A model generated the notes under the pieces. It saw nothing but the letters and a program-made list of their open reading frames with translations, ran no database searches and was not told the origin of the DNA. Below, in pieces: positions 1-64,000 of a stretch of DNA of 64,000 nucleotides. The DNA comes from Actinomycetota bacterium. GTDB taxonomy: Bacteria; Actinomycetota; Acidimicrobiia; IMCC26256; PALSA-610. The translations under genes were made by a program, and so were the position numbers. Position 1 is the stretch's first letter, and each line of letters opens with the position of its first letter. The stretch is from contig SXJP01000036.1 of the NCBI GenBank assembly GCA_005779395.1, positions 1,235 through 65,234 of the forward strand. Reading direction: 5' to 3'.

Positions 1-345
1 CTTCTTGGCCTTGACGAGCGCGGTACCCGTGTCTTGGCAACTCGGCAGCACTCCACCAGCGCTGATCGAAGCGTTTTTCAGCAGTTCAGTAGCGACAAAG
101 CGATCGTTAGCGGAGGCTTCCGGATCGTCGAGGATATTTCGAAGTTGTTGCAAGTGGCCCGGGCGGAACAAGTGCGAGATATCGAACATCGCCTGCGCTG
201 TCAGCAACGTGATTGCGGCCGGGTCGATCTGCAAGAACTTGCGACCTGCGGCTTCGATTGTTGTGACGAATTCAGAAGTGAGTTTGCGGTAGGGGGTCGC
301 GTCGTAACCGACGTTGAGGAGTTCCTGATACTCAAAATCAGTCAT
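1..345 (-). CDS. Fumarate hydratase class I (Fe-S type), N-terminal part; gene runs off the window start
   Basis: Not in the ORF track because it is open to the edge. My translation from ATG at 345-343 is MTDFEYQELLNVGYDATPYRKL...GGVLPSCQDTGTALVKAKK. This matches the typical class I fumarase N-terminus, including the CQDTGT cluster-ligand motif. Confidence 0.8.
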   Translation of the reverse strand, partial: MTDFEYQELLNVGYDATPYRKLTSEFVTTIEAAGRKFLQIDPAAITLLTAQAMFDISHLFRPGHLQQLRNILDDPEASANDRFVATELLKNASISAGGVLPSCQDTGTALVKAKK

Positions 346-406
346 GTAGCAACCGTATCGCCAGATACGAATGTAACGCGACTCCCGAGCCGCGTGTCAC
401 GAGTTT

Positions 407-1096
407 TTAGCGGTGGCGTGAGCGAATTTGCGCTCTGTGTTTTACCGTCTTGTCGATGTACTCCCACGCGTCTGGGGTCTGACAACCGGTTTCGCCATGA
501 TCGACATAGACCGTGCCAACGTTGTCTGCAGTCGCTAGCGCAGCTTGACGGCACTCCTGAATGCCTGTGCCGATCGCGATGATGCAAGCATTCATTTCGT
601 GGCGCACGCGATTCGGTCGGTCATGAATCTCGCGCTCGATCTGACGAAGGAGTTGGCGCCCGGCAGTTGAACTCAGGCGCCCTAGTAGTGCTAGGTGGGC
701 AGATACAGCCCAACCGAGGCTTGCTGTCCATTCGTTCTTCTTGTCGCGCCAAACAGCGGCGCGTGCATCGGCAATCGGAGAGTGTGCGACAGTGGCCGCA
801 AAAGCCTCGACGACGATGTAGTCGCTGCACTCCTTAGCCCAGAGGTCTGCGACTTTCACGGTGAAACGCGCAGGGTCTCCGATGCGGCCAGCTAGTACTC
901 GGGCATCATGGTTTTTTGTGGCCCAAAGCGCGAGCGCAAGTTCGTGGTCGACCTTGATCTGCTTCTGGAGGTTCGTCAGGTTCATAGAACTGACACCAAA
1001 CATCGGGCCAGTAACGCCGTGTCGAGGCAAGATATTGCGATGCTTTTCTGTTCCGGCGGCTTCGAGCGCCGACATCGCTTCTTTGAGATCCATCAA
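407..1096 (-). CDS. DNA alkylation repair protein (AlkC/AlkD-like HEAT-repeat family)
   Basis: 229-aa ORF. The helical-repeat composition and length are typical of the DNA alkylation repair family. Recognised by overall sequence pattern only. Confidence 0.55.
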   Translation of the reverse strand: MMDLKEAMSALEAAGTEKHRNILPRHGVTGPMFGVSSMNLTNLQKQIKVDHELALALWATKNHDARVLAGRIGDPARFTVKVADLWAKECSDYIVVEAFAATVAHSPIADARAAVWRDKKNEWTASLGWAVSAHLALLGRLSSTAGRQLLRQIEREIHDRPNRVRHEMNACIIAIGTGIQECRQAALATADNVGTVYVDHGETGCQTPDAWEYIDKTVKHRAQIRSRHR

Positions 1097-1146
1097 TTGC
1101 CACGGTACTCGTCGCGATCGCGTTGTCTACAAGTCGGCCCAAGCTG

Positions 1147-2769
1147 TTAGTGGCCGACGATCTTTCTCGCACGCTCGCGTAGTTCGTATTTGAGAACTTT
1201 GCCAGTTGCATTCAACGGAAGTTCGGACACAATCTCGACGTGTTTCGGAGCCTTGTAATTGGCCATCTCCGCACGACACCAGGCCACAAGTTCGTCCGAC
1301 GTGGCTGACTGATTTTCTCTAAGCACCACGTAGCCCCAACCGACTTCACCGAGGCGCTCGTCCGGCACGCCAATTACAGCAGCCGAAGCAATGGCTGGGT
1401 GTTTGAGCATCATCGTTTCGATCTCGGCAGGGTAGGCGTTGAAACCGCCGACTATGAACATGTCCTTCGTCCTGTCAGTGATCTTGATGTAGCCGCGGTC
1501 GTCCATCGTGGCGATGTCGCCCGAGTGCAACCAACCGTCTTCGTCTATAGCAGCGTTAGTTTCGGCTTCATTGTCGAGATATCCGAGCATCACGTTGTAA
1601 CCACGTATGAGTACTTCGCCGGGTTCCCCACGTTCGCACTCAGCGCCTGTTTCATCTGCGCAAATGACCTCGACTCCCGGAATCGCGCGGCCGGAGGTAG
1701 TCGCGATCGTTTCGGGGTCGTCATCGTGTCGGCACATCGTTGCGATTCCGCAAACCTCTGTGAGTCCATAACCCGTGACGATGGTTCTAAAGCCGAGGCG
1801 TTCTCTCATCTCGATGATCATCGATACGGGGATTGCTGCGGCTCCCGTCACTGAGAGGCGCAGCGACGACAGGTCGAACTTGTCGAGGTCGTCGTGGGCG
1901 AGAATCGACTGGAAGAGCGCTGGCGGCCCGGGAAGGAACGAAATCTGATCGCGTGGGATTCGCCGCAGTACAGCTTCGGCATCGAATACGGCGTGCGGAT
2001 ACAGAGTCGCTCCGCACATGAGCGATGCGAGTATTCCGGCTTTGTAGCCGAACGCGTGGAAGAAAGGATTTACGACTAGGTATTGGTCGCCTGCTCTTAC
2101 CCCAACCACATCGGCCCATGTGCGGAACGCACGCAGGTTCTGTGCGTGCGTTGTACGAACACCCTTCGGGTAGCCCGTGGTGCCCGAAGTGAACAAGATG
2201 TCGCTGACATCCTCTGGTGTAACTTCGGCTGCCCTTGCATCTGCAAGTTCCGGATTTACGGATGCGCCAGCAGAGATGAAATCGTCAAAGGCTGTCGTGC
2301 ATTCTTCTGCGTCCCCGCGCAGAACAATGATGTTCTCCAACGCTGGCAGGCCTACCTGTGGGTCGACCACATCGAGCAGTAGCGATACATAATTTGTCGA
2401 GAGAAAGTCGGTGACGGTCGCGAGCAATTTGGCGCCACTGCGCTGTAGGACATACGCGGCCTCGGCGGCCTTGAAACGGGTGTTGAGAGGTACGACGATT
2501 GCTCCTGCGGATTGCGCACCGAGTGCGACTACAGGCCACTCCCAAATGTTCGGCGCCCAAATCGCAACTCGGTCGCCACGCTCGATGCCAGCGGCCATGA
2601 AGGCGCGCGCTGCGTCCGCCACACGGTTGGCGAACTCGTCGTATGTGATCGAGGTGCCGTCGCTCTCGTCGTTGAATGCAATTGCCTCGCCGTGGCGTTT
2701 CGCAGCCATACGAACGAGTCGTGGTGTGGTTCCAAACTCGAGGTCGCCACGTGGCGCATCTTCTGTCAT
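1147..2769 (-). CDS. Acyl-CoA synthetase / fatty-acid--CoA ligase (AMP-binding superfamily)
   Basis: 540 aa with TSGTTGYPKG, GYGLTE and GWLHSGD motifs. ATGA overlap with the upstream crotonase gene. Confidence 0.9.
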   Translation of the reverse strand: MTEDAPRGDLEFGTTPRLVRMAAKRHGEAIAFNDESDGTSITYDEFANRVADAARAFMAAGIERGDRVAIWAPNIWEWPVVALGAQSAGAIVVPLNTRFKAAEAAYVLQRSGAKLLATVTDFLSTNYVSLLLDVVDPQVGLPALENIIVLRGDAEECTTAFDDFISAGASVNPELADARAAEVTPEDVSDILFTSGTTGYPKGVRTTHAQNLRAFRTWADVVGVRAGDQYLVVNPFFHAFGYKAGILASLMCGATLYPHAVFDAEAVLRRIPRDQISFLPGPPALFQSILAHDDLDKFDLSSLRLSVTGAAAIPVSMIIEMRERLGFRTIVTGYGLTEVCGIATMCRHDDDPETIATTSGRAIPGVEVICADETGAECERGEPGEVLIRGYNVMLGYLDNEAETNAAIDEDGWLHSGDIATMDDRGYIKITDRTKDMFIVGGFNAYPAEIETMMLKHPAIASAAVIGVPDERLGEVGWGYVVLRENQSATSDELVAWCRAEMANYKAPKHVEIVSELPLNATGKVLKYELRERARKIVGH

Positions 2770-3590
2770 CTGTCTCCAAGGTTGAGGAGTTCGCGAGCTA
2801 GTGGTTGAAATTCTGGTGTTCTGCGTTCGGCAAATGCAGTGGGCCCTTCGGTTTGATCAGCGTGACCCCACATCGCCACTACGCGTTGCGCTCCGTTACG
2901 GCACGCATCAGTTAGACCAGCCTCGAATGCTTCCCAGAGTGCTTGCTTTGAAAGCGCGATAGCCGTCGGCGAGTTGCTCGCGATCTGTTCGGCGAGGCGC
3001 TGGACATGGTTGCGCAATATAGAGCTTTCTACGACCTCTCCCACGATGCCAAGTTCGCAGGCGCGTTTCGCGCTCAGTTTCTCGTGTTTGCCGATGAGCG
3101 CCATCCGCATAATCGATTCCATCGGCGACTGACGCACCAACGCGATTCCTTCGAACGCGACGGCCTGGCCTATCGAAACGTGAGGATCAATGAAGAAGGC
3201 ATTGTTCGCCGCGACGCGAATGTCCGCATCGGCTACGAAATGCAGTCCACCACCAGCGCATACTCCGTTTATCGCAGCGATAACAGGTTTGACTACGCCC
3301 ATGTGCCACGACGTGAATCGCAATTGAGCATCCCGAGTTCTCTGCGAATGCTTGCGCAACGCGCCTTTGTCTCGCGTTAGCGCAGCCACATCAAGACCAG
3401 TGCAAAATCCAGACCCATTGCCTGAGTTGACGATCACGCGCACATCCGGGTCGGCATCGAGTTCAGCCCATGCGAGTTCGAGTTCATCGAACATTGCTGC
3501 GTCGATTGCATTGCCGACTTCGGGGCGATCGAAATTCAACCAGCCGACAGGTCCTTCGCGCTCGACTTGGAGGCGTGTGTAATTGCTCAT
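2766..3590 (-). CDS. Enoyl-CoA hydratase/isomerase (crotonase family)
   Basis: 274 aa. Crotonase pattern GNGSGFCTGLDV...AAINGVCAGGG. 4-bp overlaps on both sides. Confidence 0.85.
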   Translation of the reverse strand: MSNYTRLQVEREGPVGWLNFDRPEVGNAIDAAMFDELELAWAELDADPDVRVIVNSGNGSGFCTGLDVAALTRDKGALRKHSQRTRDAQLRFTSWHMGVVKPVIAAINGVCAGGGLHFVADADIRVAANNAFFIDPHVSIGQAVAFEGIALVRQSPMESIMRMALIGKHEKLSAKRACELGIVGEVVESSILRNHVQRLAEQIASNSPTAIALSKQALWEAFEAGLTDACRNGAQRVVAMWGHADQTEGPTAFAERRTPEFQPLARELLNLGDR

Positions 3591-4447
3591 TGTCCGCTGA
3601 AGTCAGCTGCGCGTTTTTCGGCCATTGAGGTCATGCCTTCCTTGAAGTCGTCGCTCCGAGTCGAGAGTTCGAGAGCGAGTGCTTCTCTGGCTAGATGGGG
3701 ATCGAGAGCGCTTGCATGCGACTCGTGCACCAGCGTCTTCGTTAGGCCGATAGCGATAGTCGGCCCGCTTGCGAGTCGAGTCGCGAGAGCTTCGGATGCT
3801 GGCCCGACTTCAGCTGCGGCAACGGACTGGTAGATCAGCCCCCATTCCGCAGCCGTCGCACCGCTGATCTCATCGCCGAGAAGCAACAATTCTTTCGCGC
3901 GAGCTATACCCACTAGCCGCGGAATCAGCCATGTCCCGCCGGAGTCTGGAGTGAAGCCACGGTTGACGAACGGCTCCCAAAGGCGCGCATCGTCTGATGC
4001 AATGCAGAAATCTGCTGCGAGAGCGAGGTGTAGCCCGATGCCGGCAGCGCAGCCGCGCACCGCAGCAACGATCGGAACTTGTGCCGTGTAAAACAATGAC
4101 ACGAGCCGATGTGCGTGTGAAGGCAACCGCCGTTGGGTGGCTCCAGTGCGCTGTTTGGCCGCTCCTCGGCCGCTTAGGTCGAACCCAGAACAGAAGTCGT
4201 TTCCAGAGCCAGTCAAGAGAATGGCGCGTACAGCTTCGTCTTCGTTCGCTGATTCGAGGATTTCGATCAGGTCATAAATGATCGAGTCGGTGATTGCGTT
4301 GCGGCGCTTCTCGCGATCGATGGTGAGTCTAAGAATCGCACCTTCGAGGCCGACGTTGAGCCCGTCGCGGCTGGTGTATTTCGTGTGTGGTGACGAAGCC
4401 TCAACCATGGCCGCGCAATCTATCGGGCGAGGCGCGACTCGGTGCAT
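3587..4447 (-). CDS. Enoyl-CoA hydratase/isomerase (crotonase family)
   Basis: 286 aa. GSGNDFCSGFDL...AAVRGCAAGIG. An alternative ATG at 4408 (MVEASSPH) would leave a 66-bp rather than 27-bp divergent intergenic region. Confidence 0.8.
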   Translation of the reverse strand: MHRVAPRPIDCAAMVEASSPHTKYTSRDGLNVGLEGAILRLTIDREKRRNAITDSIIYDLIEILESANEDEAVRAILLTGSGNDFCSGFDLSGRGAAKQRTGATQRRLPSHAHRLVSLFYTAQVPIVAAVRGCAAGIGLHLALAADFCIASDDARLWEPFVNRGFTPDSGGTWLIPRLVGIARAKELLLLGDEISGATAAEWGLIYQSVAAAEVGPASEALATRLASGPTIAIGLTKTLVHESHASALDPHLAREALALELSTRSDDFKEGMTSMAEKRAADFSGQ

Positions 4448-4474
4448 GAGCTGCCGCGCTTACTGTTGTGAGCT

Positions 4475-5500
4475 ATGTCTGAAACGCAACGAACTAATCG
4501 CCAGATAGTGCTTCGAAAACGCCCTACCGGGATGGTTGAAGAAGACTGTTTTGAACTCATCGAGAGGCCAGTACCTGCGCTTGGTCCCGGCGAAGCGCTG
4601 GCGCGGGTTCACTATCTCGGCCTCGATCCAACTATCAGGGGCTGGATCGCAGAACGCGGCAACTACATGGCACCAGTCGCTATCGGAGACCCTGTGCGAT
4701 CCAATGGGGTTGGTGTGATTGTCGAAACGAACAACCCCGATGAGTACCCGCTTGGTGCAGCATTCATGGCGCTCATGAACTGGCAGGACTACAGGATTCT
4801 GGTTCCGAGCGAGAACCCACCCGTAACACGTCTCCCAGAAGGCATGGACCTGACCGGCCCGCTAAACGTAGGCGGTCATATCGGAGTCACTGCATATATC
4901 GGCGTAACCGAAGTCGCGAAACCGAAAGCAGGCGAAACCTTTGTAGTGAGCGCTGCAGCATCTGGCGTTGGATCGGTAGCAGGCCAGATCGCAAAGATCA
5001 TGGGTGCGCTCGTCATCGGTATCGCTGGCACAGATGAGAAGTGTGAGTGGGTCGTAGATGAACTCGGATTCGATGCCTGCATCAACTACAAGACCGACTA
5101 TGTCCGTTCCCGGCTGAAGGAGCTCTGCCCGAAAGGCATAGATATCTATTTCGACAACGTTGGTGGTGAACTATTAGACACCGCCCTTACGCGTCTTGCG
5201 CGCAACGGCCGCGTTGTCTTGTGCGGAGACATCGCTACCTACAACCTCGACGTCGAGCCGCCACCACTGCGCAATCACCGTTATCTAATGGGCCGCAGTG
5301 CGTCTATGACAGGGTTCAACACTCTCGACTTTTGGGAGCGGTATTTCGAGGCTGCGGCGCAACTCGGTGATTGGGTTCGAGAAGGAAAAGTCAAGCATCG
5401 CGAACACGTCCTCGATGGGCTAGAGCAGTGTGGACCCGGATTGGTTCGCCTGTTCTCAGGCGAGCATTTGGGCAAACTCGTAGTCAAGGTTGCGGAGTAA
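4475..5500 (+). CDS. NADP-dependent oxidoreductase, medium-chain dehydrogenase/reductase family (alkenal/enone double-bond reductase type)
   Basis: 341 aa. AAASGVGSVAGQIAK nucleotide-binding motif. The N-terminal pattern is typical of YncB/PTGR-like reductases. Confidence 0.8.
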   Translation: MSETQRTNRQIVLRKRPTGMVEEDCFELIERPVPALGPGEALARVHYLGLDPTIRGWIAERGNYMAPVAIGDPVRSNGVGVIVETNNPDEYPLGAAFMALMNWQDYRILVPSENPPVTRLPEGMDLTGPLNVGGHIGVTAYIGVTEVAKPKAGETFVVSAAASGVGSVAGQIAKIMGALVIGIAGTDEKCEWVVDELGFDACINYKTDYVRSRLKELCPKGIDIYFDNVGGELLDTALTRLARNGRVVLCGDIATYNLDVEPPPLRNHRYLMGRSASMTGFNTLDFWERYFEAAAQLGDWVREGKVKHREHVLDGLEQCGPGLVRLFSGEHLGKLVVKVAE

Positions 5501-5526
5501 CTCTCATCAATCGCATCCCGCCATCA

Positions 5527-6336
5527 TTGCTATTCATAGTTGGCGCAATCTCGATGTATGAGGGTGCAGCAGTCGCCTACGACCTTTTCTCTGACGTCAC
5601 TCCACAGGCCGTTGCTTGGCTCCGAATGTGTGGTGCCGCGGCGGTGATGATTGGCGTAGCGCGGCCATGGCGATCACCCTGGTCGCGCGCGCAGATCATT
5701 TCTGCTGTGAGTTTCGGTGTCGTAACCGCTGCGATGAACGCCACCTTCTACATGGCGACGGCTCGTGTCCATCTCGGTTCCACTGTCGCAATCGAGTTCG
5801 TCGGTCCGATCACAGTTGCGGCGTTCGCAGTGCGTTCATCGCGTGCTGTGACTGCATTGGTTTGCGCCGGTGGCGGAGTTGCGCTCTTGTCCGTAGGGCT
5901 GCGATCCGACTCGCTCGGTGTTGCCTGGGCGCTAGCGGCTGGCGTTTGCTGGGGTGGCTATGTCGTACTCGGTGCTCGTGTATCGTCGCAGCGAGGCGGC
6001 GTGTCGGGCCTTGCATTCGCACTAGGTGTAGGTGCGATTGTCCTCGCCCCGTTTGGGCTACCTGGTAGCGGCGCAGCATTGACCGACGCGAGAATTCTCA
6101 CGCTTTGCGCAGCAGTTGGGGTCTTGTCTACAGCCATCCCATACGCAATAGACCAGCATGTCTTGCGCCGAATCACGAGGCATCGATTCGCGCTCTTGTT
6201 AGCTGTGCTACCGGTTACTGCGACCTTGATTGGGCGACTCGATCTGCAACAGTCACCGAGACCATTTGAATTGCTCGGGATCGCGCTAGTGGTGGTCGGC
6301 CTTGTCGTGCAGGGCCCGACAGAGGTCAGCCAATAG
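5527..6336 (+). CDS. EamA/DMT-family transporter, RhtA-like
   Basis: Multi-pass hydrophobic protein. The GAAVA..LF...AWLR, EFVGP and ALPY patterns resemble RhtA. Start is uncertain (TTG 5527 or ATG 5554). The track start at 5371 overlaps the previous gene. Confidence 0.7.
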   Translation: MLFIVGAISMYEGAAVAYDLFSDVTPQAVAWLRMCGAAAVMIGVARPWRSPWSRAQIISAVSFGVVTAAMNATFYMATARVHLGSTVAIEFVGPITVAAFAVRSSRAVTALVCAGGGVALLSVGLRSDSLGVAWALAAGVCWGGYVVLGARVSSQRGGVSGLAFALGVGAIVLAPFGLPGSGAALTDARILTLCAAVGVLSTAIPYAIDQHVLRRITRHRFALLLAVLPVTATLIGRLDLQQSPRPFELLGIALVVVGLVVQGPTEVSQ

Positions 6337-7570
6337 CACCGTCGGAGCGGAGCCTCGCGATGTCATCAGCCGTAAGGCCAAGCACCGACTGCAAGACTTC
6401 ATCTGTGTGTTCACCAAGAGTTGCCGGGTAGGTCTCGGGGCCCTGCGCAACGCCAGAGATCTTGACTGGGTTGCCTGGCACCAACACAGGGTCGGCTTGG
6501 CCGTCTGTGCGTGGGATCTCCACGAGCATTGCGCGTGCATCAATGTAGGGGTCGTCGATAATGTCTTCTGCTCTGTGGCATGGTCCGGCTGCGATGCCGT
6601 CCTTTGCTAGGACCTCGCACGCTTCGAAGCGTGTCTTGTCTTTCGCCCACGCCTCGACAGCTGGCCTGATCGTGTCTTCGAGATGAGTTCGCCAACCGAA
6701 GCGAGTCTCGAACTTTGGGTCGTTGAGCCAGCCAGGTCGGCCAACCGTCTGAGCAAGTCGCTCGAACTGGTGCTCCCGACCAACCTGAATGATGAACCAC
6801 CCGTCCTTGCAACGGAAGCCGTCCATTATGAGCGGTGCTGAGCGTCCGCCCCGTAGCCCGAGAGAATGAAAGTTGACGACTAGGTCTGCCATTGCGACCA
6901 TCGAGTCGTACATCGCGATATCGACGTACTGGCCTTGACCCGTACGGTCGCGTTGACGCAACGCAGCGAGTATCCCAATCGTTGCGAACATCGCAGAGGA
7001 AATGTCGCCAAGTGCGCCAGACGGACCGACGACAGGTGGCGAGTCGTCAACGCGTTTGTACTCATACAAGCCACTCATCGCTTCTGCGATCGGTGCATAC
7101 GCTGGCCACGAGTCGTACTGGGATTTCACGGTGTTGCCAAAGCCAGATACAGACAGATAGATAACCTTCGGGTTCACCTCTGCGATGTCTTCGTATGCCA
7201 AGCCGAGGCGCTGCATCGTGCCAGCCTTGAAGTTCTCGCAGACGACGTCGAAATGCTTGCTGAGTTCTTTGACTAGACGCTTGCCCTCGGGGTGTTTCAG
7301 GTCGATACCGACAGATTTCTTGTTGAGCGAATTGCGCAGGAAAGTTGCACCCGCTCGTCTTCCCGTTGTGTCTGTCATGAAGGGAACAGAGCCACGTCCC
7401 GAATCGCCATCTGTGGGGTGCTCGACCCGAACAACTTCTGCGCCGAGTCGCGCAAGCAACATGGTCGCGAAGGGCAGAGCCTGCATCTGTTCGACTGCAA
7501 GAATCGTGACCCCGGCCAATGGTTTTCCGTTGTCAAGCGCTTCAGAGTTATAGACGTCTCCAAGTTTCAT
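6326..7570 (-). CDS. CoA transferase, family III (CaiB/BaiF)
   Basis: Homology-like sequence begins at MKLGDVYN... (ATG 7570). LAGVTILAVEQMQALPFATMLLARLGAEVVRVEHP is the typical N-terminus. Its 3' end overlaps the convergent EamA gene by 11 bp. Confidence 0.85.
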   Translation of the reverse strand: MKLGDVYNSEALDNGKPLAGVTILAVEQMQALPFATMLLARLGAEVVRVEHPTDGDSGRGSVPFMTDTTGRRAGATFLRNSLNKKSVGIDLKHPEGKRLVKELSKHFDVVCENFKAGTMQRLGLAYEDIAEVNPKVIYLSVSGFGNTVKSQYDSWPAYAPIAEAMSGLYEYKRVDDSPPVVGPSGALGDISSAMFATIGILAALRQRDRTGQGQYVDIAMYDSMVAMADLVVNFHSLGLRGGRSAPLIMDGFRCKDGWFIIQVGREHQFERLAQTVGRPGWLNDPKFETRFGWRTHLEDTIRPAVEAWAKDKTRFEACEVLAKDGIAAGPCHRAEDIIDDPYIDARAMLVEIPRTDGQADPVLVPGNPVKISGVAQGPETYPATLGEHTDEVLQSVLGLTADDIARLRSDGAIG

Positions 7571-7689
7571 CGCAGAGCACCCTAACGACTCACAGAGAGG
7601 AGAGCGGGTCGAGACAATTTCCTGAGACCACGACCATGCCGACGGGCCAAGTTGCGCGACCCGTCGGCCGGGTGCTGCGTGCCCCGGTG

Positions 7690-8337
7690 CTAGATGTGCG
7701 GTTCGAAGTAATCGACTATCCGCACAATCTTTCCGGGAGCATCGGCTCCGGTGAGCCGGGCGGCAATCTGGAGCCACTCGGAGTCGGTACTCATGGCATC
7801 GCGCATCGCACCCTGGGCCTCAAAAGTCTCGTTCTCTGTAGTGCTGACGTTGCACCCTGCGAGGAGGCCACTCTCGATGGCAGCGACGCGCGAACGTGAG
7901 CCACCGAGTCTCATCTCAATTTTTGCTACCTGGGTTGCGAGTTGCAGGCAGTCTTCGAGGCGGCCGACGTTCGCTCGCCAAACAACGGACGAACCCACCG
8001 GCGCTGATGGTCGTTGTGGTAGGCCTAGTTCGAGGACTGAGTACGCCGTGATCTCTTTGACCTCCATCGGCGACTCAGGAGCAGTTAGCCGTGACTGGAC
8101 CGAGAGCGCATCGCTGTCTGTGAGGTAACGGTCGATAACCCGGCCGAGTTCAGTTGCATTTGCCGCCTCAAGAACAAATGTGAGACTTCCTGGATCGGCT
8201 CCTGCGCTACCACCAAGGACTCGAATGGAGTCGGCACCTAGTCGGTCAAAAACCTTGCGCGCCTCGCTTGCTAGTGCGAGTGCATCTTCGCTTCGACCTG
8301 GCTTGACAATGGAGTGAGTTCTTCTTCCGCTGCGCAT
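7690..8337 (-). CDS. Hypothetical protein with internal tandem duplication of a ~100-aa alpha+beta (ferredoxin-fold-like) module
   Basis: 215 aa. The two halves align by eye (GR.ED.L.LA...RLG...RV ... TDS ... L ... AP). No catalytic motif recognised. Confidence 0.55.
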   Translation of the reverse strand: MRSGRRTHSIVKPGRSEDALALASEARKVFDRLGADSIRVLGGSAGADPGSLTFVLEAANATELGRVIDRYLTDSDALSVQSRLTAPESPMEVKEITAYSVLELGLPQRPSAPVGSSVVWRANVGRLEDCLQLATQVAKIEMRLGGSRSRVAAIESGLLAGCNVSTTENETFEAQGAMRDAMSTDSEWLQIAARLTGADAPGKIVRIVDYFEPHI

Positions 8338-8411
8338 CTAAACCCCTTTCATGGGTCTGATCCGCCCGCACGTTTGAGCATACGCCGATCCGGCATCGAC
8401 CTCAATGGCTC

Positions 8412-8425
8412 ATTACTAACTAGCG
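8412..8425 (-). promoter_or_regulatory. Second copy of the GCTAGTTA(G/C)TAAT element
   Basis: Plus strand reads ATTACTAACTAGCG; the reverse complement is CGCTAGTTAGTAAT. It sits in the divergent region between 8337 (minus gene start) and 8470 (plus gene start). Confidence 0.4.
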
Positions 8426-8469
8426 AAGGTTTTGCGTCTTGCCGTCGGCGTGTTCCTAGACTGACACGC

Positions 8470-9906
8470 ATGTCAGGTACTCCATCTAAGTTCAATGGTC
8501 GCGGAATCATCAGCGTGGCTGGCTACGTCCCGTACCGTCGGCTCGATCGCTCCGCAGTCGCCAAGACTTTCGGGAGCGGCGGTGGTCGTGGCAAGAGGGC
8601 AGTAGCGAGCTATGACGAAGACACGACGACTATGGGTGTCGAAGCCGGTCGTCTCGCACTTAAGTCAGCGCCGACGGCAATCACAGATCAGCTGATTTTT
8701 GCTACTGCATCTCCGGCCTACCTCGACAAGACAAATGCGACGACGCTTCACGCGGCATTGCGTCTCGACTCCGATGTTCCTGCTCTTGATTTCGGCGGAG
8801 CGATACGAAGCGGAGTCGGATCTCTACGTTTGGCGCTGACTGGAAATGGTGCGACCCTCGTTGTGAGCGCCGACACGCGAACGGGATTGCCGACGAGTAG
8901 CGACGAGTCGAACGGCGGCGACGGTGCAGCAGCAATCATTGTCGGCGGCCCGGAACAGGGCGCTGTGATCGCCGAACTGCTAGGAGCGTCAAGCATTACC
9001 GAGGAATTCATCGACCGCTGGCGTTCGCCAGGTAGTAATCGTTCCAAACAGTGGGAAGAACGCTTCGGCGAGACCAAGTATGTGCCAATTGGCGAGCGTG
9101 CCTTTGCGGGGGCCATAAAGCAGGCAGAGATCACCGCGCAGGACATCAACGTCCTAGCCGTAACGGGGATGCATTCACGTGCGTGTAAAGCTCTTGCAGG
9201 AAAACTCGGTGCGACTAACGCAGTAGCGGCTGACGATCTGACATCGGTGGTCGGAAACACAGGGACCTGCCATCCGGCGCTCGTGCTGGCCAATGTTCTC
9301 GAGACAGCTACTCCTGACCAAGTAATCGCACTCGTCGTGTTGGCCGATGGTGTCGAAGTATTGCTTTTCAGAGTTACTGACGCGATCTTGACTTTTTGTC
9401 CATACCGTTCGGTTGCAAAGCAAATCTCGAACGGAGCGGATATCACCTACGGCAAGTTCTTGGCATGGAAGAACCAGGTCACTATCGAACCGCCGCGCAG
9501 ACCAGAACCCGATCGAATTAGCGCATCGGTTTCTGGGCGGACAGAGGATTGGAAGTACGCGTTTGTCGGAAGCAAAGACCGCGGTAGCGGCGCGCTGCAT
9601 CTTCCGCCAGCGCGAGTCAGCCGTGACGGTGGTGCGTTAGACGACATGGAACCGGCGCCGATGTCTGACGTCGAAGGCACGATCCAGATAATCACCATCG
9701 ATCGCATTGCGTACTCACCGAGTCCACCGATCACATTCGCTGTGGTCGACTTCGATGGTGGAGGACGGCTTCCCGTAGAGCTAACTGACTGTTCGGCCGA
9801 TGATCTCGCCGTTGGCGACAAGGTCGAAATGACTTTTCGCAAGCTTTTTACTTCAGACGACATTCATAACTATTTCTGGAAAGCGCGTCCGGTTCCGCCG
9901 GCGTAA
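8470..9906 (+). CDS. HMG-CoA synthase / KAS-III-like thiolase-fold domain fused to a C-terminal DUF35-type OB-fold domain
   Basis: Starts at ATG 8470 (MSGTPSKFNGRGIISVAGYVPY). SYDEDTTTMGVEAG matches the HMGCS Glu region. The C-terminal ~130 aa resemble the DUF35 OB fold (FAVVDFDGGGRLPVELTD...GDKVEMTF). Confidence 0.7.
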   Translation: MSGTPSKFNGRGIISVAGYVPYRRLDRSAVAKTFGSGGGRGKRAVASYDEDTTTMGVEAGRLALKSAPTAITDQLIFATASPAYLDKTNATTLHAALRLDSDVPALDFGGAIRSGVGSLRLALTGNGATLVVSADTRTGLPTSSDESNGGDGAAAIIVGGPEQGAVIAELLGASSITEEFIDRWRSPGSNRSKQWEERFGETKYVPIGERAFAGAIKQAEITAQDINVLAVTGMHSRACKALAGKLGATNAVAADDLTSVVGNTGTCHPALVLANVLETATPDQVIALVVLADGVEVLLFRVTDAILTFCPYRSVAKQISNGADITYGKFLAWKNQVTIEPPRRPEPDRISASVSGRTEDWKYAFVGSKDRGSGALHLPPARVSRDGGALDDMEPAPMSDVEGTIQIITIDRIAYSPSPPITFAVVDFDGGGRLPVELTDCSADDLAVGDKVEMTFRKLFTSDDIHNYFWKARPVPPA

Positions 9907-9924
9907 CACGCGAGGATTTTCATC

Positions 9925-11121
9925 ATGGCTTCCAAAGGAATCAAGGACAAAGTCGCGATCGTCGGAATGGGCTGTACTCCGTTCGGCGAGCATTGGGACA
10001 AGGGCGCAGACGACCTTCTCATAGAAAGCAGTAGTGCCGCCATTGCTGCTGCTGGAGTCAAATCAGAAGACATAGATGCGTACTGGCTGGGTACAGCGAT
10101 GGGCGCGCCATCGGGGCTAACGCTTGCGCGTCCTCTGCAATTGCACAACAAGCCTGTCACTCACGTGATCAACCATTGCGCTACGGGGAGTGAGTCAATC
10201 CGTAACGCCGCATACGCAGTCGCAAGCGGCGCCTACGACATCGCGATGGCTATCGGTGTCGAGAAGGTCAAGGATTCTGGATACCAAGGACTTGTTGGTT
10301 CGGGTCGTCAGCCAACTGACGGAACGACGCGAACTCTCACGGCCGCGGCGATGTTCGCGATGTGTGCGCCTGCGTATTCCAAGAAGTACGGCGTGACCGA
10401 AACAGAGATGCGCGAAGTGCTAGCGCGCATTGCATGGAAGAACCATTACAACGGAGCACGCAACTCACGCGCTCAGTTTCGTAAAGAAGTCTCGATGGAG
10501 ACGATCTGTAATGCACCTTTGCTTGCGGGGGGTCTCGGCGTTTACGACTGCTCCGGGGTAGCCGATGGGAGCGCTGCCGCGATCCTTGTTCGTGCGGAGG
10601 ACGCATACAAGTACACCGATAAGCCGATATTCATCAAAGCGCTAGCGCTCGTGGCAGGGAATTGTTCGGGCAACGCAGACCCCGATTACGACTACACGAG
10701 TTTTCCCGAAATCCATGCCGCTGCCAACGACGCGTATGCCCAGGCAGGAATCACCGACCCGCGGGCACAACTCGCGATGGCGGAGGTCCACGATTGTTTC
10801 ACTCCAGCCGAACTTCTGATTTACGAAGATTTGGGATTCGCCGAGCGCGGCACCGCATGGAAAGAAGTTCTCGCTGGCACATACGACCTGCTCGGCGAAA
10901 TCTCTGTGAATCCCGATGGCGGGCTCAAGAGCTTCGGGCATCCTGTGGGAGCGAGTGGTGTGCGCATGGCATTCGAGGCATACCTGCAGTTGCGTGGAGA
11001 AGCCCCGCCGGAGCGCACGATCGCACACGCAGAAAGAGGCCTTGGATTGACTCACAACCTCGGTGGGTATCCGGGCGAGATGGTGAGCTTCGTCGGAATT
11101 TACGGTAATCAGCCTGGCTAA
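9925..11121 (+). CDS. Thiolase-family protein, SCP-x / lipid-transfer (Ltp) type
   Basis: 398 aa. GMGCTPFGEHW, nucleophile context INHCATGSES, HDCF motif, GHPVGASG. RBS GAGGA lies 8 nt upstream. Confidence 0.85.
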   Translation: MASKGIKDKVAIVGMGCTPFGEHWDKGADDLLIESSSAAIAAAGVKSEDIDAYWLGTAMGAPSGLTLARPLQLHNKPVTHVINHCATGSESIRNAAYAVASGAYDIAMAIGVEKVKDSGYQGLVGSGRQPTDGTTRTLTAAAMFAMCAPAYSKKYGVTETEMREVLARIAWKNHYNGARNSRAQFRKEVSMETICNAPLLAGGLGVYDCSGVADGSAAAILVRAEDAYKYTDKPIFIKALALVAGNCSGNADPDYDYTSFPEIHAAANDAYAQAGITDPRAQLAMAEVHDCFTPAELLIYEDLGFAERGTAWKEVLAGTYDLLGEISVNPDGGLKSFGHPVGASGVRMAFEAYLQLRGEAPPERTIAHAERGLGLTHNLGGYPGEMVSFVGIYGNQPG

Positions 11122-11172
11122 AATCGGGTCAATATTCGACCCAACAGGATTTTTGGGCGCTAGGGGAGTTGT

Positions 11173-12933
11173 GTGACCGTCCAGAAAAGCCTGACCCGTC
11201 GGGGCGTCAAGGTACTCATCAGGTTCGTCAGGACACACCCGAAGCCGTTTTCTGTCGCCATGGTCGGTGCTGTCTTGTACGCAGGTGCAGCGGTGCTCGG
11301 AACCATCGTGCTCGGTCGCCTCACAGACAAGGTGCTAGCGCCATCGTTCGATGGTGGGGTAAGCGCTAGTCGAGTCTGGTTCTTTGTTGCAGCAATTGTC
11401 ATAGCGGCATTACTGCGTTCGGCTGGCGTAATTCTGCGAAGGTACTCAGCCGCAGTTACATCGCGCCGCATGCAGGTGACTCTCAGGAGCGCGATCACCG
11501 AAAAGTATTTGGCTGCTCCGATGTCGTGGTTACGCGATACGCCGACCGGACAACTGCTCGCGCACGCAGACTCAGACGTCGAGGCAGCCGTCGAGGCCAT
11601 CAATCCGCTCCCGCTTTCGCTAGGCCTCGTAGCTCTGATCGTGTTCGCCGTCATCTCGTTGGTCTCGGCCGACCCGGTTCTCAGTTTGATCGGGCTTTGT
11701 CTGTTCCCTTCTCTCTTCGTGCTCAACCGGTTTTACACACACAGGATCGAAGCACCCGCAGCCGCGGCACAGGCATGTGTTGGAGCGGTGTCAGCTATCG
11801 CCCACGAAAGCTTCGATGGCGTGATGGTTGTCAAGTCCCTAGGTCTAGAAAGCCACGAAGTCGATCGTCTCGCCGCTGCCGCAGACAGGCTGCAGACCGA
11901 ACGCCTCAAGATCGGGCGCTTGCGCGCTGTATTCGAACCATTGCTCGATGTGCTGCCATCACTTGGGGCCATCGCAGTGCTAGCGGTTGGCGCATGGCGA
12001 GTTTCGAACGGTGCGATGACCCCTGGAGACATGGTTCAGGTAATAGCTACGTTCAACTTGCTTGCGTTCCCTATGCGAGTACTTGGCTTCTTATTAGAAG
12101 AAATTTCGCGTTCTGTTGTCGCGATGGACAGAATCGACGGCGTGTTATCTGCGCCGAGTGTCCCCGTGCCAACGCAGGCGAAGAGTCTTCCCGATGGTCT
12201 GCTTTCGCTTGAATGTGACGACCTCGGCTACTCGTTTACAGAGAGTGACGTTGTCTTAGAGGGATGCTGTCTGCGCGTTGAACCCGGCGAGGTAGTAGCG
12301 CTCGTCGGAGTTACGGGCACAGGAAAGTCGACGCTGTGCGAGCTATTTGCCGGGATGATGTCGCAAGACAGCGGCAGCCTGAGAGTCGGCGGGACTGCGT
12401 ACCAAGAATTGAGTACCGAAGACCTGCACCGTGAGGTCGCGCTGGTATTTCAGGAGTCATTTCTTTTCGCAGACACCGTCCTTGAGAACCTGACTTTCGG
12501 AACAGCTAGTTCAGAAGACGCCGCTAGGGCACTGCGAGTCGCTCAGGCCGACAGATTCGTAGCCGCGTTGGGTGATGGCCTCGAGACTGTGCTCGGTGAG
12601 CGCGGCGTAACACTTAGTGGCGGGCAAAGGCAACGAATCGCGTTGGCGCGTGCGTTGGCGCGTAATCCGCGCGTGTTGATTCTTGACGACGCTACGAGTG
12701 CCATAGACCCAATTGTGGAGGCACGTATTCTCGATGGCCTACGAAACGAGTTTTCGGTCACCACGCTTATTGTTGCGCACCGGGTTTCTACGATCGCGCT
12801 CGCAGATAGGGTCGCGATATTGCGGCAGGGCCGAATCGCGGCCACAGGCACGCACGCGGAGTTGCTCGCAACCGACGCCGATTATCGAGCGTTGGTCTAC
12901 GCGTATGAACATGAGGGCAAGGCCGTTTCGTGA
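11173..12933 (+). CDS. ABC exporter, fused permease/ATPase (heterodimer partner 1)
   Basis: 586 aa. Six-TM N-terminal half, Walker A GVTGTGKST, signature LSGGQRQR, Walker B ILDDATS. GTG start after AGGGGAG. Confidence 0.9.
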   Translation: MTVQKSLTRRGVKVLIRFVRTHPKPFSVAMVGAVLYAGAAVLGTIVLGRLTDKVLAPSFDGGVSASRVWFFVAAIVIAALLRSAGVILRRYSAAVTSRRMQVTLRSAITEKYLAAPMSWLRDTPTGQLLAHADSDVEAAVEAINPLPLSLGLVALIVFAVISLVSADPVLSLIGLCLFPSLFVLNRFYTHRIEAPAAAAQACVGAVSAIAHESFDGVMVVKSLGLESHEVDRLAAAADRLQTERLKIGRLRAVFEPLLDVLPSLGAIAVLAVGAWRVSNGAMTPGDMVQVIATFNLLAFPMRVLGFLLEEISRSVVAMDRIDGVLSAPSVPVPTQAKSLPDGLLSLECDDLGYSFTESDVVLEGCCLRVEPGEVVALVGVTGTGKSTLCELFAGMMSQDSGSLRVGGTAYQELSTEDLHREVALVFQESFLFADTVLENLTFGTASSEDAARALRVAQADRFVAALGDGLETVLGERGVTLSGGQRQRIALARALARNPRVLILDDATSAIDPIVEARILDGLRNEFSVTTLIVAHRVSTIALADRVAILRQGRIAATGTHAELLATDADYRALVYAYEHEGKAVS

Positions 12934-14819
12934 CCCCGCCCATAGACCCAGTGGCCGAAGAACTTCTTTCGATTCAGCATTCCTACGAGTCGTCTCATCG
13001 CGAAGACGAGTCGGACCAAGACGACGAAGAAATTTCTGGCACGCTCGCTGTACTGCGACTTGGGCTGAAAACAAGCCCAGAACTCAAGCGCGGAATCTGG
13101 ATAACGATTGCGTTCGCGTTCATAGTCGCGTTCGGGCGCTTGCTAATTCCGATACTGATTCAACAAGTACTCGATCGTGGGTTTAGGGGAGGAAAGTTCA
13201 ACGGTTCGTTCGTCTACGCCGCATGTGGTGCTACTGCACTCGCCGTTCTGAGTCTTGCCGCGCTTTCGCGATTGTCGTACATGCGATTGGTGCGTGCTGC
13301 TGAAGCAACGATGTTCGCTCTGCGCGTGCGCGTGTTCGAACACATTCATCGACTTTCGATGGCCGAGCACACTGAGTCGCGCAAGGGCGTACTGGTAGCG
13401 AGAGTCACGAGCGACATCGAAACGCTCGCGCGGTTCGCTCAATGGGGAGGGATTAGCTGGATTATCAACAGTACGGTCATCGTCCTCACCGTCATTGTGA
13501 TGACTACGTATTCGTGGGTGCTGACATTGGTCGTGGTTTTAGCGTTCGTGCCAGCACTTCCAGTCTTGCGGTTTATGCAGCGTCGCCAACTCCGGGCGTA
13601 CGACGAAGTTCGAACGAAAACTGCAGACATGCTCGCTGAGGTATCGGAGATGGTGACTGGTATCGCTGTCGTTCGCGGCTATGGGCTTGAGGCCAGAGCG
13701 CGAACTCGGATACGCCAGCGGATTGAGGCGTTGCTTCGTGCTCACCTTCGGGCGGCACGCTATTTCGCGGCGATGTTCACGATCGGCGACATCTTCGGTT
13801 CGATCGCTCTCGGCGGCGTTACTGCCGTGGCGGTATTTCATGGCGATGTCATTGGTATCGGCCTCGGGGAGACGGTCGCGTTCTTGTTTCTTGTACAAGT
13901 TCTCCTGAACCCAATTGCTGAACTTTCCGAGATTCTTGATCTCACTCAAACCGCCGTGGCTGGGTGGCGCAAAGTGCTTGCAGTGCTCGAGATACCAGTA
14001 GACGTTGCCGATCCGGTTGTTTCGGAAGGCGCGACTCGCAATCCGCTCCCAGACGGTTCTCTTTCTGTGCAAGTAAGGGGCGTTGACTTCGCATATCGGC
14101 AAGGTGATCTCGTTTTGCTTGATGTGTCGGTCGAGATACCTGCTGGTGCTCGAGTCGCGGTGGTCGGCGAGACGGGTTCGGGTAAGACCACTTTCGCGAA
14201 AATCCTGTGTCGTATCGCCGACCCCGTAGCGGGAGTCGTGCTTGTTGGAGGAGTTGCCTTACACGAGGTCGATGGGATGAGTCGGCGTAAAGCAATTCGC
14301 ATGGTTCCACAAGATGGGTTCCTGTTCGACACATCCGTACGCGAAAACGTGCGGTTTGGTAGTCCGGGAGCCTCGGATTCCGAAATAGATGCGGCGTTCT
14401 TGTCTCTTGGGCTGCAGTGGTGGGTCGACGGATTAGTTGACGGGCTCGAAACTGCGGCAGGAGAACGTGGAGACAACCTTTCGGTAGGGGAGCGCCAACT
14501 AGTCGCGTTGGCGCGAGCGCAGCTTTCTGGCGCAGGTCTACTTGTCCTTGATGAGGCAACTAGTGCCGTCGACCCAGAGACAGAACGGGCCTTGTCAGAT
14601 GCGCTCGACCGTCTAGCGGCCGGCCGCACAACGGTGACGATCGCACACCGACTTTCTACAGCAGAGGCGTCTGACCTTGTGTTGGTATTCGACAAGGGCC
14701 GGCTCGTGGAACAAGGTCGGCACGATGACCTATCAGTAGGGGCTGGCACGTACGCAAAGCTGTATCAGAGCTGGCTCGGAAATACCAGAAACCAGGCGAA
14801 CGCGGAGGTAATCGAATGA
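12930..14819 (+). CDS. ABC exporter, fused permease/ATPase (heterodimer partner 2)
   Basis: 629 aa. GETGSGKTT, LSVGERQL, VLDEATS. GTGA overlap with partner 1. Confidence 0.9.
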   Translation: MTPPIDPVAEELLSIQHSYESSHREDESDQDDEEISGTLAVLRLGLKTSPELKRGIWITIAFAFIVAFGRLLIPILIQQVLDRGFRGGKFNGSFVYAACGATALAVLSLAALSRLSYMRLVRAAEATMFALRVRVFEHIHRLSMAEHTESRKGVLVARVTSDIETLARFAQWGGISWIINSTVIVLTVIVMTTYSWVLTLVVVLAFVPALPVLRFMQRRQLRAYDEVRTKTADMLAEVSEMVTGIAVVRGYGLEARARTRIRQRIEALLRAHLRAARYFAAMFTIGDIFGSIALGGVTAVAVFHGDVIGIGLGETVAFLFLVQVLLNPIAELSEILDLTQTAVAGWRKVLAVLEIPVDVADPVVSEGATRNPLPDGSLSVQVRGVDFAYRQGDLVLLDVSVEIPAGARVAVVGETGSGKTTFAKILCRIADPVAGVVLVGGVALHEVDGMSRRKAIRMVPQDGFLFDTSVRENVRFGSPGASDSEIDAAFLSLGLQWWVDGLVDGLETAAGERGDNLSVGERQLVALARAQLSGAGLLVLDEATSAVDPETERALSDALDRLAAGRTTVTIAHRLSTAEASDLVLVFDKGRLVEQGRHDDLSVGAGTYAKLYQSWLGNTRNQANAEVIE

Positions 14820-15511
14820 CGATTGATTGGACGCAGGTTCGGACCCTCACTTTTGATTGCTATGGCACAATCATCGACTGGGAGACAGGCATCGCGAATG
14901 CACTCGCAACGGTTTTTGACAATCACGGTGTCGAATTTGTTCGGCCAGCAGCACTGAGCGCTTTTGCGAAGCATGAGCACGCAGTCGAGGTCGATGGCAT
15001 GTCCTACCGCTCGGTCTTGGCTGCCACTATGACCTTGATCGGTACGGAGTTCGGCTTTGAGCCAAGCGGCAAGGAATGCGCCGACTTTGGAAGTTCCGTA
15101 TCTGATTGGCCACCGTACCCGGATTCAGCGCGTGCTCTGCGAACCCTCGGTGCAAAGTTCGAACTCGTGATTCTGTCGAACATCGATGATGACTTGTTCG
15201 CATTGTCTGCGGCGAAATTGAAAGGCGTTGAGTTCTCGCATGTTGTTACGGCTCAACAGGTTGGTTCATACAAACCAAACCCTGCGCATTTTCACGTCGG
15301 GCTAGAACGCATCGGTCGTCCACAATCCGAGATCGTGCACGTGGCACAAAGCCTGTTCCATGACCACGTCCCCGCCAAGGCAATGGGTTTCACTACCGTC
15401 TGGATCAACAGGCAAGGTGGCGATGGTGCATCGGGGGCAACGCCGCGAGCGACGGCAACGCCAGATCTAGAACTCAGCGATCTCGAATCGCTCGCACGCT
15501 CAGCTACTTAG
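14816..15511 (+). CDS. HAD-superfamily hydrolase (haloacid dehalogenase type II-like)
   Basis: 231 aa. The nucleophile motif FDCYGTIIDWE and the SYKP motif are present. ATGA overlap with the ABC gene. Confidence 0.75.
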   Translation: MTIDWTQVRTLTFDCYGTIIDWETGIANALATVFDNHGVEFVRPAALSAFAKHEHAVEVDGMSYRSVLAATMTLIGTEFGFEPSGKECADFGSSVSDWPPYPDSARALRTLGAKFELVILSNIDDDLFALSAAKLKGVEFSHVVTAQQVGSYKPNPAHFHVGLERIGRPQSEIVHVAQSLFHDHVPAKAMGFTTVWINRQGGDGASGATPRATATPDLELSDLESLARSAT

Positions 15512-16549
15512 TGAGACGAACTTGTCTAGGAACGCGTGTGCATTGTTTCCCAACTCTGAGACGGCGTAGCCACCTTCTTGCAATATCACGGTCGGCATCG
15601 ATCGTGCTCTGATTGCCGCGCCGATGCGTCCTATGCCATCGGTGGTAATTGCTAAGTCGCCGAGCGGATCGCCACCGAAAATGTCGAGACCCAACGACAC
15701 GAATAACACCTCGGGGTTGTAGGAGTCGATCGCGTCGAGCGCTCGCGTGAGTTCACTCAAGTACATGTCGTTTTCGCAGCCCGCTTCAAGTGGAATATTT
15801 AGATTGCGTCCGTTGCCGCGGCCCGTTCCGGTCTCGTCTGCGAAACCAAGGAAATATGGGTAAGCACGCGCAGGGTCGCCGTGCAGTGACGCGTAGAACA
15901 CGTCTGGACGTTCGTAAAAGATCTGCTCGGTGCCGTTGCCGTGGTGATAATCGACATCGAGTACCGCGACGCGTTCGGCGCCTTTAGCAACTGCGTGTTG
16001 CGCTGCGATGGCGGCATTGTTGAAAAAGCAGTAGCCACCAAATACAGACGTCGCGGCGTGGTGGCCGGGTGGGCGACACAGCGCATAGGCGTTACTTGCC
16101 CCACCTAGCACTGTGTCGGTCGCGGTCAGAGCTGAGTCGACGGCGCTGCGTGCAGCTGTGTATGTACCTGCGACGATCGGTGTCGTCGTCTCGAAACACC
16201 AGTAACCCAGCCGACCGAGTGGAGACTCGGCGTCAGCGATTGGCTCCATGCCTGCACGCAGTGCCGGGTGGAAAAAAACGTCAGGTATCGCGATGTCGAA
16301 TCCGGAAGCTGCCGACCATTCTGCATGCGCATGTTCGATATAACTAACCATCGCGGGTTCATGCACCGAATCGATCGGCGCGCGCCCAAAAGTCTTCGGC
16401 TCGACAATTTCGAAACGCGCATCTTGCGCGAGCGATGAAATGATTTGTTCAGCGCGACTTGGAGTCTCCTGCATCGGGATGCGATGACCTGCCTCTACCT
16501 GAGCTGTCGGATCATGCAGCCGATGAGATTCAGAAAAAACAACCTGCAT
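15500..16549 (-). CDS. Histone deacetylase-family amidohydrolase (AcuC / acetylpolyamine amidohydrolase-like)
   Basis: 349 aa. CRPPGHHA and DVDYHHGNGTE zinc/active-site motifs. Confidence 0.85.
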   Translation of the reverse strand: MQVVFSESHRLHDPTAQVEAGHRIPMQETPSRAEQIISSLAQDARFEIVEPKTFGRAPIDSVHEPAMVSYIEHAHAEWSAASGFDIAIPDVFFHPALRAGMEPIADAESPLGRLGYWCFETTTPIVAGTYTAARSAVDSALTATDTVLGGASNAYALCRPPGHHAATSVFGGYCFFNNAAIAAQHAVAKGAERVAVLDVDYHHGNGTEQIFYERPDVFYASLHGDPARAYPYFLGFADETGTGRGNGRNLNIPLEAGCENDMYLSELTRALDAIDSYNPEVLFVSLGLDIFGGDPLGDLAITTDGIGRIGAAIRARSMPTVILQEGGYAVSELGNNAHAFLDKFVSLSS

Positions 16550-16570
16550 TACCGCAGAGTAGCTACGCGC

Positions 16571-17170
16571 TTAGGCGATGCCCTCGCGGCGAGCCATCGC
16601 GACCGCCTCAATCTTGGAGTGCGTGCCAAGCTTGTTGATCACCTTTTGCACATGGGTACGTACTGTGTTACGGCTGACGAACAACTCAGACATGATGCTT
16701 TCGGTTGATGAGCCGTGCGTGAGCAAACGCAGAACTTCGTGCTCGCGGGGAGTCAGGCCGTAGCGGCCCCCAACTGGTGCAGGAATCGACTGCAACGGAA
16801 GGGTCACACCGGCATTTGCCGCGCGAACCGCATTCACGACATCACTCGCAGCGCGGTCCTTCGTGACGAACGCGTTGCAACCAGCCTCAATTGCTGCATT
16901 CGCTGTATTCGGTTGGGCGAGACCCGTGAGCATCACGACCTTCACACCAGGCGCGGCCTCGCGCAATTGCATGATCGCACTCACACCATCTACGTCTGGG
17001 AGTTGGTAATCAAGAACGCAGACGTCCGGGTCGTGCATCGCAACTTGCGCTGAAGCGTCGGAGGCAGAAACAGCGATGCCTACGATCTCGATGTCTTGTT
17101 CGTCGCTGAGTATTCGGACGAGACTCTCGGCGAACATCCGGTGGTCGTCGACTACCAGTACTCGAATCAT
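16571..17170 (-). CDS. Response regulator, NarL/LuxR family (no kinase adjacent)
   Basis: The receiver begins MIRVLVVDDH (ATG 17170). The C-terminal LuxR HTH is LTPREHEVLRLL...VRTHVQKVINKL. Confidence 0.85.
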   Translation of the reverse strand: MIRVLVVDDHRMFAESLVRILSDEQDIEIVGIAVSASDASAQVAMHDPDVCVLDYQLPDVDGVSAIMQLREAAPGVKVVMLTGLAQPNTANAAIEAGCNAFVTKDRAASDVVNAVRAANAGVTLPLQSIPAPVGGRYGLTPREHEVLRLLTHGSSTESIMSELFVSRNTVRTHVQKVINKLGTHSKIEAVAMARREGIA

Positions 17171-17217
17171 GTTGTAACCATTCCTTTTCCCGCCCGTGGG
17201 TTCCACAAGTGTAGAGA

Positions 17218-17233
17218 CCGACAAAATTGTCGG
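17218..17233. promoter_or_regulatory. Perfect inverted repeat CCGACAA-AA-TTGTCGG
   Basis: Lies in the 238-bp divergent region between the LuxR-type regulator gene and gcvP. Confidence 0.3.
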
Positions 17234-17270
17234 CATAAAAAGCCTCACGCAGTTGCTAGAAATTTGGAAC

Positions 17271-17301
17271 GGACAAATAATCATGGCATGATTTTTCGTC
17301 C
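17271..17301. other. Imperfect 13-bp-stem hairpin / palindrome GGACAAATAATCATGGCATGATTTTTCGTCC
   Basis: 11 of 13 stem positions pair. AT-rich. Lies in the gcvP upstream region. Confidence 0.3.
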
Positions 17302-17408
17302 GTCATGTTCGAACGTTGCCATCTTAGAAAAGTCATCAGAAGCATTAGTTTCGCGTCCGATTCGGTCGCCGACACAGGGTTCTGCGTCGTAAGAGGAGAC
17401 ACCAGACG

Positions 17409-20240
17409 ATGCAAGATCGCGATGATGCAGTCAATTTCGCTAGTAGACATATTGGCCCGGTCGACCAAAACGTCGCGGAGATGCTCACGCTCCTTGGATA
17501 CGCGAGCCTCGAAGAACTCGTGGATGCCGCAGTCCCAGACAAGATTCGCGACGATGCGCTCGTCGGGCTGGTTTCGGTGTCGGAGACTCGCGCAACCGAG
17601 CTTGTGCGCGCTATCGCCGACTCCAACACAGTGCACAAGTCACTAATCGGACTCGGCTACTACGGCACGATTACCCCCGCTGTAATTCGGCGCAACGTGC
17701 TCGAGAATCCAGCTTGGTACACCGCCTACACGCCGTATCAACCTGAGATATCTCAAGGTCGTCTCGAGGCACTACTCAACTTCCAGACGCTCGTAGCTGA
17801 CCTGACCGGCATGGATATTGCGAACGCCTCGATGCTCGACGAAGCAACAGCAGCAGCCGAAGCGATGACGATGTTGCGACGACAGTCTGCTATCGGTGGT
17901 TCGGTATTCGTCGTCGATTCCGAATGTCTTCCTCAAACAATTGCAGTCGTGGAAACTCGCGCCGAACCACTCGGAATCGAAGTCGTGGTAGCTGATGTTT
18001 CCAAGGCGTTACCTCAGCGGACCTTCGGGATGCTGTTGCAATATCCAGGAGCGAACGGACGCATCCGAGACATTGGCCCGATTATTTGCGAAGCGCACGC
18101 AGCTGGCGTTCAGGTTGCTGTCGCCGCTGACATTCTTGCGTTGTGCGTGCTTGAGTCTCCGGGGGCACTAGGCGCGGACGTAGTTGTTGGTTCGGCGCAG
18201 CGTTTCGGTGTTCCTATGGGATTCGGCGGTCCGCACGCAGGGTTCATGGCCGTACGCGACGACTCCAAACGCGATCTGCCAGGTCGACTTGTCGGAGTGT
18301 CGGTCGACGCGCACTCACGGCCAGCGTTGCGCCTCGCGCTACAAACCCGAGAGCAGCACATCCGTAGAGAAAAGGCGACGAGCAACATCTGCACGGCCCA
18401 AGTGTTGCTTGCGATCATGTCAGGCCTATATGCAGCGTGGCACGGACCCGAGGGTCTACGTACCATCGCAAACAGCGTGCACTCAATTGCAGCGCGATTC
18501 GCCGCGTCGGTACGCGCAGGTGGAATGCGGGTGGTCCACGATGAATTCTTCGACACCGTTTGTGTCGAAGCGATAGGCAGTGCCGACGGTCTTGTTCATG
18601 CCGCTACGTTGCTAGGCATCAATATCCGACGCATAGATGATGATTGCGTCGCTGTTGCGTTCGACGAGACATCCGATGATCAAGTGTTGGCATCTGTGTG
18701 TGCAGCGTTCGCCGTGGCGGAACAAGAGCACGCGTCGTCTGCCTTGCCAAATGCGTTACTGCGCTCGACGCCGTACTGCGAGCACGAAGTTTTCCACCGT
18801 TACCGCTCCGAGACAGAGATGCTGCGGTATCTCCGCGAGCTCTCCGACAAGGACGTAGCCCTAGATCGAGCAATGATTCCACTCGGCAGTTGCACTATGA
18901 AGCTCAACGCGACTTCCGAAATGGAACCCGTTTCATGGCCCGAGTATGCGAACCTGCATCCGTTCGCGCCGATCGAGCAAGTTCAGGGTTACGTGAAGAT
19001 AATCAGGGACCTCGAAGGATGGCTAGCGGAAGTCACCGGGTACGACGCAGTCTCATTGCAGCCAAATGCTGGCTCCCAAGGTGAGTACGCGGGGTTGTTA
19101 GCGATTCGCAAATATCACCGCGAGCGTGGCGATGCGAACCGCGATGTTTGTTTGATTCCCGCTTCGGCACACGGGACAAATGCTGCGAGCGCAGCAATGT
19201 GCGGGCTGAAGGTCGTCGTTGTCGCGTGTGACAGCCTTGGCAACGTCGACATCGCAGACCTCGAAGCCAAGGTAGTAGCGAACGCCGAACGACTCTGCGC
19301 ACTAATGGTTACGTATCCATCGACCCACGGCGTATTCGAGGAACACATCGGAGCGGTCTGCGAACTCATTCATGCACATGGTGGCCAGGTGTATCTCGAT
19401 GGAGCAAATCTCAATGCTCTTGTCGGCTTGGCGCGCCCAGGAAAATTCGGAGCAGATGTATCGCACCTGAATCTCCACAAGACTTTCTGCATCCCTCACG
19501 GTGGTGGCGGGCCGGGCATCGGGCCAGTTGCCGTGCGTGCACATCTCGCTCCGTATTTGCCAAACCATCCACTCAGGCCGGAGTGTGGACCAGCGACTGG
19601 CGCCGGGACGATATCTGCGGCGCCGTGGGGGTCTGCCGGAATCTTGGTTATCCCGTGGATGTATGTGACCATGATGGGTGGCGCAGGACTCGCACGAGCG
19701 ACGCGCGTGGCGATACTTAACGCCAATTACATCGCGGCAAGACTTTCAACGCACTACCCGATTCTGTTCACAGGCTCAAGCGGCCTAGTGGCTCACGAAT
19801 GCATTGTCGATCTCCGCCCGATTACTAAATCAAGCGGCGTCAGTGTCGACGATGTAGCGAAGCGACTGGTCGACTATGGGTTCCATGCACCGACAATGTC
19901 GTTCCCAGTAGCTGGCACATTGATGATCGAACCAACCGAGTCAGAGTCGCTCGCCGAGATCGATCGATTCTGCGATGCGATGATCGCGATTAAATCCGAG
20001 ATCATGCGAGTTGAGTCTGGCGAGTGGCGAGCAGATGACAACCCGTTGCACAATGCTCCGCATACAGCGGCAGAGGTGACTGCCGACGAGTGGCCACACG
20101 CATACTCGCGGCAACTGGCCGCTTACCCAGTCGAATCGCTCCGGCGGCGCAAGTATTGGCCGCCTGTAAGTCGGATCGATGGGGTTTACGGCGACCGCAA
20201 TGTCGTATGTAGCTGTCCGCCAGTAAGTGCATACGAATAG
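17409..20240 (+). CDS. gcvP: Glycine dehydrogenase (decarboxylating), glycine cleavage system P protein
   Basis: 943 aa, full-length single-chain P protein. PLP-lysine region [19 protein letters not shown]. Confidence 0.95.
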
Positions 20241-20262
20241 GCCGGCTCACCACCTCACGGCG

Positions 20263-21135
20263 CTACTCGAGCGCAACACCAAGTGAACTAGCCGAGTCTT
20301 CTATTTGGGTGCGCAATATTTCGACGCTGTTAGGCCGCAAGTGGAGAGAATCGAGTGCTAGCTCTAGATCTCCCGCCGGTTCGCCGAAGTGAACGGCTTC
20401 ACCAAGGACTTCGTATGCGAGTGCTTCGCCGGCCGCGATGAGGTGAGCTAGTGGATCGAAGTAGCTGTCCTGCGGTTGGTGGTGGAATGAAATCGCTGAA
20501 GCAATGTCGCCTGGCAATCCCCATACCGAGAACGCAAGACGCGTCAGGCGCGCATGGTCGCAACCGAACATGTCGTGTTCCTTCTTCGTGAGAGATTCTG
20601 GTTCTTGTAACAGTCCGACATAGCAAATTGGATCACGTTGATGTAACAACGCTGCGCCAAGGTCGTGCATCAGGCCAGCGCACATCGCGTCTGCGGTGGG
20701 AATGCGCGCTTGACGCGCAAGCAGCGACGTAGTGACGGCAACGGCCGCTGAGTGCTCCCAATATTTCGGAGGAAGTGAACTTCGTCCGCCAGCGAATAAG
20801 CCAGCACTCTCCGATAATGCAAGTGCACGGACCGTTGAGCGGCCGAGTGCGATCACGGCCCTGTCGACACTCTTGATTTTTCCGGCTAGACCGTATGCAG
20901 GGGAGTTGACGAGTTTCAGTATTCGAGCGCAAAGCGCCGGATCGGTCTGTAGCGCATCGGCGACGCGTTGGGCTGGGCTGTGATGGTCGTTCAGAACTCC
21001 TAACACGTTCATCAGCGTTCCGCTCGCCATTGGCAACGCCTTCAGATCATCGAGGAATCGGAGTTCTGCCGCGGAATGAGTCACGATTGGGTCCCTTCGA
21101 TTTTCGCCCATCCATGGACCACGCCTAAGTGCCAC
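20263..21135 (-). CDS. HDOD-domain signalling protein
   Basis: 290 aa. LKLVNSPAYGL...SVDRAVIALG and a downstream HD-like helical region are typical of HDOD. Confidence 0.75.
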   Translation of the reverse strand: MALRRGPWMGENRRDPIVTHSAAELRFLDDLKALPMASGTLMNVLGVLNDHHSPAQRVADALQTDPALCARILKLVNSPAYGLAGKIKSVDRAVIALGRSTVRALALSESAGLFAGGRSSLPPKYWEHSAAVAVTTSLLARQARIPTADAMCAGLMHDLGAALLHQRDPICYVGLLQEPESLTKKEHDMFGCDHARLTRLAFSVWGLPGDIASAISFHHQPQDSYFDPLAHLIAAGEALAYEVLGEAVHFGEPAGDLELALDSLHLRPNSVEILRTQIEDSASSLGVALE

Positions 21136-21214
21136 AGGATCGGCCGTGCGAGCGGGGGACTAAATGAGAAAGAACGCGAAAACGAGATAAATCATCTAAC
21201 CGGGGCATTCGCGG

Positions 21215-21547
21215 TTAGTGAAATGTGGCGGACGTCTCTTTTGCGATTGCTACGCGCAGAAAATCGTCAAAGGAACGCGTTTGGCATCGTGCCGGGCGAG
21301 GAGTGTCGTATTCACAGAAGCCGTGGGTGGCACTGATTGCTCGCGAGATCGAGGGGGTCGCGATTGGTCTGTCGGAATGCCGCACGCGTAGCGCATCGAA
21401 CGCGCGCAACGCGTCGGAGAACTCGTTCGAGTTGCCACCAGCATCAGGATGGGTGCACTTGGCTCGGGTCCGGAACGCGGCGCGGATTTCTGTGAAACCC
21501 GCTTGCTCGGACACGCCGAGAAACTGTGCTGCAGTGCGTCCGTCCAT
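21215..21547 (-). CDS. Small stand-alone J-domain protein
   Basis: 110 aa. FLGV...EIRAAFRTRAKCTHPDAGG contains the HPD tripeptide in J-domain context. Confidence 0.65.
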   Translation of the reverse strand: MDGRTAAQFLGVSEQAGFTEIRAAFRTRAKCTHPDAGGNSNEFSDALRAFDALRVRHSDRPIATPSISRAISATHGFCEYDTPRPARCQTRSFDDFLRVAIAKETSATFH

Positions 21548-21639
21548 GGACGACCTTCCGTGGTCGACTTCGATTTGAGCTGATCCTTCAGCTCGCGACT
21601 ATTTATCGGCAGTGATGTCCGTTGGGCAAGGGGGTATTA

Positions 21640-23013
21640 CTAGCTCGTTTGCGCTACATCGACTACATGCTGGCCTGTGGCAGCACCGAGGGACTTGGCA
21701 TTGCCAAACTCGACGATTGCGCCATTGCGCTGCATAATCGCATAGCCATCACCGGAATTAGACACCACCATGTCGGCGGCGACTTTCGGCTCGCACAACC
21801 CGAGCATCGGAATCGTGCCTACTTCGGCTGCATCGCCGAATGCGCGTGGAACACCCCGCTCATTGAGCAGCCAGTAGCCGTCGCCGGTCGAAGTCATTGC
21901 GATGGCGATAATCGGCGAATTGAGGTTCAAGCGTGACGTGTCTCCGAAGTTCTGTGCACTCCCGAACTTATACACATCGCCACGTTCACTCACTAGCGCA
22001 TAACCGTTACCGGTCGCGACCATGTCGACTATCGGCGACGTGAGTTGGTGATTAGTAGCGGACCCGTAGGACTGTGCTGCGCCGAACGCGTAGACAGCCC
22101 CGTCGTCGGTTGCAAGCCAGAAACCCTTACCGACCTTCGTTGCAGCAATTGCTACGACATTGGCTTGGAATTGCGTCGACTTGATAGCGCCCTCTGTCGT
22201 GGCATCACCGAAGCGATAGACGGTGCCATCAGACGTTGCGATCCAGTACCCAGCACCCGTAGGGGTAGCTGCGATGCCGACGACCGGTGAAGAAACGCCG
22301 CTTGCGTTGCGATCACCAAAGTGGCGAGCAGTCCCGTGTGCTGTGACAGTTCCGTCATCGCTAACCGTCAGGTAACCGGCGATCGTGCCAGCCTGCGGGT
22401 CGGGTGTCGGCGCAGAGTTTGCGGCACAGAGTCCTGCAACCGGAATACCTTGCGCTAGTTGAAGTGATGCGAAAGCGTTGATTGGTTCGCCGTTCGGATC
22501 GCGGATCTCGAAATGGAGATGCGGAACGCTGCTCTCCGCATTTCCACTGTCGCCGAGGTATGCGATGAAGTCACCGCGCTTCACAGTCGCGCCAACTTCT
22601 ATACCTGCAGGGAATCGGTACTTGGGAGGATTCAGCCCATCGTCGGTTCCAGGGGTGTCGTTATTGACGTGCATATAGCTGTACGTCCAGCCATCTGAAT
22701 CTTTGATCTTGATCCAGTTGCCCGCTGTCCCAGCGGCATCGGTCCGTAAGTAAGTGACGGTCGCGTCGCGTGTGGCGACCATGTGGCTAAGGCGTGACCC
22801 AATTAGGTCTTGGCCTTCGTGGAAGCGGGTGCAACCATCGCGACAAGCGCCGTAGGTATCTGAGTAATCGACGTGCTCTGTAACAGGGAAAGTAATGTCG
22901 CGAACCTGCGGAAGTGATGCGTCCGCGCGTGACGCCGGAACGCCAACACCTCCGGCAATGGCAACGCAGGCTGTATAAGCCGCAATGAACAAAAGACTGA
23001 ATCGACGCATCAT
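21640..23013 (-). CDS. Secreted M23-family metallopeptidase with six C-terminal ~40-aa repeats (propeller-like)
   Basis: Signal peptide MMRRFSLLFIAAYTACVAIAGG. M23 motifs FHEGQD and PHLHFEI. Six repeats of G[YF][WA][LI]xxxxGxVxxFGxAxxxG. Confidence 0.8.
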   Translation of the reverse strand: MMRRFSLLFIAAYTACVAIAGGVGVPASRADASLPQVRDITFPVTEHVDYSDTYGACRDGCTRFHEGQDLIGSRLSHMVATRDATVTYLRTDAAGTAGNWIKIKDSDGWTYSYMHVNNDTPGTDDGLNPPKYRFPAGIEVGATVKRGDFIAYLGDSGNAESSVPHLHFEIRDPNGEPINAFASLQLAQGIPVAGLCAANSAPTPDPQAGTIAGYLTVSDDGTVTAHGTARHFGDRNASGVSSPVVGIAATPTGAGYWIATSDGTVYRFGDATTEGAIKSTQFQANVVAIAATKVGKGFWLATDDGAVYAFGAAQSYGSATNHQLTSPIVDMVATGNGYALVSERGDVYKFGSAQNFGDTSRLNLNSPIIAIAMTSTGDGYWLLNERGVPRAFGDAAEVGTIPMLGLCEPKVAADMVVSNSGDGYAIMQRNGAIVEFGNAKSLGAATGQHVVDVAQTS

Positions 23014-23190
23014 TTGTGGAACGACCCCCCTAGGCCTAACTCTCGGCCGTTAGGACCGACACAGGAGTTCATCGGCCTTGCTGACCCGAACCTTGAAACG
23101 CAGGTTGTGCGGAGGGACGGTTCGTCCTGAAGCGAGGTCGATTTCGACTTATTGCTTGATGCGAAAGCCTGCCGATACCGTGGGTACCGT

Positions 23191-23211
23191 GCTAGTTACT
23201 AATCGGTAACT
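23191..23211 (+). promoter_or_regulatory. Operator/promoter-like element: GCTAGTTACTAAT plus inverted repeat AGTTAC-N6-GTAACT
   Basis: Lies 42-62 bp upstream of the acyl-CoA dehydrogenase ATG 23253. The 13-mer recurs (12/13) at 8412-8425 on the opposite strand. Confidence 0.4.
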
Positions 23212-23252
23212 TTGTGCACAGGCACACAAATCTCAATTGATTGGACAGAGCC

Positions 23253-24476
23253 ATGGGCGATTTTTCTCTTGACCTAAACGACGACCAACTTGAGCTACAA
23301 AAGTGGGTACACGCCTTTTCGCGCGACGTCATTCGACCAGTCGCAGCTGAGTACGACGAGAAGGAAGAAACGCCGTGGCCTGTCATCGAAGAAGCAGCGA
23401 ACATCGGCCTCTATTCGGTTGACTTTGTAACTAACGCGTTCGTCGACCCGACTGGCATCACGTTCCCGATGATCAGCGAAGAATTGAGTTGGGGTGACGC
23501 AGGTATTGCACTCGCGATCATGGGAACCACACTTGGCGTGAGCGGCATCGTTGGTAACGGAACGCCAGAGCAGATCGCAGAGTGGGTTCCCGAGTGTTTC
23601 GGGACGCCGGGCGACATCCACCTCGGAGCCTTCGCCGTTAGCGAACCCGACGCCGGTTCGGATGTCTCGTCACTTCGTACGCGCGCCGTTTACGACCAAG
23701 CGACAGACGAATGGGTCATCAACGGTACGAAGACTTGGATCACCAACGGTGGTATCGACAAGGTCCCGACAGTGCATGTCGTCGTCGCTGCAGTCGAACC
23801 AGAACTCAAGTCGCGCGGCCACGCCTCGTTCGTTGTGCCTCCTGGTACGCCCGGTTGCAGGCAAGGCCAAAAGTTCTCGAAGATGGGAATTCGCGCATCG
23901 CACACCGCCGAGGTCGTGTTCGAGGATTGCCGCGTGCCTGGGCATTGTTTGCTCGGCGGTAAAGAGAAGCTCGACGAGCGTCTCGCTCGCGCTCGCGAGG
24001 GCAAGAGTTCCCGCGTACAAGCAGCGATGAGTACGTTCGAGGCTTCACGGCCACTAGTTGGCGCGCAGGCTCTCGGAATTGCTCGCGCTGCATATGAGTA
24101 TGCACTCGACTACGCGAAAGAGCGCACTGCGTTCAACCGCCCGATCATCATGAACCAGGCAATCGCGTTCAAGCTCGCTGACATGAAAATGCAGATCGAC
24201 GCAGCGCGGCTACTTGTTTGGCGTGCCACCTGGATGGCAGCAGCTAAGAAGCAGTTCGTTTCCGGCGAAGGTTCGATGAGCAAGCTTTATGCTGGCGAGG
24301 TAGCCGTGCGCGTTACCGACGAAGCGATCCAGATTCTCGGTGGCGCCGGCTATGTGAAGGATCACCCTGTCGAACAGTGGCACCGCGACTCGAAGATTTA
24401 CACAATCTTCGAAGGCACGAGCGAGATCCAGCGTTTGGTTATTGCCCGCGCAATCAGCGGTTTGCACATCCCGTAG
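23253..24476 (+). CDS. Acyl-CoA dehydrogenase
   Basis: ATG 23253 (MGDFSLDLNDDQ). Canonical catalytic-base region IFEGTSEIQRLVIAR. Confidence 0.9.
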   Translation: MGDFSLDLNDDQLELQKWVHAFSRDVIRPVAAEYDEKEETPWPVIEEAANIGLYSVDFVTNAFVDPTGITFPMISEELSWGDAGIALAIMGTTLGVSGIVGNGTPEQIAEWVPECFGTPGDIHLGAFAVSEPDAGSDVSSLRTRAVYDQATDEWVINGTKTWITNGGIDKVPTVHVVVAAVEPELKSRGHASFVVPPGTPGCRQGQKFSKMGIRASHTAEVVFEDCRVPGHCLLGGKEKLDERLARAREGKSSRVQAAMSTFEASRPLVGAQALGIARAAYEYALDYAKERTAFNRPIIMNQAIAFKLADMKMQIDAARLLVWRATWMAAAKKQFVSGEGSMSKLYAGEVAVRVTDEAIQILGGAGYVKDHPVEQWHRDSKIYTIFEGTSEIQRLVIARAISGLHIP

Positions 24477-24521
24477 ATCCAGCGCGAACGAAATGTGCAG
24501 CGCGACTGTCTGAAGAGTTTC

Positions 24522-25499
24522 TTAGCGTTCGGTGCCTGTTACGACGCGGTCGCTTTCGAGGTCGAACACGTGTCTATCGCCGAAGGTCGTGACTTCGCCC
24601 TTGTCGTCGATGCAGCATGCGTAGGCACTCCCAAGGAGGCTTCGGTAGTGGTCTGTACCGAAATCTTTCAGTTCACCAGAAGCTACAAAAAGTGCCTTAG
24701 TGAGCGCTTCTGCCTGCCAGGCAGAGCCAGCAACGACAGTGGCGGTCAGTAGAGAAGTCGCGACCGGATTCCCGGTGCGGGGATCCACGATGTGGTGCAG
24801 GTGTCTTCCATCGGCCGACTGCCACGCACGGCGAATGCGACTCGAAGTACATACGCCGCCGGATTCGAGTGTTACACGTCCGACTATATGAGTGGCGTCG
24901 TAAGGATCTTCTATGCCGACGATCCAGCCATGGTCATCTGGAGGATCTCCCGCTGCTGCTACGTCGCCCCCGAGATTGACCATGACGCCATCGACCCCAG
25001 AATCCAAGAGTTCACGCACGACTATGTCAGCGGCGAGGCCCTTGCCGATGCCACCGGGATCGAAGCCGACACCGGTGCCGAGGCTGACCGCGTTCAGGTA
25101 AGGATCGAGTCGTATTCCGGCGCATCCAGGCGCAGGCTTTCCGATATGTGCGACGAAGGCCGCACTCTTCGTAACCTCTGGAAAATCTCGGTCGTAGCCG
25201 ATTGAGCAAATGGCATCGATGATCGTCGGGTCATAGCGGCCCGCTGTTTCATCGCATGCGCGGGCCGCTGTTTCCACCAGTCTGAAAGTGTCCGGCGAGA
25301 CGACTACAGGTACCCCACGGTGCGTATTGAGCTTAGAAATCTCGCTACTTGCGCGAAAACGCGACCAACGAGACTCGAGGTGCTCGATGCGTTCTTCGGC
25401 ATAGCGAAGCGCGTCGGCGCATGTGGTGGGGTCGCGTCCAGCCACAACAAGGTGGATGCCACAGCCCATAGCTTGCCAACGGTGCTGCTTAGTCGTCAT
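24522..25499 (-). CDS. apbE: FAD:protein FMN transferase (ApbE family)
   Basis: FDPGGIGKGLAAD, VNLGGD and HHIVDPRTG motifs. Family similarity starts at MTTKQHRWQAMG (ATG 25499). No signal peptide or lipobox is evident. The start overlaps the stop of the upstream gene by 11 nt. Confidence 0.85.
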   Translation of the reverse strand: MTTKQHRWQAMGCGIHLVVAGRDPTTCADALRYAEERIEHLESRWSRFRASSEISKLNTHRGVPVVVSPDTFRLVETAARACDETAGRYDPTIIDAICSIGYDRDFPEVTKSAAFVAHIGKPAPGCAGIRLDPYLNAVSLGTGVGFDPGGIGKGLAADIVVRELLDSGVDGVMVNLGGDVAAAGDPPDDHGWIVGIEDPYDATHIVGRVTLESGGVCTSSRIRRAWQSADGRHLHHIVDPRTGNPVATSLLTATVVAGSAWQAEALTKALFVASGELKDFGTDHYRSLLGSAYACCIDDKGEVTTFGDRHVFDLESDRVVTGTER

Positions 25500-25950
25500 C
25501 TCCGTCTTCGTGGTCTTCGTCTTCGTGGTCTTCGTCTTCGTGGTCTTCGTCTTCGTGGTCTTCGTCTTCGTGGTCTTCGTCTTCGTGGTCTTCGTCTTCG
25601 TGGTCTTCGTCCTCGTGGTCGCCTGAGGCACTAGCACCAGTGGTGGTCGTTACAGAGGGAATTGTTGACTCGACCACAAGTGCTGCTTCGTCGGCGAGCG
25701 ACTCGACTGACTCAGCCGATTCTGGGGATGTCGAGACGAACGGCTGACTCGGATCGTCGATGTAGACCTCGATCACCGTCGGTTCGCCAAGTGCTTGAGT
25801 TGAGTCGCTGGCAGGGACTTCGTCGGCGTTGGTCGAAGCGCTCGGAGCAGTCGCATCGTTGTTTCCCACTGCTGCTACGGCCACTCCACCGAACGCCAGG
25901 GACGCAACTGCTGCGACCGTGATGGCATCGCGCTTTTTCATTGGTTTCAT
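25489..25950 (-). CDS. Membrane-anchored/exported low-complexity protein with a C-terminal (HEDED)n tail
   Basis: 153 aa. N-terminal hydrophobic helix AITVAAVASLAFGGVAVAAV, acidic Ser/Thr-rich body, and a tail of HEDED x7 encoded by a 15-bp tandem repeat. RBS GAAGGGA upstream. Confidence 0.6.
   Translation of the reverse strand: MKPMKKRDAITVAAVASLAFGGVAVAAVGNNDATAPSASTNADEVPASDSTQALGEPTVIEVYIDDPSQPFVSTSPESAESVESLADEAALVVESTIPSVTTTTGASASGDHEDEDHEDEDHEDEDHEDEDHEDEDHEDEDHEDEDHEDGDDD
25504..25620 (-). repeat. 15-bp tandem repeat GTCTTCGTGGTCTTC, 7 perfect units plus 1 variant
   Basis: Read directly from the sequence. On the minus strand it is in frame and encodes (HEDED)n at the C-terminus of the 25489..25950 product. 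Confidence 0.95.
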
Positions 25951-26081
25951 GCTCGTTTCCCTTCTTTAGTGCTTGAGTGTGGGAGCCGTGGACCGACCCC
26001 CTTGGTCGTGTTTGCACCGTAGAAGGGCATCGGCAAAGAGACGGTTTCGATTTATCCAAGAACGATCAAAAACTCATACGA

Positions 26082-26126
26082 GGCGGTTTCTTGGACGTCG
26101 CTTGGAAAAGTGCAGGCCGTTTCTTG
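26082..26126 (+). promoter_or_regulatory. Direct repeat GGC(G/C)GTTTCTTG x2, spaced 33 bp (plus a partial ACGGTTTCGA at 26041)
   Basis: 11/12 identical 12-mers at 26082-26093 and 26115-26126. They lie in the divergent promoter region of the ApbE unit and the MsrQ-like/FGE-like unit. Confidence 0.3.
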
Positions 26127-26181
26127 CCGAGGATGCTCGTATCGTCGAACTAGCAATTCAAAACTGAGGAGGGTCTAACAC

Positions 26182-26598
26182 GTGGCGAAAAGACGCCGAA
26201 CGGCAACACCCACAAAGATCGTTGCAACGTCTGCAACAGTCGCAACAACAATTGCTACGACAGGTGTAATTGCAGCGAACGACGAAATGGCGACGCGAGT
26301 GAAAGGCTTGCAGCCAAAAACTCTTTCGGTACTAGAGCCGCAGACGACAACCGCGATTGCTGCTCCCAAAATCGTGTTTGTGGTGTATAAGAGGCCGAGT
26401 GCCACCGCTGGAGTGTCCGGCGACCCGCAACGGACCACAAATGGAGCGAGCACTAGTACTAACCGAAGTTCAGCCACTGCGAATCCTGGGGCCATTGCGC
26501 CGAGCGACGGTGTCCAGTTGATGACTCCGACCTCCGCTGCACCTCCACCCTCACCTCCGCCGCCACCTCCGCCGACGACGTCAAGCGGCGGAAGTTAG
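26182..26598 (+). CDS. Hypothetical anchored protein with Thr/Ala-rich N-terminus and poly-Pro C-terminus
   Basis: 138 aa. The GTG start lies 8 nt after GAGGAGGG. N-terminus is KRRRTATPTKIVATSATVATTIATTGVIAA and the C-terminus PPPSPPPPPPPTTSSGGS. First gene of a plus-strand unit. Confidence 0.5.
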   Translation: MAKRRRTATPTKIVATSATVATTIATTGVIAANDEMATRVKGLQPKTLSVLEPQTTTAIAAPKIVFVVYKRPSATAGVSGDPQRTTNGASTSTNRSSATANPGAIAPSDGVQLMTPTSAAPPPSPPPPPPPTTSSGGS

Positions 26599-26608
26599 CG
26601 AAGCTGTA

Positions 26609-27196
26609 ATGAATGAACACCTTTGGTGGTACCTGTCGCGCTCGTCAGGAGTCGTTGCATTCGGTGTACTGACTGCCTCAGTCGCTTTCGGTCTTGTGCT
26701 ATCCACCAGGCTGCTCGGGCGCACCGTTGCGCCAGCATGGCTACTGGAGATACACAGGTACCTCGGCGCTGTTGGCCTAGCCGCAACATTGCTACACATG
26801 GGCGCGCTAGTCGCTGACGGTTACACCGACTTTGGTATCAAAGACTTGCTGGTACCGCTGTCGAGCCACTGGAAGCCGGGGCCAGTCGCGTGGGGCGTCG
26901 TCGCGTTTTGGATATTGGTTGCTATCGAAGCGACATCGTTGCTGATGCGCAAGATTCCACGCAACGTGTGGCATGCAGTCCACATGACAAGCTTCCTCCT
27001 TTTCGCGGCTGCGCTCATGCATGGTTTGCAAGCTGGCACGGATGCGAAAACGCGGATGGCTCAAACCATCGCTATTGCCACGACGATGACAGTGCTGTTC
27101 TTGGGGTTAGTGCGTTACCTCGCCCCACCCCGAGCCGCTAGGCGTCTGCGCGCCGCGGCGGCAAAGGCCGCTGAACAAATTTCGGAAGCGTCATGA
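26609..27196 (+). CDS. Ferric-reductase-like transmembrane protein (MsrQ/YedZ-like, predicted di-haem b), no dehydrogenase domain
   Basis: 195 aa, multi-pass. WWYLSRSSGVVAF N-terminus. His49-x13-His63 and His125-x12-His138 match the bis-haem ligand spacing of ferric reductase domains. Confidence 0.75.
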   Translation: MNEHLWWYLSRSSGVVAFGVLTASVAFGLVLSTRLLGRTVAPAWLLEIHRYLGAVGLAATLLHMGALVADGYTDFGIKDLLVPLSSHWKPGPVAWGVVAFWILVAIEATSLLMRKIPRNVWHAVHMTSFLLFAAALMHGLQAGTDAKTRMAQTIAIATTMTVLFLGLVRYLAPPRAARRLRAAAAKAAEQISEAS

Positions 27197-28101
27197 GCGC
27201 TGTTGAGAACGATCATGCTGAGCGCATCGCGAAACTCAAGGCGAGATCGGCGACTCGACAACAGTCGGAGTCGTCGTCAGCGATAGCAGCTAGCGGAACG
27301 CAAGACGTTGCGCTCACAGTCGCGACCGATTCAACCCAAAAGAAACTAAAGCCGGCTTGGAAATCTGTAAAGATCGCCCTCGCCGTCGTTACCTCCGCTT
27401 TGTTGGTGTTGGCCGCCACCACTGCGACTGTGGACTACTACCGGCGAGCACTCGAGGAGCCTGTAGCGGACCCCACAGGAATGGTGTGGATCCCGACGGG
27501 AAAATACCTTGTTGGTTCGATGACACCCGCGCCCGGGGATATCAAGGCTCGATGGATTCAACTTTCTGGCTTTGCAATCGACAAGCGTCCAGTCTCCACG
27601 CTTGAGTTCATGTTCTTCGCCCAAACTCATCAGGACCTAGCTGAGGCCGAGGGTTGGACGGCCCCAGCATCATCACCGGTGTCCCAAGCCGATCGCGCAC
27701 GCAATGTGCCACTCGCGATGGCGTGGGAATACTGCGCGACTCGCAATGGCAGGTTGCCGACAGAAGCGGAGTGGGATATCGCTGCTCGAGGGCGCGATGG
27801 ACGCACCTATCCATGGGGAAACACGCGTTGGAAGAAATCAACGAAGGATGTCAGCCCCTTCGGTATTCGCGCAATGGTCACTGGTGGCATGGAATGGTTA
27901 GGCGACGCGTTGGTTGCCGCTCCCGGTGGCAAGGTCGTGGTGCGCGGCAGGGTAGGGCCACAATCAAGGATCCGCACGATCAACTATCGCGCCGAGGTGA
28001 CCCCAACTGACCCGGATGTCGAAGCAAACGCAGGATTCAGGTGTGCCGCTACGCATATCGCTAGCCGAGCACCTCTATCGCCTGCATTTGGTAGCAACTA
28101 A
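27193..28101 (+). CDS. Single-pass membrane protein with an FGE/SUMF1-like (formylglycine-generating-enzyme family) ectodomain
   Basis: 302 aa. TM helix IALAVVTSALLVLAATTA. MVWIPTGKYLVGS, WEYCATRNGRLPTEAEWDIAARG, YPWGN and GFRCAA motifs. ATGA overlap with the upstream gene. Confidence 0.8.
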   Translation: MSAVENDHAERIAKLKARSATRQQSESSSAIAASGTQDVALTVATDSTQKKLKPAWKSVKIALAVVTSALLVLAATTATVDYYRRALEEPVADPTGMVWIPTGKYLVGSMTPAPGDIKARWIQLSGFAIDKRPVSTLEFMFFAQTHQDLAEAEGWTAPASSPVSQADRARNVPLAMAWEYCATRNGRLPTEAEWDIAARGRDGRTYPWGNTRWKKSTKDVSPFGIRAMVTGGMEWLGDALVAAPGGKVVVRGRVGPQSRIRTINYRAEVTPTDPDVEANAGFRCAATHIASRAPLSPAFGSN

Positions 28102-28107
28102 TTGATG

Positions 28108-28133
28108 CGACAAGCGTTGTCGTCAGCTTGTCG
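28108..28133. terminator. Hairpin CGACAAGC-N10-GCTTGTCG between convergent genes
   Basis: 8-bp perfect stem spanning the gap between the FGE-like gene stop (28101) and the kinase gene stop (28123). No U-tract follows. Confidence 0.35.
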
Positions 28134-29529
28134 ATCGTGCCGCTTGGAGCCGTAGCGACGCGACGAGTCCGCTTCGCTCGCCGCCACCCGCATGTCTAAG
28201 CGTTGCTTCGCCCCGGCAGGTCTGCGCTAAACGTTGTACGACTGCCAGGCCAACTCCATGACCACCCGGCGCGCTGTGTTCGCCGCGCCAGAAGCGGTTG
28301 AAAGCGCGTGTGAGGTCTTCATTGTCGAGACCTGGGCCATCGTCGATGACTTCGCATACTGCCGATTGCCCCAACTCAAATACCTTGACAACAATCCGAG
28401 TTAGTTGTGGGGCGCACTCGAGTGCATTGTCGATGTAGTTGTCGATGATCTCGTCGGCAGCGCCATCAACTGCGCGTGCACCGAGTGAAGCAGGAATATC
28501 ACACGTTAATTCCACCCCAGCTTCCGTGACGAGTGGCTCCCACGCTAGGCATCTGTCGCGTACGACCGCGGCGAGGTCAATATCGACGATAGGCGCGCCG
28601 GTTTGGTCGGAACGCGCTATAGCGAGCAGGCCCTCGACCGTCCGGCTGAGGCGGTGCAATTCGGTGTTGGTGGCTTCTAGAGGTGCCCTGGTCGGAGAAT
28701 CGGGCTCAACCATTGCGAGAATCTGCTCTAGGCGGAGTTGCATAGTCGTGAGAGGTGTGCGCAACTGGTGGCTCACGTCGCCGGTGAATTCGCGTTGTTG
28801 TGCGACGACGCGTTCGAGTTGATCAACCATCGCGTTGAAGTCTTCGCCGAGCGACTTGATTTCAGGAGGGCCATCGGAGACGTTGGCGCGGCTCTTGAAT
28901 TCTCCACCCGCTATGAGGCCGGTCGTGCGACGCAGTTGACGCAACGGTTCGGTGATAGTTCGAGCAAGGACCCAACCCAGTCCTGCTGCGAGGAGTAATG
29001 AAATTAGAGCTGCGATAGCTATGCCTTGCAAGCGAGTGGTTGCTCTCGCTGAAACGTCGCTTGCTGGCCGCGCGAACTCAACTACGCCGATCGTGCGGCT
29101 ACCAGAAAGGACGGGGACGGCAACGTAAAGCATCGAGATACCAGTCTTGGAGTCTGTGCGGGTTCCGCTGTTGCGAATGCCTCGCAGCGCTAACGCGATG
29201 GACTGGTTGGGTTGAGTCGCGATGGGCGCTTGCGTATCGGTGGCGACGAGCAGTTGCGAGTCAGCATCGAATATGGAAATTGCGCTGTTTGATGTCTCGC
29301 TGTAGACCTCGGCGGCTGCTCTCACTTCATCGACTACGAGTTCATTGCCTTCTTCGGCAGCTTCGATGTCCTCTTCTGTCAGCCCCGCCAACGTGAACGC
29401 ATCTCGCTCCATTGACGTTGTCACACGATCGCGCTCTACTGAGCGGAGGTGCGCGACGAGAGGTACGTCGTGTACCAACAACACGAGGAGAGTCAGGCCG
29501 ACGAATACGGCAAGTAGTCGTCTAGTCAT
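28123..29529 (-). CDS. Sensor histidine kinase (two TM segments, HAMP, HisKA, HATPase)
   Basis: 468 aa. H-box FTGDVSHQLRTPL, N-box and G-boxes (DDGPGL, GGHGVGLAV). Confidence 0.9.
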   Translation of the reverse strand: MTRRLLAVFVGLTLLVLLVHDVPLVAHLRSVERDRVTTSMERDAFTLAGLTEEDIEAAEEGNELVVDEVRAAAEVYSETSNSAISIFDADSQLLVATDTQAPIATQPNQSIALALRGIRNSGTRTDSKTGISMLYVAVPVLSGSRTIGVVEFARPASDVSARATTRLQGIAIAALISLLLAAGLGWVLARTITEPLRQLRRTTGLIAGGEFKSRANVSDGPPEIKSLGEDFNAMVDQLERVVAQQREFTGDVSHQLRTPLTTMQLRLEQILAMVEPDSPTRAPLEATNTELHRLSRTVEGLLAIARSDQTGAPIVDIDLAAVVRDRCLAWEPLVTEAGVELTCDIPASLGARAVDGAADEIIDNYIDNALECAPQLTRIVVKVFELGQSAVCEVIDDGPGLDNEDLTRAFNRFWRGEHSAPGGHGVGLAVVQRLAQTCRGEATLRHAGGGERSGLVASLRLQAARSTS

Positions 29530-30218
29530 TCGTTGTTGCGCAATCGGAATCCGACACCTCGTACGGCTTCAATCCAGTTCGGGTCGCCGAGCTTGCGGCG
29601 GATGGCCGCTACATGCGCGTCGAGTGTCTTGGTCGGGCCATACCAGTGCGTGTCCCAGACATGTTCCATGATTTCGTGTCGTTGGCGAACCGCGCCTGCG
29701 TCGCTTGCGAGAAATGCCAGTACGTCGAATTCTTTGGCTGTAAACAGAATTTCCGCGCCATCGAGCGTGACCCTCCTAGTTCTGCGGTCCAAGCAGAGAC
29801 GCCCAGCATCGTCGATTGGTGTGCTGCGTTCGCCCTCGGGATTGCCGGTGGCCAAATCGGGTCTCGAACGACGTTGTACGGCGCGTATCCGCGCGACGAG
29901 TTCGCGACTGCTGAAGGGTTTGACGACGTAGTCATCGGCGCCTTCTTCTAAGCCGAGTACTCGGTCTAGTTCTGCTTCGCGAGCGGTAAGCATGATCACC
30001 GGAACGTCGCTCGTCACGCGTAACCGTCGGCATACTTCATGGCCATCGAGGTCTGGCAAATTGAGATCGAGCAAAACCATGTCCGGCTCGAAGCACACGA
30101 GCGTTTTGAGCGCCTCGCTGCCAGTGGAGCATCGGATCGGATCGAATCCAACTTGGACCAACATCTCAACCAACGTCGCCGCGAGTGCTTCGTCATCCTC
30201 AACAATCAAGATTTTCAC
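29526..30218 (-). CDS. Response regulator, OmpR/PhoB family
   Basis: 230 aa. Receiver MKILIVEDDE...DLNLPDLDG and a winged-helix C-terminus. 4-bp overlap with the kinase gene. Confidence 0.9.
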   Translation of the reverse strand: MKILIVEDDEALAATLVEMLVQVGFDPIRCSTGSEALKTLVCFEPDMVLLDLNLPDLDGHEVCRRLRVTSDVPVIMLTAREAELDRVLGLEEGADDYVVKPFSSRELVARIRAVQRRSRPDLATGNPEGERSTPIDDAGRLCLDRRTRRVTLDGAEILFTAKEFDVLAFLASDAGAVRQRHEIMEHVWDTHWYGPTKTLDAHVAAIRRKLGDPNWIEAVRGVGFRLRNNE

Positions 30219-30331
30219 TGTGTCAGATTCGCGCCGATAAACGCGGCGTTCCTCTGAATTTGACGAATCTTGGATATGTCGTGGGAGCTTCTTCTGTGTT
30301 TGTTCATGTTCTTGCTCGTAAAGTCTTGGGA

Positions 30332-31039
30332 ATGAGGCGTCGCATCACAATCATCCTTGCCGCAACCAGTGTCACGGTCGCGACGGTAGCGGCCGCGTTT
30401 GCGTCGAATGCTGCATTCTCTATCAATGAGGATTCGAGTGTTGCAGCGCCGGTTCCTGGTATTGGCACGGTGCCAGAACTCGACACAAGTGCTTTCGGAA
30501 ACGATGGCATCGAAGGAGTGTTAGTCAAAGACCGGCCGAACGATCACGCGTATGCCGCGGGCGAAGCCGGATGGGTTGTGCTGCGCAATGGCGTCGACGT
30601 CCTGACTCTCGTTGAAGTCGTGCCTAGCTCTGGCTGGCGGACCGACCGAACAACCACGGAACGTCGTCTTGGGATTCCTTTAGTTGAAGTTGTCCTGACG
30701 AAAGGTACTCGCCAAGTCGAGTTCACGGCGTTGCTCGTGGAGGGCGAAATTATTGCCAGAGTTGAACTCGAAGACAAACACGATGAATCGAACGAAAGCG
30801 GCGAAGGCACAGGCGACCACGACGATGACAGCACACCTGCGCACGGGTCGGGTCGCGGGACAAGTGGTGGGTCGGAGGACGACCCCACACCTACCACAGA
30901 TGACGACTTGCAGGGCGCGACCGAGACGACCGACGACGAACATGACGAACATGACGAACATGACGAACCACCGGAACCACCGGAACCACCGGAACCACCG
31001 GAACCACCGGAACCACCGGAACCACCGGAGGTCAACTAG
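30332..31039 (+). CDS. Exported protein with acidic/His-rich C-terminal tail (DEH)3(PPE)7
   Basis: Start chosen at ATG 30332 (MRRRITIILAATSVTVATVAAAFA, signal/anchor). It has a beta-rich central region. The tail is encoded by 9-bp tandem repeats. Confidence 0.6.
   Translation: MRRRITIILAATSVTVATVAAAFASNAAFSINEDSSVAAPVPGIGTVPELDTSAFGNDGIEGVLVKDRPNDHAYAAGEAGWVVLRNGVDVLTLVEVVPSSGWRTDRTTTERRLGIPLVEVVLTKGTRQVEFTALLVEGEIIARVELEDKHDESNESGEGTGDHDDDSTPAHGSGRGTSGGSEDDPTPTTDDDLQGATETTDDEHDEHDEHDEPPEPPEPPEPPEPPEPPEPPEVN
30935..31030 (+). repeat. Two abutting 9-bp tandem repeats: GACGAACAT x3 (+GACGAA), then CCACCGGAA x7
   Basis: Read directly from the sequence. In frame, it encodes DEHDEHDEHDE(PPE)7 at the C-terminus of the 30332..31039 product. 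Confidence 0.95.
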
Positions 31040-31165
31040 TACTCCGACGCGAGTACACGAAGCGGCGTGATCGTGGCGGTTCGTTGGTCTAAAGCACTGC
31101 GTGAAGGCTAGCTAGAGTTCGGCTCAGCTAGGCGGGCCGCCACACAAACACAAAGGACCACTCGA

Positions 31166-31999
31166 ATGCACGATCCACTGCTGTACGAAGGCAAGCGAGT
31201 CGTAGTTACCGGTTGCGCATCCGGAATGGGTGAAGCAGTAGCCACAATTCTTGTCGAACTTGGTGCCGAAGTGATCGGCCTCGACGTGAAGCCCACGAAT
31301 GTTGCTGTAAAGACCTACATTCAGGTAGACCTGAAAGACAAGGCCTCGATAGATGCTGCGGTCTCTGAGATCGGCGCAGGAATCGATTCAATCTTCAGCA
31401 TCGCAGGCCTTCCTGGCTCTCCTTTCAGCGATCTCGACACAGTGCTCGTGAACTTTGTGGGGGCGCGGTATCTCGTTGAATCGCTGCTACCCGTGCTCAA
31501 CGCAGGAGCGTCGATTATTTGCACCGCTTCGAATGCTGGTCTTGGATGGCAGCAGGATCTTGAGGCTCTGATGCCAGCGGTTGCGACCCCTGGTTTCGAT
31601 GAAGGGAAGGCGTGGTGCGAGGCTAACCCCGAGGCGATAATCACTGGTTACTACCCATCTAAGAAGTTGTTGAACGCGTGGGTCGCTTGGCGTGGAGCGC
31701 AACTGATGCAACAAGGCATTCGCTTGAACTGCGCGAATCCTGGACCGACTGACAGCGCCATGATGCCGGCGCTCGAAGTGCAAAATGGCAAGGCGATGAT
31801 CGACGCTTTCGTCGGCCCGTCTGGCCGTCGAGCCTCGTCAGCAGAACAGGCATGGCCGATGGTGTTTCTTAACAGTCCACGGTGCTCTTATGTTGCGGCC
31901 GAAGCGATTCACATTGATGGGGGGTTCCTCGGTGCAATGACGACAGGGCAGATCGATGTCAACGCAATCTTGGCAGACCTGAGTTCGACCGCGGGCTAG
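31166..31999 (+). CDS. Short-chain dehydrogenase/reductase (SDR)
   Basis: 277 aa. VVVTGCASGMGEA glycine motif and YPSKK (YxxxK). Confidence 0.8.
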   Translation: MHDPLLYEGKRVVVTGCASGMGEAVATILVELGAEVIGLDVKPTNVAVKTYIQVDLKDKASIDAAVSEIGAGIDSIFSIAGLPGSPFSDLDTVLVNFVGARYLVESLLPVLNAGASIICTASNAGLGWQQDLEALMPAVATPGFDEGKAWCEANPEAIITGYYPSKKLLNAWVAWRGAQLMQQGIRLNCANPGPTDSAMMPALEVQNGKAMIDAFVGPSGRRASSAEQAWPMVFLNSPRCSYVAAEAIHIDGGFLGAMTTGQIDVNAILADLSSTAG

Positions 32000-32017
32000 A
32001 AAGTAACGTCAGCTCGT

Positions 32018-32767
32018 ATGAGCGAAGTTTCTGGAGCGCCTGAACGCGCTCATCATGCCAACATCAACACCGAATCGAGGCGCCGCAAGGCAGTAAAGAT
32101 TGTCACGATCCTCGAGCGCCGCGCGCCTCTAAAGGCGGCGAACGTGCTCGACATCGGCACGGGCGCCGGAGTTATCGCAGCGACATTCGCCGAGGCAACT
32201 GGACCCGATGGTGCAGTGGAGTCGGTAGACGTCGTCGATGTTCGCGTTGAGATGACCGGTTACAACTACCAGCAGGTCGATGGCACCGAACTGCCGTTCG
32301 CAGATCAGTCGTTTGACTTTGTCGTTTCGAATCATGTGATCGAGCACACCGGTGGGCCAACGGACCAACGTAACCATCTCAGGGAAATCGCGCGGGTGTT
32401 GCGACCCGACGGCGTGGCGTACTTGGCGGTTCCGAATCGTTACGGCCCGATCGAGCCGCACTTCAAGTTGCCCTTGCTCTCATGGTTGCCACAGCGCCTA
32501 GCAGACCGCTACGTACGAGTTGCGCGACGCGGTACCCATTACGACTGTCGTTTGCTCACGCGTAGCGAACTGTCCGCGATGGCGCACTCGGCAGGACTGC
32601 TAGTCGAGGATTGCACATTGGAAGTCACAGGTCTCGTGCGGGACTCCGAAGCCGGAGCGATTGTTCGAGGGCTGCTCAACGCGCCGGACAATGTGTTGCG
32701 TCTCGGGTTGCCGGTAATCCCGACTTTCGTGTTCTTGCTGCGACGCAAAGATGGAAGCGACACCTAA
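32018..32767 (+). CDS. Class I SAM-dependent methyltransferase
   Basis: 249 aa. VLDIGTGAGVIA motif I and FDFVVSNHVIEH. Confidence 0.8.
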   Translation: MSEVSGAPERAHHANINTESRRRKAVKIVTILERRAPLKAANVLDIGTGAGVIAATFAEATGPDGAVESVDVVDVRVEMTGYNYQQVDGTELPFADQSFDFVVSNHVIEHTGGPTDQRNHLREIARVLRPDGVAYLAVPNRYGPIEPHFKLPLLSWLPQRLADRYVRVARRGTHYDCRLLTRSELSAMAHSAGLLVEDCTLEVTGLVRDSEAGAIVRGLLNAPDNVLRLGLPVIPTFVFLLRRKDGSDT

Positions 32768-32958
32768 GGACCGCTCCGATGCGCCACGAGTTTGACTCGT
32801 GGTGTAGTGTGGCACGTCGGTCTTTTTTGACCTTCGTTTCGCTCTCTAGGGCCCCGTTCGATGAAGGGTCCGCCTCGATGGTGTTGCTGAATGTTGGCGC
32901 TGCTCGAGCCGAGTGCGTCCCAACAACCGCCATCGACCCTTATAGGAGCAGTTTCTTC

Positions 32959-34389
32959 GTGTCATTTTCAGATCTCGGCGTTCCAGCCGACCTTGTCGCG
33001 GCACTTGCCGCGCTCAACATCACTGAGCCTTTTCCAATTCAAGCCGCAACAATTGCGGACGCTCTCGCGGGCCGCGACGTATGCGGCAAGGCGCCGACAG
33101 GAAGCGGCAAGACGCTCGCTTTCGGTGTGCCGCTAGTGGCCCGCGTGCCCAAAGCCAAGCCAAGGCGCCCTCGCGCACTCGTCCTCGCACCAACTCGCGA
33201 GCTAGCGGCGCAAATTCAAAAAGAGTTACAGCCACTCGCTGCAGCGCGCGGAATGCGAGTCTTCAGCGTTTACGGCGGCGTGAGCTACGAGCCACAGAAG
33301 CGCGCGATGCGCAACGGTGTCGAAATTCTTGTCGCATGCCCAGGGCGTCTCGAGGATCTCATCGAGCAACGTGCTGTGCGCCTCGACGCTGTAGAGATCA
33401 TGGTCATCGACGAAGCCGACCGCATGGCCGACATGGGCTTCATGCCGTCGGTGTGTCGACTACTCGACCAAACGGCAGAAGACCGCCAGACGATTCTGTT
33501 CTCCGCGACTCTCGATGGCGACATCGCTGTCCTTACTCGTGAGTACCAGAACTCACCGGTGCGTCATGAAGTCGAAGCACCAGAGGATGACTGGGCACTA
33601 GCTGAGCACATCTTCGAAGATCTCGGCCCAGACGACCGGATCGACCGCGCGGCTGCAGTGATAGATGAGTCTGGCCCGACGATTGTGTTCACTCACACGC
33701 GTCGCGGAGCCGACCGTGTTGCCCAGCGTCTAAGTACCGCTGGTGTTGCCGCTGCCCCAATTCATGGAGGGCTTTCTCAGGCTCGACGTGACAAGGCACT
33801 GCATGCATTTCGCAAAGGCCATGTTGCGGCGCTAATTGCCACCGACGTAGCTGCTCGAGGTATTCATGTCAACGACGTTGCGTGCGTATTGCACTTCGAT
33901 CCGCCGGTAGACACCAAGACCTACGTTCACCGATCAGGGCGTACAGCGCGTGCAGGAGCGGCTGGCAAAGTCGTGTCGTTCGTGACACGTGACCAGCGCA
34001 AGGCATCGTTGAGACTGCGTCGCGAGCTTGGCCTCGGTGCTCCCGCTGAGGGAACGAGCCACCGCTCAGAGACATCAGAGAACCACAGCGCGCCGAGCAG
34101 GAATCGTTCCCCGCAGGGTCGCTCGTTCGAGAACCGTTCGTCGGAAGGCCGTAGTAATCGGGGTCGTTCGTCTGAGGGTCGTCGTGAGGGTGGTTTTCAG
34201 GGTCGTTCGAATTCTGAGGGTCGTTCAAACTCGAACTCTGAGGGGCGCGTTTATCAGGGTCGTTCGAACTCGAGCTCGTCTGGCGCGAGTGGTCGCTCTG
34301 GTGGTTACAAGGGCAAGTCGAGTTCCGCGCCGAGTCGTGCTAAGTCTGCGAGCGATCGGGGACGCAAGTCCACGCCGAACAGTCGGTAG
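32959..34389 (+). CDS. DEAD-box ATP-dependent RNA helicase with Arg/Ser/Gly-rich C-terminal tail
   Basis: GTG 32959 lies 9 nt after AGGAGC (VSFSDLGVPADL). Q-motif, APTGSGKTLAF, DEAD, SAT and HRSGRTARAG are present. The ~110-aa tail contains degenerate EGRSN repeats. Confidence 0.9.
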   Translation: MSFSDLGVPADLVAALAALNITEPFPIQAATIADALAGRDVCGKAPTGSGKTLAFGVPLVARVPKAKPRRPRALVLAPTRELAAQIQKELQPLAAARGMRVFSVYGGVSYEPQKRAMRNGVEILVACPGRLEDLIEQRAVRLDAVEIMVIDEADRMADMGFMPSVCRLLDQTAEDRQTILFSATLDGDIAVLTREYQNSPVRHEVEAPEDDWALAEHIFEDLGPDDRIDRAAAVIDESGPTIVFTHTRRGADRVAQRLSTAGVAAAPIHGGLSQARRDKALHAFRKGHVAALIATDVAARGIHVNDVACVLHFDPPVDTKTYVHRSGRTARAGAAGKVVSFVTRDQRKASLRLRRELGLGAPAEGTSHRSETSENHSAPSRNRSPQGRSFENRSSEGRSNRGRSSEGRREGGFQGRSNSEGRSNSNSEGRVYQGRSNSSSSGASGRSGGYKGKSSSAPSRAKSASDRGRKSTPNSR

Positions 34390-34402
34390 TCTGGCGTTGC
34401 AG

Positions 34403-34422
34403 CTCAGCTCCAACTAGCTGAG
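34403..34422 (+). terminator. Hairpin CTCAGCT-N6-AGCTGAG after the DEAD-box helicase gene
   Basis: 7-bp perfect stem 14 nt after the stop at 34389. No U-tract follows. Confidence 0.3.
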
Positions 34423-34436
34423 GTACGGTCGAGCGC

Positions 34437-35096
34437 ATGAGTCGTGTCCGGGTCGGTTTCTTCTCATTCACAGAAGTAACTGATCCGGCCGCCCACGCCG
34501 CGTACAACGAGTGGCACATGTTCGATCACATGCCCGAGCAATTCCAGATACCTGGAATTGCGCATGGTCAACGATGGGTGCTCACGCCAGATCAGGCGGA
34601 GCGAGCCACTTTGAACGCTCCACTCGATCGAATCCATTATGTCACTCTGTACCTGATGTCAGAGCCAGTGGTCGAGACCCTTGATGCGTTCGCGGAGCTA
34701 GGCGCACACTTGCACTCGATGCCCGACCGTTGGTTCGAATCACGCCGCTCTCACGTGTCGGGGCCGTGGAGTCTCGCTGAGATGGCGGTCTCGCCAACGT
34801 TGAAAGTCTCCGCGGATGCGTTGCCAGTTAGGCCACATCGCGCGATTCACGTAACTGTTGGAGGCTCATGTGACCTCGAGCCGATATGCAACGCGACCGG
34901 TGTAGCTGGGGCATGGAAGTTCGAACCAGATGAGCACCTTCGCAGTCGAGTTCGAGGCAACGTGGTTGCGCCCATCAGAGTGGTGTGGCTTAACGATCTC
35001 GACGCTGAGATAAGGGTCGAAGAAGACGTGTTCTTCGCGGCGCGCCTGACACCCATTACGCCTCGGCAATGGGACTGGTTCGATATTTCGCGCTAG
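34437..35096 (+). CDS. Hypothetical protein (EthD-like / ferredoxin-fold N-terminal half)
   Basis: 219 aa. AAHAAYNEWHMFDHMPE resembles EthD-type motifs. No catalytic assignment. Confidence 0.45.
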   Translation: MSRVRVGFFSFTEVTDPAAHAAYNEWHMFDHMPEQFQIPGIAHGQRWVLTPDQAERATLNAPLDRIHYVTLYLMSEPVVETLDAFAELGAHLHSMPDRWFESRRSHVSGPWSLAEMAVSPTLKVSADALPVRPHRAIHVTVGGSCDLEPICNATGVAGAWKFEPDEHLRSRVRGNVVAPIRVVWLNDLDAEIRVEEDVFFAARLTPITPRQWDWFDISR

Positions 35097-35116
35097 AAGT
35101 TTGCATACTTGGCACC

Positions 35117-35920
35117 ATGGTTTCGTTACATCCGGTTACAGATTTGCTGTCGCTACTCGATCTCGAGGTCGTGAAGCCAGACGCGTTCCTCGGCGCCTCG
35201 CCCCGATTGGGGTGGGGCCGCATTTACGGCGGTCAGGTTGTAGCACAGGCGCTAATGGCTGCTAGCCGTACTGTCGACTCAGGGCATCTCCCGCACTCGC
35301 TTCACGCGTACTTCGTGCGTGCGGGCGATGAGCGCGCTCCTGTGCTCTATGAAGTCGACCGTGTTCGTGACGGTAAGTCGTTCACGACGCGGCAAGTAGT
35401 CGCGTATCAAGAGGGAGGTGCGATACTCAACCTCATAGCGAGTTTTCACGGGTCAGAGGACGGTCCCGACGTGCAATCGGTGCTGATGCCAGATGTACCG
35501 GATCCAGAGACTGGAGAACTTTGGGGGAGCGATTTGTTCTTCGAACACAGAGTTCTTCGTCGTTGGGCCGAGCCTCAGGCTGGAGCGCAGAGTTGGCTTC
35601 GAGCGATACAGACCCTCGGTGACGATCCGGTCCTCAATGCGTGCGCATTCGCGTATCTGTCAGACGAAGATGCACTCGGCACTGCTCTAACGCCGCATCC
35701 GCTCTCGTTCAATTGGGAACAAATGATGGCAGCGAGCCTCGACCATGCGATTTGGTTCCACCGTCGGCTGCGTGCTGACGACTGGTTGCTGTTCGATCTA
35801 ACTGGATACGGCGTCTCTAATGCCCGCGGCCTCGCCACAGTGCAGGTGTACAACCGCGATGGCGCGCATGTCGCGTCGATTGCCCAAGAAGCCCTAGGCC
35901 GAGAATCAGTGGCGCGCTAA
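35117..35920 (+). CDS. tesB: Acyl-CoA thioesterase II
   Basis: ATG 35117. LLDLEVVKPDAFLG...RIYGGQVVAQAL...DGKSFTTRQV is the double hot-dog TesB pattern. Confidence 0.85.
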   Translation: MVSLHPVTDLLSLLDLEVVKPDAFLGASPRLGWGRIYGGQVVAQALMAASRTVDSGHLPHSLHAYFVRAGDERAPVLYEVDRVRDGKSFTTRQVVAYQEGGAILNLIASFHGSEDGPDVQSVLMPDVPDPETGELWGSDLFFEHRVLRRWAEPQAGAQSWLRAIQTLGDDPVLNACAFAYLSDEDALGTALTPHPLSFNWEQMMAASLDHAIWFHRRLRADDWLLFDLTGYGVSNARGLATVQVYNRDGAHVASIAQEALGRESVAR

Positions 35921-38238
35921 ACCGACGACGTACACGGCAACCCTACGCACACGTCTCCGAATATCCCGTTACCGCTAGCCCGCAAGAAATCGCTCACCTG
36001 CTGGGTTAGACGGGCTTCGAAGCGGCCCAAGCCATGTGGGTCCGTTCCGTAACTCGGCGAAGTTGGTGGCAGATTCCCAACCGGCGGCATCGGTGTCCCG
36101 AAGTCCCAGACGACGAGCACGCTGCCAGAGAATGGATTCTCCGGCAGCCCGGGGATATCCCACATCGGCGTCGTGTCCGTCGTGCGATCCTCAACGAACG
36201 CCGGTTGGTAGACGTGCGCACCGACTGTGCGGGCCATCGTCTCTGTAGCGATATTCGCGACCTGATGGTCACCGAATGCTTCTATGAGTAGCACCTCGTG
36301 AGGCTGCGTGCCCGGCAACGGATCATCTGTCATGTGTGCTGCGTAGCCGTTGCTCTCACCACGGTCCCAAAGCATCTGGATCAGCGTGTACAAGATCGTG
36401 TGATCGAGTTCGTCAGGGTAGGCAGCGAATATGACCGGCGAGAACGAGTGCCAGTGGACGCTTCGGGTCAACAGAGTCGAAAAGTTCATACCGGGAACTC
36501 CGAGTGCTGCTCTCGACCATTCGTTCGAGATCGCGGTGGCCGCTCCACCCATGATTCCACCCTGGCTATTCCCGTTGAAAAATACTTCGCCGCTCTCGAT
36601 GAATGGAACACCATCTCCTTGGAATGCTTCGTGACTTGAGAACCCGTCTGCCTCCTTCATGAGTCGAGCGAGGAACTGAAAGTTGATATGAGCTTGTTGC
36701 AGGCGGTCGGGCAATGTCGAGAACAGAGAGAGGTCGTTGAGTATCGCCGCTACGTTGGGAATGTCATTTGCCGACATGCCAATCCAGTCGGTCGCACACA
36801 TTACGAAGGAGTGCTGATCCATGAGTCCGCCGAAGCCGTTGACTTCGCTAGCACCACCTAGCAGGCCGTGACCATACGCGACTGCTCGACCTTTGGTGAC
36901 CGTGCCAGATCCATTCCAGATGGACTTCGGGATGTTGCAAATGAAGTTCGCTGCGAACGTTCCGTTGCGCTCTGGGAGCCCGTCGGCGCCATAGTTGGTC
37001 GATGTGCCTGGCTCGCCACGACCAGACAAGTAGAGCGGCACGGAGAAGGTTCCGGTGACACGCCGTTGGATCGAGCTACTCACGTTTTCCTGTACCGCCG
37101 CCACCTCAAATTCCGGTACGCCATACTTGATCTGTTCGTAAGCGTCGTCGCGCATTGTGAGGAGGCGTTCCGTGAGGTTCCTCTGCGAAGCGATCGTGAA
37201 GTCCCATGCAATAAACAAATCAGATCGAGCTACCCCAGCGGCACTGAGGTTGACGAAGATTTCGCGCATGGAGTTGCGGCGGTCCTCTATCGGCGGAATG
37301 TATGTCGGGATCTCTTCGCGGTAGACATAGAAGGCGCGACTAGCGGGAATCGGCTTGCCGTGCGTGTCGATTAGGTGCCGAATGGCCACGATGATTCGAT
37401 GGCCCTCGATGAAGTTGCGCGCTGGCCGAATAATTAGGGCGCGGGTTGCTTCAGTGGTCGCCCAACTGTCGAGTTCGACGAAGTGAGGCACACGCTCGCC
37501 AGTGTCGGCATCGAGCAGGACTACCGCGCTGTCGCCTGCGAGCGAAGCACCGATATCGGTGATAGGTGCCGCGCCGCTAGCGGCGAGGTCGATTTCGGGC
37601 ACATGGAGCACGATCGCGGATCCGGGGCTGAAGCCATCCTGACGATTCCATTCGCTGACGTCAATCGGTGTTCCGGTCGAATTACTTGGCAGCGACTCTG
37701 AGTCCAGATGTAAGAGACGGCCGGTGTCAGTAGTTGGATCTGCGATCGTAAAGTGGTCGCTAGGGAATGGCAAAGTGCAACGACTTTGGCCAAGGAACTC
37801 ACATCTATCTCCAGCCGAAACATCAATATCTGGCTCGCGCGAGAATGCCACTTGGGCTGAGACGCGCACGCCCTCGGCGTTCTTGGCCGAGGCGATGATC
37901 AACGCATAGCCGTTCCCGACCTCTGCTGGTGTGAGCACCGCATTTGCTTGGGCAGACTCGAAGTTAAACTTCGCGGTGATGTCGGTGCTCGTGCCGAGGT
38001 TGTCGTTGTTATATAGCCGGACTGAAAAACTCTCGAGGTCGATGTCGCCGAATCCGACCGCAACGGGCAAGTCAGCATCCACAGCGACTTGCGTGTGGTT
38101 CGTAGGGCCGATGATTCGGATGTCCGAACCGACGTTTCCGGGGTTGGCAAGTTCACTGGTGATTAGTTGGCAACCAGAAGCAGACGCGAAGGCGACGACT
38201 GCTAGTGCTACGCGACGGACGTTTCTAAAAGTTGTCAC
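35917..38238 (-). CDS. Large lipoprotein with alpha/beta-hydrolase-like C-terminal domain (putative secreted lipase/esterase)
   Basis: 773 aa. Lipobox ASASGC, a beta-rich N-terminal half, nucleophile-elbow-like GNSQGG and a later GDHQV. Confidence 0.6.
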   Translation of the reverse strand: MTTFRNVRRVALAVVAFASASGCQLITSELANPGNVGSDIRIIGPTNHTQVAVDADLPVAVGFGDIDLESFSVRLYNNDNLGTSTDITAKFNFESAQANAVLTPAEVGNGYALIIASAKNAEGVRVSAQVAFSREPDIDVSAGDRCEFLGQSRCTLPFPSDHFTIADPTTDTGRLLHLDSESLPSNSTGTPIDVSEWNRQDGFSPGSAIVLHVPEIDLAASGAAPITDIGASLAGDSAVVLLDADTGERVPHFVELDSWATTEATRALIIRPARNFIEGHRIIVAIRHLIDTHGKPIPASRAFYVYREEIPTYIPPIEDRRNSMREIFVNLSAAGVARSDLFIAWDFTIASQRNLTERLLTMRDDAYEQIKYGVPEFEVAAVQENVSSSIQRRVTGTFSVPLYLSGRGEPGTSTNYGADGLPERNGTFAANFICNIPKSIWNGSGTVTKGRAVAYGHGLLGGASEVNGFGGLMDQHSFVMCATDWIGMSANDIPNVAAILNDLSLFSTLPDRLQQAHINFQFLARLMKEADGFSSHEAFQGDGVPFIESGEVFFNGNSQGGIMGGAATAISNEWSRAALGVPGMNFSTLLTRSVHWHSFSPVIFAAYPDELDHTILYTLIQMLWDRGESNGYAAHMTDDPLPGTQPHEVLLIEAFGDHQVANIATETMARTVGAHVYQPAFVEDRTTDTTPMWDIPGLPENPFSGSVLVVWDFGTPMPPVGNLPPTSPSYGTDPHGLGRFEARLTQQVSDFLRASGNGIFGDVCVGLPCTSSV

Positions 38239-38383
38239 CGAATGGCTCCTGCCGTGGGATGTGTAGACCCGACATCGTTTCAGACTTGCTGGCTAGAGGC
38301 AAGTCGACCGTGCGGCTCTGCCTGTAGGGTGCGACTCCGACCGAGCTTTCAGCAACGCGATTGTTGCAACAGAGGAGGATGTC

Positions 38384-38575
38384 ATGCGAGTAGTTGTCGA
38401 TTTCGATCGCTGTGAGAGCAACGCTGTGTGTATGGGGATCGCACCCGAGGTCTTCGAGGTCAGAGACGATGACTACCTATACATACTGATCGAAGAACCC
38501 GGTGAAGAACTACGCCCGAAGATCGAAGAAGCCGTTCGGTTGTGCCCCAAGCAAGCAATCTCGATAGGCGAGTAA
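38384..38575 (+). CDS. Ferredoxin, small 3Fe-4S type
   Basis: 63 aa. CESNAVC ... CP cysteine pattern. RBS AGAGGAGGA upstream. Confidence 0.8.
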   Translation: MRVVVDFDRCESNAVCMGIAPEVFEVRDDDYLYILIEEPGEELRPKIEEAVRLCPKQAISIGE

Positions 38576-38581
38576 CGAGCC

Positions 38582-39493
38582 ATGGCGAGTGAAGCCTTCG
38601 ACGCAATACTCGCCATAGTGCGCTCGACGGACCTGCTCGGCGGGAACGCCGCCACTCCAGATGAGCTACGCCGTTCGATGCTCTCGAGCGTAGGTGGGAT
38701 GAGGCTCCCCGACGACGTGACAATTGAGCCAGTAGATGCCGGTGGCGTGCCAGGGGAATGGACGCGGATTCCAGGCATAGCTACAGATGCAGTTTTGCTC
38801 TATCTGCATGGCGGTGGATATGTGATCGGTTCTCCGGTCACCCACCGCAATCTGTGTGCAACTATCGCGAGCGGAGCTGGCATACCCGTACTGTCACTTG
38901 ACTACAGATTGGCGCCAGAGCACCCGCATCCAGCGGCCGTCACTGACGCGACTGCAGCCTATTCGTGGTTGCTCGAACAAGGTTTCTTGCCTTCCAGGAT
39001 TGCCATTGCTGGAGACAGCGCTGGGGGTGGCCTCACCATCGCTACTTTGGTGAAATTGCGCGACGATGGCGTCGCACAACCAGCTGCCGCAGTAGCTATC
39101 TCGCCGTGGGTCGACATAGCTATGACCGGCGAGTCGATGGTCGAGTTCGCTGATCTAGACCCAATCGTCGAACCTGTAGGCCTAGGGCGAATGGCAGATT
39201 GGTTCATCGACGGCGGCGACAAGACCGACCCACTCGCATCGCCGATTTACGCCGATCTGCATGGTCTCGCTCCGGTCCTCATTCACGTCGGTGCAGTAGA
39301 GACGCTCCTAGACGACAGCAGAAGACTCCACAAGGCGATCGCTGCCGCTGGTGGTCGTTCAGAGCTAGTCGAGTTTCCAGAAATGGTGCACGTGTTCCAC
39401 GCATTCTGCAATCTCATTCCAGAAGCCGATGCTGCCGTCGCACTAGTTGCCGAGTTCATCCGCGAACATCTAGTCATTGAAACAACCGCATAA
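38582..39493 (+). CDS. Alpha/beta hydrolase, hormone-sensitive-lipase-like esterase
   Basis: 303 aa. HGGGY oxyanion motif and GDSAGG nucleophile elbow. Confidence 0.85.
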   Translation: MASEAFDAILAIVRSTDLLGGNAATPDELRRSMLSSVGGMRLPDDVTIEPVDAGGVPGEWTRIPGIATDAVLLYLHGGGYVIGSPVTHRNLCATIASGAGIPVLSLDYRLAPEHPHPAAVTDATAAYSWLLEQGFLPSRIAIAGDSAGGGLTIATLVKLRDDGVAQPAAAVAISPWVDIAMTGESMVEFADLDPIVEPVGLGRMADWFIDGGDKTDPLASPIYADLHGLAPVLIHVGAVETLLDDSRRLHKAIAAAGGRSELVEFPEMVHVFHAFCNLIPEADAAVALVAEFIREHLVIETTA

Positions 39494-39518
39494 CAACGAC
39501 ACGGGAGCAGTGCACGGC

Positions 39519-40301
39519 ATGCATTCGATCGACGGCTTTGGAATCCTTGTGACAGGTGGCGGCACTGGCATCGGCCTTGGCGCCGCGAAGTTGCTAGCGA
39601 GTCAAGGCGCTGTAGTGACTATCTGCGGACGTACCGAAGATCGCCTCAAAGCCGCCGTCACCGAAATTGGAAATGGCGCGACCTACGTCGTTGCTGACAT
39701 AACGGTGGAGGCAGAGATCGCGGCTGCGGTCAATACGGCTACGTCTGTGGCTGGTCGCCTCGATGCCATATTCGCGAATGCTGGCGGTTCGTTGCACATG
39801 GGCGCACTCGCGAACGCGCAAGCCGATGCGTTTCGTGCCACTATCGACCTCAATCTGACAGGGACGTTCTTAACTATCAAACATGGTGCTCAGCTGATGG
39901 CTTCGCAGGCGCCGAGTGGTGGGTCGATCGTCACAATGTCGAGTGGGGCTGGGGCATTCCCTCACCGCTTCCTTCCTGCCTATGGTGCGGCGAAAGCTGG
40001 CATCGACATGCTAACGAAATATGCGGCCGAAGAGTGGGGAGCGTCTGGGATCCGCGTGAATAGCGTGCGCCCCGGGATCGTCGCCGATGAACTGATGGCG
40101 CCGATAACAGCTGGTGGCAAACTCATGGACGACTATTTGGAGCAGATGCCACTGTCACGCGCCGGGACTGTTGAGGACATTGCCGAGGCCGTTCGGTTCC
40201 TGGTCGGGCCGGAGTCACACTGGATTACAGGCGTAAACCTGAGCGTAGACGGAGGCCATCACCTGAGGCGCGGCGCTAACTACGAACTTATGTTCAGCTG
40301 A
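39519..40301 (+). CDS. Short-chain dehydrogenase/reductase (SDR)
   Basis: ATG 39519 after GGGAG. ILVTGGGTGIGLG and YGAAKAG are present. The track start TTG 39477 is less likely. Confidence 0.8.
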   Translation: MHSIDGFGILVTGGGTGIGLGAAKLLASQGAVVTICGRTEDRLKAAVTEIGNGATYVVADITVEAEIAAAVNTATSVAGRLDAIFANAGGSLHMGALANAQADAFRATIDLNLTGTFLTIKHGAQLMASQAPSGGSIVTMSSGAGAFPHRFLPAYGAAKAGIDMLTKYAAEEWGASGIRVNSVRPGIVADELMAPITAGGKLMDDYLEQMPLSRAGTVEDIAEAVRFLVGPESHWITGVNLSVDGGHHLRRGANYELMFS

Positions 40302-40352
40302 AACGCCTAGGACGTATCTAGGATCAGCGATACAAATCGTGAGAGGAATCCT

Positions 40353-41594
40353 GTGTCTTTAGTCGCGGAGCAAGAAGAGTCAGACGAACTCAAGGAGTTT
40401 CGGGCAAGCGCTCGGGCATTCCTTGCAAGTCACTTCAAGGCAGTCCCAACGGTCGGAATTTCTGGCACAACCCTTGGCGATACCGATACTTCTAAAGAAG
40501 CCGAAGACCGACATGTCGAGGAGAGTCGAGCGCATCAGAAGATCTTGGCGGACAATGGTTGGGCTGGGATTACATGGCCGACCGAATATGGCGGCCGCGG
40601 ACTGACTACAAAACACCAACGAGTTTGGGCACAAGAACAATCCAAGTTCTTGGTCACAACGGGGTTTTTTAGCGTTGCAATTCAGATGGTCGGCCCGACG
40701 ATCATGGCGCACGGAACCCCCGAGCAAAAGGAATACTTCCTGCCCCGAATCCTCTGTGGCGAGCACATCTGGTGCCAACTATTTTCTGAACCGGGAGCGG
40801 GTTCAGATTTGGCAGGGCTAACAACACGCGCCGAGCTCGATGGCGAGGAATACATCATCAATGGTCAGAAGGTGTGGAACTCTGGTGCGCACTTCGCTGA
40901 CTTTGGCATCCTGCTTGCGCGAACCGACTTTGACGTACCTAAACACAAGGGGATCAGTTACTTCCTCGCAGACATGCACGCCCCTGGAATCGAAGTTCGA
41001 CCTCTCATGCAGATCACTGGATTCTCGCATTTCAACGAGACCTTTATGACCGACGTGCGTATCCCTGCAGCGCACCTCTTGGGTGGCCTAAACAACGGTT
41101 GGGCTGTCGCCCACACGACTCTTTCATTCGAACGCTCAATGATCGGCGGTGGCGGAACCGGTCTCGGCTTTAAAGCACTGCTGGCGCTTGCACGCGAATT
41201 CAACGTCACGAACGATGCCTGCACGCGTCAAGAACTCGCGAAGTGCTACACGCGTTTCGAACTACTGCGAATGCTTGGGCTGCGTGCCCGAGCTAACGCA
41301 AAGAAGGGAATCGCTGGAGCAGAGTCGTCGGTTATGAAGCTTGCTGTTAGCAACCGCGTTCAGGCAGACGGTGATTTCGTGCTCGCCATGCAGGGCCCGA
41401 GAGCAATGTTGCACTACGACGACGCCCAAGATGGCGGAATGTGGCAAAACCTGTTCTTGAACCAGTGGTCGATTCGGATCGGCGGAGGCACAGAGCAGGT
41501 GCAACGCAACATCATTAGTGAGCGAGTCCTCGGTCTTCCGAGCGATATCCGCACAGACAAAACTGCGCCGTTCCGAGACTTGCCTAAGAACTAG
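40353..41594 (+). CDS. Acyl-CoA dehydrogenase (FadE-type)
   Basis: 413 aa. ACAD N, middle and C-terminal pattern. The C-terminal IGGGTEQVQRNII replaces the canonical YEGT motif. Confidence 0.85.
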   Translation: MSLVAEQEESDELKEFRASARAFLASHFKAVPTVGISGTTLGDTDTSKEAEDRHVEESRAHQKILADNGWAGITWPTEYGGRGLTTKHQRVWAQEQSKFLVTTGFFSVAIQMVGPTIMAHGTPEQKEYFLPRILCGEHIWCQLFSEPGAGSDLAGLTTRAELDGEEYIINGQKVWNSGAHFADFGILLARTDFDVPKHKGISYFLADMHAPGIEVRPLMQITGFSHFNETFMTDVRIPAAHLLGGLNNGWAVAHTTLSFERSMIGGGGTGLGFKALLALAREFNVTNDACTRQELAKCYTRFELLRMLGLRARANAKKGIAGAESSVMKLAVSNRVQADGDFVLAMQGPRAMLHYDDAQDGGMWQNLFLNQWSIRIGGGTEQVQRNIISERVLGLPSDIRTDKTAPFRDLPKN

Positions 41595-41941
41595 CTGTTA
41601 CGCGATTTTTCGAAGATGCTGCGCGCTAACCAGTAGCGCAAGAATTGACCGAACGAATACCGCAAAAACAAGGTCGCGCCGACTATCGCGAGCGTGACTC
41701 CCAACAACGATTGCGTGATCGCGTCGCGTTGTGCTGCTATGCCGGAGGGGTTCTCGGCTCCGTTCTTGACAACCTCGGCGCCGAGACTGGCCGTTACTCC
41801 GTAGATGCCTAGCGCGACACCAGCAACCATGAGTAGGCACCCAACGATGCGCATCGCGTTCTCGCGCGCCACGCTCGCTTCTCTCACGCGCATTGCTGCG
41901 ACGTCTGACTTGAATTTCTCAATCGAACTCTCGTCGGTCAT
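41591..41941 (-). CDS. Small two-TM membrane protein
   Basis: Start chosen at MTDESSIEKF (ATG 41941), 19 nt after the livF-like stop. Two hydrophobic helices. No family recognised. Confidence 0.45.
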   Translation of the reverse strand: MTDESSIEKFKSDVAAMRVREASVARENAMRIVGCLLMVAGVALGIYGVTASLGAEVVKNGAENPSGIAAQRDAITQSLLGVTLAIVGATLFLRYSFGQFLRYWLARSIFEKSRNS

Positions 41942-41960
41942 TTTCGCTCCGTGTAATTGA

Positions 41961-42668
41961 TCAACTTGCACCCATATACGCATCGGATAGTTCCATTGCG
42001 ATATCGGAAGGCGCTCCAACACTAGTGATCTTGCCGTGCACCATGATCGCAGCGGTATCTGCTACACCCAAGACAGTTTGAGCGAACTGTTCGACCACCA
42101 AGATCGACACGCCTTCGCTAGCAACTTGCGCGACGATCTCGTAGAGCTCTTCGACAATGATTGGGGCAAGTCCCATGGATAGTTCATCGAGAAGCAGTAT
42201 GCGCGGGTTCGTGGCCAAGCCTCGCGACATGGCGAGCATCTGCTGTTCGCCACCACTCATCGTGCCTGCGAGTTGGTTACGACGCTGACTTAGTCGTTCG
42301 AAGCGACTGTACGCGACCTCTTCGACATCGTGTAGTGACGTACCTGTGTGAGTGGCCATCCAGAGGTTCTCGCGAACGGTGAGATTCGGGAATATTCCTT
42401 TGCCCTCAGGGATCAGGCATACACCGGCACGCGCCAAGTCTTCTGGCCTCGCGCCGTTTACGCGGCGATCGCAAAGTATGTAGTCACCGCCTGTTGGAGC
42501 GACGAGCCCGGCACAGACTTTGAGCGTTGTGCTCTTGCCAGCGCCGTTCGGGCCTAGCAACGCGAGCACTTTGCCTGAAAAAACTTCGAGATCGACTCCG
42601 TGTATGACTTCGATTCGGCCGTACGCAGCGCGAACAGACTGCAGGGAGAGTATTGGCGAGTCGGTCAT
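41961..42668 (-). CDS. livF: Branched-chain amino acid-type ABC transporter ATP-binding protein (LivF-like)
   Basis: 235 aa. GPNGAGKSTT, MSGGEQQM, LLLDELS. Confidence 0.9.
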   Translation of the reverse strand: MTDSPILSLQSVRAAYGRIEVIHGVDLEVFSGKVLALLGPNGAGKSTTLKVCAGLVAPTGGDYILCDRRVNGARPEDLARAGVCLIPEGKGIFPNLTVRENLWMATHTGTSLHDVEEVAYSRFERLSQRRNQLAGTMSGGEQQMLAMSRGLATNPRILLLDELSMGLAPIIVEELYEIVAQVASEGVSILVVEQFAQTVLGVADTAAIMVHGKITSVGAPSDIAMELSDAYMGAS

Positions 42669-43396
42669 GCGCTCTGGTCCAGACTCGAACCGAGGTAGGC
42701 CGAAAGTACCGCCGGGTTGGTTCTGATCTCTTGCGGGGTTCCGTCGGCGATTATGGAGCCGAAGTCGAGCACAAAAATGTGGTCACTTACATGCATCACA
42801 AGTTCGACATCGTGCTCGACGAGTAGCACTCCGAGGCCTTCGGCGGTGAGGTCGCGCAGGAGAATGCCTAGCTCGTGGGTCTCTGTATCGTCAAGCCCTG
42901 ACGCTGGTTCGTCGAGCAGAATAAGTCGTGGCCTTGTCGCAAGTGCGCGCGCGATCTCGACTAGCCGTGCCTGGCCGGTCGAAAGTTCGTCGACACGTTG
43001 GTCGATCTTGGCTGCAAGACCAACACGCTCGACTATCGCTTCGACATCTCTCGCAGTACTCGATGCGCCTTTCTGCGCTCGTAGTTCGGCTGCAACTTGC
43101 ACATTCTCGCGAACGGTTAGCACGCTCCAGAGTTCGAGACGTTGAAATGTGCGTGCAAGGCCAAGCCGTGCTCGCTTGTACGGCTTGAGTTTCGTGAGTT
43201 CTTTGCCATCTAGGTGGATTGTTCCGCCCGTCGGGACGAGCAGACCACATGTCACGTTGAAGAGGGTTGTCTTGCCGGCACCGTTCGGTCCGATGAGTGC
43301 TGTTACCTCGCCAGCATTGCAAGAGAGGTCAACGTTGTCGAGTGCTACATGGCCCCCGAAACGCATTGTGACGGAGTGGACTTCGAGCAGGCTCAC
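42665..43396 (-). CDS. livG: Branched-chain amino acid-type ABC transporter ATP-binding protein (LivG-like)
   Basis: 243 aa. GPNGAGKTT, LSTGQARL, ILLDEPASG. 4-bp overlaps on both sides. Confidence 0.9.
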   Translation of the reverse strand: MSLLEVHSVTMRFGGHVALDNVDLSCNAGEVTALIGPNGAGKTTLFNVTCGLLVPTGGTIHLDGKELTKLKPYKRARLGLARTFQRLELWSVLTVRENVQVAAELRAQKGASSTARDVEAIVERVGLAAKIDQRVDELSTGQARLVEIARALATRPRLILLDEPASGLDDTETHELGILLRDLTAEGLGVLLVEHDVELVMHVSDHIFVLDFGSIIADGTPQEIRTNPAVLSAYLGSSLDQSA

Positions 43397-45660
43397 CGCA
43401 GTACCGCCGGAGCGAGACCGAGTTTGTCGTCGAGGAGCGCAATGTCAGTTGTAGTGACTTCGCGATCGATTCCGATCCACTCGAGACGAGTACCACCGAA
43501 CTCTTCGATCGAAGGGTTCGGCTTCGGAGTCAGCGAACCCCTCGACAGGCCCACTTGAAGGCCGATTTGGGCACATAATCCGAGAGCTAGAACCGTGCCG
43601 ATGACCAACACCCAGCCGTTCATAGAGTCGAAGGTGAGCGTGGCTACATATAACGCGGTTTCGATAATCGCGAACAACCAAAGTGCGCGTTTGGAGTGCA
43701 TGATTGGTTCGAAGCCCTCACGCATGTCGGCAACCGCACCGTTCGGATTGCGACCAAGACCGATACCCATGAATCCAGGCGAAGCTGCACCGAAACTACG
43801 AAACCAACCCGACGGCCCACCCATGCCCATGAACCGGGTGTTCAGCAACGGCCAAAGCGACATCGAGTTCAAGACCTGAAACGACACACCAGCAAACAAG
43901 CTGCCACCGATTCTGCCCATCCCTCCAGCTACACCAAGCATGAAGATCGGAAGCCCTGCTTGAAACTGCCAGTTGTCTGGGGAGGTTGACTGACGAATTC
44001 CAGCGATGAGCCCGCCACCGAGACCAGCCATGCCGGCAGAGATTGCGAACACTGCAACCTTCGTTGACACAAGATTCATTCCGACAGTTGCGCACGCAGC
44101 CTCACTGTCTTTCATCGCAAGTAGTCGCCGCCCAAACGGGCCGCGTCGAATCCATACGACTAGTAACGCCAGCACAGCGAAGGTGACAGCGAGGAGCAGT
44201 AGTTGGCGGTCAGCGTCGGACACTTCGAGACCTAGGATTTTCCCGGTGGCGTCTGTATCGAAGCCAAATATTTTCAGGCGACTCACTGCTAGAGAGCCGA
44301 TTGGGAACAAAGAGATCGTGACGTTCGTGAATGGGAGATCGAAGTCTCTGAGACCCCATACCCACTTATCCATGAATACAGCGAATGCTGCTGTTGCGAG
44401 CGCGAGATGGATACCTGATAGTCGCAGAGCAGGAAGTGCGATCAGCGCTCCGACCACTGCGCTGAATATGAATGCCCACACCAAGCCCATGGGTGATCCG
44501 CCACGACCAAGGTTGGCCATCGTCACGCCACCGATGCCAGCGAGGCTCAATTGGCACAACGAGACTTGTCCAGCGAGCCCCACGAGCGGGACCAACGACA
44601 GCGCCAGGATCGCTGTACCCAACAACAGAGCGAACGTGAGAGTGTCGGAGCGATCTAGAAGTGGCATCGCGAGGATTGAGCCACCGATGACGACAGCAGC
44701 GAAGGTGAGGGCGCCATTCCAGGATGGCACTGGATATGTCTCTCGAGTGCGCGTCGTGCCGTGGCCGCGGAGACGTCCAGCTGGTAGCAACAACAGCACC
44801 GCAAATAAGACGATCACAGGGATTGCGTCGACGATTGGTTTCCCGAAGTACACAACCCAGTGAGCGTCGCTGACTTGCGGCGTGTAACCACGCCAATATT
44901 CGCTGCCTAGACCGATAAGCAACGCGCCGACGAACGTCATCGGCAGGCTTCGTAGGCGCCCGATCATCGCTGCTGCGTACGCGTTCACGATCAGAATTGA
45001 GATGCTTGCTGCGTCGAGAGCGATCGGGCCGACGTACAAGACGCCAGACAGCATCGCTAACGAACAGCCGATAGCCCACGCCAACATTGCGGAGCGGTCG
45101 GGGCGAGCGCCGTTGAGCGCAGCTAGCGGCCGGTCATCGACAGCGGCACGCATCGCGACCCCAGCGCGAGTGTTGTAGAGAACTAGGCGCAGAACTACTG
45201 CGACGATTAACGCTGCACCGATGCTGATGAGTTCTGCTGGCTGGATCTTTACGCCGCCGATGTCGAAGCTCGAGCCAGGGAAAAACTTGTGAGATGGCCG
45301 ACTGAGTGTCGGATCCCAAATCCAGTTGGCTACTCCGATCAAAGCAAACAACAGCGAGACGGTCACCACGAGGCGCACGGCGTCGGGCGTCCCCTGTAAC
45401 GATCTGAATATGACCTTCTCTAGAAGACACCCGAACAGTGGCGCGATGACGAACAAGACGAGTACGAATGCGAGCGGCGCCGGTACGTTCCATCCGAATC
45501 GCAGTTGCCAATAGCTGAAGGCGCCAAGCATGCCGATTGCGCCGTGCGCGAAGTTGAATACCCCTGTTGTGGTGTAGGTGAGAACGAGTCCGCTCGCTCC
45601 GATCGCGAGAATGGATGCGATAGCCAGCCCTGTGATCGTGAAGCCGAAGAACTCACTCAT
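43393..45660 (-). CDS. Fused LivH/LivM-type ABC permease
   Basis: 755 aa, highly hydrophobic. The N-terminal ~290 aa are LivH-like (GLVLTYTTTGVFNFAHG) and the remainder is LivM-like. Confidence 0.85.
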   Translation of the reverse strand: MSEFFGFTITGLAIASILAIGASGLVLTYTTTGVFNFAHGAIGMLGAFSYWQLRFGWNVPAPLAFVLVLFVIAPLFGCLLEKVIFRSLQGTPDAVRLVVTVSLLFALIGVANWIWDPTLSRPSHKFFPGSSFDIGGVKIQPAELISIGAALIVAVVLRLVLYNTRAGVAMRAAVDDRPLAALNGARPDRSAMLAWAIGCSLAMLSGVLYVGPIALDAASISILIVNAYAAAMIGRLRSLPMTFVGALLIGLGSEYWRGYTPQVSDAHWVVYFGKPIVDAIPVIVLFAVLLLLPAGRLRGHGTTRTRETYPVPSWNGALTFAAVVIGGSILAMPLLDRSDTLTFALLLGTAILALSLVPLVGLAGQVSLCQLSLAGIGGVTMANLGRGGSPMGLVWAFIFSAVVGALIALPALRLSGIHLALATAAFAVFMDKWVWGLRDFDLPFTNVTISLFPIGSLAVSRLKIFGFDTDATGKILGLEVSDADRQLLLLAVTFAVLALLVVWIRRGPFGRRLLAMKDSEAACATVGMNLVSTKVAVFAISAGMAGLGGGLIAGIRQSTSPDNWQFQAGLPIFMLGVAGGMGRIGGSLFAGVSFQVLNSMSLWPLLNTRFMGMGGPSGWFRSFGAASPGFMGIGLGRNPNGAVADMREGFEPIMHSKRALWLFAIIETALYVATLTFDSMNGWVLVIGTVLALGLCAQIGLQVGLSRGSLTPKPNPSIEEFGGTRLEWIGIDREVTTTDIALLDDKLGLAPAVLR

Positions 45661-45695
45661 CTGTCAGAAATCCCTAGGTCTGCTGTAAGTGTTTA

Positions 45696-45718
45696 GGGCC
45701 CGGCAGTGTGCCGGGCCC
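45696..45718 (-). terminator. GC-rich intercistronic hairpin GGGCCCGGC-AGTGT-GCCGGGCCC (attenuator / mRNA-stabilising type)
   Basis: 9-bp perfect stem between the substrate-binding-protein gene stop (45752) and the permease start (45660). No U-tract follows. Confidence 0.45.
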
Positions 45719-45751
45719 CAAAGAGTCATTGACAATAGATCGGTGAAAGAT

Positions 45752-47182
45752 CTAAAGAGACCCGCAGTTTGACGGTTTTGGATCGGTAGCAAACGCGGAG
45801 TTCTGGCATTTGGCGCCGGTTCCATAGTCGCCGACCAGCGTCGCAACATTGTCTGGGTCGCACCTGTAGATGCCATTGTTTGGAGCGATGTCAACGGTCG
45901 CGAACGCGCCACCTTCAACCACGAACAGCGCGTAGCAAGTAGAAGGCGTAGCTCCACTGAGATCGAGCGGGGCGTGGATACCGCCGCCACTCCATGTCGT
46001 GTTGGCAGCTGCCTTTTCCATGAGGCAGTCTCGTGTCAGCTCGGCACCGCAGTCGCGCGCTGCAGTAGCGAACAGCAACCATGCAGACAGGCTTTGGATG
46101 CCGAGGTAGGCCTGGATGCCGCCTTCGTCGTACGTCTCGATGAGGTCGGCGTATTGCGCAGTCGCTGAGCCAGCTTCGGCGGCGTTGCCGATGAAAGGCG
46201 CGAACGCTGAACGTACGTAGACGCCGTCTGCATCGTCGCCGGCTTCGAGAACCTTTGCGTCGTAGTGGTTGGCGTCCGTGCGTACCCAGTCGAGTGTCAC
46301 ATCGAGAGCCTTGAGTTCGCTCATTAGCTTGGCGAGGTTCACCGGTTCCCCAACCCAGATGAGTCCCTTGGCATCGTTGGCCTTGATGCTCTCAGCGAAC
46401 GGTCTCCAGCTGTCGACACCGAGAGATGGGTACTCCTCGTCGTAGACAACCTTCCAGTCGAGTTGAGCGATCCCCTCCTTGTAGCGGTTGGCGACGGTGA
46501 CTGTCGTGGCCAGGTCTCCTGTGAGGACTGCAACGTTTTGCGTTGACTCAGGGAAAGTTTCGGCGAGGTACAAGAAATCGCCGATCGGCAACGTGTCGGA
46601 AGGATTAGGTACCGGTTGCACGGTCAGGTCGGCCGCCGATGCCTTTGCGGTCACGGCGTAGCCAGGGATGGCAGGTAGCTCGCAGTCGAGGCGTTCTACT
46701 TGGCCCGTGTCGTCGAATACAGCGCCACCACCGACCATCGCGAAGTCACCTTCGTCACACGCTTCGATGACTCGTTGCTGAAATTGCGTCAGCATCGCGT
46801 CACGCAGCTTGAGTTCGATCGTGCGGCCGTTGATGCCGCCGTGCTCGTTGCACCAAGAGGTGAATGCTTCGGCCGTGTCAAACAGCTCTTGATTGAGTCC
46901 GGGGCGGCCGGGGAATCCTGGATCGGAAACCGTAGACACCTGGATCGACTCTGCGGTGACACCGGGGTCGTTACCTTCGACTAGTTCCATGCCTTCAGGG
47001 GTGCCGCTACAGATCACACCGAGGTCTCCGAATCCACCTTGGGCTAGGCCGACAGTTTCAGGTGGAGCTGTGCCGATTGGCGCTGTTGACGCCGTCTCCT
47101 TGATCTGCTCGTCGCTGCGGCCGCAACCTGCGACCATTACGGCAATCGAAAGACCAATAGTTAAGGCTTGTGCGCGTTTCAT
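45752..47182 (-). CDS. ABC substrate-binding lipoprotein (type I periplasmic binding fold, Liv-type)
   Basis: ATG 47182 (MKRAQALTIGLSIAVMVAGCG, lipobox). First gene of the liv-like operon. Confidence 0.8.
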   Translation of the reverse strand: MKRAQALTIGLSIAVMVAGCGRSDEQIKETASTAPIGTAPPETVGLAQGGFGDLGVICSGTPEGMELVEGNDPGVTAESIQVSTVSDPGFPGRPGLNQELFDTAEAFTSWCNEHGGINGRTIELKLRDAMLTQFQQRVIEACDEGDFAMVGGGAVFDDTGQVERLDCELPAIPGYAVTAKASAADLTVQPVPNPSDTLPIGDFLYLAETFPESTQNVAVLTGDLATTVTVANRYKEGIAQLDWKVVYDEEYPSLGVDSWRPFAESIKANDAKGLIWVGEPVNLAKLMSELKALDVTLDWVRTDANHYDAKVLEAGDDADGVYVRSAFAPFIGNAAEAGSATAQYADLIETYDEGGIQAYLGIQSLSAWLLFATAARDCGAELTRDCLMEKAAANTTWSGGGIHAPLDLSGATPSTCYALFVVEGGAFATVDIAPNNGIYRCDPDNVATLVGDYGTGAKCQNSAFATDPKPSNCGSL

Positions 47183-47341
47183 GATTCCCCCCGTGCTGTA
47201 GGCGACTGCGATAGTCGCGTTGGGGCAGAAGCTAATCGCGAAACGGTGCCGATTGCACGTTGGTTCGCTGTGACGCCGTCTTTGGCCAGCTTGATGGGGA
47301 GTCTCGATGTCACGAAAGTATTGTGGCGGCGTGTTGTTGCC

Positions 47342-48796
47342 ATGAAGATTGTTGTTGTCGGTGGTGGGGTAGCAGGGCTCGGCACAGCTCTCGCCGCCGC
47401 TAGGGCGGGCCATGAAGTGGTAGTCGTTGACCGCGATGCGACACCGATGCCAGAGTCAGCGCACGCTGCATTCGACTGGGACCGCCGGGGCGCACCACAG
47501 GTACGCCACAGTCATGCCTTCCTTGCCCGGCTCCGAAACCTTCTCATACAGCGGTGTCCAGATATCTATGAGTCGCTACTCGCAGCAGGAGCAACAGAGT
47601 TGCGCTTCACGGAGAACCTTCCGCCAGCACTCCTCGATTTTGAGCCTGTCGAAGGCGACGAACGCCTCTGCGCTATTGCTTGCAGGCGTACCACGTTCGA
47701 GTGGGTCTTGCGCAGATCGGTTATGAACGTCCCCGGGGTTGAGCTGATCGGTGGCGTGGCAGTAGACGGAGTGATCGCAGAAGCGGGTCCCGCGGGAGTA
47801 GTCCCGAACATCGTCGGTGTGCGCGGACGCAAGATTACCGATTATTCGCCTTTCGAGGTGCGAGGCGATGTCGTTGTAGACGCCACGGGACCGAGAACTA
47901 ACTCTGCGGCGTGGCTGGTTGCTGCCGGCGTGATCGAACCAGAACCAAGCGTCGAAACCTGTGAGATTGTTTACCTCTCGCGATTTTATGAACTGCGCGA
48001 TGGTGCCGAGGTTCCTTCTACTGTCGGTCCGATCGCCGGGGAACTCGGCTACCTAAAGTTCGCAGTTTTCATAGGAGATAACCGCACGTTCTCCTTGACT
48101 TTCGCGGTGCCGACGGCCGATAAGGACTTGCGGGTACTCAGCCAGGAAGCGATATTCGAAGCTGGGGCACGGCAGCTTGACCTGACGAAACCGTGGCTCG
48201 ATGGCCGTGCCCGACCGCTCACGGAAGTGCATTCGATGGCAGGGCTGCGCAACCGGCGTCGGTGGTTCGTAGACGGGCAAGGCAACCCAATCGTCACAGG
48301 GTTCGCTGCCGTCGGCGATGCCCACATTTGCACAAACCCCCTCTACGGACGGGGGTGTTCACTCGCATTTGTTCACGCGTTCGCGTTTGTCGATTCGCTC
48401 GAACAAGGCGCGCAAGGATGGGAAAGGACTTTCCACGATGCGACTGAGAGAGAGATCGATCCATGGTTTCGTGCATCGGTGCAACAGGACAAGGAAGCCA
48501 AGCGGATTGCGGCGGCAGAGTTGCAAGCCCCGACCGCGCAGACTGACGAGGTCGATCCATCGGGATACGTCCGCGAACTATTTCGAGATGGGTTGATGCC
48601 AGCGGTGCGGACCGTGCCAGATGTTTATCGGGCATTCCTGAGGTGGTTAAATCTCGAAGCGACACCAGACGCTTTGCTCACTGACTCTGTCGTGCTTGCG
48701 GCGGTCATGAAGAGTCATCAGGAGAAGGACTCGCGGCCTCCTGAGCCAGTTCTAGGTCCAGACAGGGTGTCGTTTCTCGCGGCTCTCGGCGCATGA
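47342..48796 (+). CDS. FAD-dependent oxidoreductase
   Basis: ATG 47342. MKIVVVGGGVAGLGTALAAARAGHEVVVVDRD is a dinucleotide-binding fold. Specific function not assignable. Confidence 0.7.
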   Translation: MKIVVVGGGVAGLGTALAAARAGHEVVVVDRDATPMPESAHAAFDWDRRGAPQVRHSHAFLARLRNLLIQRCPDIYESLLAAGATELRFTENLPPALLDFEPVEGDERLCAIACRRTTFEWVLRRSVMNVPGVELIGGVAVDGVIAEAGPAGVVPNIVGVRGRKITDYSPFEVRGDVVVDATGPRTNSAAWLVAAGVIEPEPSVETCEIVYLSRFYELRDGAEVPSTVGPIAGELGYLKFAVFIGDNRTFSLTFAVPTADKDLRVLSQEAIFEAGARQLDLTKPWLDGRARPLTEVHSMAGLRNRRRWFVDGQGNPIVTGFAAVGDAHICTNPLYGRGCSLAFVHAFAFVDSLEQGAQGWERTFHDATEREIDPWFRASVQQDKEAKRIAAAELQAPTAQTDEVDPSGYVRELFRDGLMPAVRTVPDVYRAFLRWLNLEATPDALLTDSVVLAAVMKSHQEKDSRPPEPVLGPDRVSFLAALGA

Positions 48797-48838
48797 GGAT
48801 TCGGATCAGAATCGGCAGATGTTGAGTATTCGGTCTTG

Positions 48839-50923
48839 TTAGTAGGCGAGCAGAGCTGCAATATCTCTTGCTATATCCGACACTTGCGGCAGCGTTGCAG
48901 ACTCAAGCCCCGGTTCGTATCCGACTAGCACATCAGGGGCTGTGAGGCGCCAGACGGGGGCACTCAAGTACTCGAAACATTCGTCGGCAACAAACGCAGC
49001 TATTTCGGCTCCAAATCCGCATGTGAGCGTGTCTTCGTGCACGACAAGAACGCGACCAGTTTTGCGCACCGATTCTGCGACGATTTCGTGGTCCCAAGGA
49101 GCAATGGTCCGCAGATCGATGATCTCTACGCCAGCGTCGTTGTCGCTGAACTCCTTTACAGCTTGGACTGCCTTGTGGACCGTCGCTCCCCAAGTGATGA
49201 CGCTTAGCCTGTCGCCACGAGTCACATAGCTACCCAGACCGAATGGCATAAGCCAGTCAGATGGTGGCATCGGATCACGGTTGTATCCCTGGCGGTAAAG
49301 GTGTTTGTGCTCAAGGAATAGGACGGGATCATCGCTCGCGAATGCTGTGCGTAGCAGTCCAGCCGCATCGCGGGCCCTCGAAGGGAATGCGATGAGAAGC
49401 CCAGGGACGTGTGCGAAGATCGACTCGCCAGAGTGACTATGCCAGATTGCTCCACCGCTCAAATATCCGCCGATCGCGACTCGCACGACGAGGGGACAAG
49501 AGAACTTGCCGTTGCTGCGCCAACGGATGGTCGCTGCCTCTTGTGTTAGCTGCTGCATGGCGGGCCAGATGTAGTCGAAGAACTGGATCTCGGCGCATGG
49601 CTTGAGTCCACGCAGTGCCATGCCGACGCCGCGTCCGACAATGTTGGCTTCGGCTAGCGGAGAATTAAAACAACGCGCTTCGCCAAACGCCCGTTGCAGG
49701 CCGAACGTGATCCCGAATACGCCACCCTTGCCCGGGACCTCGTCGAGCACATCGGTGCCTGCGTCTGCGACATCTTCACCGAACACTCGAATGCGTTCGT
49801 CCAGCGCCATTTGCTCATGAAGAGTGAGCCGGATCGCCTCGCCGAACGTGACTAGTTCCGGAGAATCACTGGCTGGCTCGACGGGATTATCGACATTCGG
49901 TATTCGGACAACGTGATCGAGTATCGACGATGGGTTCGGCCGCGGTGCGCTGAGGGCTTGGTCTGCCGCAAGGGCGACTTGCGTGCGAGCTTGTTCGCGC
50001 ATGAGCTCGATCTCGTCGCGTGTTAGCGCTCCGCGGCGAACGAGTTGCCGTGCCATTAGTTCGATTGGATCGTGCTGTTTTTCTTCGCTGAGTTCTTCTG
50101 TCGATCGGTACTTCTTGTGATCATCCGACAGCGAATGCGCGTATGGCCTCGTGACCGTCGCATGCAGGAGAACTGGCCCGGCACCCATTCGCACATGAGC
50201 AGTCGCAGTAGCGCCCTTCGCTAGCACCTTGAAGTAGTCACATCCGTCTACGGTCATGACCTCTAGACCACGGAAACCTCGGACCATTTCACTAACCGGA
50301 GCCGGGTGTTGGTCGGCAGCGCGGACTGATATGGCGTAGCCGTTGTCGGCTACGACGAACAAGACAGGGAGGTGCAAGCGAGCAGCGCTATTGAGGGACT
50401 CCCAGAACTCACCTTCGCTGCACGCTCCTTCGCCGAGCGACACGTAAGTGATTTCATCGCCACGAGCAGTGCAGCCACCGAGCGTTCTTCTGCCGATGTA
50501 GCGCGCAGCTTCGGCGCAACCGATAGCCCCGAGGCATTGAGAACCAGTACAGGATGATTGGGTGACGATGTGCAGCTGCGGATAGCCCCAGTGGCAAGGC
50601 ATCTGCCGACCGCCGCTCGCTGGATCGCTCGCGGATCCGACGGCTTGCATAAGCATTTCTGTAGGCGTGACACCTAATGCGAGAGCGAGCGCGCGATCTC
50701 GGTAGTAGGGGAAGAACCAGTCGTAACTCGGCCGCAACGATCTTGCTAGCCCGAGGCAGAGTGCTTCGTGTCCCGCACCTGAGATCTGAAAGAAGACTTT
50801 GCTCTGGGTGCGCAAGGCAATCTCGCGGTCGTCAATGCACCGGGAGATGAGCGCGAGGCGAAAGTCGGCGACGGCGTCTGCGATGAGAGTGTTTAGGTCT
50901 GCACTTGTCGTGACCATCGGCAA
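48839..50923 (-). CDS. 2-oxoacid dehydrogenase E1 component, fused alpha and beta subunits (ThDP-dependent)
   Basis: 694 aa. The N-terminal half is E1-alpha-like (GEGACSEGEFWE...VVADNGYAIS ThDP region). The C-terminal half is transketolase-like E1-beta (FNSPLAEANIVG, EIQFFDYIWPA). Confidence 0.85.
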   Translation of the reverse strand: MPMVTTSADLNTLIADAVADFRLALISRCIDDREIALRTQSKVFFQISGAGHEALCLGLARSLRPSYDWFFPYYRDRALALALGVTPTEMLMQAVGSASDPASGGRQMPCHWGYPQLHIVTQSSCTGSQCLGAIGCAEAARYIGRRTLGGCTARGDEITYVSLGEGACSEGEFWESLNSAARLHLPVLFVVADNGYAISVRAADQHPAPVSEMVRGFRGLEVMTVDGCDYFKVLAKGATATAHVRMGAGPVLLHATVTRPYAHSLSDDHKKYRSTEELSEEKQHDPIELMARQLVRRGALTRDEIELMREQARTQVALAADQALSAPRPNPSSILDHVVRIPNVDNPVEPASDSPELVTFGEAIRLTLHEQMALDERIRVFGEDVADAGTDVLDEVPGKGGVFGITFGLQRAFGEARCFNSPLAEANIVGRGVGMALRGLKPCAEIQFFDYIWPAMQQLTQEAATIRWRSNGKFSCPLVVRVAIGGYLSGGAIWHSHSGESIFAHVPGLLIAFPSRARDAAGLLRTAFASDDPVLFLEHKHLYRQGYNRDPMPPSDWLMPFGLGSYVTRGDRLSVITWGATVHKAVQAVKEFSDNDAGVEIIDLRTIAPWDHEIVAESVRKTGRVLVVHEDTLTCGFGAEIAAFVADECFEYLSAPVWRLTAPDVLVGYEPGLESATLPQVSDIARDIAALLAY

Positions 50924-50987
50924 CCCTCCTTGGGTTGGTTCAGTCCCGATAACGCTTCTCTAATGTTTCGGCGTACATGAAGTTCAG

Positions 50988-51788
50988 TTGAGTCGTGCCG
51001 AATTGAAGGATATGGTCGCAGATACGAATAGTGACGTACTTCCTTGGAGGAAACGCTTAGCGCGCACCCGACCATCTGGGTACATGCCGCCGCGCGAACG
51101 ATTCGGGCATTCGAGTAAGTCGGTACGTGTTCCATTTACGCGAATTCAGAAGGTTGCTTCACGCGCACTCGTCGCAAGCAAGGCAACTTCTGCACATTCG
51201 TACGCAACTTGCGAATGCGATTACACGGCTGTCGACGTGATTCGTAGAAGGGAGCGACTCACGTATTTGCCGTTCGTAGCGCGCGCTGTCGTGATCGCGC
51301 TGCGCGAATACTCCGACCTGAATGCGACGACTGAAGGCGAGCAGGTGACGACAAGTGATCGCATTCGACTCGGTATCGCTGTCGATCTAGACCACCACGG
51401 GCTTGTTGTGCCAGTCGTGCGTAATGCAGACGAGCTCACAGTTTCTGGGCTTGGTGCAACAATCGCAGACCTGGCCACACGAGCACGTGCGAAGAAGCTC
51501 ATCTTAGATGATGTCGCTGGAGCGACGTTCACGATCACCAACCCTGGCGGTTTCGGGACGTATTTGAGTTTCCCGATTATCAATCAACCTGAGGTCGCGA
51601 TTCTTTCTTCCGACGGGGTCCGCAAGAGCGTCGTCGCTGATCCGGATTCCGGCGGCCTTGCGATTAGGCGCATTGGATACCTCGGGCTCGCCTACGACGC
51701 TCGTGCCGTACAGAGTGGAACTGCAGCACAGTTTTTGCACCGTGTCGCCATGTTGATCGAACACTCCGATTGGGGCGCTCAGCTCTAG
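50988..51788 (+). CDS. E2-like 2-oxoacid dehydrogenase acyltransferase catalytic-core domain only (no lipoyl or E1/E3-binding domain; catalytic motif substituted)
   Basis: 266 aa. VPFTRIQKVASRAL, TFTITNPGGFG and INQPEVAIL match the E2 core. DHRxxDG is replaced by DARAVQS. Start is uncertain (TTG 50988 or ATG 51012). Confidence 0.7.
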   Translation: MSRAELKDMVADTNSDVLPWRKRLARTRPSGYMPPRERFGHSSKSVRVPFTRIQKVASRALVASKATSAHSYATCECDYTAVDVIRRRERLTYLPFVARAVVIALREYSDLNATTEGEQVTTSDRIRLGIAVDLDHHGLVVPVVRNADELTVSGLGATIADLATRARAKKLILDDVAGATFTITNPGGFGTYLSFPIINQPEVAILSSDGVRKSVVADPDSGGLAIRRIGYLGLAYDARAVQSGTAAQFLHRVAMLIEHSDWGAQL

Positions 51789-51861
51789 ACGCAACTGCAC
51801 AGCTACTCTCACCGCTGATGCAGATTCGCTCATCTGTGCTGCACTAATCGGAGGAATCGCG

Positions 51862-53070
51862 ATGACGGAAGAAAAGTCCACAGGATTCGGATTATCCATG
51901 TTCGATGTAGACCAAGAGACCGCTGCGCATCCGCAACCCGGGTATCAGATTCTCAGGGAGTCAATGCCAGTCATGCGGGTACCAGATGGCCCAATCATCC
52001 TCGCCCGCCACGACGATGTGACCTTCGCTTTGAAGAATCCGGAGCTCTTCAGCTCCATAAATGCGATCGAGATTGGCAACGTACGACCACTTATTCCATT
52101 GCAGATCGATCCTCCAGATCATGTGAAATATCGTCGTTTGCTCGACCCACTTTTCGCTCCGCGAGAGGTTGCGAAACTCGAGACCAAAGTTCGCGCGCTC
52201 GTCAACGAGCTGATAGACGGGTTCATTGAGACCGGTGAATGCGAGTTCAGCAGGGACCTCGCGATCCCATTGCCCTGCCAAGTCTTTCTAGAGATTCTTG
52301 GACTCGATTATGCAGATCTCGACCGATTTCTGCAGTGGAAAGATGACATCATCCGACCAGGTGGCGTCAGCGTCGACGCTGCCAAGGCGACGCAGGCGAA
52401 GGCCGGACAAGAGATCTACTCCTACTTCGCGCCGGTTATTGCCGACCGCAGAACTGCGCCACGCGACGACCTTGTCAGTCTCTTCGTGCACGCACACGTA
52501 GATGGTCACAACCTTAACGACGATGAGGTAGCTGACATCTGCTACCTGATGCTCATAGCGGGCCTTGACACCGTGACCGCAACGCTCACTTGCTCGATTA
52601 GTTATCTTGCGCAGCACCCTGACAGGCGAGATGAAATTGTCCGGGACCCCGCTCTCGTGCCGGGCGCTGTCGAGGAACTCATGCGGTGGGAGACTCCAGT
52701 GCCTGGCTTGCCACGCCAAGCGACTCAGGACATAGAGCTTCGTGGCGAGGTGATCAAAGCCGGAGAGAACGTAATTTGTTTGCTCGGCTCCGCGAACATC
52801 GACCCGTCAGAATTCCCAGACCCAGCATTAATCGACTTCTCGCGTTCAGGCAATCGTCACCTCGCGTTCGGTGGGGGAGTTCATCGCTGCCTTGGGTCCC
52901 ATCTAGCGAGGCTTGAACTGAAGGTAGCTATGGAAGAGATTCATGCGCGCCTGGCTGATTACTCCATCAAACCAGGGGAGACGCCCAACTTCACGTCTGG
53001 CTTGCGCGGTGCTGACTACTTACCGCTCGTGTTTCGGGCATCGACCAAACTTGGAGCGAGTTCCACATGA
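51862..53070 (+). CDS. Cytochrome P450
   Basis: 402 aa. EELMRWETP (ExxR) and the haem-thiolate loop FGGGVHRCLGSHLA. Confidence 0.9.
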   Translation: MTEEKSTGFGLSMFDVDQETAAHPQPGYQILRESMPVMRVPDGPIILARHDDVTFALKNPELFSSINAIEIGNVRPLIPLQIDPPDHVKYRRLLDPLFAPREVAKLETKVRALVNELIDGFIETGECEFSRDLAIPLPCQVFLEILGLDYADLDRFLQWKDDIIRPGGVSVDAAKATQAKAGQEIYSYFAPVIADRRTAPRDDLVSLFVHAHVDGHNLNDDEVADICYLMLIAGLDTVTATLTCSISYLAQHPDRRDEIVRDPALVPGAVEELMRWETPVPGLPRQATQDIELRGEVIKAGENVICLLGSANIDPSEFPDPALIDFSRSGNRHLAFGGGVHRCLGSHLARLELKVAMEEIHARLADYSIKPGETPNFTSGLRGADYLPLVFRASTKLGASST

Positions 53071-53261
53071 GGGTCGTCGTGAATCTCGAGGTCTGCAATG
53101 GGCACGGCCGGTGTTACGTCTTGGGGCCAGACGTATTTGCAAGCGACGATTTCGGACACTGTGAGATTCTCAGCAAGGAAATTACCGACCCTGAGCACGT
53201 GAGACAAGCCCAGCTTGGAGCCGAAAACTGCCCCGAACGAGCAATCTCCATCGAGGGTTGA
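53067..53261 (+). CDS. Ferredoxin, small 3Fe-4S type (P450 partner position)
   Basis: 64 aa. CNGHGRC ... CP pattern. ATGA overlap with the P450 gene. Confidence 0.8.
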   Translation: MRVVVNLEVCNGHGRCYVLGPDVFASDDFGHCEILSKEITDPEHVRQAQLGAENCPERAISIEG

Positions 53262-53266
53262 CAACC

Positions 53267-53608
53267 GTGGCGAGCGTGGACAAGAGCGGCATGCGCGTGC
53301 TCGTCGTCGGCGCCTCGAAAGAGCCGAGGGCCGTTCAGTCGCTCATCGATGCCGGTGCTGAGGTTCATAGCATCGACAAGCAACGCCCGATTGTTTCGTG
53401 GCTCGGGAGTCATACCGATTGCGATATCGCAGATGCGGGTGCGCTACGAAAGGCAGTCGACCGAGTGGGGTCGGTGTTGCATGCTCTTTATATTGCTGCG
53501 GACATGCTCGAGCAACCACGGCAAGCTGTCATCGATGCCGCCCGTGCAAAGTCGATTGATGGAATCTTCGAAGTCAGCCGACTCGATGATTCACAAGACG
53601 GTAAGTAA
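53267..53608 (+). CDS. Short Rossmann/SDR-like ORF with degenerate glycine motif (possible gene remnant)
   Basis: About 113 aa. RVLVVGASKEPRAV and DIADAGALRKAVDRVGSVLHALYIAA resemble only the first third of an SDR. Start is uncertain (GTG 53267 lies 9 nt after GAGGG; TTG 53258 and ATG 53291 are also possible). Confidence 0.4.
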   Translation: MASVDKSGMRVLVVGASKEPRAVQSLIDAGAEVHSIDKQRPIVSWLGSHTDCDIADAGALRKAVDRVGSVLHALYIAADMLEQPRQAVIDAARAKSIDGIFEVSRLDDSQDGK

Positions 53609-53611
53609 AGA

Positions 53612-53625
53612 TAGAACACGTTCTA
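53612..53625. promoter_or_regulatory. KstR-type (TetR-family) operator-like palindrome TAGAACACGTTCTA
   Basis: Arms TAGAAC/GTTCTA with a 2-nt spacer, 26 bp upstream of ATG 53651. It fits the published TnnAACnnGTTnnA motif. Confidence 0.55.
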
Positions 53626-53650
53626 GTTTTGGGTCCCTGACGGAGGACAT

Positions 53651-54829
53651 ATGTACGTCGGTTACAGCAAAGAGCACGAAGCCTTAAGAGATGAGCTACG
53701 CGACTACTACGCAGGCTTAATCACGCCCGAGACCGAGTCCGAACTTCGCAAAGGCGAAGGCATCGATGACTACTCGAAGTCTGTCTGGAAACAGATGGCT
53801 ACCGACGGCTGGTGCGGCCTCGGTTGGCCGGCGGAGTTCGGGGGTAAGAACCTGACTCCAATCGAACAGTTTGTGTTCTTCGACGAGTCGATGCGCTCGG
53901 GCGCTCCCGTGCCGATGCTCACGATCAACTCCGTCGCACCGACCATCATGCGATACGGCTCAGAGGAGCTGAAGCAGGAGTTCATTCCTCGGATATTGGC
54001 TGGCGATATTCACTTCGCAATCGGGTACACCGAGGCCGACGCCGGTACAGACCTAGCAAGTTTGAAGACTCGGGCGGTCCGCGATGGCGATGAGTATGTA
54101 ATCAACGGACAAAAAGTTTTTACGAGCCTTGCTCGGGGCGCTGACTATGTCTGGCTCGCTGTTCGCACAAACCCAGAAGTCAAGAAGCACAAGGGAATCT
54201 CGATCATCATCGTGCCGACTGATACTCCAGGGTTCAGGGCCGAGCCAATTGAAAACTTCGCCGGGTTCAACACGAACATCACGTATTACGAAGATGTTCG
54301 CGTACCGGCGCGGTTCTTGGTCGGCGAAGAGAACGGTGGCTGGGGGCTCATTACCAATCAGCTCAATCACGAACGCGTGACCCTATGTAGCTCTGGGATT
54401 ATCGATCGCCACTTGAGCGACGTCGCCGATTGGGCGAGGGAAACGAAGCTCGCTGACGGTCGTCGCGTGATCGATCAAGAGTGGGTGCAGGTCAATCTCG
54501 CAAAGGTCCACGCCAAACTCGAGTACTTGCGTCTTGCTAACTGGAAGATCGCATGGGAAGCGACTCAAGGCGCGTCACTGCAGCCAGCTGCGGCATCTTC
54601 TATCAAGGTCTTCGGCACAGAGTTTTACCTCGAGGCAGCGCGTTTGTTGCTCGAAGTGATCGGAAGTGTCGCCGCCCTTCGGCGCGATTCGCCGGGTGCT
54701 GTAGCCCGCGGTCGGATCGAGCACATGGTGCGTTCGATGCACATTCTCACGTTCGGCGGTGGTGTCAACGAGATGCAACGTGACCTCATCACCCTGTTCG
54801 GCCTCGGCATGCCATCGATTTCTCGCTGA
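53651..54829 (+). CDS. Acyl-CoA dehydrogenase (first of an adjacent pair)
   Basis: 392 aa. The ACAD fold pattern is seen throughout. The C-terminal region reads FGGGVNEMQRDLI. Confidence 0.9.
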   Translation: MYVGYSKEHEALRDELRDYYAGLITPETESELRKGEGIDDYSKSVWKQMATDGWCGLGWPAEFGGKNLTPIEQFVFFDESMRSGAPVPMLTINSVAPTIMRYGSEELKQEFIPRILAGDIHFAIGYTEADAGTDLASLKTRAVRDGDEYVINGQKVFTSLARGADYVWLAVRTNPEVKKHKGISIIIVPTDTPGFRAEPIENFAGFNTNITYYEDVRVPARFLVGEENGGWGLITNQLNHERVTLCSSGIIDRHLSDVADWARETKLADGRRVIDQEWVQVNLAKVHAKLEYLRLANWKIAWEATQGASLQPAAASSIKVFGTEFYLEAARLLLEVIGSVAALRRDSPGAVARGRIEHMVRSMHILTFGGGVNEMQRDLITLFGLGMPSISR

Positions 54830-54858
54830 CGTATCAAGACTCGATCGAAAGAAACGAC

Positions 54859-55971
54859 ATGGACTTCTCACTGACGGAAACGCAAGCAGAACTCGTAGGA
54901 CTAGCGCGCACAATTCTCGCTGATCATTCGGAGCTTTCGCGACTGAAAGCGTCCGAGCAAAGCGAACTCGGCTACGACGCGGACTGTTGGAAGGCTTTTG
55001 CTGATGCCAACCTGCTAGGTCTAGCGATGCCTGAGTCATGCGGTGGCCTCGGCTTCGGGTTTCTAGACCTTTGTCTCGTTCTCCGCGAGGTCGGCAAGGC
55101 CGTTGTGCCGATGCCTGTGCTGTCGTGTTTGGTAACCGCAGCCCTTCCATGCGTTCAGTTCGGCACCGACGAACAACGTGCATATCTCGGCCCTGTAATC
55201 AGTGGCGATTTTGTTGGTACAGCAGCGCTGTTGGAATACGGCACAACAGCCGAAGAGCCGTACCTGCAGGCCACGCCCGATGGCGACGGCTGGCGCCTCA
55301 CCGGCGTGAAAACTTCTGTGGCATTCGCGACGACGGCTGGCGCGATTCTTGTATCGGCCCGTGTTGCAGGAACAGACGACATTGTCATGGTCAATGTTGC
55401 GGCAGGCGCCGACGGTATGACGATGGTCCCGCAACAGGGCCAGAACTATGAACGCCTGTTTGAAGTGACATTCGTCGACACGCCCGCACTGAGCGATGGA
55501 CAGATCGGCACCCAGAAAAATGGCCGCGAGATCCTCGAATGGACGCTCGCGCGAACCATGGTCGCCCAGAGCGCAATAATTGGCGGGACGTGCGACTCGG
55601 CGATGCGCATCACAGCTCAGTACACAATCGACCGCAAACAATTCGAACGTCAGATCGGCACCTTCCAAGCAGTATCGCAACGCATGGCGGACGCATACAT
55701 CAACAACCAAGCGATCGAACTCACGATGCTTCAAGCGGCGAGTCATCTCGACGAAGGTCTTGAGGTTCCCGAAGAAGTTGCGACGGCCAAGTACTGGGCG
55801 TGCGAGGGTGGCAACCAAATCGGTCATGCAGCTCTACATATTCACGGCGGCATCAGCATCGATCTCGACTATCCAATTCATCGCCACTTCCTCTGGATCA
55901 AGCAGGCCGAGTTCAGCTTCGGTGCAGCGACTCCGACGCTCGTTCGCCTCGGAGCACTCATCGCTCGCTGA
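54859..55971 (+). CDS. Acyl-CoA dehydrogenase-family protein (second of an adjacent pair)
   Basis: 370 aa. ACAD-like HIHGGISIDLDYPIHRHF. The canonical YEGT catalytic region is replaced by FSFGAATP. Confidence 0.85.
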   Translation: MDFSLTETQAELVGLARTILADHSELSRLKASEQSELGYDADCWKAFADANLLGLAMPESCGGLGFGFLDLCLVLREVGKAVVPMPVLSCLVTAALPCVQFGTDEQRAYLGPVISGDFVGTAALLEYGTTAEEPYLQATPDGDGWRLTGVKTSVAFATTAGAILVSARVAGTDDIVMVNVAAGADGMTMVPQQGQNYERLFEVTFVDTPALSDGQIGTQKNGREILEWTLARTMVAQSAIIGGTCDSAMRITAQYTIDRKQFERQIGTFQAVSQRMADAYINNQAIELTMLQAASHLDEGLEVPEEVATAKYWACEGGNQIGHAALHIHGGISIDLDYPIHRHFLWIKQAEFSFGAATPTLVRLGALIAR

Positions 55972-56014
55972 GTATCCACCACTTTTGGGTTGAGTTGTCG
56001 CACAATGGTGAACA

Positions 56015-56227
56015 ATGCGTTCACGCGGACAGTTCGGGGCCACAATCCATCGCCATCGTTTTGCTGTCGAGATATGTGATGACGAATTTTGCACCACCGA
56101 CGTTTATGGATTCGAAGACCTTCCGATGCCCGTCAGGGAAATCGTAGAAACCGAAAATCGTTTGGGCGAGTTCATGTGGCGCGGACCAGACGGATGCAAC
56201 TGGCGAGTGCGCGCAGCGTTCGTCTAA
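56015..56227 (+). CDS. Possible small protein (70 aa), unassigned
   Basis: The only non-overlapping ORF in the 264-bp gap between convergent genes. It has a weak RBS and no recognisable family. Confidence 0.25.
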   Translation: MRSRGQFGATIHRHRFAVEICDDEFCTTDVYGFEDLPMPVREIVETENRLGEFMWRGPDGCNWRVRAAFV

Positions 56228-56235
56228 GAAGGTCT

Positions 56236-57048
56236 TTAGCTCTCGACTGCAGTTACGAAGTCGATCAGTTTTTCGACGGCGCCCACGACCTCGACCTCGA
56301 GGTCAGCGAAGCCCGAGACTTTCGAGAGCAGGTCGCGCCAGAACGCCTTCGGGTCCGCGACACCGAGCGATGCGCACACTCCGAGTTTCCAGTCCGTGCC
56401 GATCGGCACCGACGGCCATTCGTCGATCCCGAGACGCTTCGGGCGAACAGCGGCCCATACATCGACGTAGGGCGTCCCTGTGACGATTACATGCTCGTTA
56501 GCGACCTGCGCTGCAATTCGAGTTTCCTTGCTGTTCGGAACCAAGTGGTCTGCGAGGACTCCGAGCCTTCGGGTCTTGTTCGGACGGAACTCGTGTACGT
56601 AGGCGACGAGGTTGTCGAGACCGCCGATCGGCTCGACCACTATGGCCTCTGAGCGGAGGTCGTCACCCCAGACCTTCTCGATTAGCTCCGCGTCATGTAT
56701 TCCTTCTACGACGATGCGTGCAGCCCGCGCGACTTGGGCCTTTGACGTCGGCGCTGCGCGTGAACCGCTAGCGGTACGCGCAGGTGGCCCAGCAGATGCG
56801 ACTTTGGGCCTGATGAGGTTGCACGCCACCCCGGCGACTTCGAAGTTGCCTGCGCTGAGGGGAAAGACTCGCACTAGGCCGGTATCGCCTTTGATCTCTG
56901 CTTCGGTGCTGTTAATTCGCAAAAGGGTTCCGCGAAACTTAGAGGCCCTATGAATAACGCTTAAGCCGATCGTGGCTTCTACGTTCGGGAAGGTCGCTGC
57001 CGCTCGAGCGGGTCCATCGACGGGTCCGCCGAGGATGCCATTCGCCAC
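56236..57048 (-). CDS. DUF3097-family actinobacterial protein (TOPRIM-like central region)
   Basis: 270 aa. RIVVEGIHDAELIEKVWGDDLR...LGVLADHLVPNSKETRIAA...TPYVDVWAAVRP matches my memory of the conserved DUF3097 pattern. Confidence 0.7.
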   Translation of the reverse strand: MANGILGGPVDGPARAAATFPNVEATIGLSVIHRASKFRGTLLRINSTEAEIKGDTGLVRVFPLSAGNFEVAGVACNLIRPKVASAGPPARTASGSRAAPTSKAQVARAARIVVEGIHDAELIEKVWGDDLRSEAIVVEPIGGLDNLVAYVHEFRPNKTRRLGVLADHLVPNSKETRIAAQVANEHVIVTGTPYVDVWAAVRPKRLGIDEWPSVPIGTDWKLGVCASLGVADPKAFWRDLLSKVSGFADLEVEVVGAVEKLIDFVTAVES

Positions 57049-57051
57049 AGA

Positions 57052-57810
57052 TCAATGGCCGGCGATGTCGAGAAGTCTCTCGAGCGGCGAAAGGTCGAAT
57101 GGTGAGCCGATCATCATGATGATGTGTTGTGCGCCTGCCTCTAGGTACGCAGCGACATCGCCGATTTCGTCTGGCTGTATTGCGACGGTTCGTTCGATCG
57201 CCTTGGGGTCGCGGCCAATTTTTGCGCACCATTCGTCGAGCACAGCATTTTTCTTCGCGTAGCTCTGTGGCGGACCGAATGCGTTCCAGGCATCTGCGTG
57301 TTCCGCGACGATTCTGAGCGTGACCTTCTCACCACTTCCGCCCACCAATATTGGAACATCGCTCGGCGTTGGATTAAGTACAGAGAACCGCTCTTTGATT
57401 GCAGGTAGCGATTGATTGAGGTCGCGTAGGCGGCTACCTGCGGTGCCGAATTCGTATCCGTATTCGGTGTAGTCGCGTTCGAACCAACCGGACCCGATTC
57501 CGAGGACGAAGCGACCATCACTTAGGTGGTCGAGGCTCCTAGCCATGTCGGCGAGCAAATGTGGGTTGCGATACGAATTGCAAGTAACAAGCGCACCGAA
57601 CTTTGCGTGGTTTGTATCGACCGCCATCGCACCGAGCAACGAGTAGCACTCGAAGTGTGCGGCGTCGGGATTGCCATAAAGCGGGAAGAAATGGTCCCAC
57701 AGCCAGATCGAGTCAACTCCGAGTTGGTCGGCGCGTTGCCACGCAGACCGCAGCTCTGCGACCGTGCAGCGTTGAGGGTGGAGTTGCACTCCGACACGAA
57801 ATTCGCTCAT
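57052..57810 (-). CDS. Luciferase-like monooxygenase family, F420-dependent oxidoreductase type
   Basis: 252 aa. GVDSIWLWDHFFP...LVTCNSYRNPHLLA...RFVLGIGSGW pattern. Confidence 0.8.
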   Translation of the reverse strand: MSEFRVGVQLHPQRCTVAELRSAWQRADQLGVDSIWLWDHFFPLYGNPDAAHFECYSLLGAMAVDTNHAKFGALVTCNSYRNPHLLADMARSLDHLSDGRFVLGIGSGWFERDYTEYGYEFGTAGSRLRDLNQSLPAIKERFSVLNPTPSDVPILVGGSGEKVTLRIVAEHADAWNAFGPPQSYAKKNAVLDEWCAKIGRDPKAIERTVAIQPDEIGDVAAYLEAGAQHIIMMIGSPFDLSPLERLLDIAGH

Positions 57811-57838
57811 CTCGACAAGTTAGCAATGTCGCTATTTG

Positions 57839-58978
57839 TTAATGCTCGAGCGCAATTTTTCTGCCGCCACCCGCGAGCCTTAGTACTGCTTGGCCATGCA
57901 TGAGGGCTTTGATCGGTTCACCAACCATCTCGTTGCGCCAACCCGCCGCCAACCTACCACCACCTGAATTGATGAGCGTTACGAGATCGCTACGGGTAGC
58001 GAGAAGCTGGGATTCGATATCGAGTTCGTGGGCACGCTGGTTGAGCCACGCAGAAATTACTGACACGGCAGGACCGAGAGTGCGGTCTGTGTCTTCGCTT
58101 TCAGGGAGACGAAGTTCATCGCCTTCAAGTTCGAGGCCTCGACGTACCGCCGCCAGAATCTCTTCCAACATCGCATCGCGTGAGTGTCTGGCGTCTATTC
58201 CACGGATTGCTTCTAGGTCTTCCTTGGCGTGTGGTGGTTTCTGGATGATTCCCATGAGCGCTAGGTCTGGGAGCACGAATCGCGGCGGGATGTCGGATGC
58301 TTCGGCACATCGTTCGCGCCACGCGCAAACCTCCTGTGCCACGCCGCGGGTCTTCCCGCGGAACTGACGGCTGCCCTTGATCCGCCACCATGCCTGTGAG
58401 ACGTCGGACTTGCCTCGCTGACGGAGTCTTCTGGCTTCGCACTCGTCGATTGCCCACTCGAGCCGACCGCGATTTTCGAGTTCTGCGGAAATCAAGTCTG
58501 TGATTCCGAGGAGGTGCTCGACATCGGCTGCTGCATAGTCGCGTTGCGGTCCGCTCAGCGGTCGCTTCGTCCAGTCGGTAAGGCGATCGCCTTTAGCGAT
58601 AGTCACCTTCAGCAGCTTTTCAGTTGTTGCGAGGAGGGATGGCGTTCCGAGTCCCATGAAACCTGCTGCGATCTGCGTGTCGAACAGTTTTGTGGGCAGT
58701 GTTCCACACATGCGATTCAGGATCTCTAGGTCTTGGTCACACGCATGGGCTACGAGCGTGCCGGGGCCTCGCAAGAGTCGCGCTAGCTGCTTTACTTCGA
58801 CTGCGAATGGGTCGATCAGCGCCAAGCCATTCGGCCAGCCGATCTGAATTAGCGCGAGCCGAGGGTGGTAGGTGCGTTCGCCATGGAACTCTGTGTCGAG
58901 CGCATACCTTGGCTCTGCCACAACCTCATCGATTAGCGCGCTAAGCGCCTCGTCGTTGTTGATCCAGGAATGCGACAT
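57839..58978 (-). CDS. rnd: Ribonuclease D (DEDD 3'-5' exonuclease with HRDC)
   Basis: 379 aa. YALDTEF, HACDQDLEIL and YAAADVEHLL exonuclease motifs. A C-terminal HRDC-like region is present. Confidence 0.85.
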   Translation of the reverse strand: MSHSWINNDEALSALIDEVVAEPRYALDTEFHGERTYHPRLALIQIGWPNGLALIDPFAVEVKQLARLLRGPGTLVAHACDQDLEILNRMCGTLPTKLFDTQIAAGFMGLGTPSLLATTEKLLKVTIAKGDRLTDWTKRPLSGPQRDYAAADVEHLLGITDLISAELENRGRLEWAIDECEARRLRQRGKSDVSQAWWRIKGSRQFRGKTRGVAQEVCAWRERCAEASDIPPRFVLPDLALMGIIQKPPHAKEDLEAIRGIDARHSRDAMLEEILAAVRRGLELEGDELRLPESEDTDRTLGPAVSVISAWLNQRAHELDIESQLLATRSDLVTLINSGGGRLAAGWRNEMVGEPIKALMHGQAVLRLAGGGRKIALEH

Positions 58979-58990
58979 CGCGACAGTCTG

Positions 58991-59902
58991 CTACAGACCC
59001 GAGACGGACCTTCGAACATCGGCGAGGCGTGCGAAGCTCGCGAGGACGGCGCTGTGTTCATTCGCGAGGTGCCTAATGATGATGTCGGTGAAGCCAACGG
59101 CGCCTAGCTCAGCAAAATTATCCGCCACGGAATTTGAGTCGCCGATGACGAGTGCTGCTGTATCAAAACCCCGGTAACCGGCATCGATAATGGGCTGAGC
59201 GACTCTGGTTACTTCCTCTGGTGGCCCGCAATGGATGTCGCGGCGAATTGCTACGCGTGCTGGTTCTTTCCCGTGTGCGGCGCATCGCGAGCGGTACACG
59301 TCTAGCAAAACCTTTGCTTGTGCCAGCGTTGCCTCAGGGCCAACCAAGAAGACATCGCCGAGGCGTGCAGCTCGGTCGATCGCGCGTTCTGCGCTGCCAC
59401 CGATCCAGATATCTATTCCGTTGTCGCAGATCGGAGCGACTCGCGCAGCATCGATTTCAAATGGAACTGCTGTCGACACGGATTCGCCGTTCAGAAGTCG
59501 CCGGATCACATCGAGTGACGACTCAAAACTAGAAGCACGCTCTCTCAGCTGGGCACCCATCGCTTTGAATTGCGGTTCGTAGCCGCCGACGGCGCATTGC
59601 AACACAAACGGTCCGTCGTGGATTGCTGCGAGGGTACCAATTTGTTCTGCCGCAAGCACAGGATTCCAGAGTGGCAACAACATCAGGATTCCGGCGGTCC
59701 GACCATGCCACTCGGCGAGCAGACGGCCCATGATCGCAACATTCTGCATGTACGGAAACGGTCCTGTGCTGTGGTGATCACCGACGAACAAGGAGTCGAG
59801 CCCTGCGTCGAACGCAGCTTTGGCCCGTTCGACCATCCATTGCGCAGCGTTGGGTGCCTCTGCGGGCGCATAACCACTGCGTAAAGAGACTCCGACGCGC
59901 AT
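58991..59902 (-). CDS. Luciferase-like monooxygenase family flavin/F420-dependent oxidoreductase
   Basis: 303 aa. GLDSLFVGDHH...LLPLWNPVLAAEQ pattern. Confidence 0.8.
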   Translation of the reverse strand: MRVGVSLRSGYAPAEAPNAAQWMVERAKAAFDAGLDSLFVGDHHSTGPFPYMQNVAIMGRLLAEWHGRTAGILMLLPLWNPVLAAEQIGTLAAIHDGPFVLQCAVGGYEPQFKAMGAQLRERASSFESSLDVIRRLLNGESVSTAVPFEIDAARVAPICDNGIDIWIGGSAERAIDRAARLGDVFLVGPEATLAQAKVLLDVYRSRCAAHGKEPARVAIRRDIHCGPPEEVTRVAQPIIDAGYRGFDTAALVIGDSNSVADNFAELGAVGFTDIIIRHLANEHSAVLASFARLADVRRSVSGL

Positions 59903-59931
59903 TGGCCAAGTACATCACACGCCGGTTAGCC

Positions 59932-60738
59932 CTATCCCAGTTTGGTGATCCATTCGAACGGCGAGCCGTCAAGCCACTCTGACAGGCGTGCGGTCAGCGC
60001 GACGAGATTGTCTGTCATCAATAGAACGCCGAACCCACCGAGCACGAGCGATGACGAGGCAACGACACCAGCGAAGTGGCGCTTCACGAAACCAATCGCA
60101 GTCCCTAATCGACCGATCGCTAGCCCGGTCGCAAGGAAGGGAAGGCCAAGGCCGAGGGAGTAGGTCATCATCAAAGTTGCGCCAGCGACCGAACGCCCTT
60201 CGCTCGCGGCGATAGTGAGCACCGAAGTAAGCGTCGGGCCGATACAAGGGCTCCAGCCGAACCCGAACGCCGCGCCCATAACGAACGGCGCAAACTTTCC
60301 GAAACGACCGAACTGTGGATGGAAACGCAATTCTCGATATAGCCACGGCGCTTTGACGCTGATCGATCCGAGCATGAACAACGCCATCGCGACCATGACA
60401 CCACCCGAGAGGCGGGTGAGTGCAACCTGATGCTCGAACAGAAGTCGACCGATCGCGGAGGCTGAGATACCCAAAAGCGTGAATACAGTTCCGAAACCCG
60501 CGATGAATGAAGCGGTGGTGGCCACGATGTGACCCCACTTGCGTCGGTCGGAGTGCTCTAGTGCCGCGAGATCGAGTCCGCTCACCATCGCGACATAGCC
60601 AGGGGCGAGTGGTAATACGCAAGGAGACAGAAAAGAAATCATGCCTCCTGCGAATGCGATCAGGTACGACACGATGGACACGTCACTGAACTCAAGCGCA
60701 GCTCCAATGGTCGTCTCCACGTTCCCATTTTGTGTCAT
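59932..60738 (-). CDS. ccdA: Cytochrome c biogenesis / thiol-disulfide electron transporter CcdA (DsbD-beta family)
   Basis: ATG 60738. FLSPCVLPLAPGY and WSPCIGP cysteine motifs. Six TM segments. Confidence 0.85.
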   Translation of the reverse strand: MTQNGNVETTIGAALEFSDVSIVSYLIAFAGGMISFLSPCVLPLAPGYVAMVSGLDLAALEHSDRRKWGHIVATTASFIAGFGTVFTLLGISASAIGRLLFEHQVALTRLSGGVMVAMALFMLGSISVKAPWLYRELRFHPQFGRFGKFAPFVMGAAFGFGWSPCIGPTLTSVLTIAASEGRSVAGATLMMTYSLGLGLPFLATGLAIGRLGTAIGFVKRHFAGVVASSSLVLGGFGVLLMTDNLVALTARLSEWLDGSPFEWITKLG

Positions 60739-60789
60739 GAGCACGGGCAGCGGAGCATCGCGGCGATTGTCGGTGTAAAACAAACACTT

Positions 60790-61380
60790 ATGGATAAGCC
60801 ATCGCGCTGGGAAAATTCAAATGTCGCGCGTGGTGCTGATTATGACGCGCGGTGGCGAGAACTAGCGGCGACAGGCGTACAGATACATGGTGAGGCAGAC
60901 CTAGTCGAGAATCTCGTCGCTGAGTTCAAGGTACCGAAGACCGTATTGGATGCCGGCTGTGGTACGGGCAGGGTGGCTATCGAATTGGCGCGGCGTGGCT
61001 TTGACCTTGTTGGAATCGATCGGGATGCGCCGATGCTCGATGCGGCGCGGACCAAGGCTCGAGAACTCGAATGGATACAGGCAGACCTCTCGACGTTCAC
61101 AAGCGACAAGAAATTCGGCGCTGCGGTATTGGCGGGCAATGTGATGATTTTCCTTGCCGCAGGCACAGAAGCTACAGCCGTCGAAAACATCGTCGGGCTG
61201 TTACATGTTGGCGGGCTATTCATTGCCGGATTCCAACTTTCCGTCGACCGTCTTCCGCTAGATCGATACGACGAACTGTGCGCTGATGCAGGACTAGTAC
61301 TCGAGGCTCGATTTGCGACATGGGACCGCGAGGCATTCAGTGACGGCGACTACGCAGTCAGCGTGCACCGTCGCGCGTAG
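60790..61380 (+). CDS. Class I SAM-dependent methyltransferase
   Basis: ATG 60790. VLDAGCGTGRVAIELARRG motif I. Confidence 0.8.
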   Translation: MDKPSRWENSNVARGADYDARWRELAATGVQIHGEADLVENLVAEFKVPKTVLDAGCGTGRVAIELARRGFDLVGIDRDAPMLDAARTKARELEWIQADLSTFTSDKKFGAAVLAGNVMIFLAAGTEATAVENIVGLLHVGGLFIAGFQLSVDRLPLDRYDELCADAGLVLEARFATWDREAFSDGDYAVSVHRRA

Positions 61381-61395
61381 TGCGCGGCTCTAGCT

Positions 61396-62175
61396 TCAGG
61401 CCGCTTGGAGACAGACTCGTACGGGCAGATGGTCGGAACCGACGGGATTACACACCCGCGCGTCGGTCACCCGCAAGCCGTGTGACACGAGTATGTGATC
61501 GATCTGGCTGTGCGGTCGTGAATGTGGCCAAGTCCGGCCGCGCACAGGTCGTTGCCAACCTGGAACGAAGCGATCGACTACTGGGCCCCACATGTTGAGA
61601 TCGCCGACAAGGACCGCTTCGCTTGTCAGCGCTCGACCATGTTTCGCGAGCGTTCGCAGGTGGTTGATCGAACCCCACAGGCGGTAAGTCAGATGTGATG
61701 ACACCACTGCGAGGTCTTGATCCCATGGAGTCTTGACTGTTGCTACGAGCGACCGTCTGTGGCCAGCGTCAAACAAGATCGGGGCAAAGTCGACAGCGGT
61801 CGTGTCAAGGATCGGGAGCCGCGACAAGATCGAAACACCCCACCAACTGCCATGCAGACCTTCTGTGTTGCGCACGAGTGGTGGCGATGTCTTGTTGTGT
61901 TTTCGTGGCAGTTGCAGATCTGCGACTGCATAACCCAGTTCGGCGGCTGCGAGTTCATGTGCGGCTTCGCCATGTTTCGGCCGCCATACCTCCTGGAGCC
62001 CGACGACGTCGGCGTCTAGGGCACGAATCGCGGCCACCACATCGAATGGCTGCTCAGACTTTGGAGCAATTCCGTACCTGAGGTTTAAGGAAGCGATTGA
62101 GATTGATGTCATGGGACGAGGATCTTCGCACGGTTCGCGCGTTGCCTGAGCGAAACGCGGGCGGGTTGGTGTCAT
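61396..62175 (-). CDS. Endonuclease/exonuclease/phosphatase (EEP) family protein
   Basis: SLNLRYG, GLQEV, GDLNMW and GSDHLPV motifs. An alternative start is ATG 62112. Confidence 0.75.
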   Translation of the reverse strand: MTPTRPRFAQATREPCEDPRPMTSISIASLNLRYGIAPKSEQPFDVVAAIRALDADVVGLQEVWRPKHGEAAHELAAAELGYAVADLQLPRKHNKTSPPLVRNTEGLHGSWWGVSILSRLPILDTTAVDFAPILFDAGHRRSLVATVKTPWDQDLAVVSSHLTYRLWGSINHLRTLAKHGRALTSEAVLVGDLNMWGPVVDRFVPGWQRPVRGRTWPHSRPHSQIDHILVSHGLRVTDARVCNPVGSDHLPVRVCLQAA

Positions 62176-62248
62176 GTCTGACGCTCTTATCGGCTCCTGT
62201 TCGTCGTGCCGGTAGCCTTATCGAAATTCACTCGACAGAATCGAACCC

Positions 62249-63418
62249 GTGAGCAACACTTTCGAGGCGCTTGGCGTCTCCCCTGAACTCGTGGCCGCGT
62301 TGGCCAAACTGGGCATAACCGAACCATTTGCGATTCAGTTGCTCACGATCCGCGACGGTCTCGCTGGTCGTGATGTGCTGGGCAAGGCCAAGACAGGTTC
62401 AGGCAAGACACTTGCGTTCGGAATCCCGATGCTCGATCGTGTCGGACACGCCGCGCCGCGCCATCCAACAGGGCTGATTCTCGTGCCTACTCGTGAGCTC
62501 GCCGTGCAAGTCGCAGAAGCGCTCGACCCGCTCAGCAAAGCTCGCGACATGGAAGTTGGCGCTGTTTACGGCGGTGCCTCGATGGTGAAGCAGATTGAGA
62601 TGCTCGAAGGCGGTTGCGACATTGTCGTTGGCACACCTGGACGGCTGATCGACCTGCTCGAACGCGGTGAGCTATTCGTAGATTCTGTCGAAGCGTTAGT
62701 GCTCGACGAAGCCGACCGAATGGCAGACATGGGGTTCCTGCCGCAGGTACAAAAGATCTTGTATCGAATTCCTACCGAACCGCAGACGATGTTGTTTTCA
62801 GCGACGCTCGACGGTGGCGTTAACGCGATCGTGAAGCGATACATGAAAGACCCTGTGCATCACGAGGTCGAGGGTGGAGACGTCACGGTCGAGCAGATGC
62901 ACCATCGATTCCTGCAGGTCCACGACATGGACAAGGTGAAGGTTGCAGCGGCGATTGCTCATGGTCATGGCCGGACGTTGTTGTTTACCCAGACCAAACG
63001 CGCTGCCGACGATCTCGAGCGTGCTTTGCGGCGCGAAGGCGTAAGTGTTGCCGCGATCCACGGAGACTTGCGTCAAACATCGAGAGAAAAAGCACTCGCT
63101 GACTTTTCTACAGGCAACATCGAAGCACTAGTAGCTACCGATGTTGCGGCGCGCGGACTCCACATCGATGGGGTCGACGTTGTCGTTCACTATGACCCAG
63201 CCGAAGATCACAAGAGCTATCTGCACCGCAGTGGCCGAACAGCGCGAGCCGGAGAGAGTGGCGTTGCTGTAACCCTGATGCTTTGGAATCAAGAAAACTC
63301 AGTGCGTTTTCTGATGCGTCGGCTTCAACTCGACGACCCGATTGTCGAGGTCTTCTCGAACAATCCAGTGCTAAGCGATCTTGCAGGATGGAATCCAGCT
63401 GGGGCCAAAGCCGTTTAG
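62249..63418 (+). CDS. DEAD-box ATP-dependent RNA helicase (no C-terminal tail)
   Basis: 389 aa, GTG start. AKTGSGKTLAF, DEAD, SAT, HRSGRTARAG. Confidence 0.9.
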   Translation: MSNTFEALGVSPELVAALAKLGITEPFAIQLLTIRDGLAGRDVLGKAKTGSGKTLAFGIPMLDRVGHAAPRHPTGLILVPTRELAVQVAEALDPLSKARDMEVGAVYGGASMVKQIEMLEGGCDIVVGTPGRLIDLLERGELFVDSVEALVLDEADRMADMGFLPQVQKILYRIPTEPQTMLFSATLDGGVNAIVKRYMKDPVHHEVEGGDVTVEQMHHRFLQVHDMDKVKVAAAIAHGHGRTLLFTQTKRAADDLERALRREGVSVAAIHGDLRQTSREKALADFSTGNIEALVATDVAARGLHIDGVDVVVHYDPAEDHKSYLHRSGRTARAGESGVAVTLMLWNQENSVRFLMRRLQLDDPIVEVFSNNPVLSDLAGWNPAGAKAV

Positions 63419-63449
63419 AAAAACAGCGACATAATCGACAGCTTCACGG

Positions 63450-64000
63450 TTAGTGAGACCGACCTGGCGGCTCGTCGTCCCAACCTTTCCATTCTTCCCA
63501 ATCGTCCTCGAGACTCGCTTCGGCACGCTGAACACGGATGTGGGTCTGGGCACCATTCGGTCTAACAGGCACGCCACGTGCCCTTTGGTCGACAACGTTG
63601 AGCGACCCCCTTCGGATCATGGCAGCGCGTTCGCGTCGTAACCTTGCTCGGCGCAGTTTGCGTCGCCTGATTTGTTCACGACGACCGAACACGCCAACAG
63701 CGCCAGCCCCGATCACGAGCAGGATCACCGTGGTTGCTGAGCCGCCACCGCCTTCTCGGTCTGGGCCTGCGGGTTCAGCGCCGACGGTCGATACCGAACC
63801 GACCGCCGCGGTTGTATTGGTAGTAGCGAACGATGTGAGATTGCTGGGAGCGTTGGTCGGTTGCGTGATTTTTCCAATCGACACACCTGTGACTAGCGCG
63901 ACGAACTCGTCGCGATCGCGTTCGCGCTGGGCTTGCAGACTGACCTTCGGTGTGGGCAGTTTTTCGCCTGTCCCGACGCCGACAGTCGGGGTGTCGAATC
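63450..64000 (-). CDS. C-terminal part of a membrane-anchored protein; gene continues beyond the window end
   Basis: I checked that the frame of the 63450..63884 ORF stays open to position 64000 (...FDTPTVGVGTGEKLPTPKVSLQAQRERDRDEFVALVTGV-SIGK...). It has a TM helix TTVILLVIGAGAVGVF, an Arg-rich stretch, then an acidic Trp-rich end. Confidence 0.5.
   Translation of the reverse strand, partial: FDTPTVGVGTGEKLPTPKVSLQAQRERDRDEFVALVTGVSIGKITQPTNAPSNLTSFATTNTTAAVGSVSTVGAEPAGPDREGGGGSATTVILLVIGAGAVGVFGRREQIRRRKLRRARLRRERAAMIRRGSLNVVDQRARGVPVRPNGAQTHIRVQRAEASLEDDWEEWKGWDDEPPGRSH

Follow-up and report, generated by a model that had tools for sequence, protein, structure and literature searches.

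A leaderless ApbE and a stand-alone di-haem cytochrome in a conserved actinobacterial gene cluster: a variant of the predicted MsrQ-like flavinylation-associated systems

Introduction

What does an ApbE-family FMN transferase modify when it carries no export signal and no known target is encoded beside it? A locus in a 64,000-nt stretch of actinobacterial DNA (the window) raises this question by pairing such an enzyme with a di-haem electron carrier, which points to an undescribed flavin target. The substrates of orphan ApbE enzymes are still undiscovered, according to Méheust et al. (PMC8238504). An earlier note on this DNA described two divergent units in a gene combination that it could map onto none of MsrPQ, Nqr/Rnf, and Listeria-type extracellular electron transfer. 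We find instead that the locus is a variant of a predicted system and not a new kind. In our best explanation, which as a whole we regard as evenly balanced, it is a sub-clade-specific elaboration of a conserved cell-envelope electron-transfer module of actinobacteria, mostly Acidimicrobiia.

Results

Gene content of the locus

An ORF check on the window sequence recovered all eight of the reading frames described earlier, with the same coordinates (Table 1), and a Pfam profile search bore out the ApbE, ferric-reductase, FGE-like and kinase/OmpR-type regulator assignments. Profile searches returned no Pfam or NCBIfam family for the three low-complexity exported proteins, here called tailA, tailB and tailC. 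No FMN_bind, NqrB/RnfD or MsrP family was present among the precomputed Pfam matches within ±10 kb of the locus, in line with the earlier statement that no FMN-binding client lies nearby.

Table 1. Features of the locus, with coordinates in the window
Feature	Coordinates	Strand	Basis
Leaderless ApbE-family FAD:protein FMN transferase	24522..25499	-	Pfam PF02424, E 2.9e-54
tailA, signal-anchored or secreted, 153 aa	25489..25950	-	One hydrophobic segment; no Pfam family
15-nt tandem repeat encoding HEDED, 8.1 copies	25499..25620		TRF score 230
Divergent intergenic region, tailA-ApbE unit versus tailB-cytochrome-FGE unit	25951..26181		Read directly
tailB, anchored Pro-rich protein, 138 aa	26182..26598	+	Frame intact in relatives; no Pfam family
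Stand-alone di-haem "MsrQ-like" cytochrome, 195 aa	26609..27196	+	PF01794, 31.9 bits
Single-pass FGE-like protein, 302 aa	27193..28101	+	PF03781, E 1.3e-19, partial
Sensor histidine kinase, HAMP-HisKA-HATPase_c	28123..29529	-	Pfam
OmpR/PhoB-type response regulator, Response_reg + Trans_reg_C	29526..30218	-	Pfam
tailC, secreted protein	30296..31039	+	N-terminal hydrophobic segment; no Pfam family
Two abutting 9-nt tandem repeats (DEH/PPE), GACGAACAT x3.8 and GAACCACCG x7.2	30935..31029		TRF

Conservation of a four-gene core

Comparison with 70 related loci established an invariant core of four genes: those for tailA and tailB, for an ApbE with no leader, and for a stand-alone "MsrQ-like" di-haem cytochrome with five helices. 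About 45 loci, mostly from Acidimicrobiia, contain all four as one co-directional operon headed by a tailA-like gene, with hosts in Ilumatobacteraceae, Microthrixaceae, Iamiaceae, Nocardioides, and Terrabacter; an orthologous two-component system often lies beside it. The conserved unit is therefore this foursome, a single operon in most relatives, rather than the two divergent units seen in the window. Across these ~45 loci, which span several families, apbE sits directly between tailB and the cytochrome gene, with stop and start codons that adjoin or overlap, a pattern typical of the subunits of one complex. The Ilumatobacteraceae operon stops at the cytochrome, its last gene, and includes no dedicated terminal reductase gene.

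The layout with the FGE-type gene is syntenic in six related loci (L004, L005, L006, L009, L071, and L072), so the synteny proposed for the module holds in related genomes. The gene combination recurs in independent lineages at 29–67% protein identity, far beyond chance, and the cluster is real and conserved in Acidimicrobiia-type actinobacteria.

A uniformly leaderless flavin transferase

Counted from the ATG at 25499, the ApbE protein has 325 aa; public gene callers instead use a second ATG, 30 nt further downstream (25469), which gives 315 aa. The 11-nt overlap with tailA reported earlier (ATGACGACTAA) can be read directly in the sequence from the first start and is absent with the second. 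Among solved structures, T. maritima TM1553 is the closest relative (E 1.4e-25), and the family motifs DPT, GGIxKG, GGD, TS, and HHIxDPxTG align with it. We detected no hydrophobic 19-mer in the enzyme and no signal peptide or leader in any of its 120 closest homologues, and the previous description of an ApbE with neither signal peptide nor lipobox stands. The clade is uniformly leaderless and retains the family motifs. Consequently, an exported Ser would be out of reach of this enzyme unless modification precedes translocation.

The canonical flavinylation motif, D-x-x-[S/T]-G-A-[S/T], is conserved in no protein of the module; the TGAS of the window's tailA is TGPS or TGGS in orthologues. 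ApbE tolerates substitutions at the Gly and Ala positions of the motif, and terminal tags work best (PMC12052999).

The di-haem cytochrome

The AF2 model of the cytochrome (pLDDT 95), whose PF01794 match exceeds the 28-bit cutoff, has five transmembrane helices, correcting the six counted earlier, followed by a basic C-terminal helix. The protein has no FAD/NAD or FMN_bind domain. All 63 related sequences that we aligned from the loci have H49, H63, H125, and H138; among 120 database homologues, conservation is at least 90% for H125 and complete for the other three. The spacings of the His pairs are 14 and 13, as in NOX2, and the four residues are predicted to be placed to bind two stacked haems. 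The Foldseek top matches were the NOX5 transmembrane domain (TM-score 0.59), SpNOX, and STEAP, with weak E-values (at least 0.019); all of the best structural matches are NOX/STEAP-type haem domains.

All 120 homologues are stand-alone, without an FMN_bind fusion. The Terrabacter and Nocardioides relatives possess a cytochrome with a fused FAD_binding_6/NAD_binding_1/Fer2 domain, which would indicate that electrons move from the cytoplasm to the outside. An FAD/NAD/Fer2 domain also occurs in Streptomyces relatives and is missing in the Acidimicrobiia cytochromes.

The tail proteins tailA and tailB

TailA has a sole hydrophobic segment near its N-terminus (residues 10–28), followed by a short acidic β-strand (VIEVYIDD) and a linker rich in Thr (TTTTGASAS). 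Its (HEDED)7 tail terminates in DDD, and the protein contains 49 D+E and 8 H. This architecture is common to the orthologues in L004, L006, L009, and L072. The (HEDED)7 array and the DEH/PPE repeats of tailC, both noticed before, were confirmed as tandem repeats by TRF. The HEDED copy number varies between strains: tailA is 153 aa in the window and L002, and 128 aa in L001, where it is otherwise identical. The tails also differ by lineage, being His/Asp/Glu, Ser/Gly, or Cys-pair types, the last of these in Ilumatobacteraceae. Divalent-metal binding is a reasonable, putative function of the His/Asp/Glu tails, and the varying tail chemistry weakens any single-metal model.

In the divergent intergenic region, a consensus promoter scan found nothing above shuffle expectation, and the GTG start codon of tailB has a GGAGG 8 nt upstream. 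TailB begins with a basic N-terminus and a weak transmembrane segment, continues with a basic β-strand (KIVFVVYKR) and a run of Pro, and ends in PPPTTSSGGS. The public MAG annotation calls a 100-aa gene on the opposite strand over this region. We favor the plus-strand frame, because it is intact in the same six lineages that share the FGE-type layout, with the same features at both termini.

A C-terminal [S/T/C]-x-[G/A]-S is found in 31 of the 33 tabulated loci irrespective of the next gene, and resembles the [S/T]-G-A-[S/T] core of the ApbE motif. The final Ser codon is AGY in 32/33 loci and AGT in 18, and AGT is expected to be rare in G+C-rich genomes. Because codon pairs such as GGA-AGT or GGG-AGC are found directly upstream of the next gene's start, the apparent motif may in part be an embedded ribosome-binding site and not a protein feature.

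The FGE-like ectodomain protein

The start codon of the FGE-like gene overlaps the cytochrome stop codon (ATGA), as we also read directly at 27193. Its product has a cytoplasmic N-terminal helix (ERIAKLKAR), one transmembrane segment (residues 61–79), and a trimmed, non-catalytic FGE-fold ectodomain, which matches only positions 3–139 of the 255-position PF03781 profile. The AF2 model (pLDDT 87.6) gave FGE, pFGE, ToxD, OvsA, and EgtB as top Foldseek matches, and the best PDB sequence match of the ectodomain is SUMF2/pFGE (E 1.3e-13). The positions of human FGE Cys336 and Cys341 are occupied by Thr and Ala, and we found no subfamily-specific Cys or His among the FGE-like proteins. Because the catalytic Cys pair is missing, the protein is not readable as an oxidase, and the ectodomain is probably a binding or docking module. 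The gene adjoins that of the cytochrome in L004, L005, L006, L009, and L071. It is present in only ~7 of ~60 related loci and is thus a lineage add-on rather than part of the core.

The two-component system and tailC

The kinase has two transmembrane segments (residues 7–25 and 170–188) separated by a ~140-aa extracytoplasmic loop, and its best NCBIfam match is a heavy-metal sensor kinase subfamily, far below the cutoff of that family. The kinase and regulator genes overlap by 4 nt. Homologues of both (35–51% identity for the kinase, 58–70% for the regulator) adjoin the module in L006, L027, L052, and L059, and kinase genes are also called beside it in L072 and L073.

TailC more likely starts at 30296 or 30332 than at 30185, as was first proposed. 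It comprises a signal peptide (ending AFA or SNAAFS) that provides its one hydrophobic segment, a ~90-aa β-rich domain of no known family, an acidic/His region, and (DEH)3(PPE)7, with 51 D+E in total. The repeat number again differs between strains (247 aa in L002, 235 aa in L001). Among 1.84 billion proteins, only 30 cluster representatives were related at E<=1e-3, and the shared domain gave no Pfam match at the curated cutoff in any of 10 relatives tested. Orthologues adjoin the regulator gene in L006 and L072.

Discussion

Proposed mechanism and alternatives

We infer that electrons cross the membrane to reach tethered tail proteins, where they most likely reduce metal ions; core module and envelope mechanism taken together, our confidence is about even. 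Electrons would pass through the cytochrome from the cytoplasmic to the outer face of the membrane. In the window they probably come from menaquinol or a separate reductase, and in the Terrabacter and Nocardioides relatives they would come from NAD(P)H, via the fused FAD/NAD/2Fe-2S domain. ApbE may attach FMN covalently to a non-canonical partner within the complex, most probably a tail protein; the conserved last residue of tailB, a Ser, is the tentative leading candidate. The acidic/His or Cys-pair tails could catch a cation that serves as acceptor, for example Fe(III) or Cu(II), to be reduced outside the membrane; Méheust et al. proposed iron reduction for the MsrQ-like flavinylation clusters (PMC8238504). 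The neighboring OmpR-type system may control expression, with secreted tailC as a possible accessory sensor. In the window's sub-clade, the pFGE-like protein, translationally coupled to the cytochrome, would probably serve in docking or binding.

Alternatively, flavinylation might take place in the cytoplasm and provide the electron entry: ApbE would put FMN on a cytoplasm-facing segment (a cytochrome loop or tail, or the helix at the N-terminus of either tailB or the FGE-like protein), the flavin would replace in Acidimicrobiia the FAD/NAD domain of other actinobacterial cytochromes, and the tail proteins would be metal-capturing or structural subunits only. The absence of export signals from all 120 ApbE homologues, the cytoplasmic ApbE enzymes with cytoplasmic clients in Klebsiella (PMC12052999), the lack in Acidimicrobiia cytochromes of the FAD/NAD/Fer2 domain of their Terrabacter, Nocardioides, and Streptomyces relatives, and a conserved cytoplasmic helix motif (ERIAKLKAR / EQQLARLAKL) in one single-pass partner per system are consistent with this idea. 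Nevertheless, we consider it unlikely: Terrabacter and Nocardioides have both the fused domain and ApbE, which is thus no simple substitute, no cytochrome Ser/Thr is conserved specifically in ApbE-linked loci, and the cytoplasmic segments share no flavinylation-like motif.

It is also unlikely that the client is a canonical FMN_bind, DUF2271, DUF3570, or NqrB/RnfD-type protein whose gene lies elsewhere in the genome; linkage to the cytochrome would then reflect no more than a common pathway or regulon, with the tail proteins unrelated to flavin. Typical MsrQ-like clusters do include an FMN_bind gene (PMC8238504), and the Pfam families were checked only ±10 kb around the locus; however, the tight placement of apbE between tailB and the cytochrome in ~45 loci, the lack of FMN_bind in the Pfam-annotated neighborhoods inspected, and the 120 unfused cytochrome homologues argue against this reading. 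A role in MsrPQ-like or FGE-type maturation or repair, with the cytochrome feeding a periplasmic-type oxidoreductase and the FGE-like domain acting on exported proteins as a copper oxidase (formylglycine formation or a comparable modification), is highly improbable. The source annotations name cytochrome homologues "YedZ/MsrQ" and the ectodomain has the FGE fold, but no inspected neighborhood encodes an MsrP-type molybdoenzyme, both copper-binding catalytic Cys are replaced, the inactive paralogue pFGE is nearest among solved relatives, no alternative metal ligands are conserved in the subfamily, and most related modules lack the gene. The missing Cys pair largely refutes this reading.

Comparison with known systems

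In E. coli MsrPQ (YedYZ), which repairs methionine sulfoxide, the membrane subunit likewise belongs to the PF01794 superfamily and electrons flow outward, but its molybdoenzyme partner MsrP occurs in none of the related loci inspected. MsrPQ is not known to involve ApbE. The NOX/SpNOX/STEAP/FRE proteins share the two His pairs on two helices with 14/13 spacing, and some actinobacterial relatives have fused FAD/NAD domains; the window protein, in contrast, is a haem domain alone, with five helices instead of six and no flavin/NAD(P)H domain. The eukaryotic ER protein pFGE/SUMF2 (PDB 1Y4J) likewise has an FGE fold without the catalytic Cys pair. By comparison, the ectodomain in the window is shorter, has a membrane anchor, and is linked to a cytochrome by translational coupling.

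Flavin-based extracellular electron transfer of the Listeria type (FmnB/PplA/EetAB/Ndh2) similarly combines, in a monoderm envelope, an ApbE-family enzyme with a membrane-tethered extracytoplasmic protein for which covalent flavin is proposed. However, none of those genes is present in the window locus, FmnB is exported, PplA has canonical FMN_bind domains, and the membrane route is quinone-based without a PF01794 cytochrome. The Klebsiella pneumoniae ApbE resembles ours in having no signal peptide and acting in the cytoplasm, but it serves a soluble fumarate reductase with a canonical FMN_bind domain and motif (cited in PMC12052999), whereas the apbE-linked genes of the window encode membrane or exported proteins without this domain.

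The locus falls within the MsrQ-like flavinylation-associated clusters as these are operationally defined, a group broadly conserved in Actinobacteria (Méheust et al. 2021, eLife, PMC8238504). These clusters are bioinformatic predictions with no characterised member, and models are given in Huang et al. 2024 (PMC11334425). In common with the locus, they place apbE beside the gene of a PF01794 di-haem membrane protein, occur predominantly in Actinobacteria, and are proposed to transfer electrons outward, possibly for assimilatory iron reduction; their typical C-terminal NAD-binding domain is found in the Terrabacter and Nocardioides relatives of the window locus. Within this group the locus is atypical: FMN_bind is missing both as a gene and as a fusion, there is no NAD-binding domain, and the ApbE is leaderless. 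Méheust et al. probably missed this variant, because their study excluded any ApbE or FMN_bind gene that lacked a signal peptide (PMC8238504). Two conserved Pfam-less tail proteins further distinguish it, and the window's sub-clade adds the pFGE-like ectodomain and a third tail protein.

Gene Content of the Locus

All eight open reading frames that the earlier note had proposed were found in the window, and its domain calls (ApbE, Ferric_reduct, FGE-sulfatase, a HAMP-HisKA-HATPase_c kinase and an OmpR-type regulator) were upheld by Pfam. The two gene overlaps it described, ATGACGACTAA between the tailA and ApbE genes and ATGA between the cytochrome and FGE-like genes, were both read in the sequence. 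A second candidate ATG of ApbE, 30 nt downstream, is the start chosen by public gene calls, and the ApbE and cytochrome genes are 1.1 kb apart. Hydropathy analysis assigned one N-terminal hydrophobic segment each to the FGE-like protein and to the low-complexity proteins tailA, tailB and tailC, two to the kinase, and none to ApbE. The locus proteins are 100% identical between the window and the MAG GCA_005790985.1. A promoter and terminator scan gave no signal exceeding the shuffle expectation.

The acyl-CoA dehydrogenase gene beside ApbE is also found there in a distant relative (L071, 3512-4702), which probably represents residual synteny rather than a functional link. An M23-peptidase-like protein and a DEAD-box helicase in the window also have repeat-rich or low-complexity C-terminal regions, and such tails seem frequent in the source genome.

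Positions of the locus genes and of other features discussed in the text
Feature	Window position	Strand	Annotation
HAD-family hydrolase	14816-15511	+	PF00702/PF13419
M23-peptidase-like protein	21640-23013	-	Exported; long repeat-rich C-terminal region
Acyl-CoA dehydrogenase	23241-24476	+
ApbE	24522-25499	-	PF02424
tailA	25489-25950	-	Without Pfam or NCBIfam family
tailA repeats	25499-25620		(HEDED)7; perfect 15-nt tandem repeats
Hypothetical gene opposite tailB	26175-26495	-	Public annotation
tailB	26182-26598	+	Without Pfam or NCBIfam family
Cytochrome	26609-27196	+	PF01794
FGE-like protein	27193-28101	+	PF03781
Helix motif of FGE-like N-terminus	27193-27280
Kinase	28123-29529	-	HAMP-HisKA-HATPase_c
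Regulator	29526-30218	-	OmpR-type
tailC	about 30296-31039	+	Without Pfam or NCBIfam family
tailC repeats	30935-31029		(DEH)3(PPE)7; perfect 9-nt tandem repeats
DEAD-box helicase	32611-34389	+	Arg/Ser/Gly-rich low-complexity tail

Conservation of the Module

A scan of the genome collection with the cytochrome alignment returned 62 loci, nearly all from Acidimicrobiia (Ilumatobacteraceae, Microthrixaceae and Iamiaceae); Nocardioides, Terrabacter and Streptomyces contributed a small number. The labels of the window's relatives read Acidimicrobiia or Actinomycetes. In about 45 of the 62 loci, ApbE lies immediately 5' of the cytochrome gene on the same strand, without an FGE-like gene, and is itself preceded almost always by a tailB-like gene and, further upstream, by a tailA-like gene. 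Because tblastn across lineages mostly missed these low-complexity proteins, their relatives were assigned by architecture and position. In Ilumatobacteraceae, the cytochrome gene is the last of the operon, and the gene that follows resembles a pyrF-type housekeeping gene. The gene order in the related loci thus defines tailA-tailB-ApbE-cytochrome as the conserved unit. It shows a conserved operon that joins two anchored low-complexity proteins and a leaderless ApbE to a predicted di-haem cytochrome of the ferric-reductase domain family, and this operon often stands beside an orthologous two-component system.

The earlier note had described the module as two divergent units that include the FGE-like gene; the co-directional loci instead place the core in the four-gene unit. 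The synteny on which that note depended was nevertheless found, as the gene arrangement of the window recurs in six related loci. In L004, an ApbE-tailA unit diverges from a tailB-cytochrome-FGE unit, and the same pattern is seen in L005, L006, L009, L071 and L072, of which L006 and L072 retain the kinase-regulator pair and a tailC orthologue. The FGE-like protein has few close homologues (five at >40% identity and a few at 29-35%), and those on sufficiently long contigs are arranged as in the window every time. Judged by this distribution, the FGE-like protein and the divergent split are specialisations of the small sub-clade of the window. In another locus (L073, 7629-8171), the operon continues beyond the cytochrome with a gene for a DUF2231 membrane protein, and a DUF2231 homologue lies 4.6 kb upstream in L052.

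The FGE-like protein matched PF03781 partially (E 1.3e-19). Its AlphaFold (AF2) model (pLDDT 87.6) comprises an N-terminal helix, one transmembrane helix and an FGE-fold ectodomain that matches FGE, pFGE, ToxD, OvsA and EgtB. Among proteins of solved structure, the inactive paralogue pFGE/SUMF2 is closest to it in sequence. FGE and the FGE-like protein share this fold, whereas the defining Cys pair is confined to FGE: the positions aligned with the catalytic copper-binding pair of human FGE (C336/C341) are Thr and Ala, and the subfamily, which keeps only general fold residues, shares no Cys pair. With the pair missing and pFGE as nearest relative, activity as an oxidase was rejected, and despite its fold the protein is not an FGE. 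We read it as a binding or docking module rather than an FGE-type enzyme. Longer orthologues (500-528 aa) add a C-terminal domain with a sub-threshold match to the Pfam 3-keto-disaccharide hydrolase family (E 0.038).

In the sub-clade of the window, the FGE-like protein has at its N-terminus (window, L006 and L071) a short helix on the cytoplasmic side with the motif [DE]-x-x-x-R-[IL]-A-[KR]-L-x-x-R. The motif recurs at the tailB N-termini of L035, L051 and L015, tailB being its carrier in Ilumatobacteraceae. Each system has it on one single-pass partner. It may be a docking site at the cytoplasmic face.

The Leaderless ApbE

The window ApbE matched PF02424 over profile positions 1-247 of 266 (E 2.9e-54) and its PDB relatives at E 1e-25 to 1e-16. 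The FAD/Mg-site motifs DPT, GGIxKG, GGD, TS and HHIxDPxTG align with those of T. maritima TM1553 and Listeria FmnB. By profile and motifs, the protein is a member of the family and a predicted FMN transferase. A signal peptide or lipobox is typical of extracytosolic ApbE proteins and is not required for family membership. The earlier note had reported that both are absent, and this holds beyond the window: a hydrophobic leader is absent from the window protein and from all of its 120 closest homologues. The homologues carry an N-terminal MG[T/C/S] motif at residues 1-21, where the domain starts, and the in-frame sequence upstream of ApbE contains no hidden signal peptide. Lacking a leader, this ApbE clade is presumably cytoplasmic.

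A frameshift fusion of tailA or tailB to ApbE, which would provide ApbE with an anchor, was considered and rejected, as stops separate the genes in all lineages and their spacing is variable; none of the 120 homologues is a fused ApbE. The long alternative-frame ORFs upstream of ApbE are a product of the repeats and high-GC composition.

The Cytochrome and the Two-Component System

The cytochrome scored 31.9 bits against PF01794 (curated cutoff 28). All 63 aligned sequences from related loci carry H49, H63, H125 and H138. In a set of 120 database homologues, H125 is at least 90% conserved and the other three are kept without exception. The candidate haem-ligand pairs H49/H63 and H125/H138 lie on two transmembrane helices with spacings of 14 and 13, equal to those of the NOX haem ligands. 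The AlphaFold model (pLDDT 95) shows five transmembrane helices and a basic C-terminal helix. Its top eight Foldseek matches were NOX5, SpNOX, STEAP or DUOX (TM-score 0.46-0.61), with weak E-values of 0.019-0.17.

The 120 homologues are all stand-alone proteins of about 185-280 aa, none with an FMN_bind or NAD domain. According to Pfam, the cytochromes of Terrabacter terrigena CCUG 57508 (L056) and Streptomyces (L061) are fused to FAD_binding_6, NAD_binding_1 and Fer2. The cytochrome of a Nocardioides MAG (L054) has a similar length to the fused forms (about 548 aa), which suggests that it carries the same fusion. From these fused relatives, the expected direction of electron flow is from the cytoplasm to the outside; in Acidimicrobiia, where the cytochrome is without such domains, the electrons must come from another donor. 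A tailA gene stands beside the cytochrome in all three loci, and tailB and ApbE do so too in L054 and L056; the Streptomyces locus has no adjacent ApbE. These three actinomycete carriers are cultured or culturable.

Pfam identified an OmpR/PhoB-type two-component system in adjacent genes, a HisKA and HATPase_c kinase and a receiver and winged-helix regulator. The regulators (58-70% identity) and kinases (35-51%) recur beside the operon in several families. No NCBIfam equivalog matched either protein at cutoff. The best kinase match was to a heavy-metal sensor subfamily, far below cutoff, which is at most a hint to function.

The Tail Proteins

The repeat tails of tailA and tailC are built of perfect tandem repeats, whose copy number varies between two assemblies (L001 and L002) with 100% identity over the rest of the locus. 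As a result, tailA has 153 or 128 aa and tailC 247 or 235 aa between assemblies of the same organism, and the tail length is therefore polymorphic within the population. No Pfam or NCBIfam identity was obtained for tailA, tailB or tailC from several lineages; weak NCBIfam matches of tailA to ZnuA/ZrgA were rejected, as they reflect only the His/Asp/Glu composition. For a beta-rich domain of about 90 aa in tailC, the 1.84 billion proteins searched yielded only 30 representative relatives (E<=1e-3), in some of which it occurs in two to four copies; none of ten relatives scanned gave a Pfam match for it at the curated cutoff.

The anchor of tailA-like proteins reads M-x-R-R-x-A-[IL]-T and leads into a short acidic beta-strand and a tail with His/Asp/Glu runs at its end; tailB-like proteins consist of a basic N-terminus, one transmembrane segment, a short basic beta-strand and a Pro or Ala-Pro stalk. 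Both tails in Ilumatobacteraceae (L029, L035-L051, L065 and L068) end in Cys pairs, not in His/acidic runs or SGGS: tailB finishes as (AP)n-PPPC-x-G-S-x-C at the stop and tailA as PIPPGC-x9-10-C plus acidic residues. Some of the Ala-Pro stalks exceed 100 residues.

In the public annotation of the source MAG, L005 and L071, a hypothetical gene is called on the strand opposite tailB (8983-9285 in L001/L002). The plus-strand Pro-rich frame is the one conserved across lineages, which makes it likely that databases lack tailB or annotate it wrongly.

The Flavinylation Target

As the earlier note had observed, no FMN-binding client is encoded at the locus: FMN_bind (PF04205), DUF2271, DUF3570 and NqrB/RnfD are absent among the eight products. 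None of these was found within +/-10 kb by precomputed Pfam or in six related neighbourhoods. The canonical ApbE motif is D-x-x-[S/T]-G-A-[S/T] (PMC12052999), and no conserved copy occurs in the cluster proteins. Within the 64-kb window, just two proteins contain the full motif, an enoyl-CoA hydratase and a HAD hydrolase, and both matches are probably due to chance. In the HAD hydrolase, D-G-A-S-G-A-T lies about 25 residues from the C-terminus, outside the HAD domain; a chance match is probable here, although this ApbE is presumably cytoplasmic.

Several sites in the cluster proteins were considered and rejected. TTTGASAS (TGAS) of the window tailA reads TGPS or TGGS in orthologues, DDDLQGAT of tailC is not kept in the L006 orthologue, and in the cytochrome no Ser or Thr position sets ApbE-linked loci apart.

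In 31 of 33 loci, tailB closes with a degenerate [S/T/C]-x-[G/A]-S, after which 0-4 further residues remain. The proteins end in SSGGS, TGGS(G), SAGS, SHGS, SRAS or THASPPP and, in Ilumatobacteraceae, in C[TQES]GS[GKQT]C. Judged by its residues, this is the sole recurrent feature that resembles the canonical motif. Mutagenesis indicated that changes at the Asp, Gly and Ala positions are tolerated, and a seven-residue flavinylation tag is sufficient, working best at a protein terminus (PMC12052999). The tailB motif is independent of the next gene, whether ApbE or cytochrome, and also occurs in loci without an adjacent ApbE. Its Ser codon is AGY in 32 of 33 loci and AGT, expected to be rare in G+C-rich genomes, in 18. 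The purine-rich codons closely precede the next start codon, so that their conservation may partly be that of an embedded ribosome-binding site, which does not account for the THASPPP, SHGS and SRAS variants. Moreover, an exported Ser would be within reach of a leaderless ApbE only if modified before translocation. With these two reservations, flavinylation of the tailB C-terminus is a hypothesis. The full reading, in which tailB is a new kind of ApbE substrate, modified at a C-terminal Ser before export, and a tethered FMN rod shuttles electrons to metals, is regarded as unlikely. In the alternative, a segment facing the cytoplasm would be flavinylated by ApbE and serve as the entry site for electrons, which fits an ApbE without a leader. 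This alternative is weakened by Terrabacter and probably Nocardioides, where a fused NAD(P)H/FAD/Fe-S entry domain occurs alongside ApbE.

If the C-terminus of tailB is the target, it would amount to a natural 'flavin tag', and the neighbouring leaderless ApbE would flavinylate one Ser within a minimal [S/T]-x-[G/A]-S in the cytoplasm. The Pro-rich stalk would then be exported to give a membrane-tethered, flexible rod with one FMN, which would be flanked by a Cys pair in Ilumatobacteraceae. This FMN would then act as a shuttle across the cell wall, taking electrons from the outer haem of the cytochrome and passing them to metal ions on the acidic tails.

Likely Function and Significance

For the module as a whole, we infer that the cytochrome would carry electrons outward, that ApbE would supply covalent FMN on a non-canonical partner, and that the acidic/His or Cys-pair tails may hold a cationic acceptor. 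The net activity would be an extracytoplasmic reduction, in the simplest case of Fe(III) or Cu(II), a reading that fits an operon without a dedicated terminal reductase gene and agrees with the iron reduction proposed for MsrQ-like flavinylation clusters (PMC8238504).

Carriers of the module include Acidimicrobiia abundant in soil, freshwater and activated sludge, as well as cultured Terrabacter. ApbE-dependent flavinylation is the main route known in bacteria by which redox cofactors are positioned outside the cytoplasm. Of the ApbE-encoding genomes surveyed, about 4% hold an 'orphan' ApbE without a recognised substrate (PMC8238504). The module is a concrete and widespread case, in which a flavin transferase with neither a known client nor an export signal is tightly linked in an operon to a di-haem cytochrome and two uncharacterised tail proteins. 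Identification of the client would either add a minimal class of ApbE substrate, of interest for flavin tagging, or reveal a cytoplasmic ApbE feeding a NOX-like cytochrome; with either outcome, a redox system conserved in the actinobacterial envelope would also be assigned a function. Should an ordinary FMN_bind protein from another part of the genome prove to be the client, the locus would simply be an atypical member of a predicted class. The module is of moderate interest because it offers a tractable route to an ApbE substrate, including the cultured carrier Terrabacter terrigena CCUG 57508.

Comparison with Known Systems

Literature searches found no paper on this gene combination. The earlier note had set the locus apart from MsrPQ, Nqr/Rnf and Listeria extracellular electron transfer, and this distinction stands. 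In particular, no MsrP-type molybdopterin oxidoreductase occurs in any annotated neighbourhood, so the locus is not MsrPQ. The locus can be assigned to a known, predicted class, since a PF01794 gene clustered with apbE falls under the operational 'MsrQ-like' definition of Méheust et al. This flavinylation-associated class is described as broadly conserved in Actinobacteria (PMC8238504) and is without an experimentally characterised member. The window differs from the class as described in 2021 in that the typical FMN_bind gene, NAD-binding fusion and exported ApbE are all missing. In their screen, Méheust et al. kept only those ApbE and FMN_bind genes for which a signal peptide was predicted (PMC8238504), and the leaderless-ApbE clade was therefore probably overlooked.
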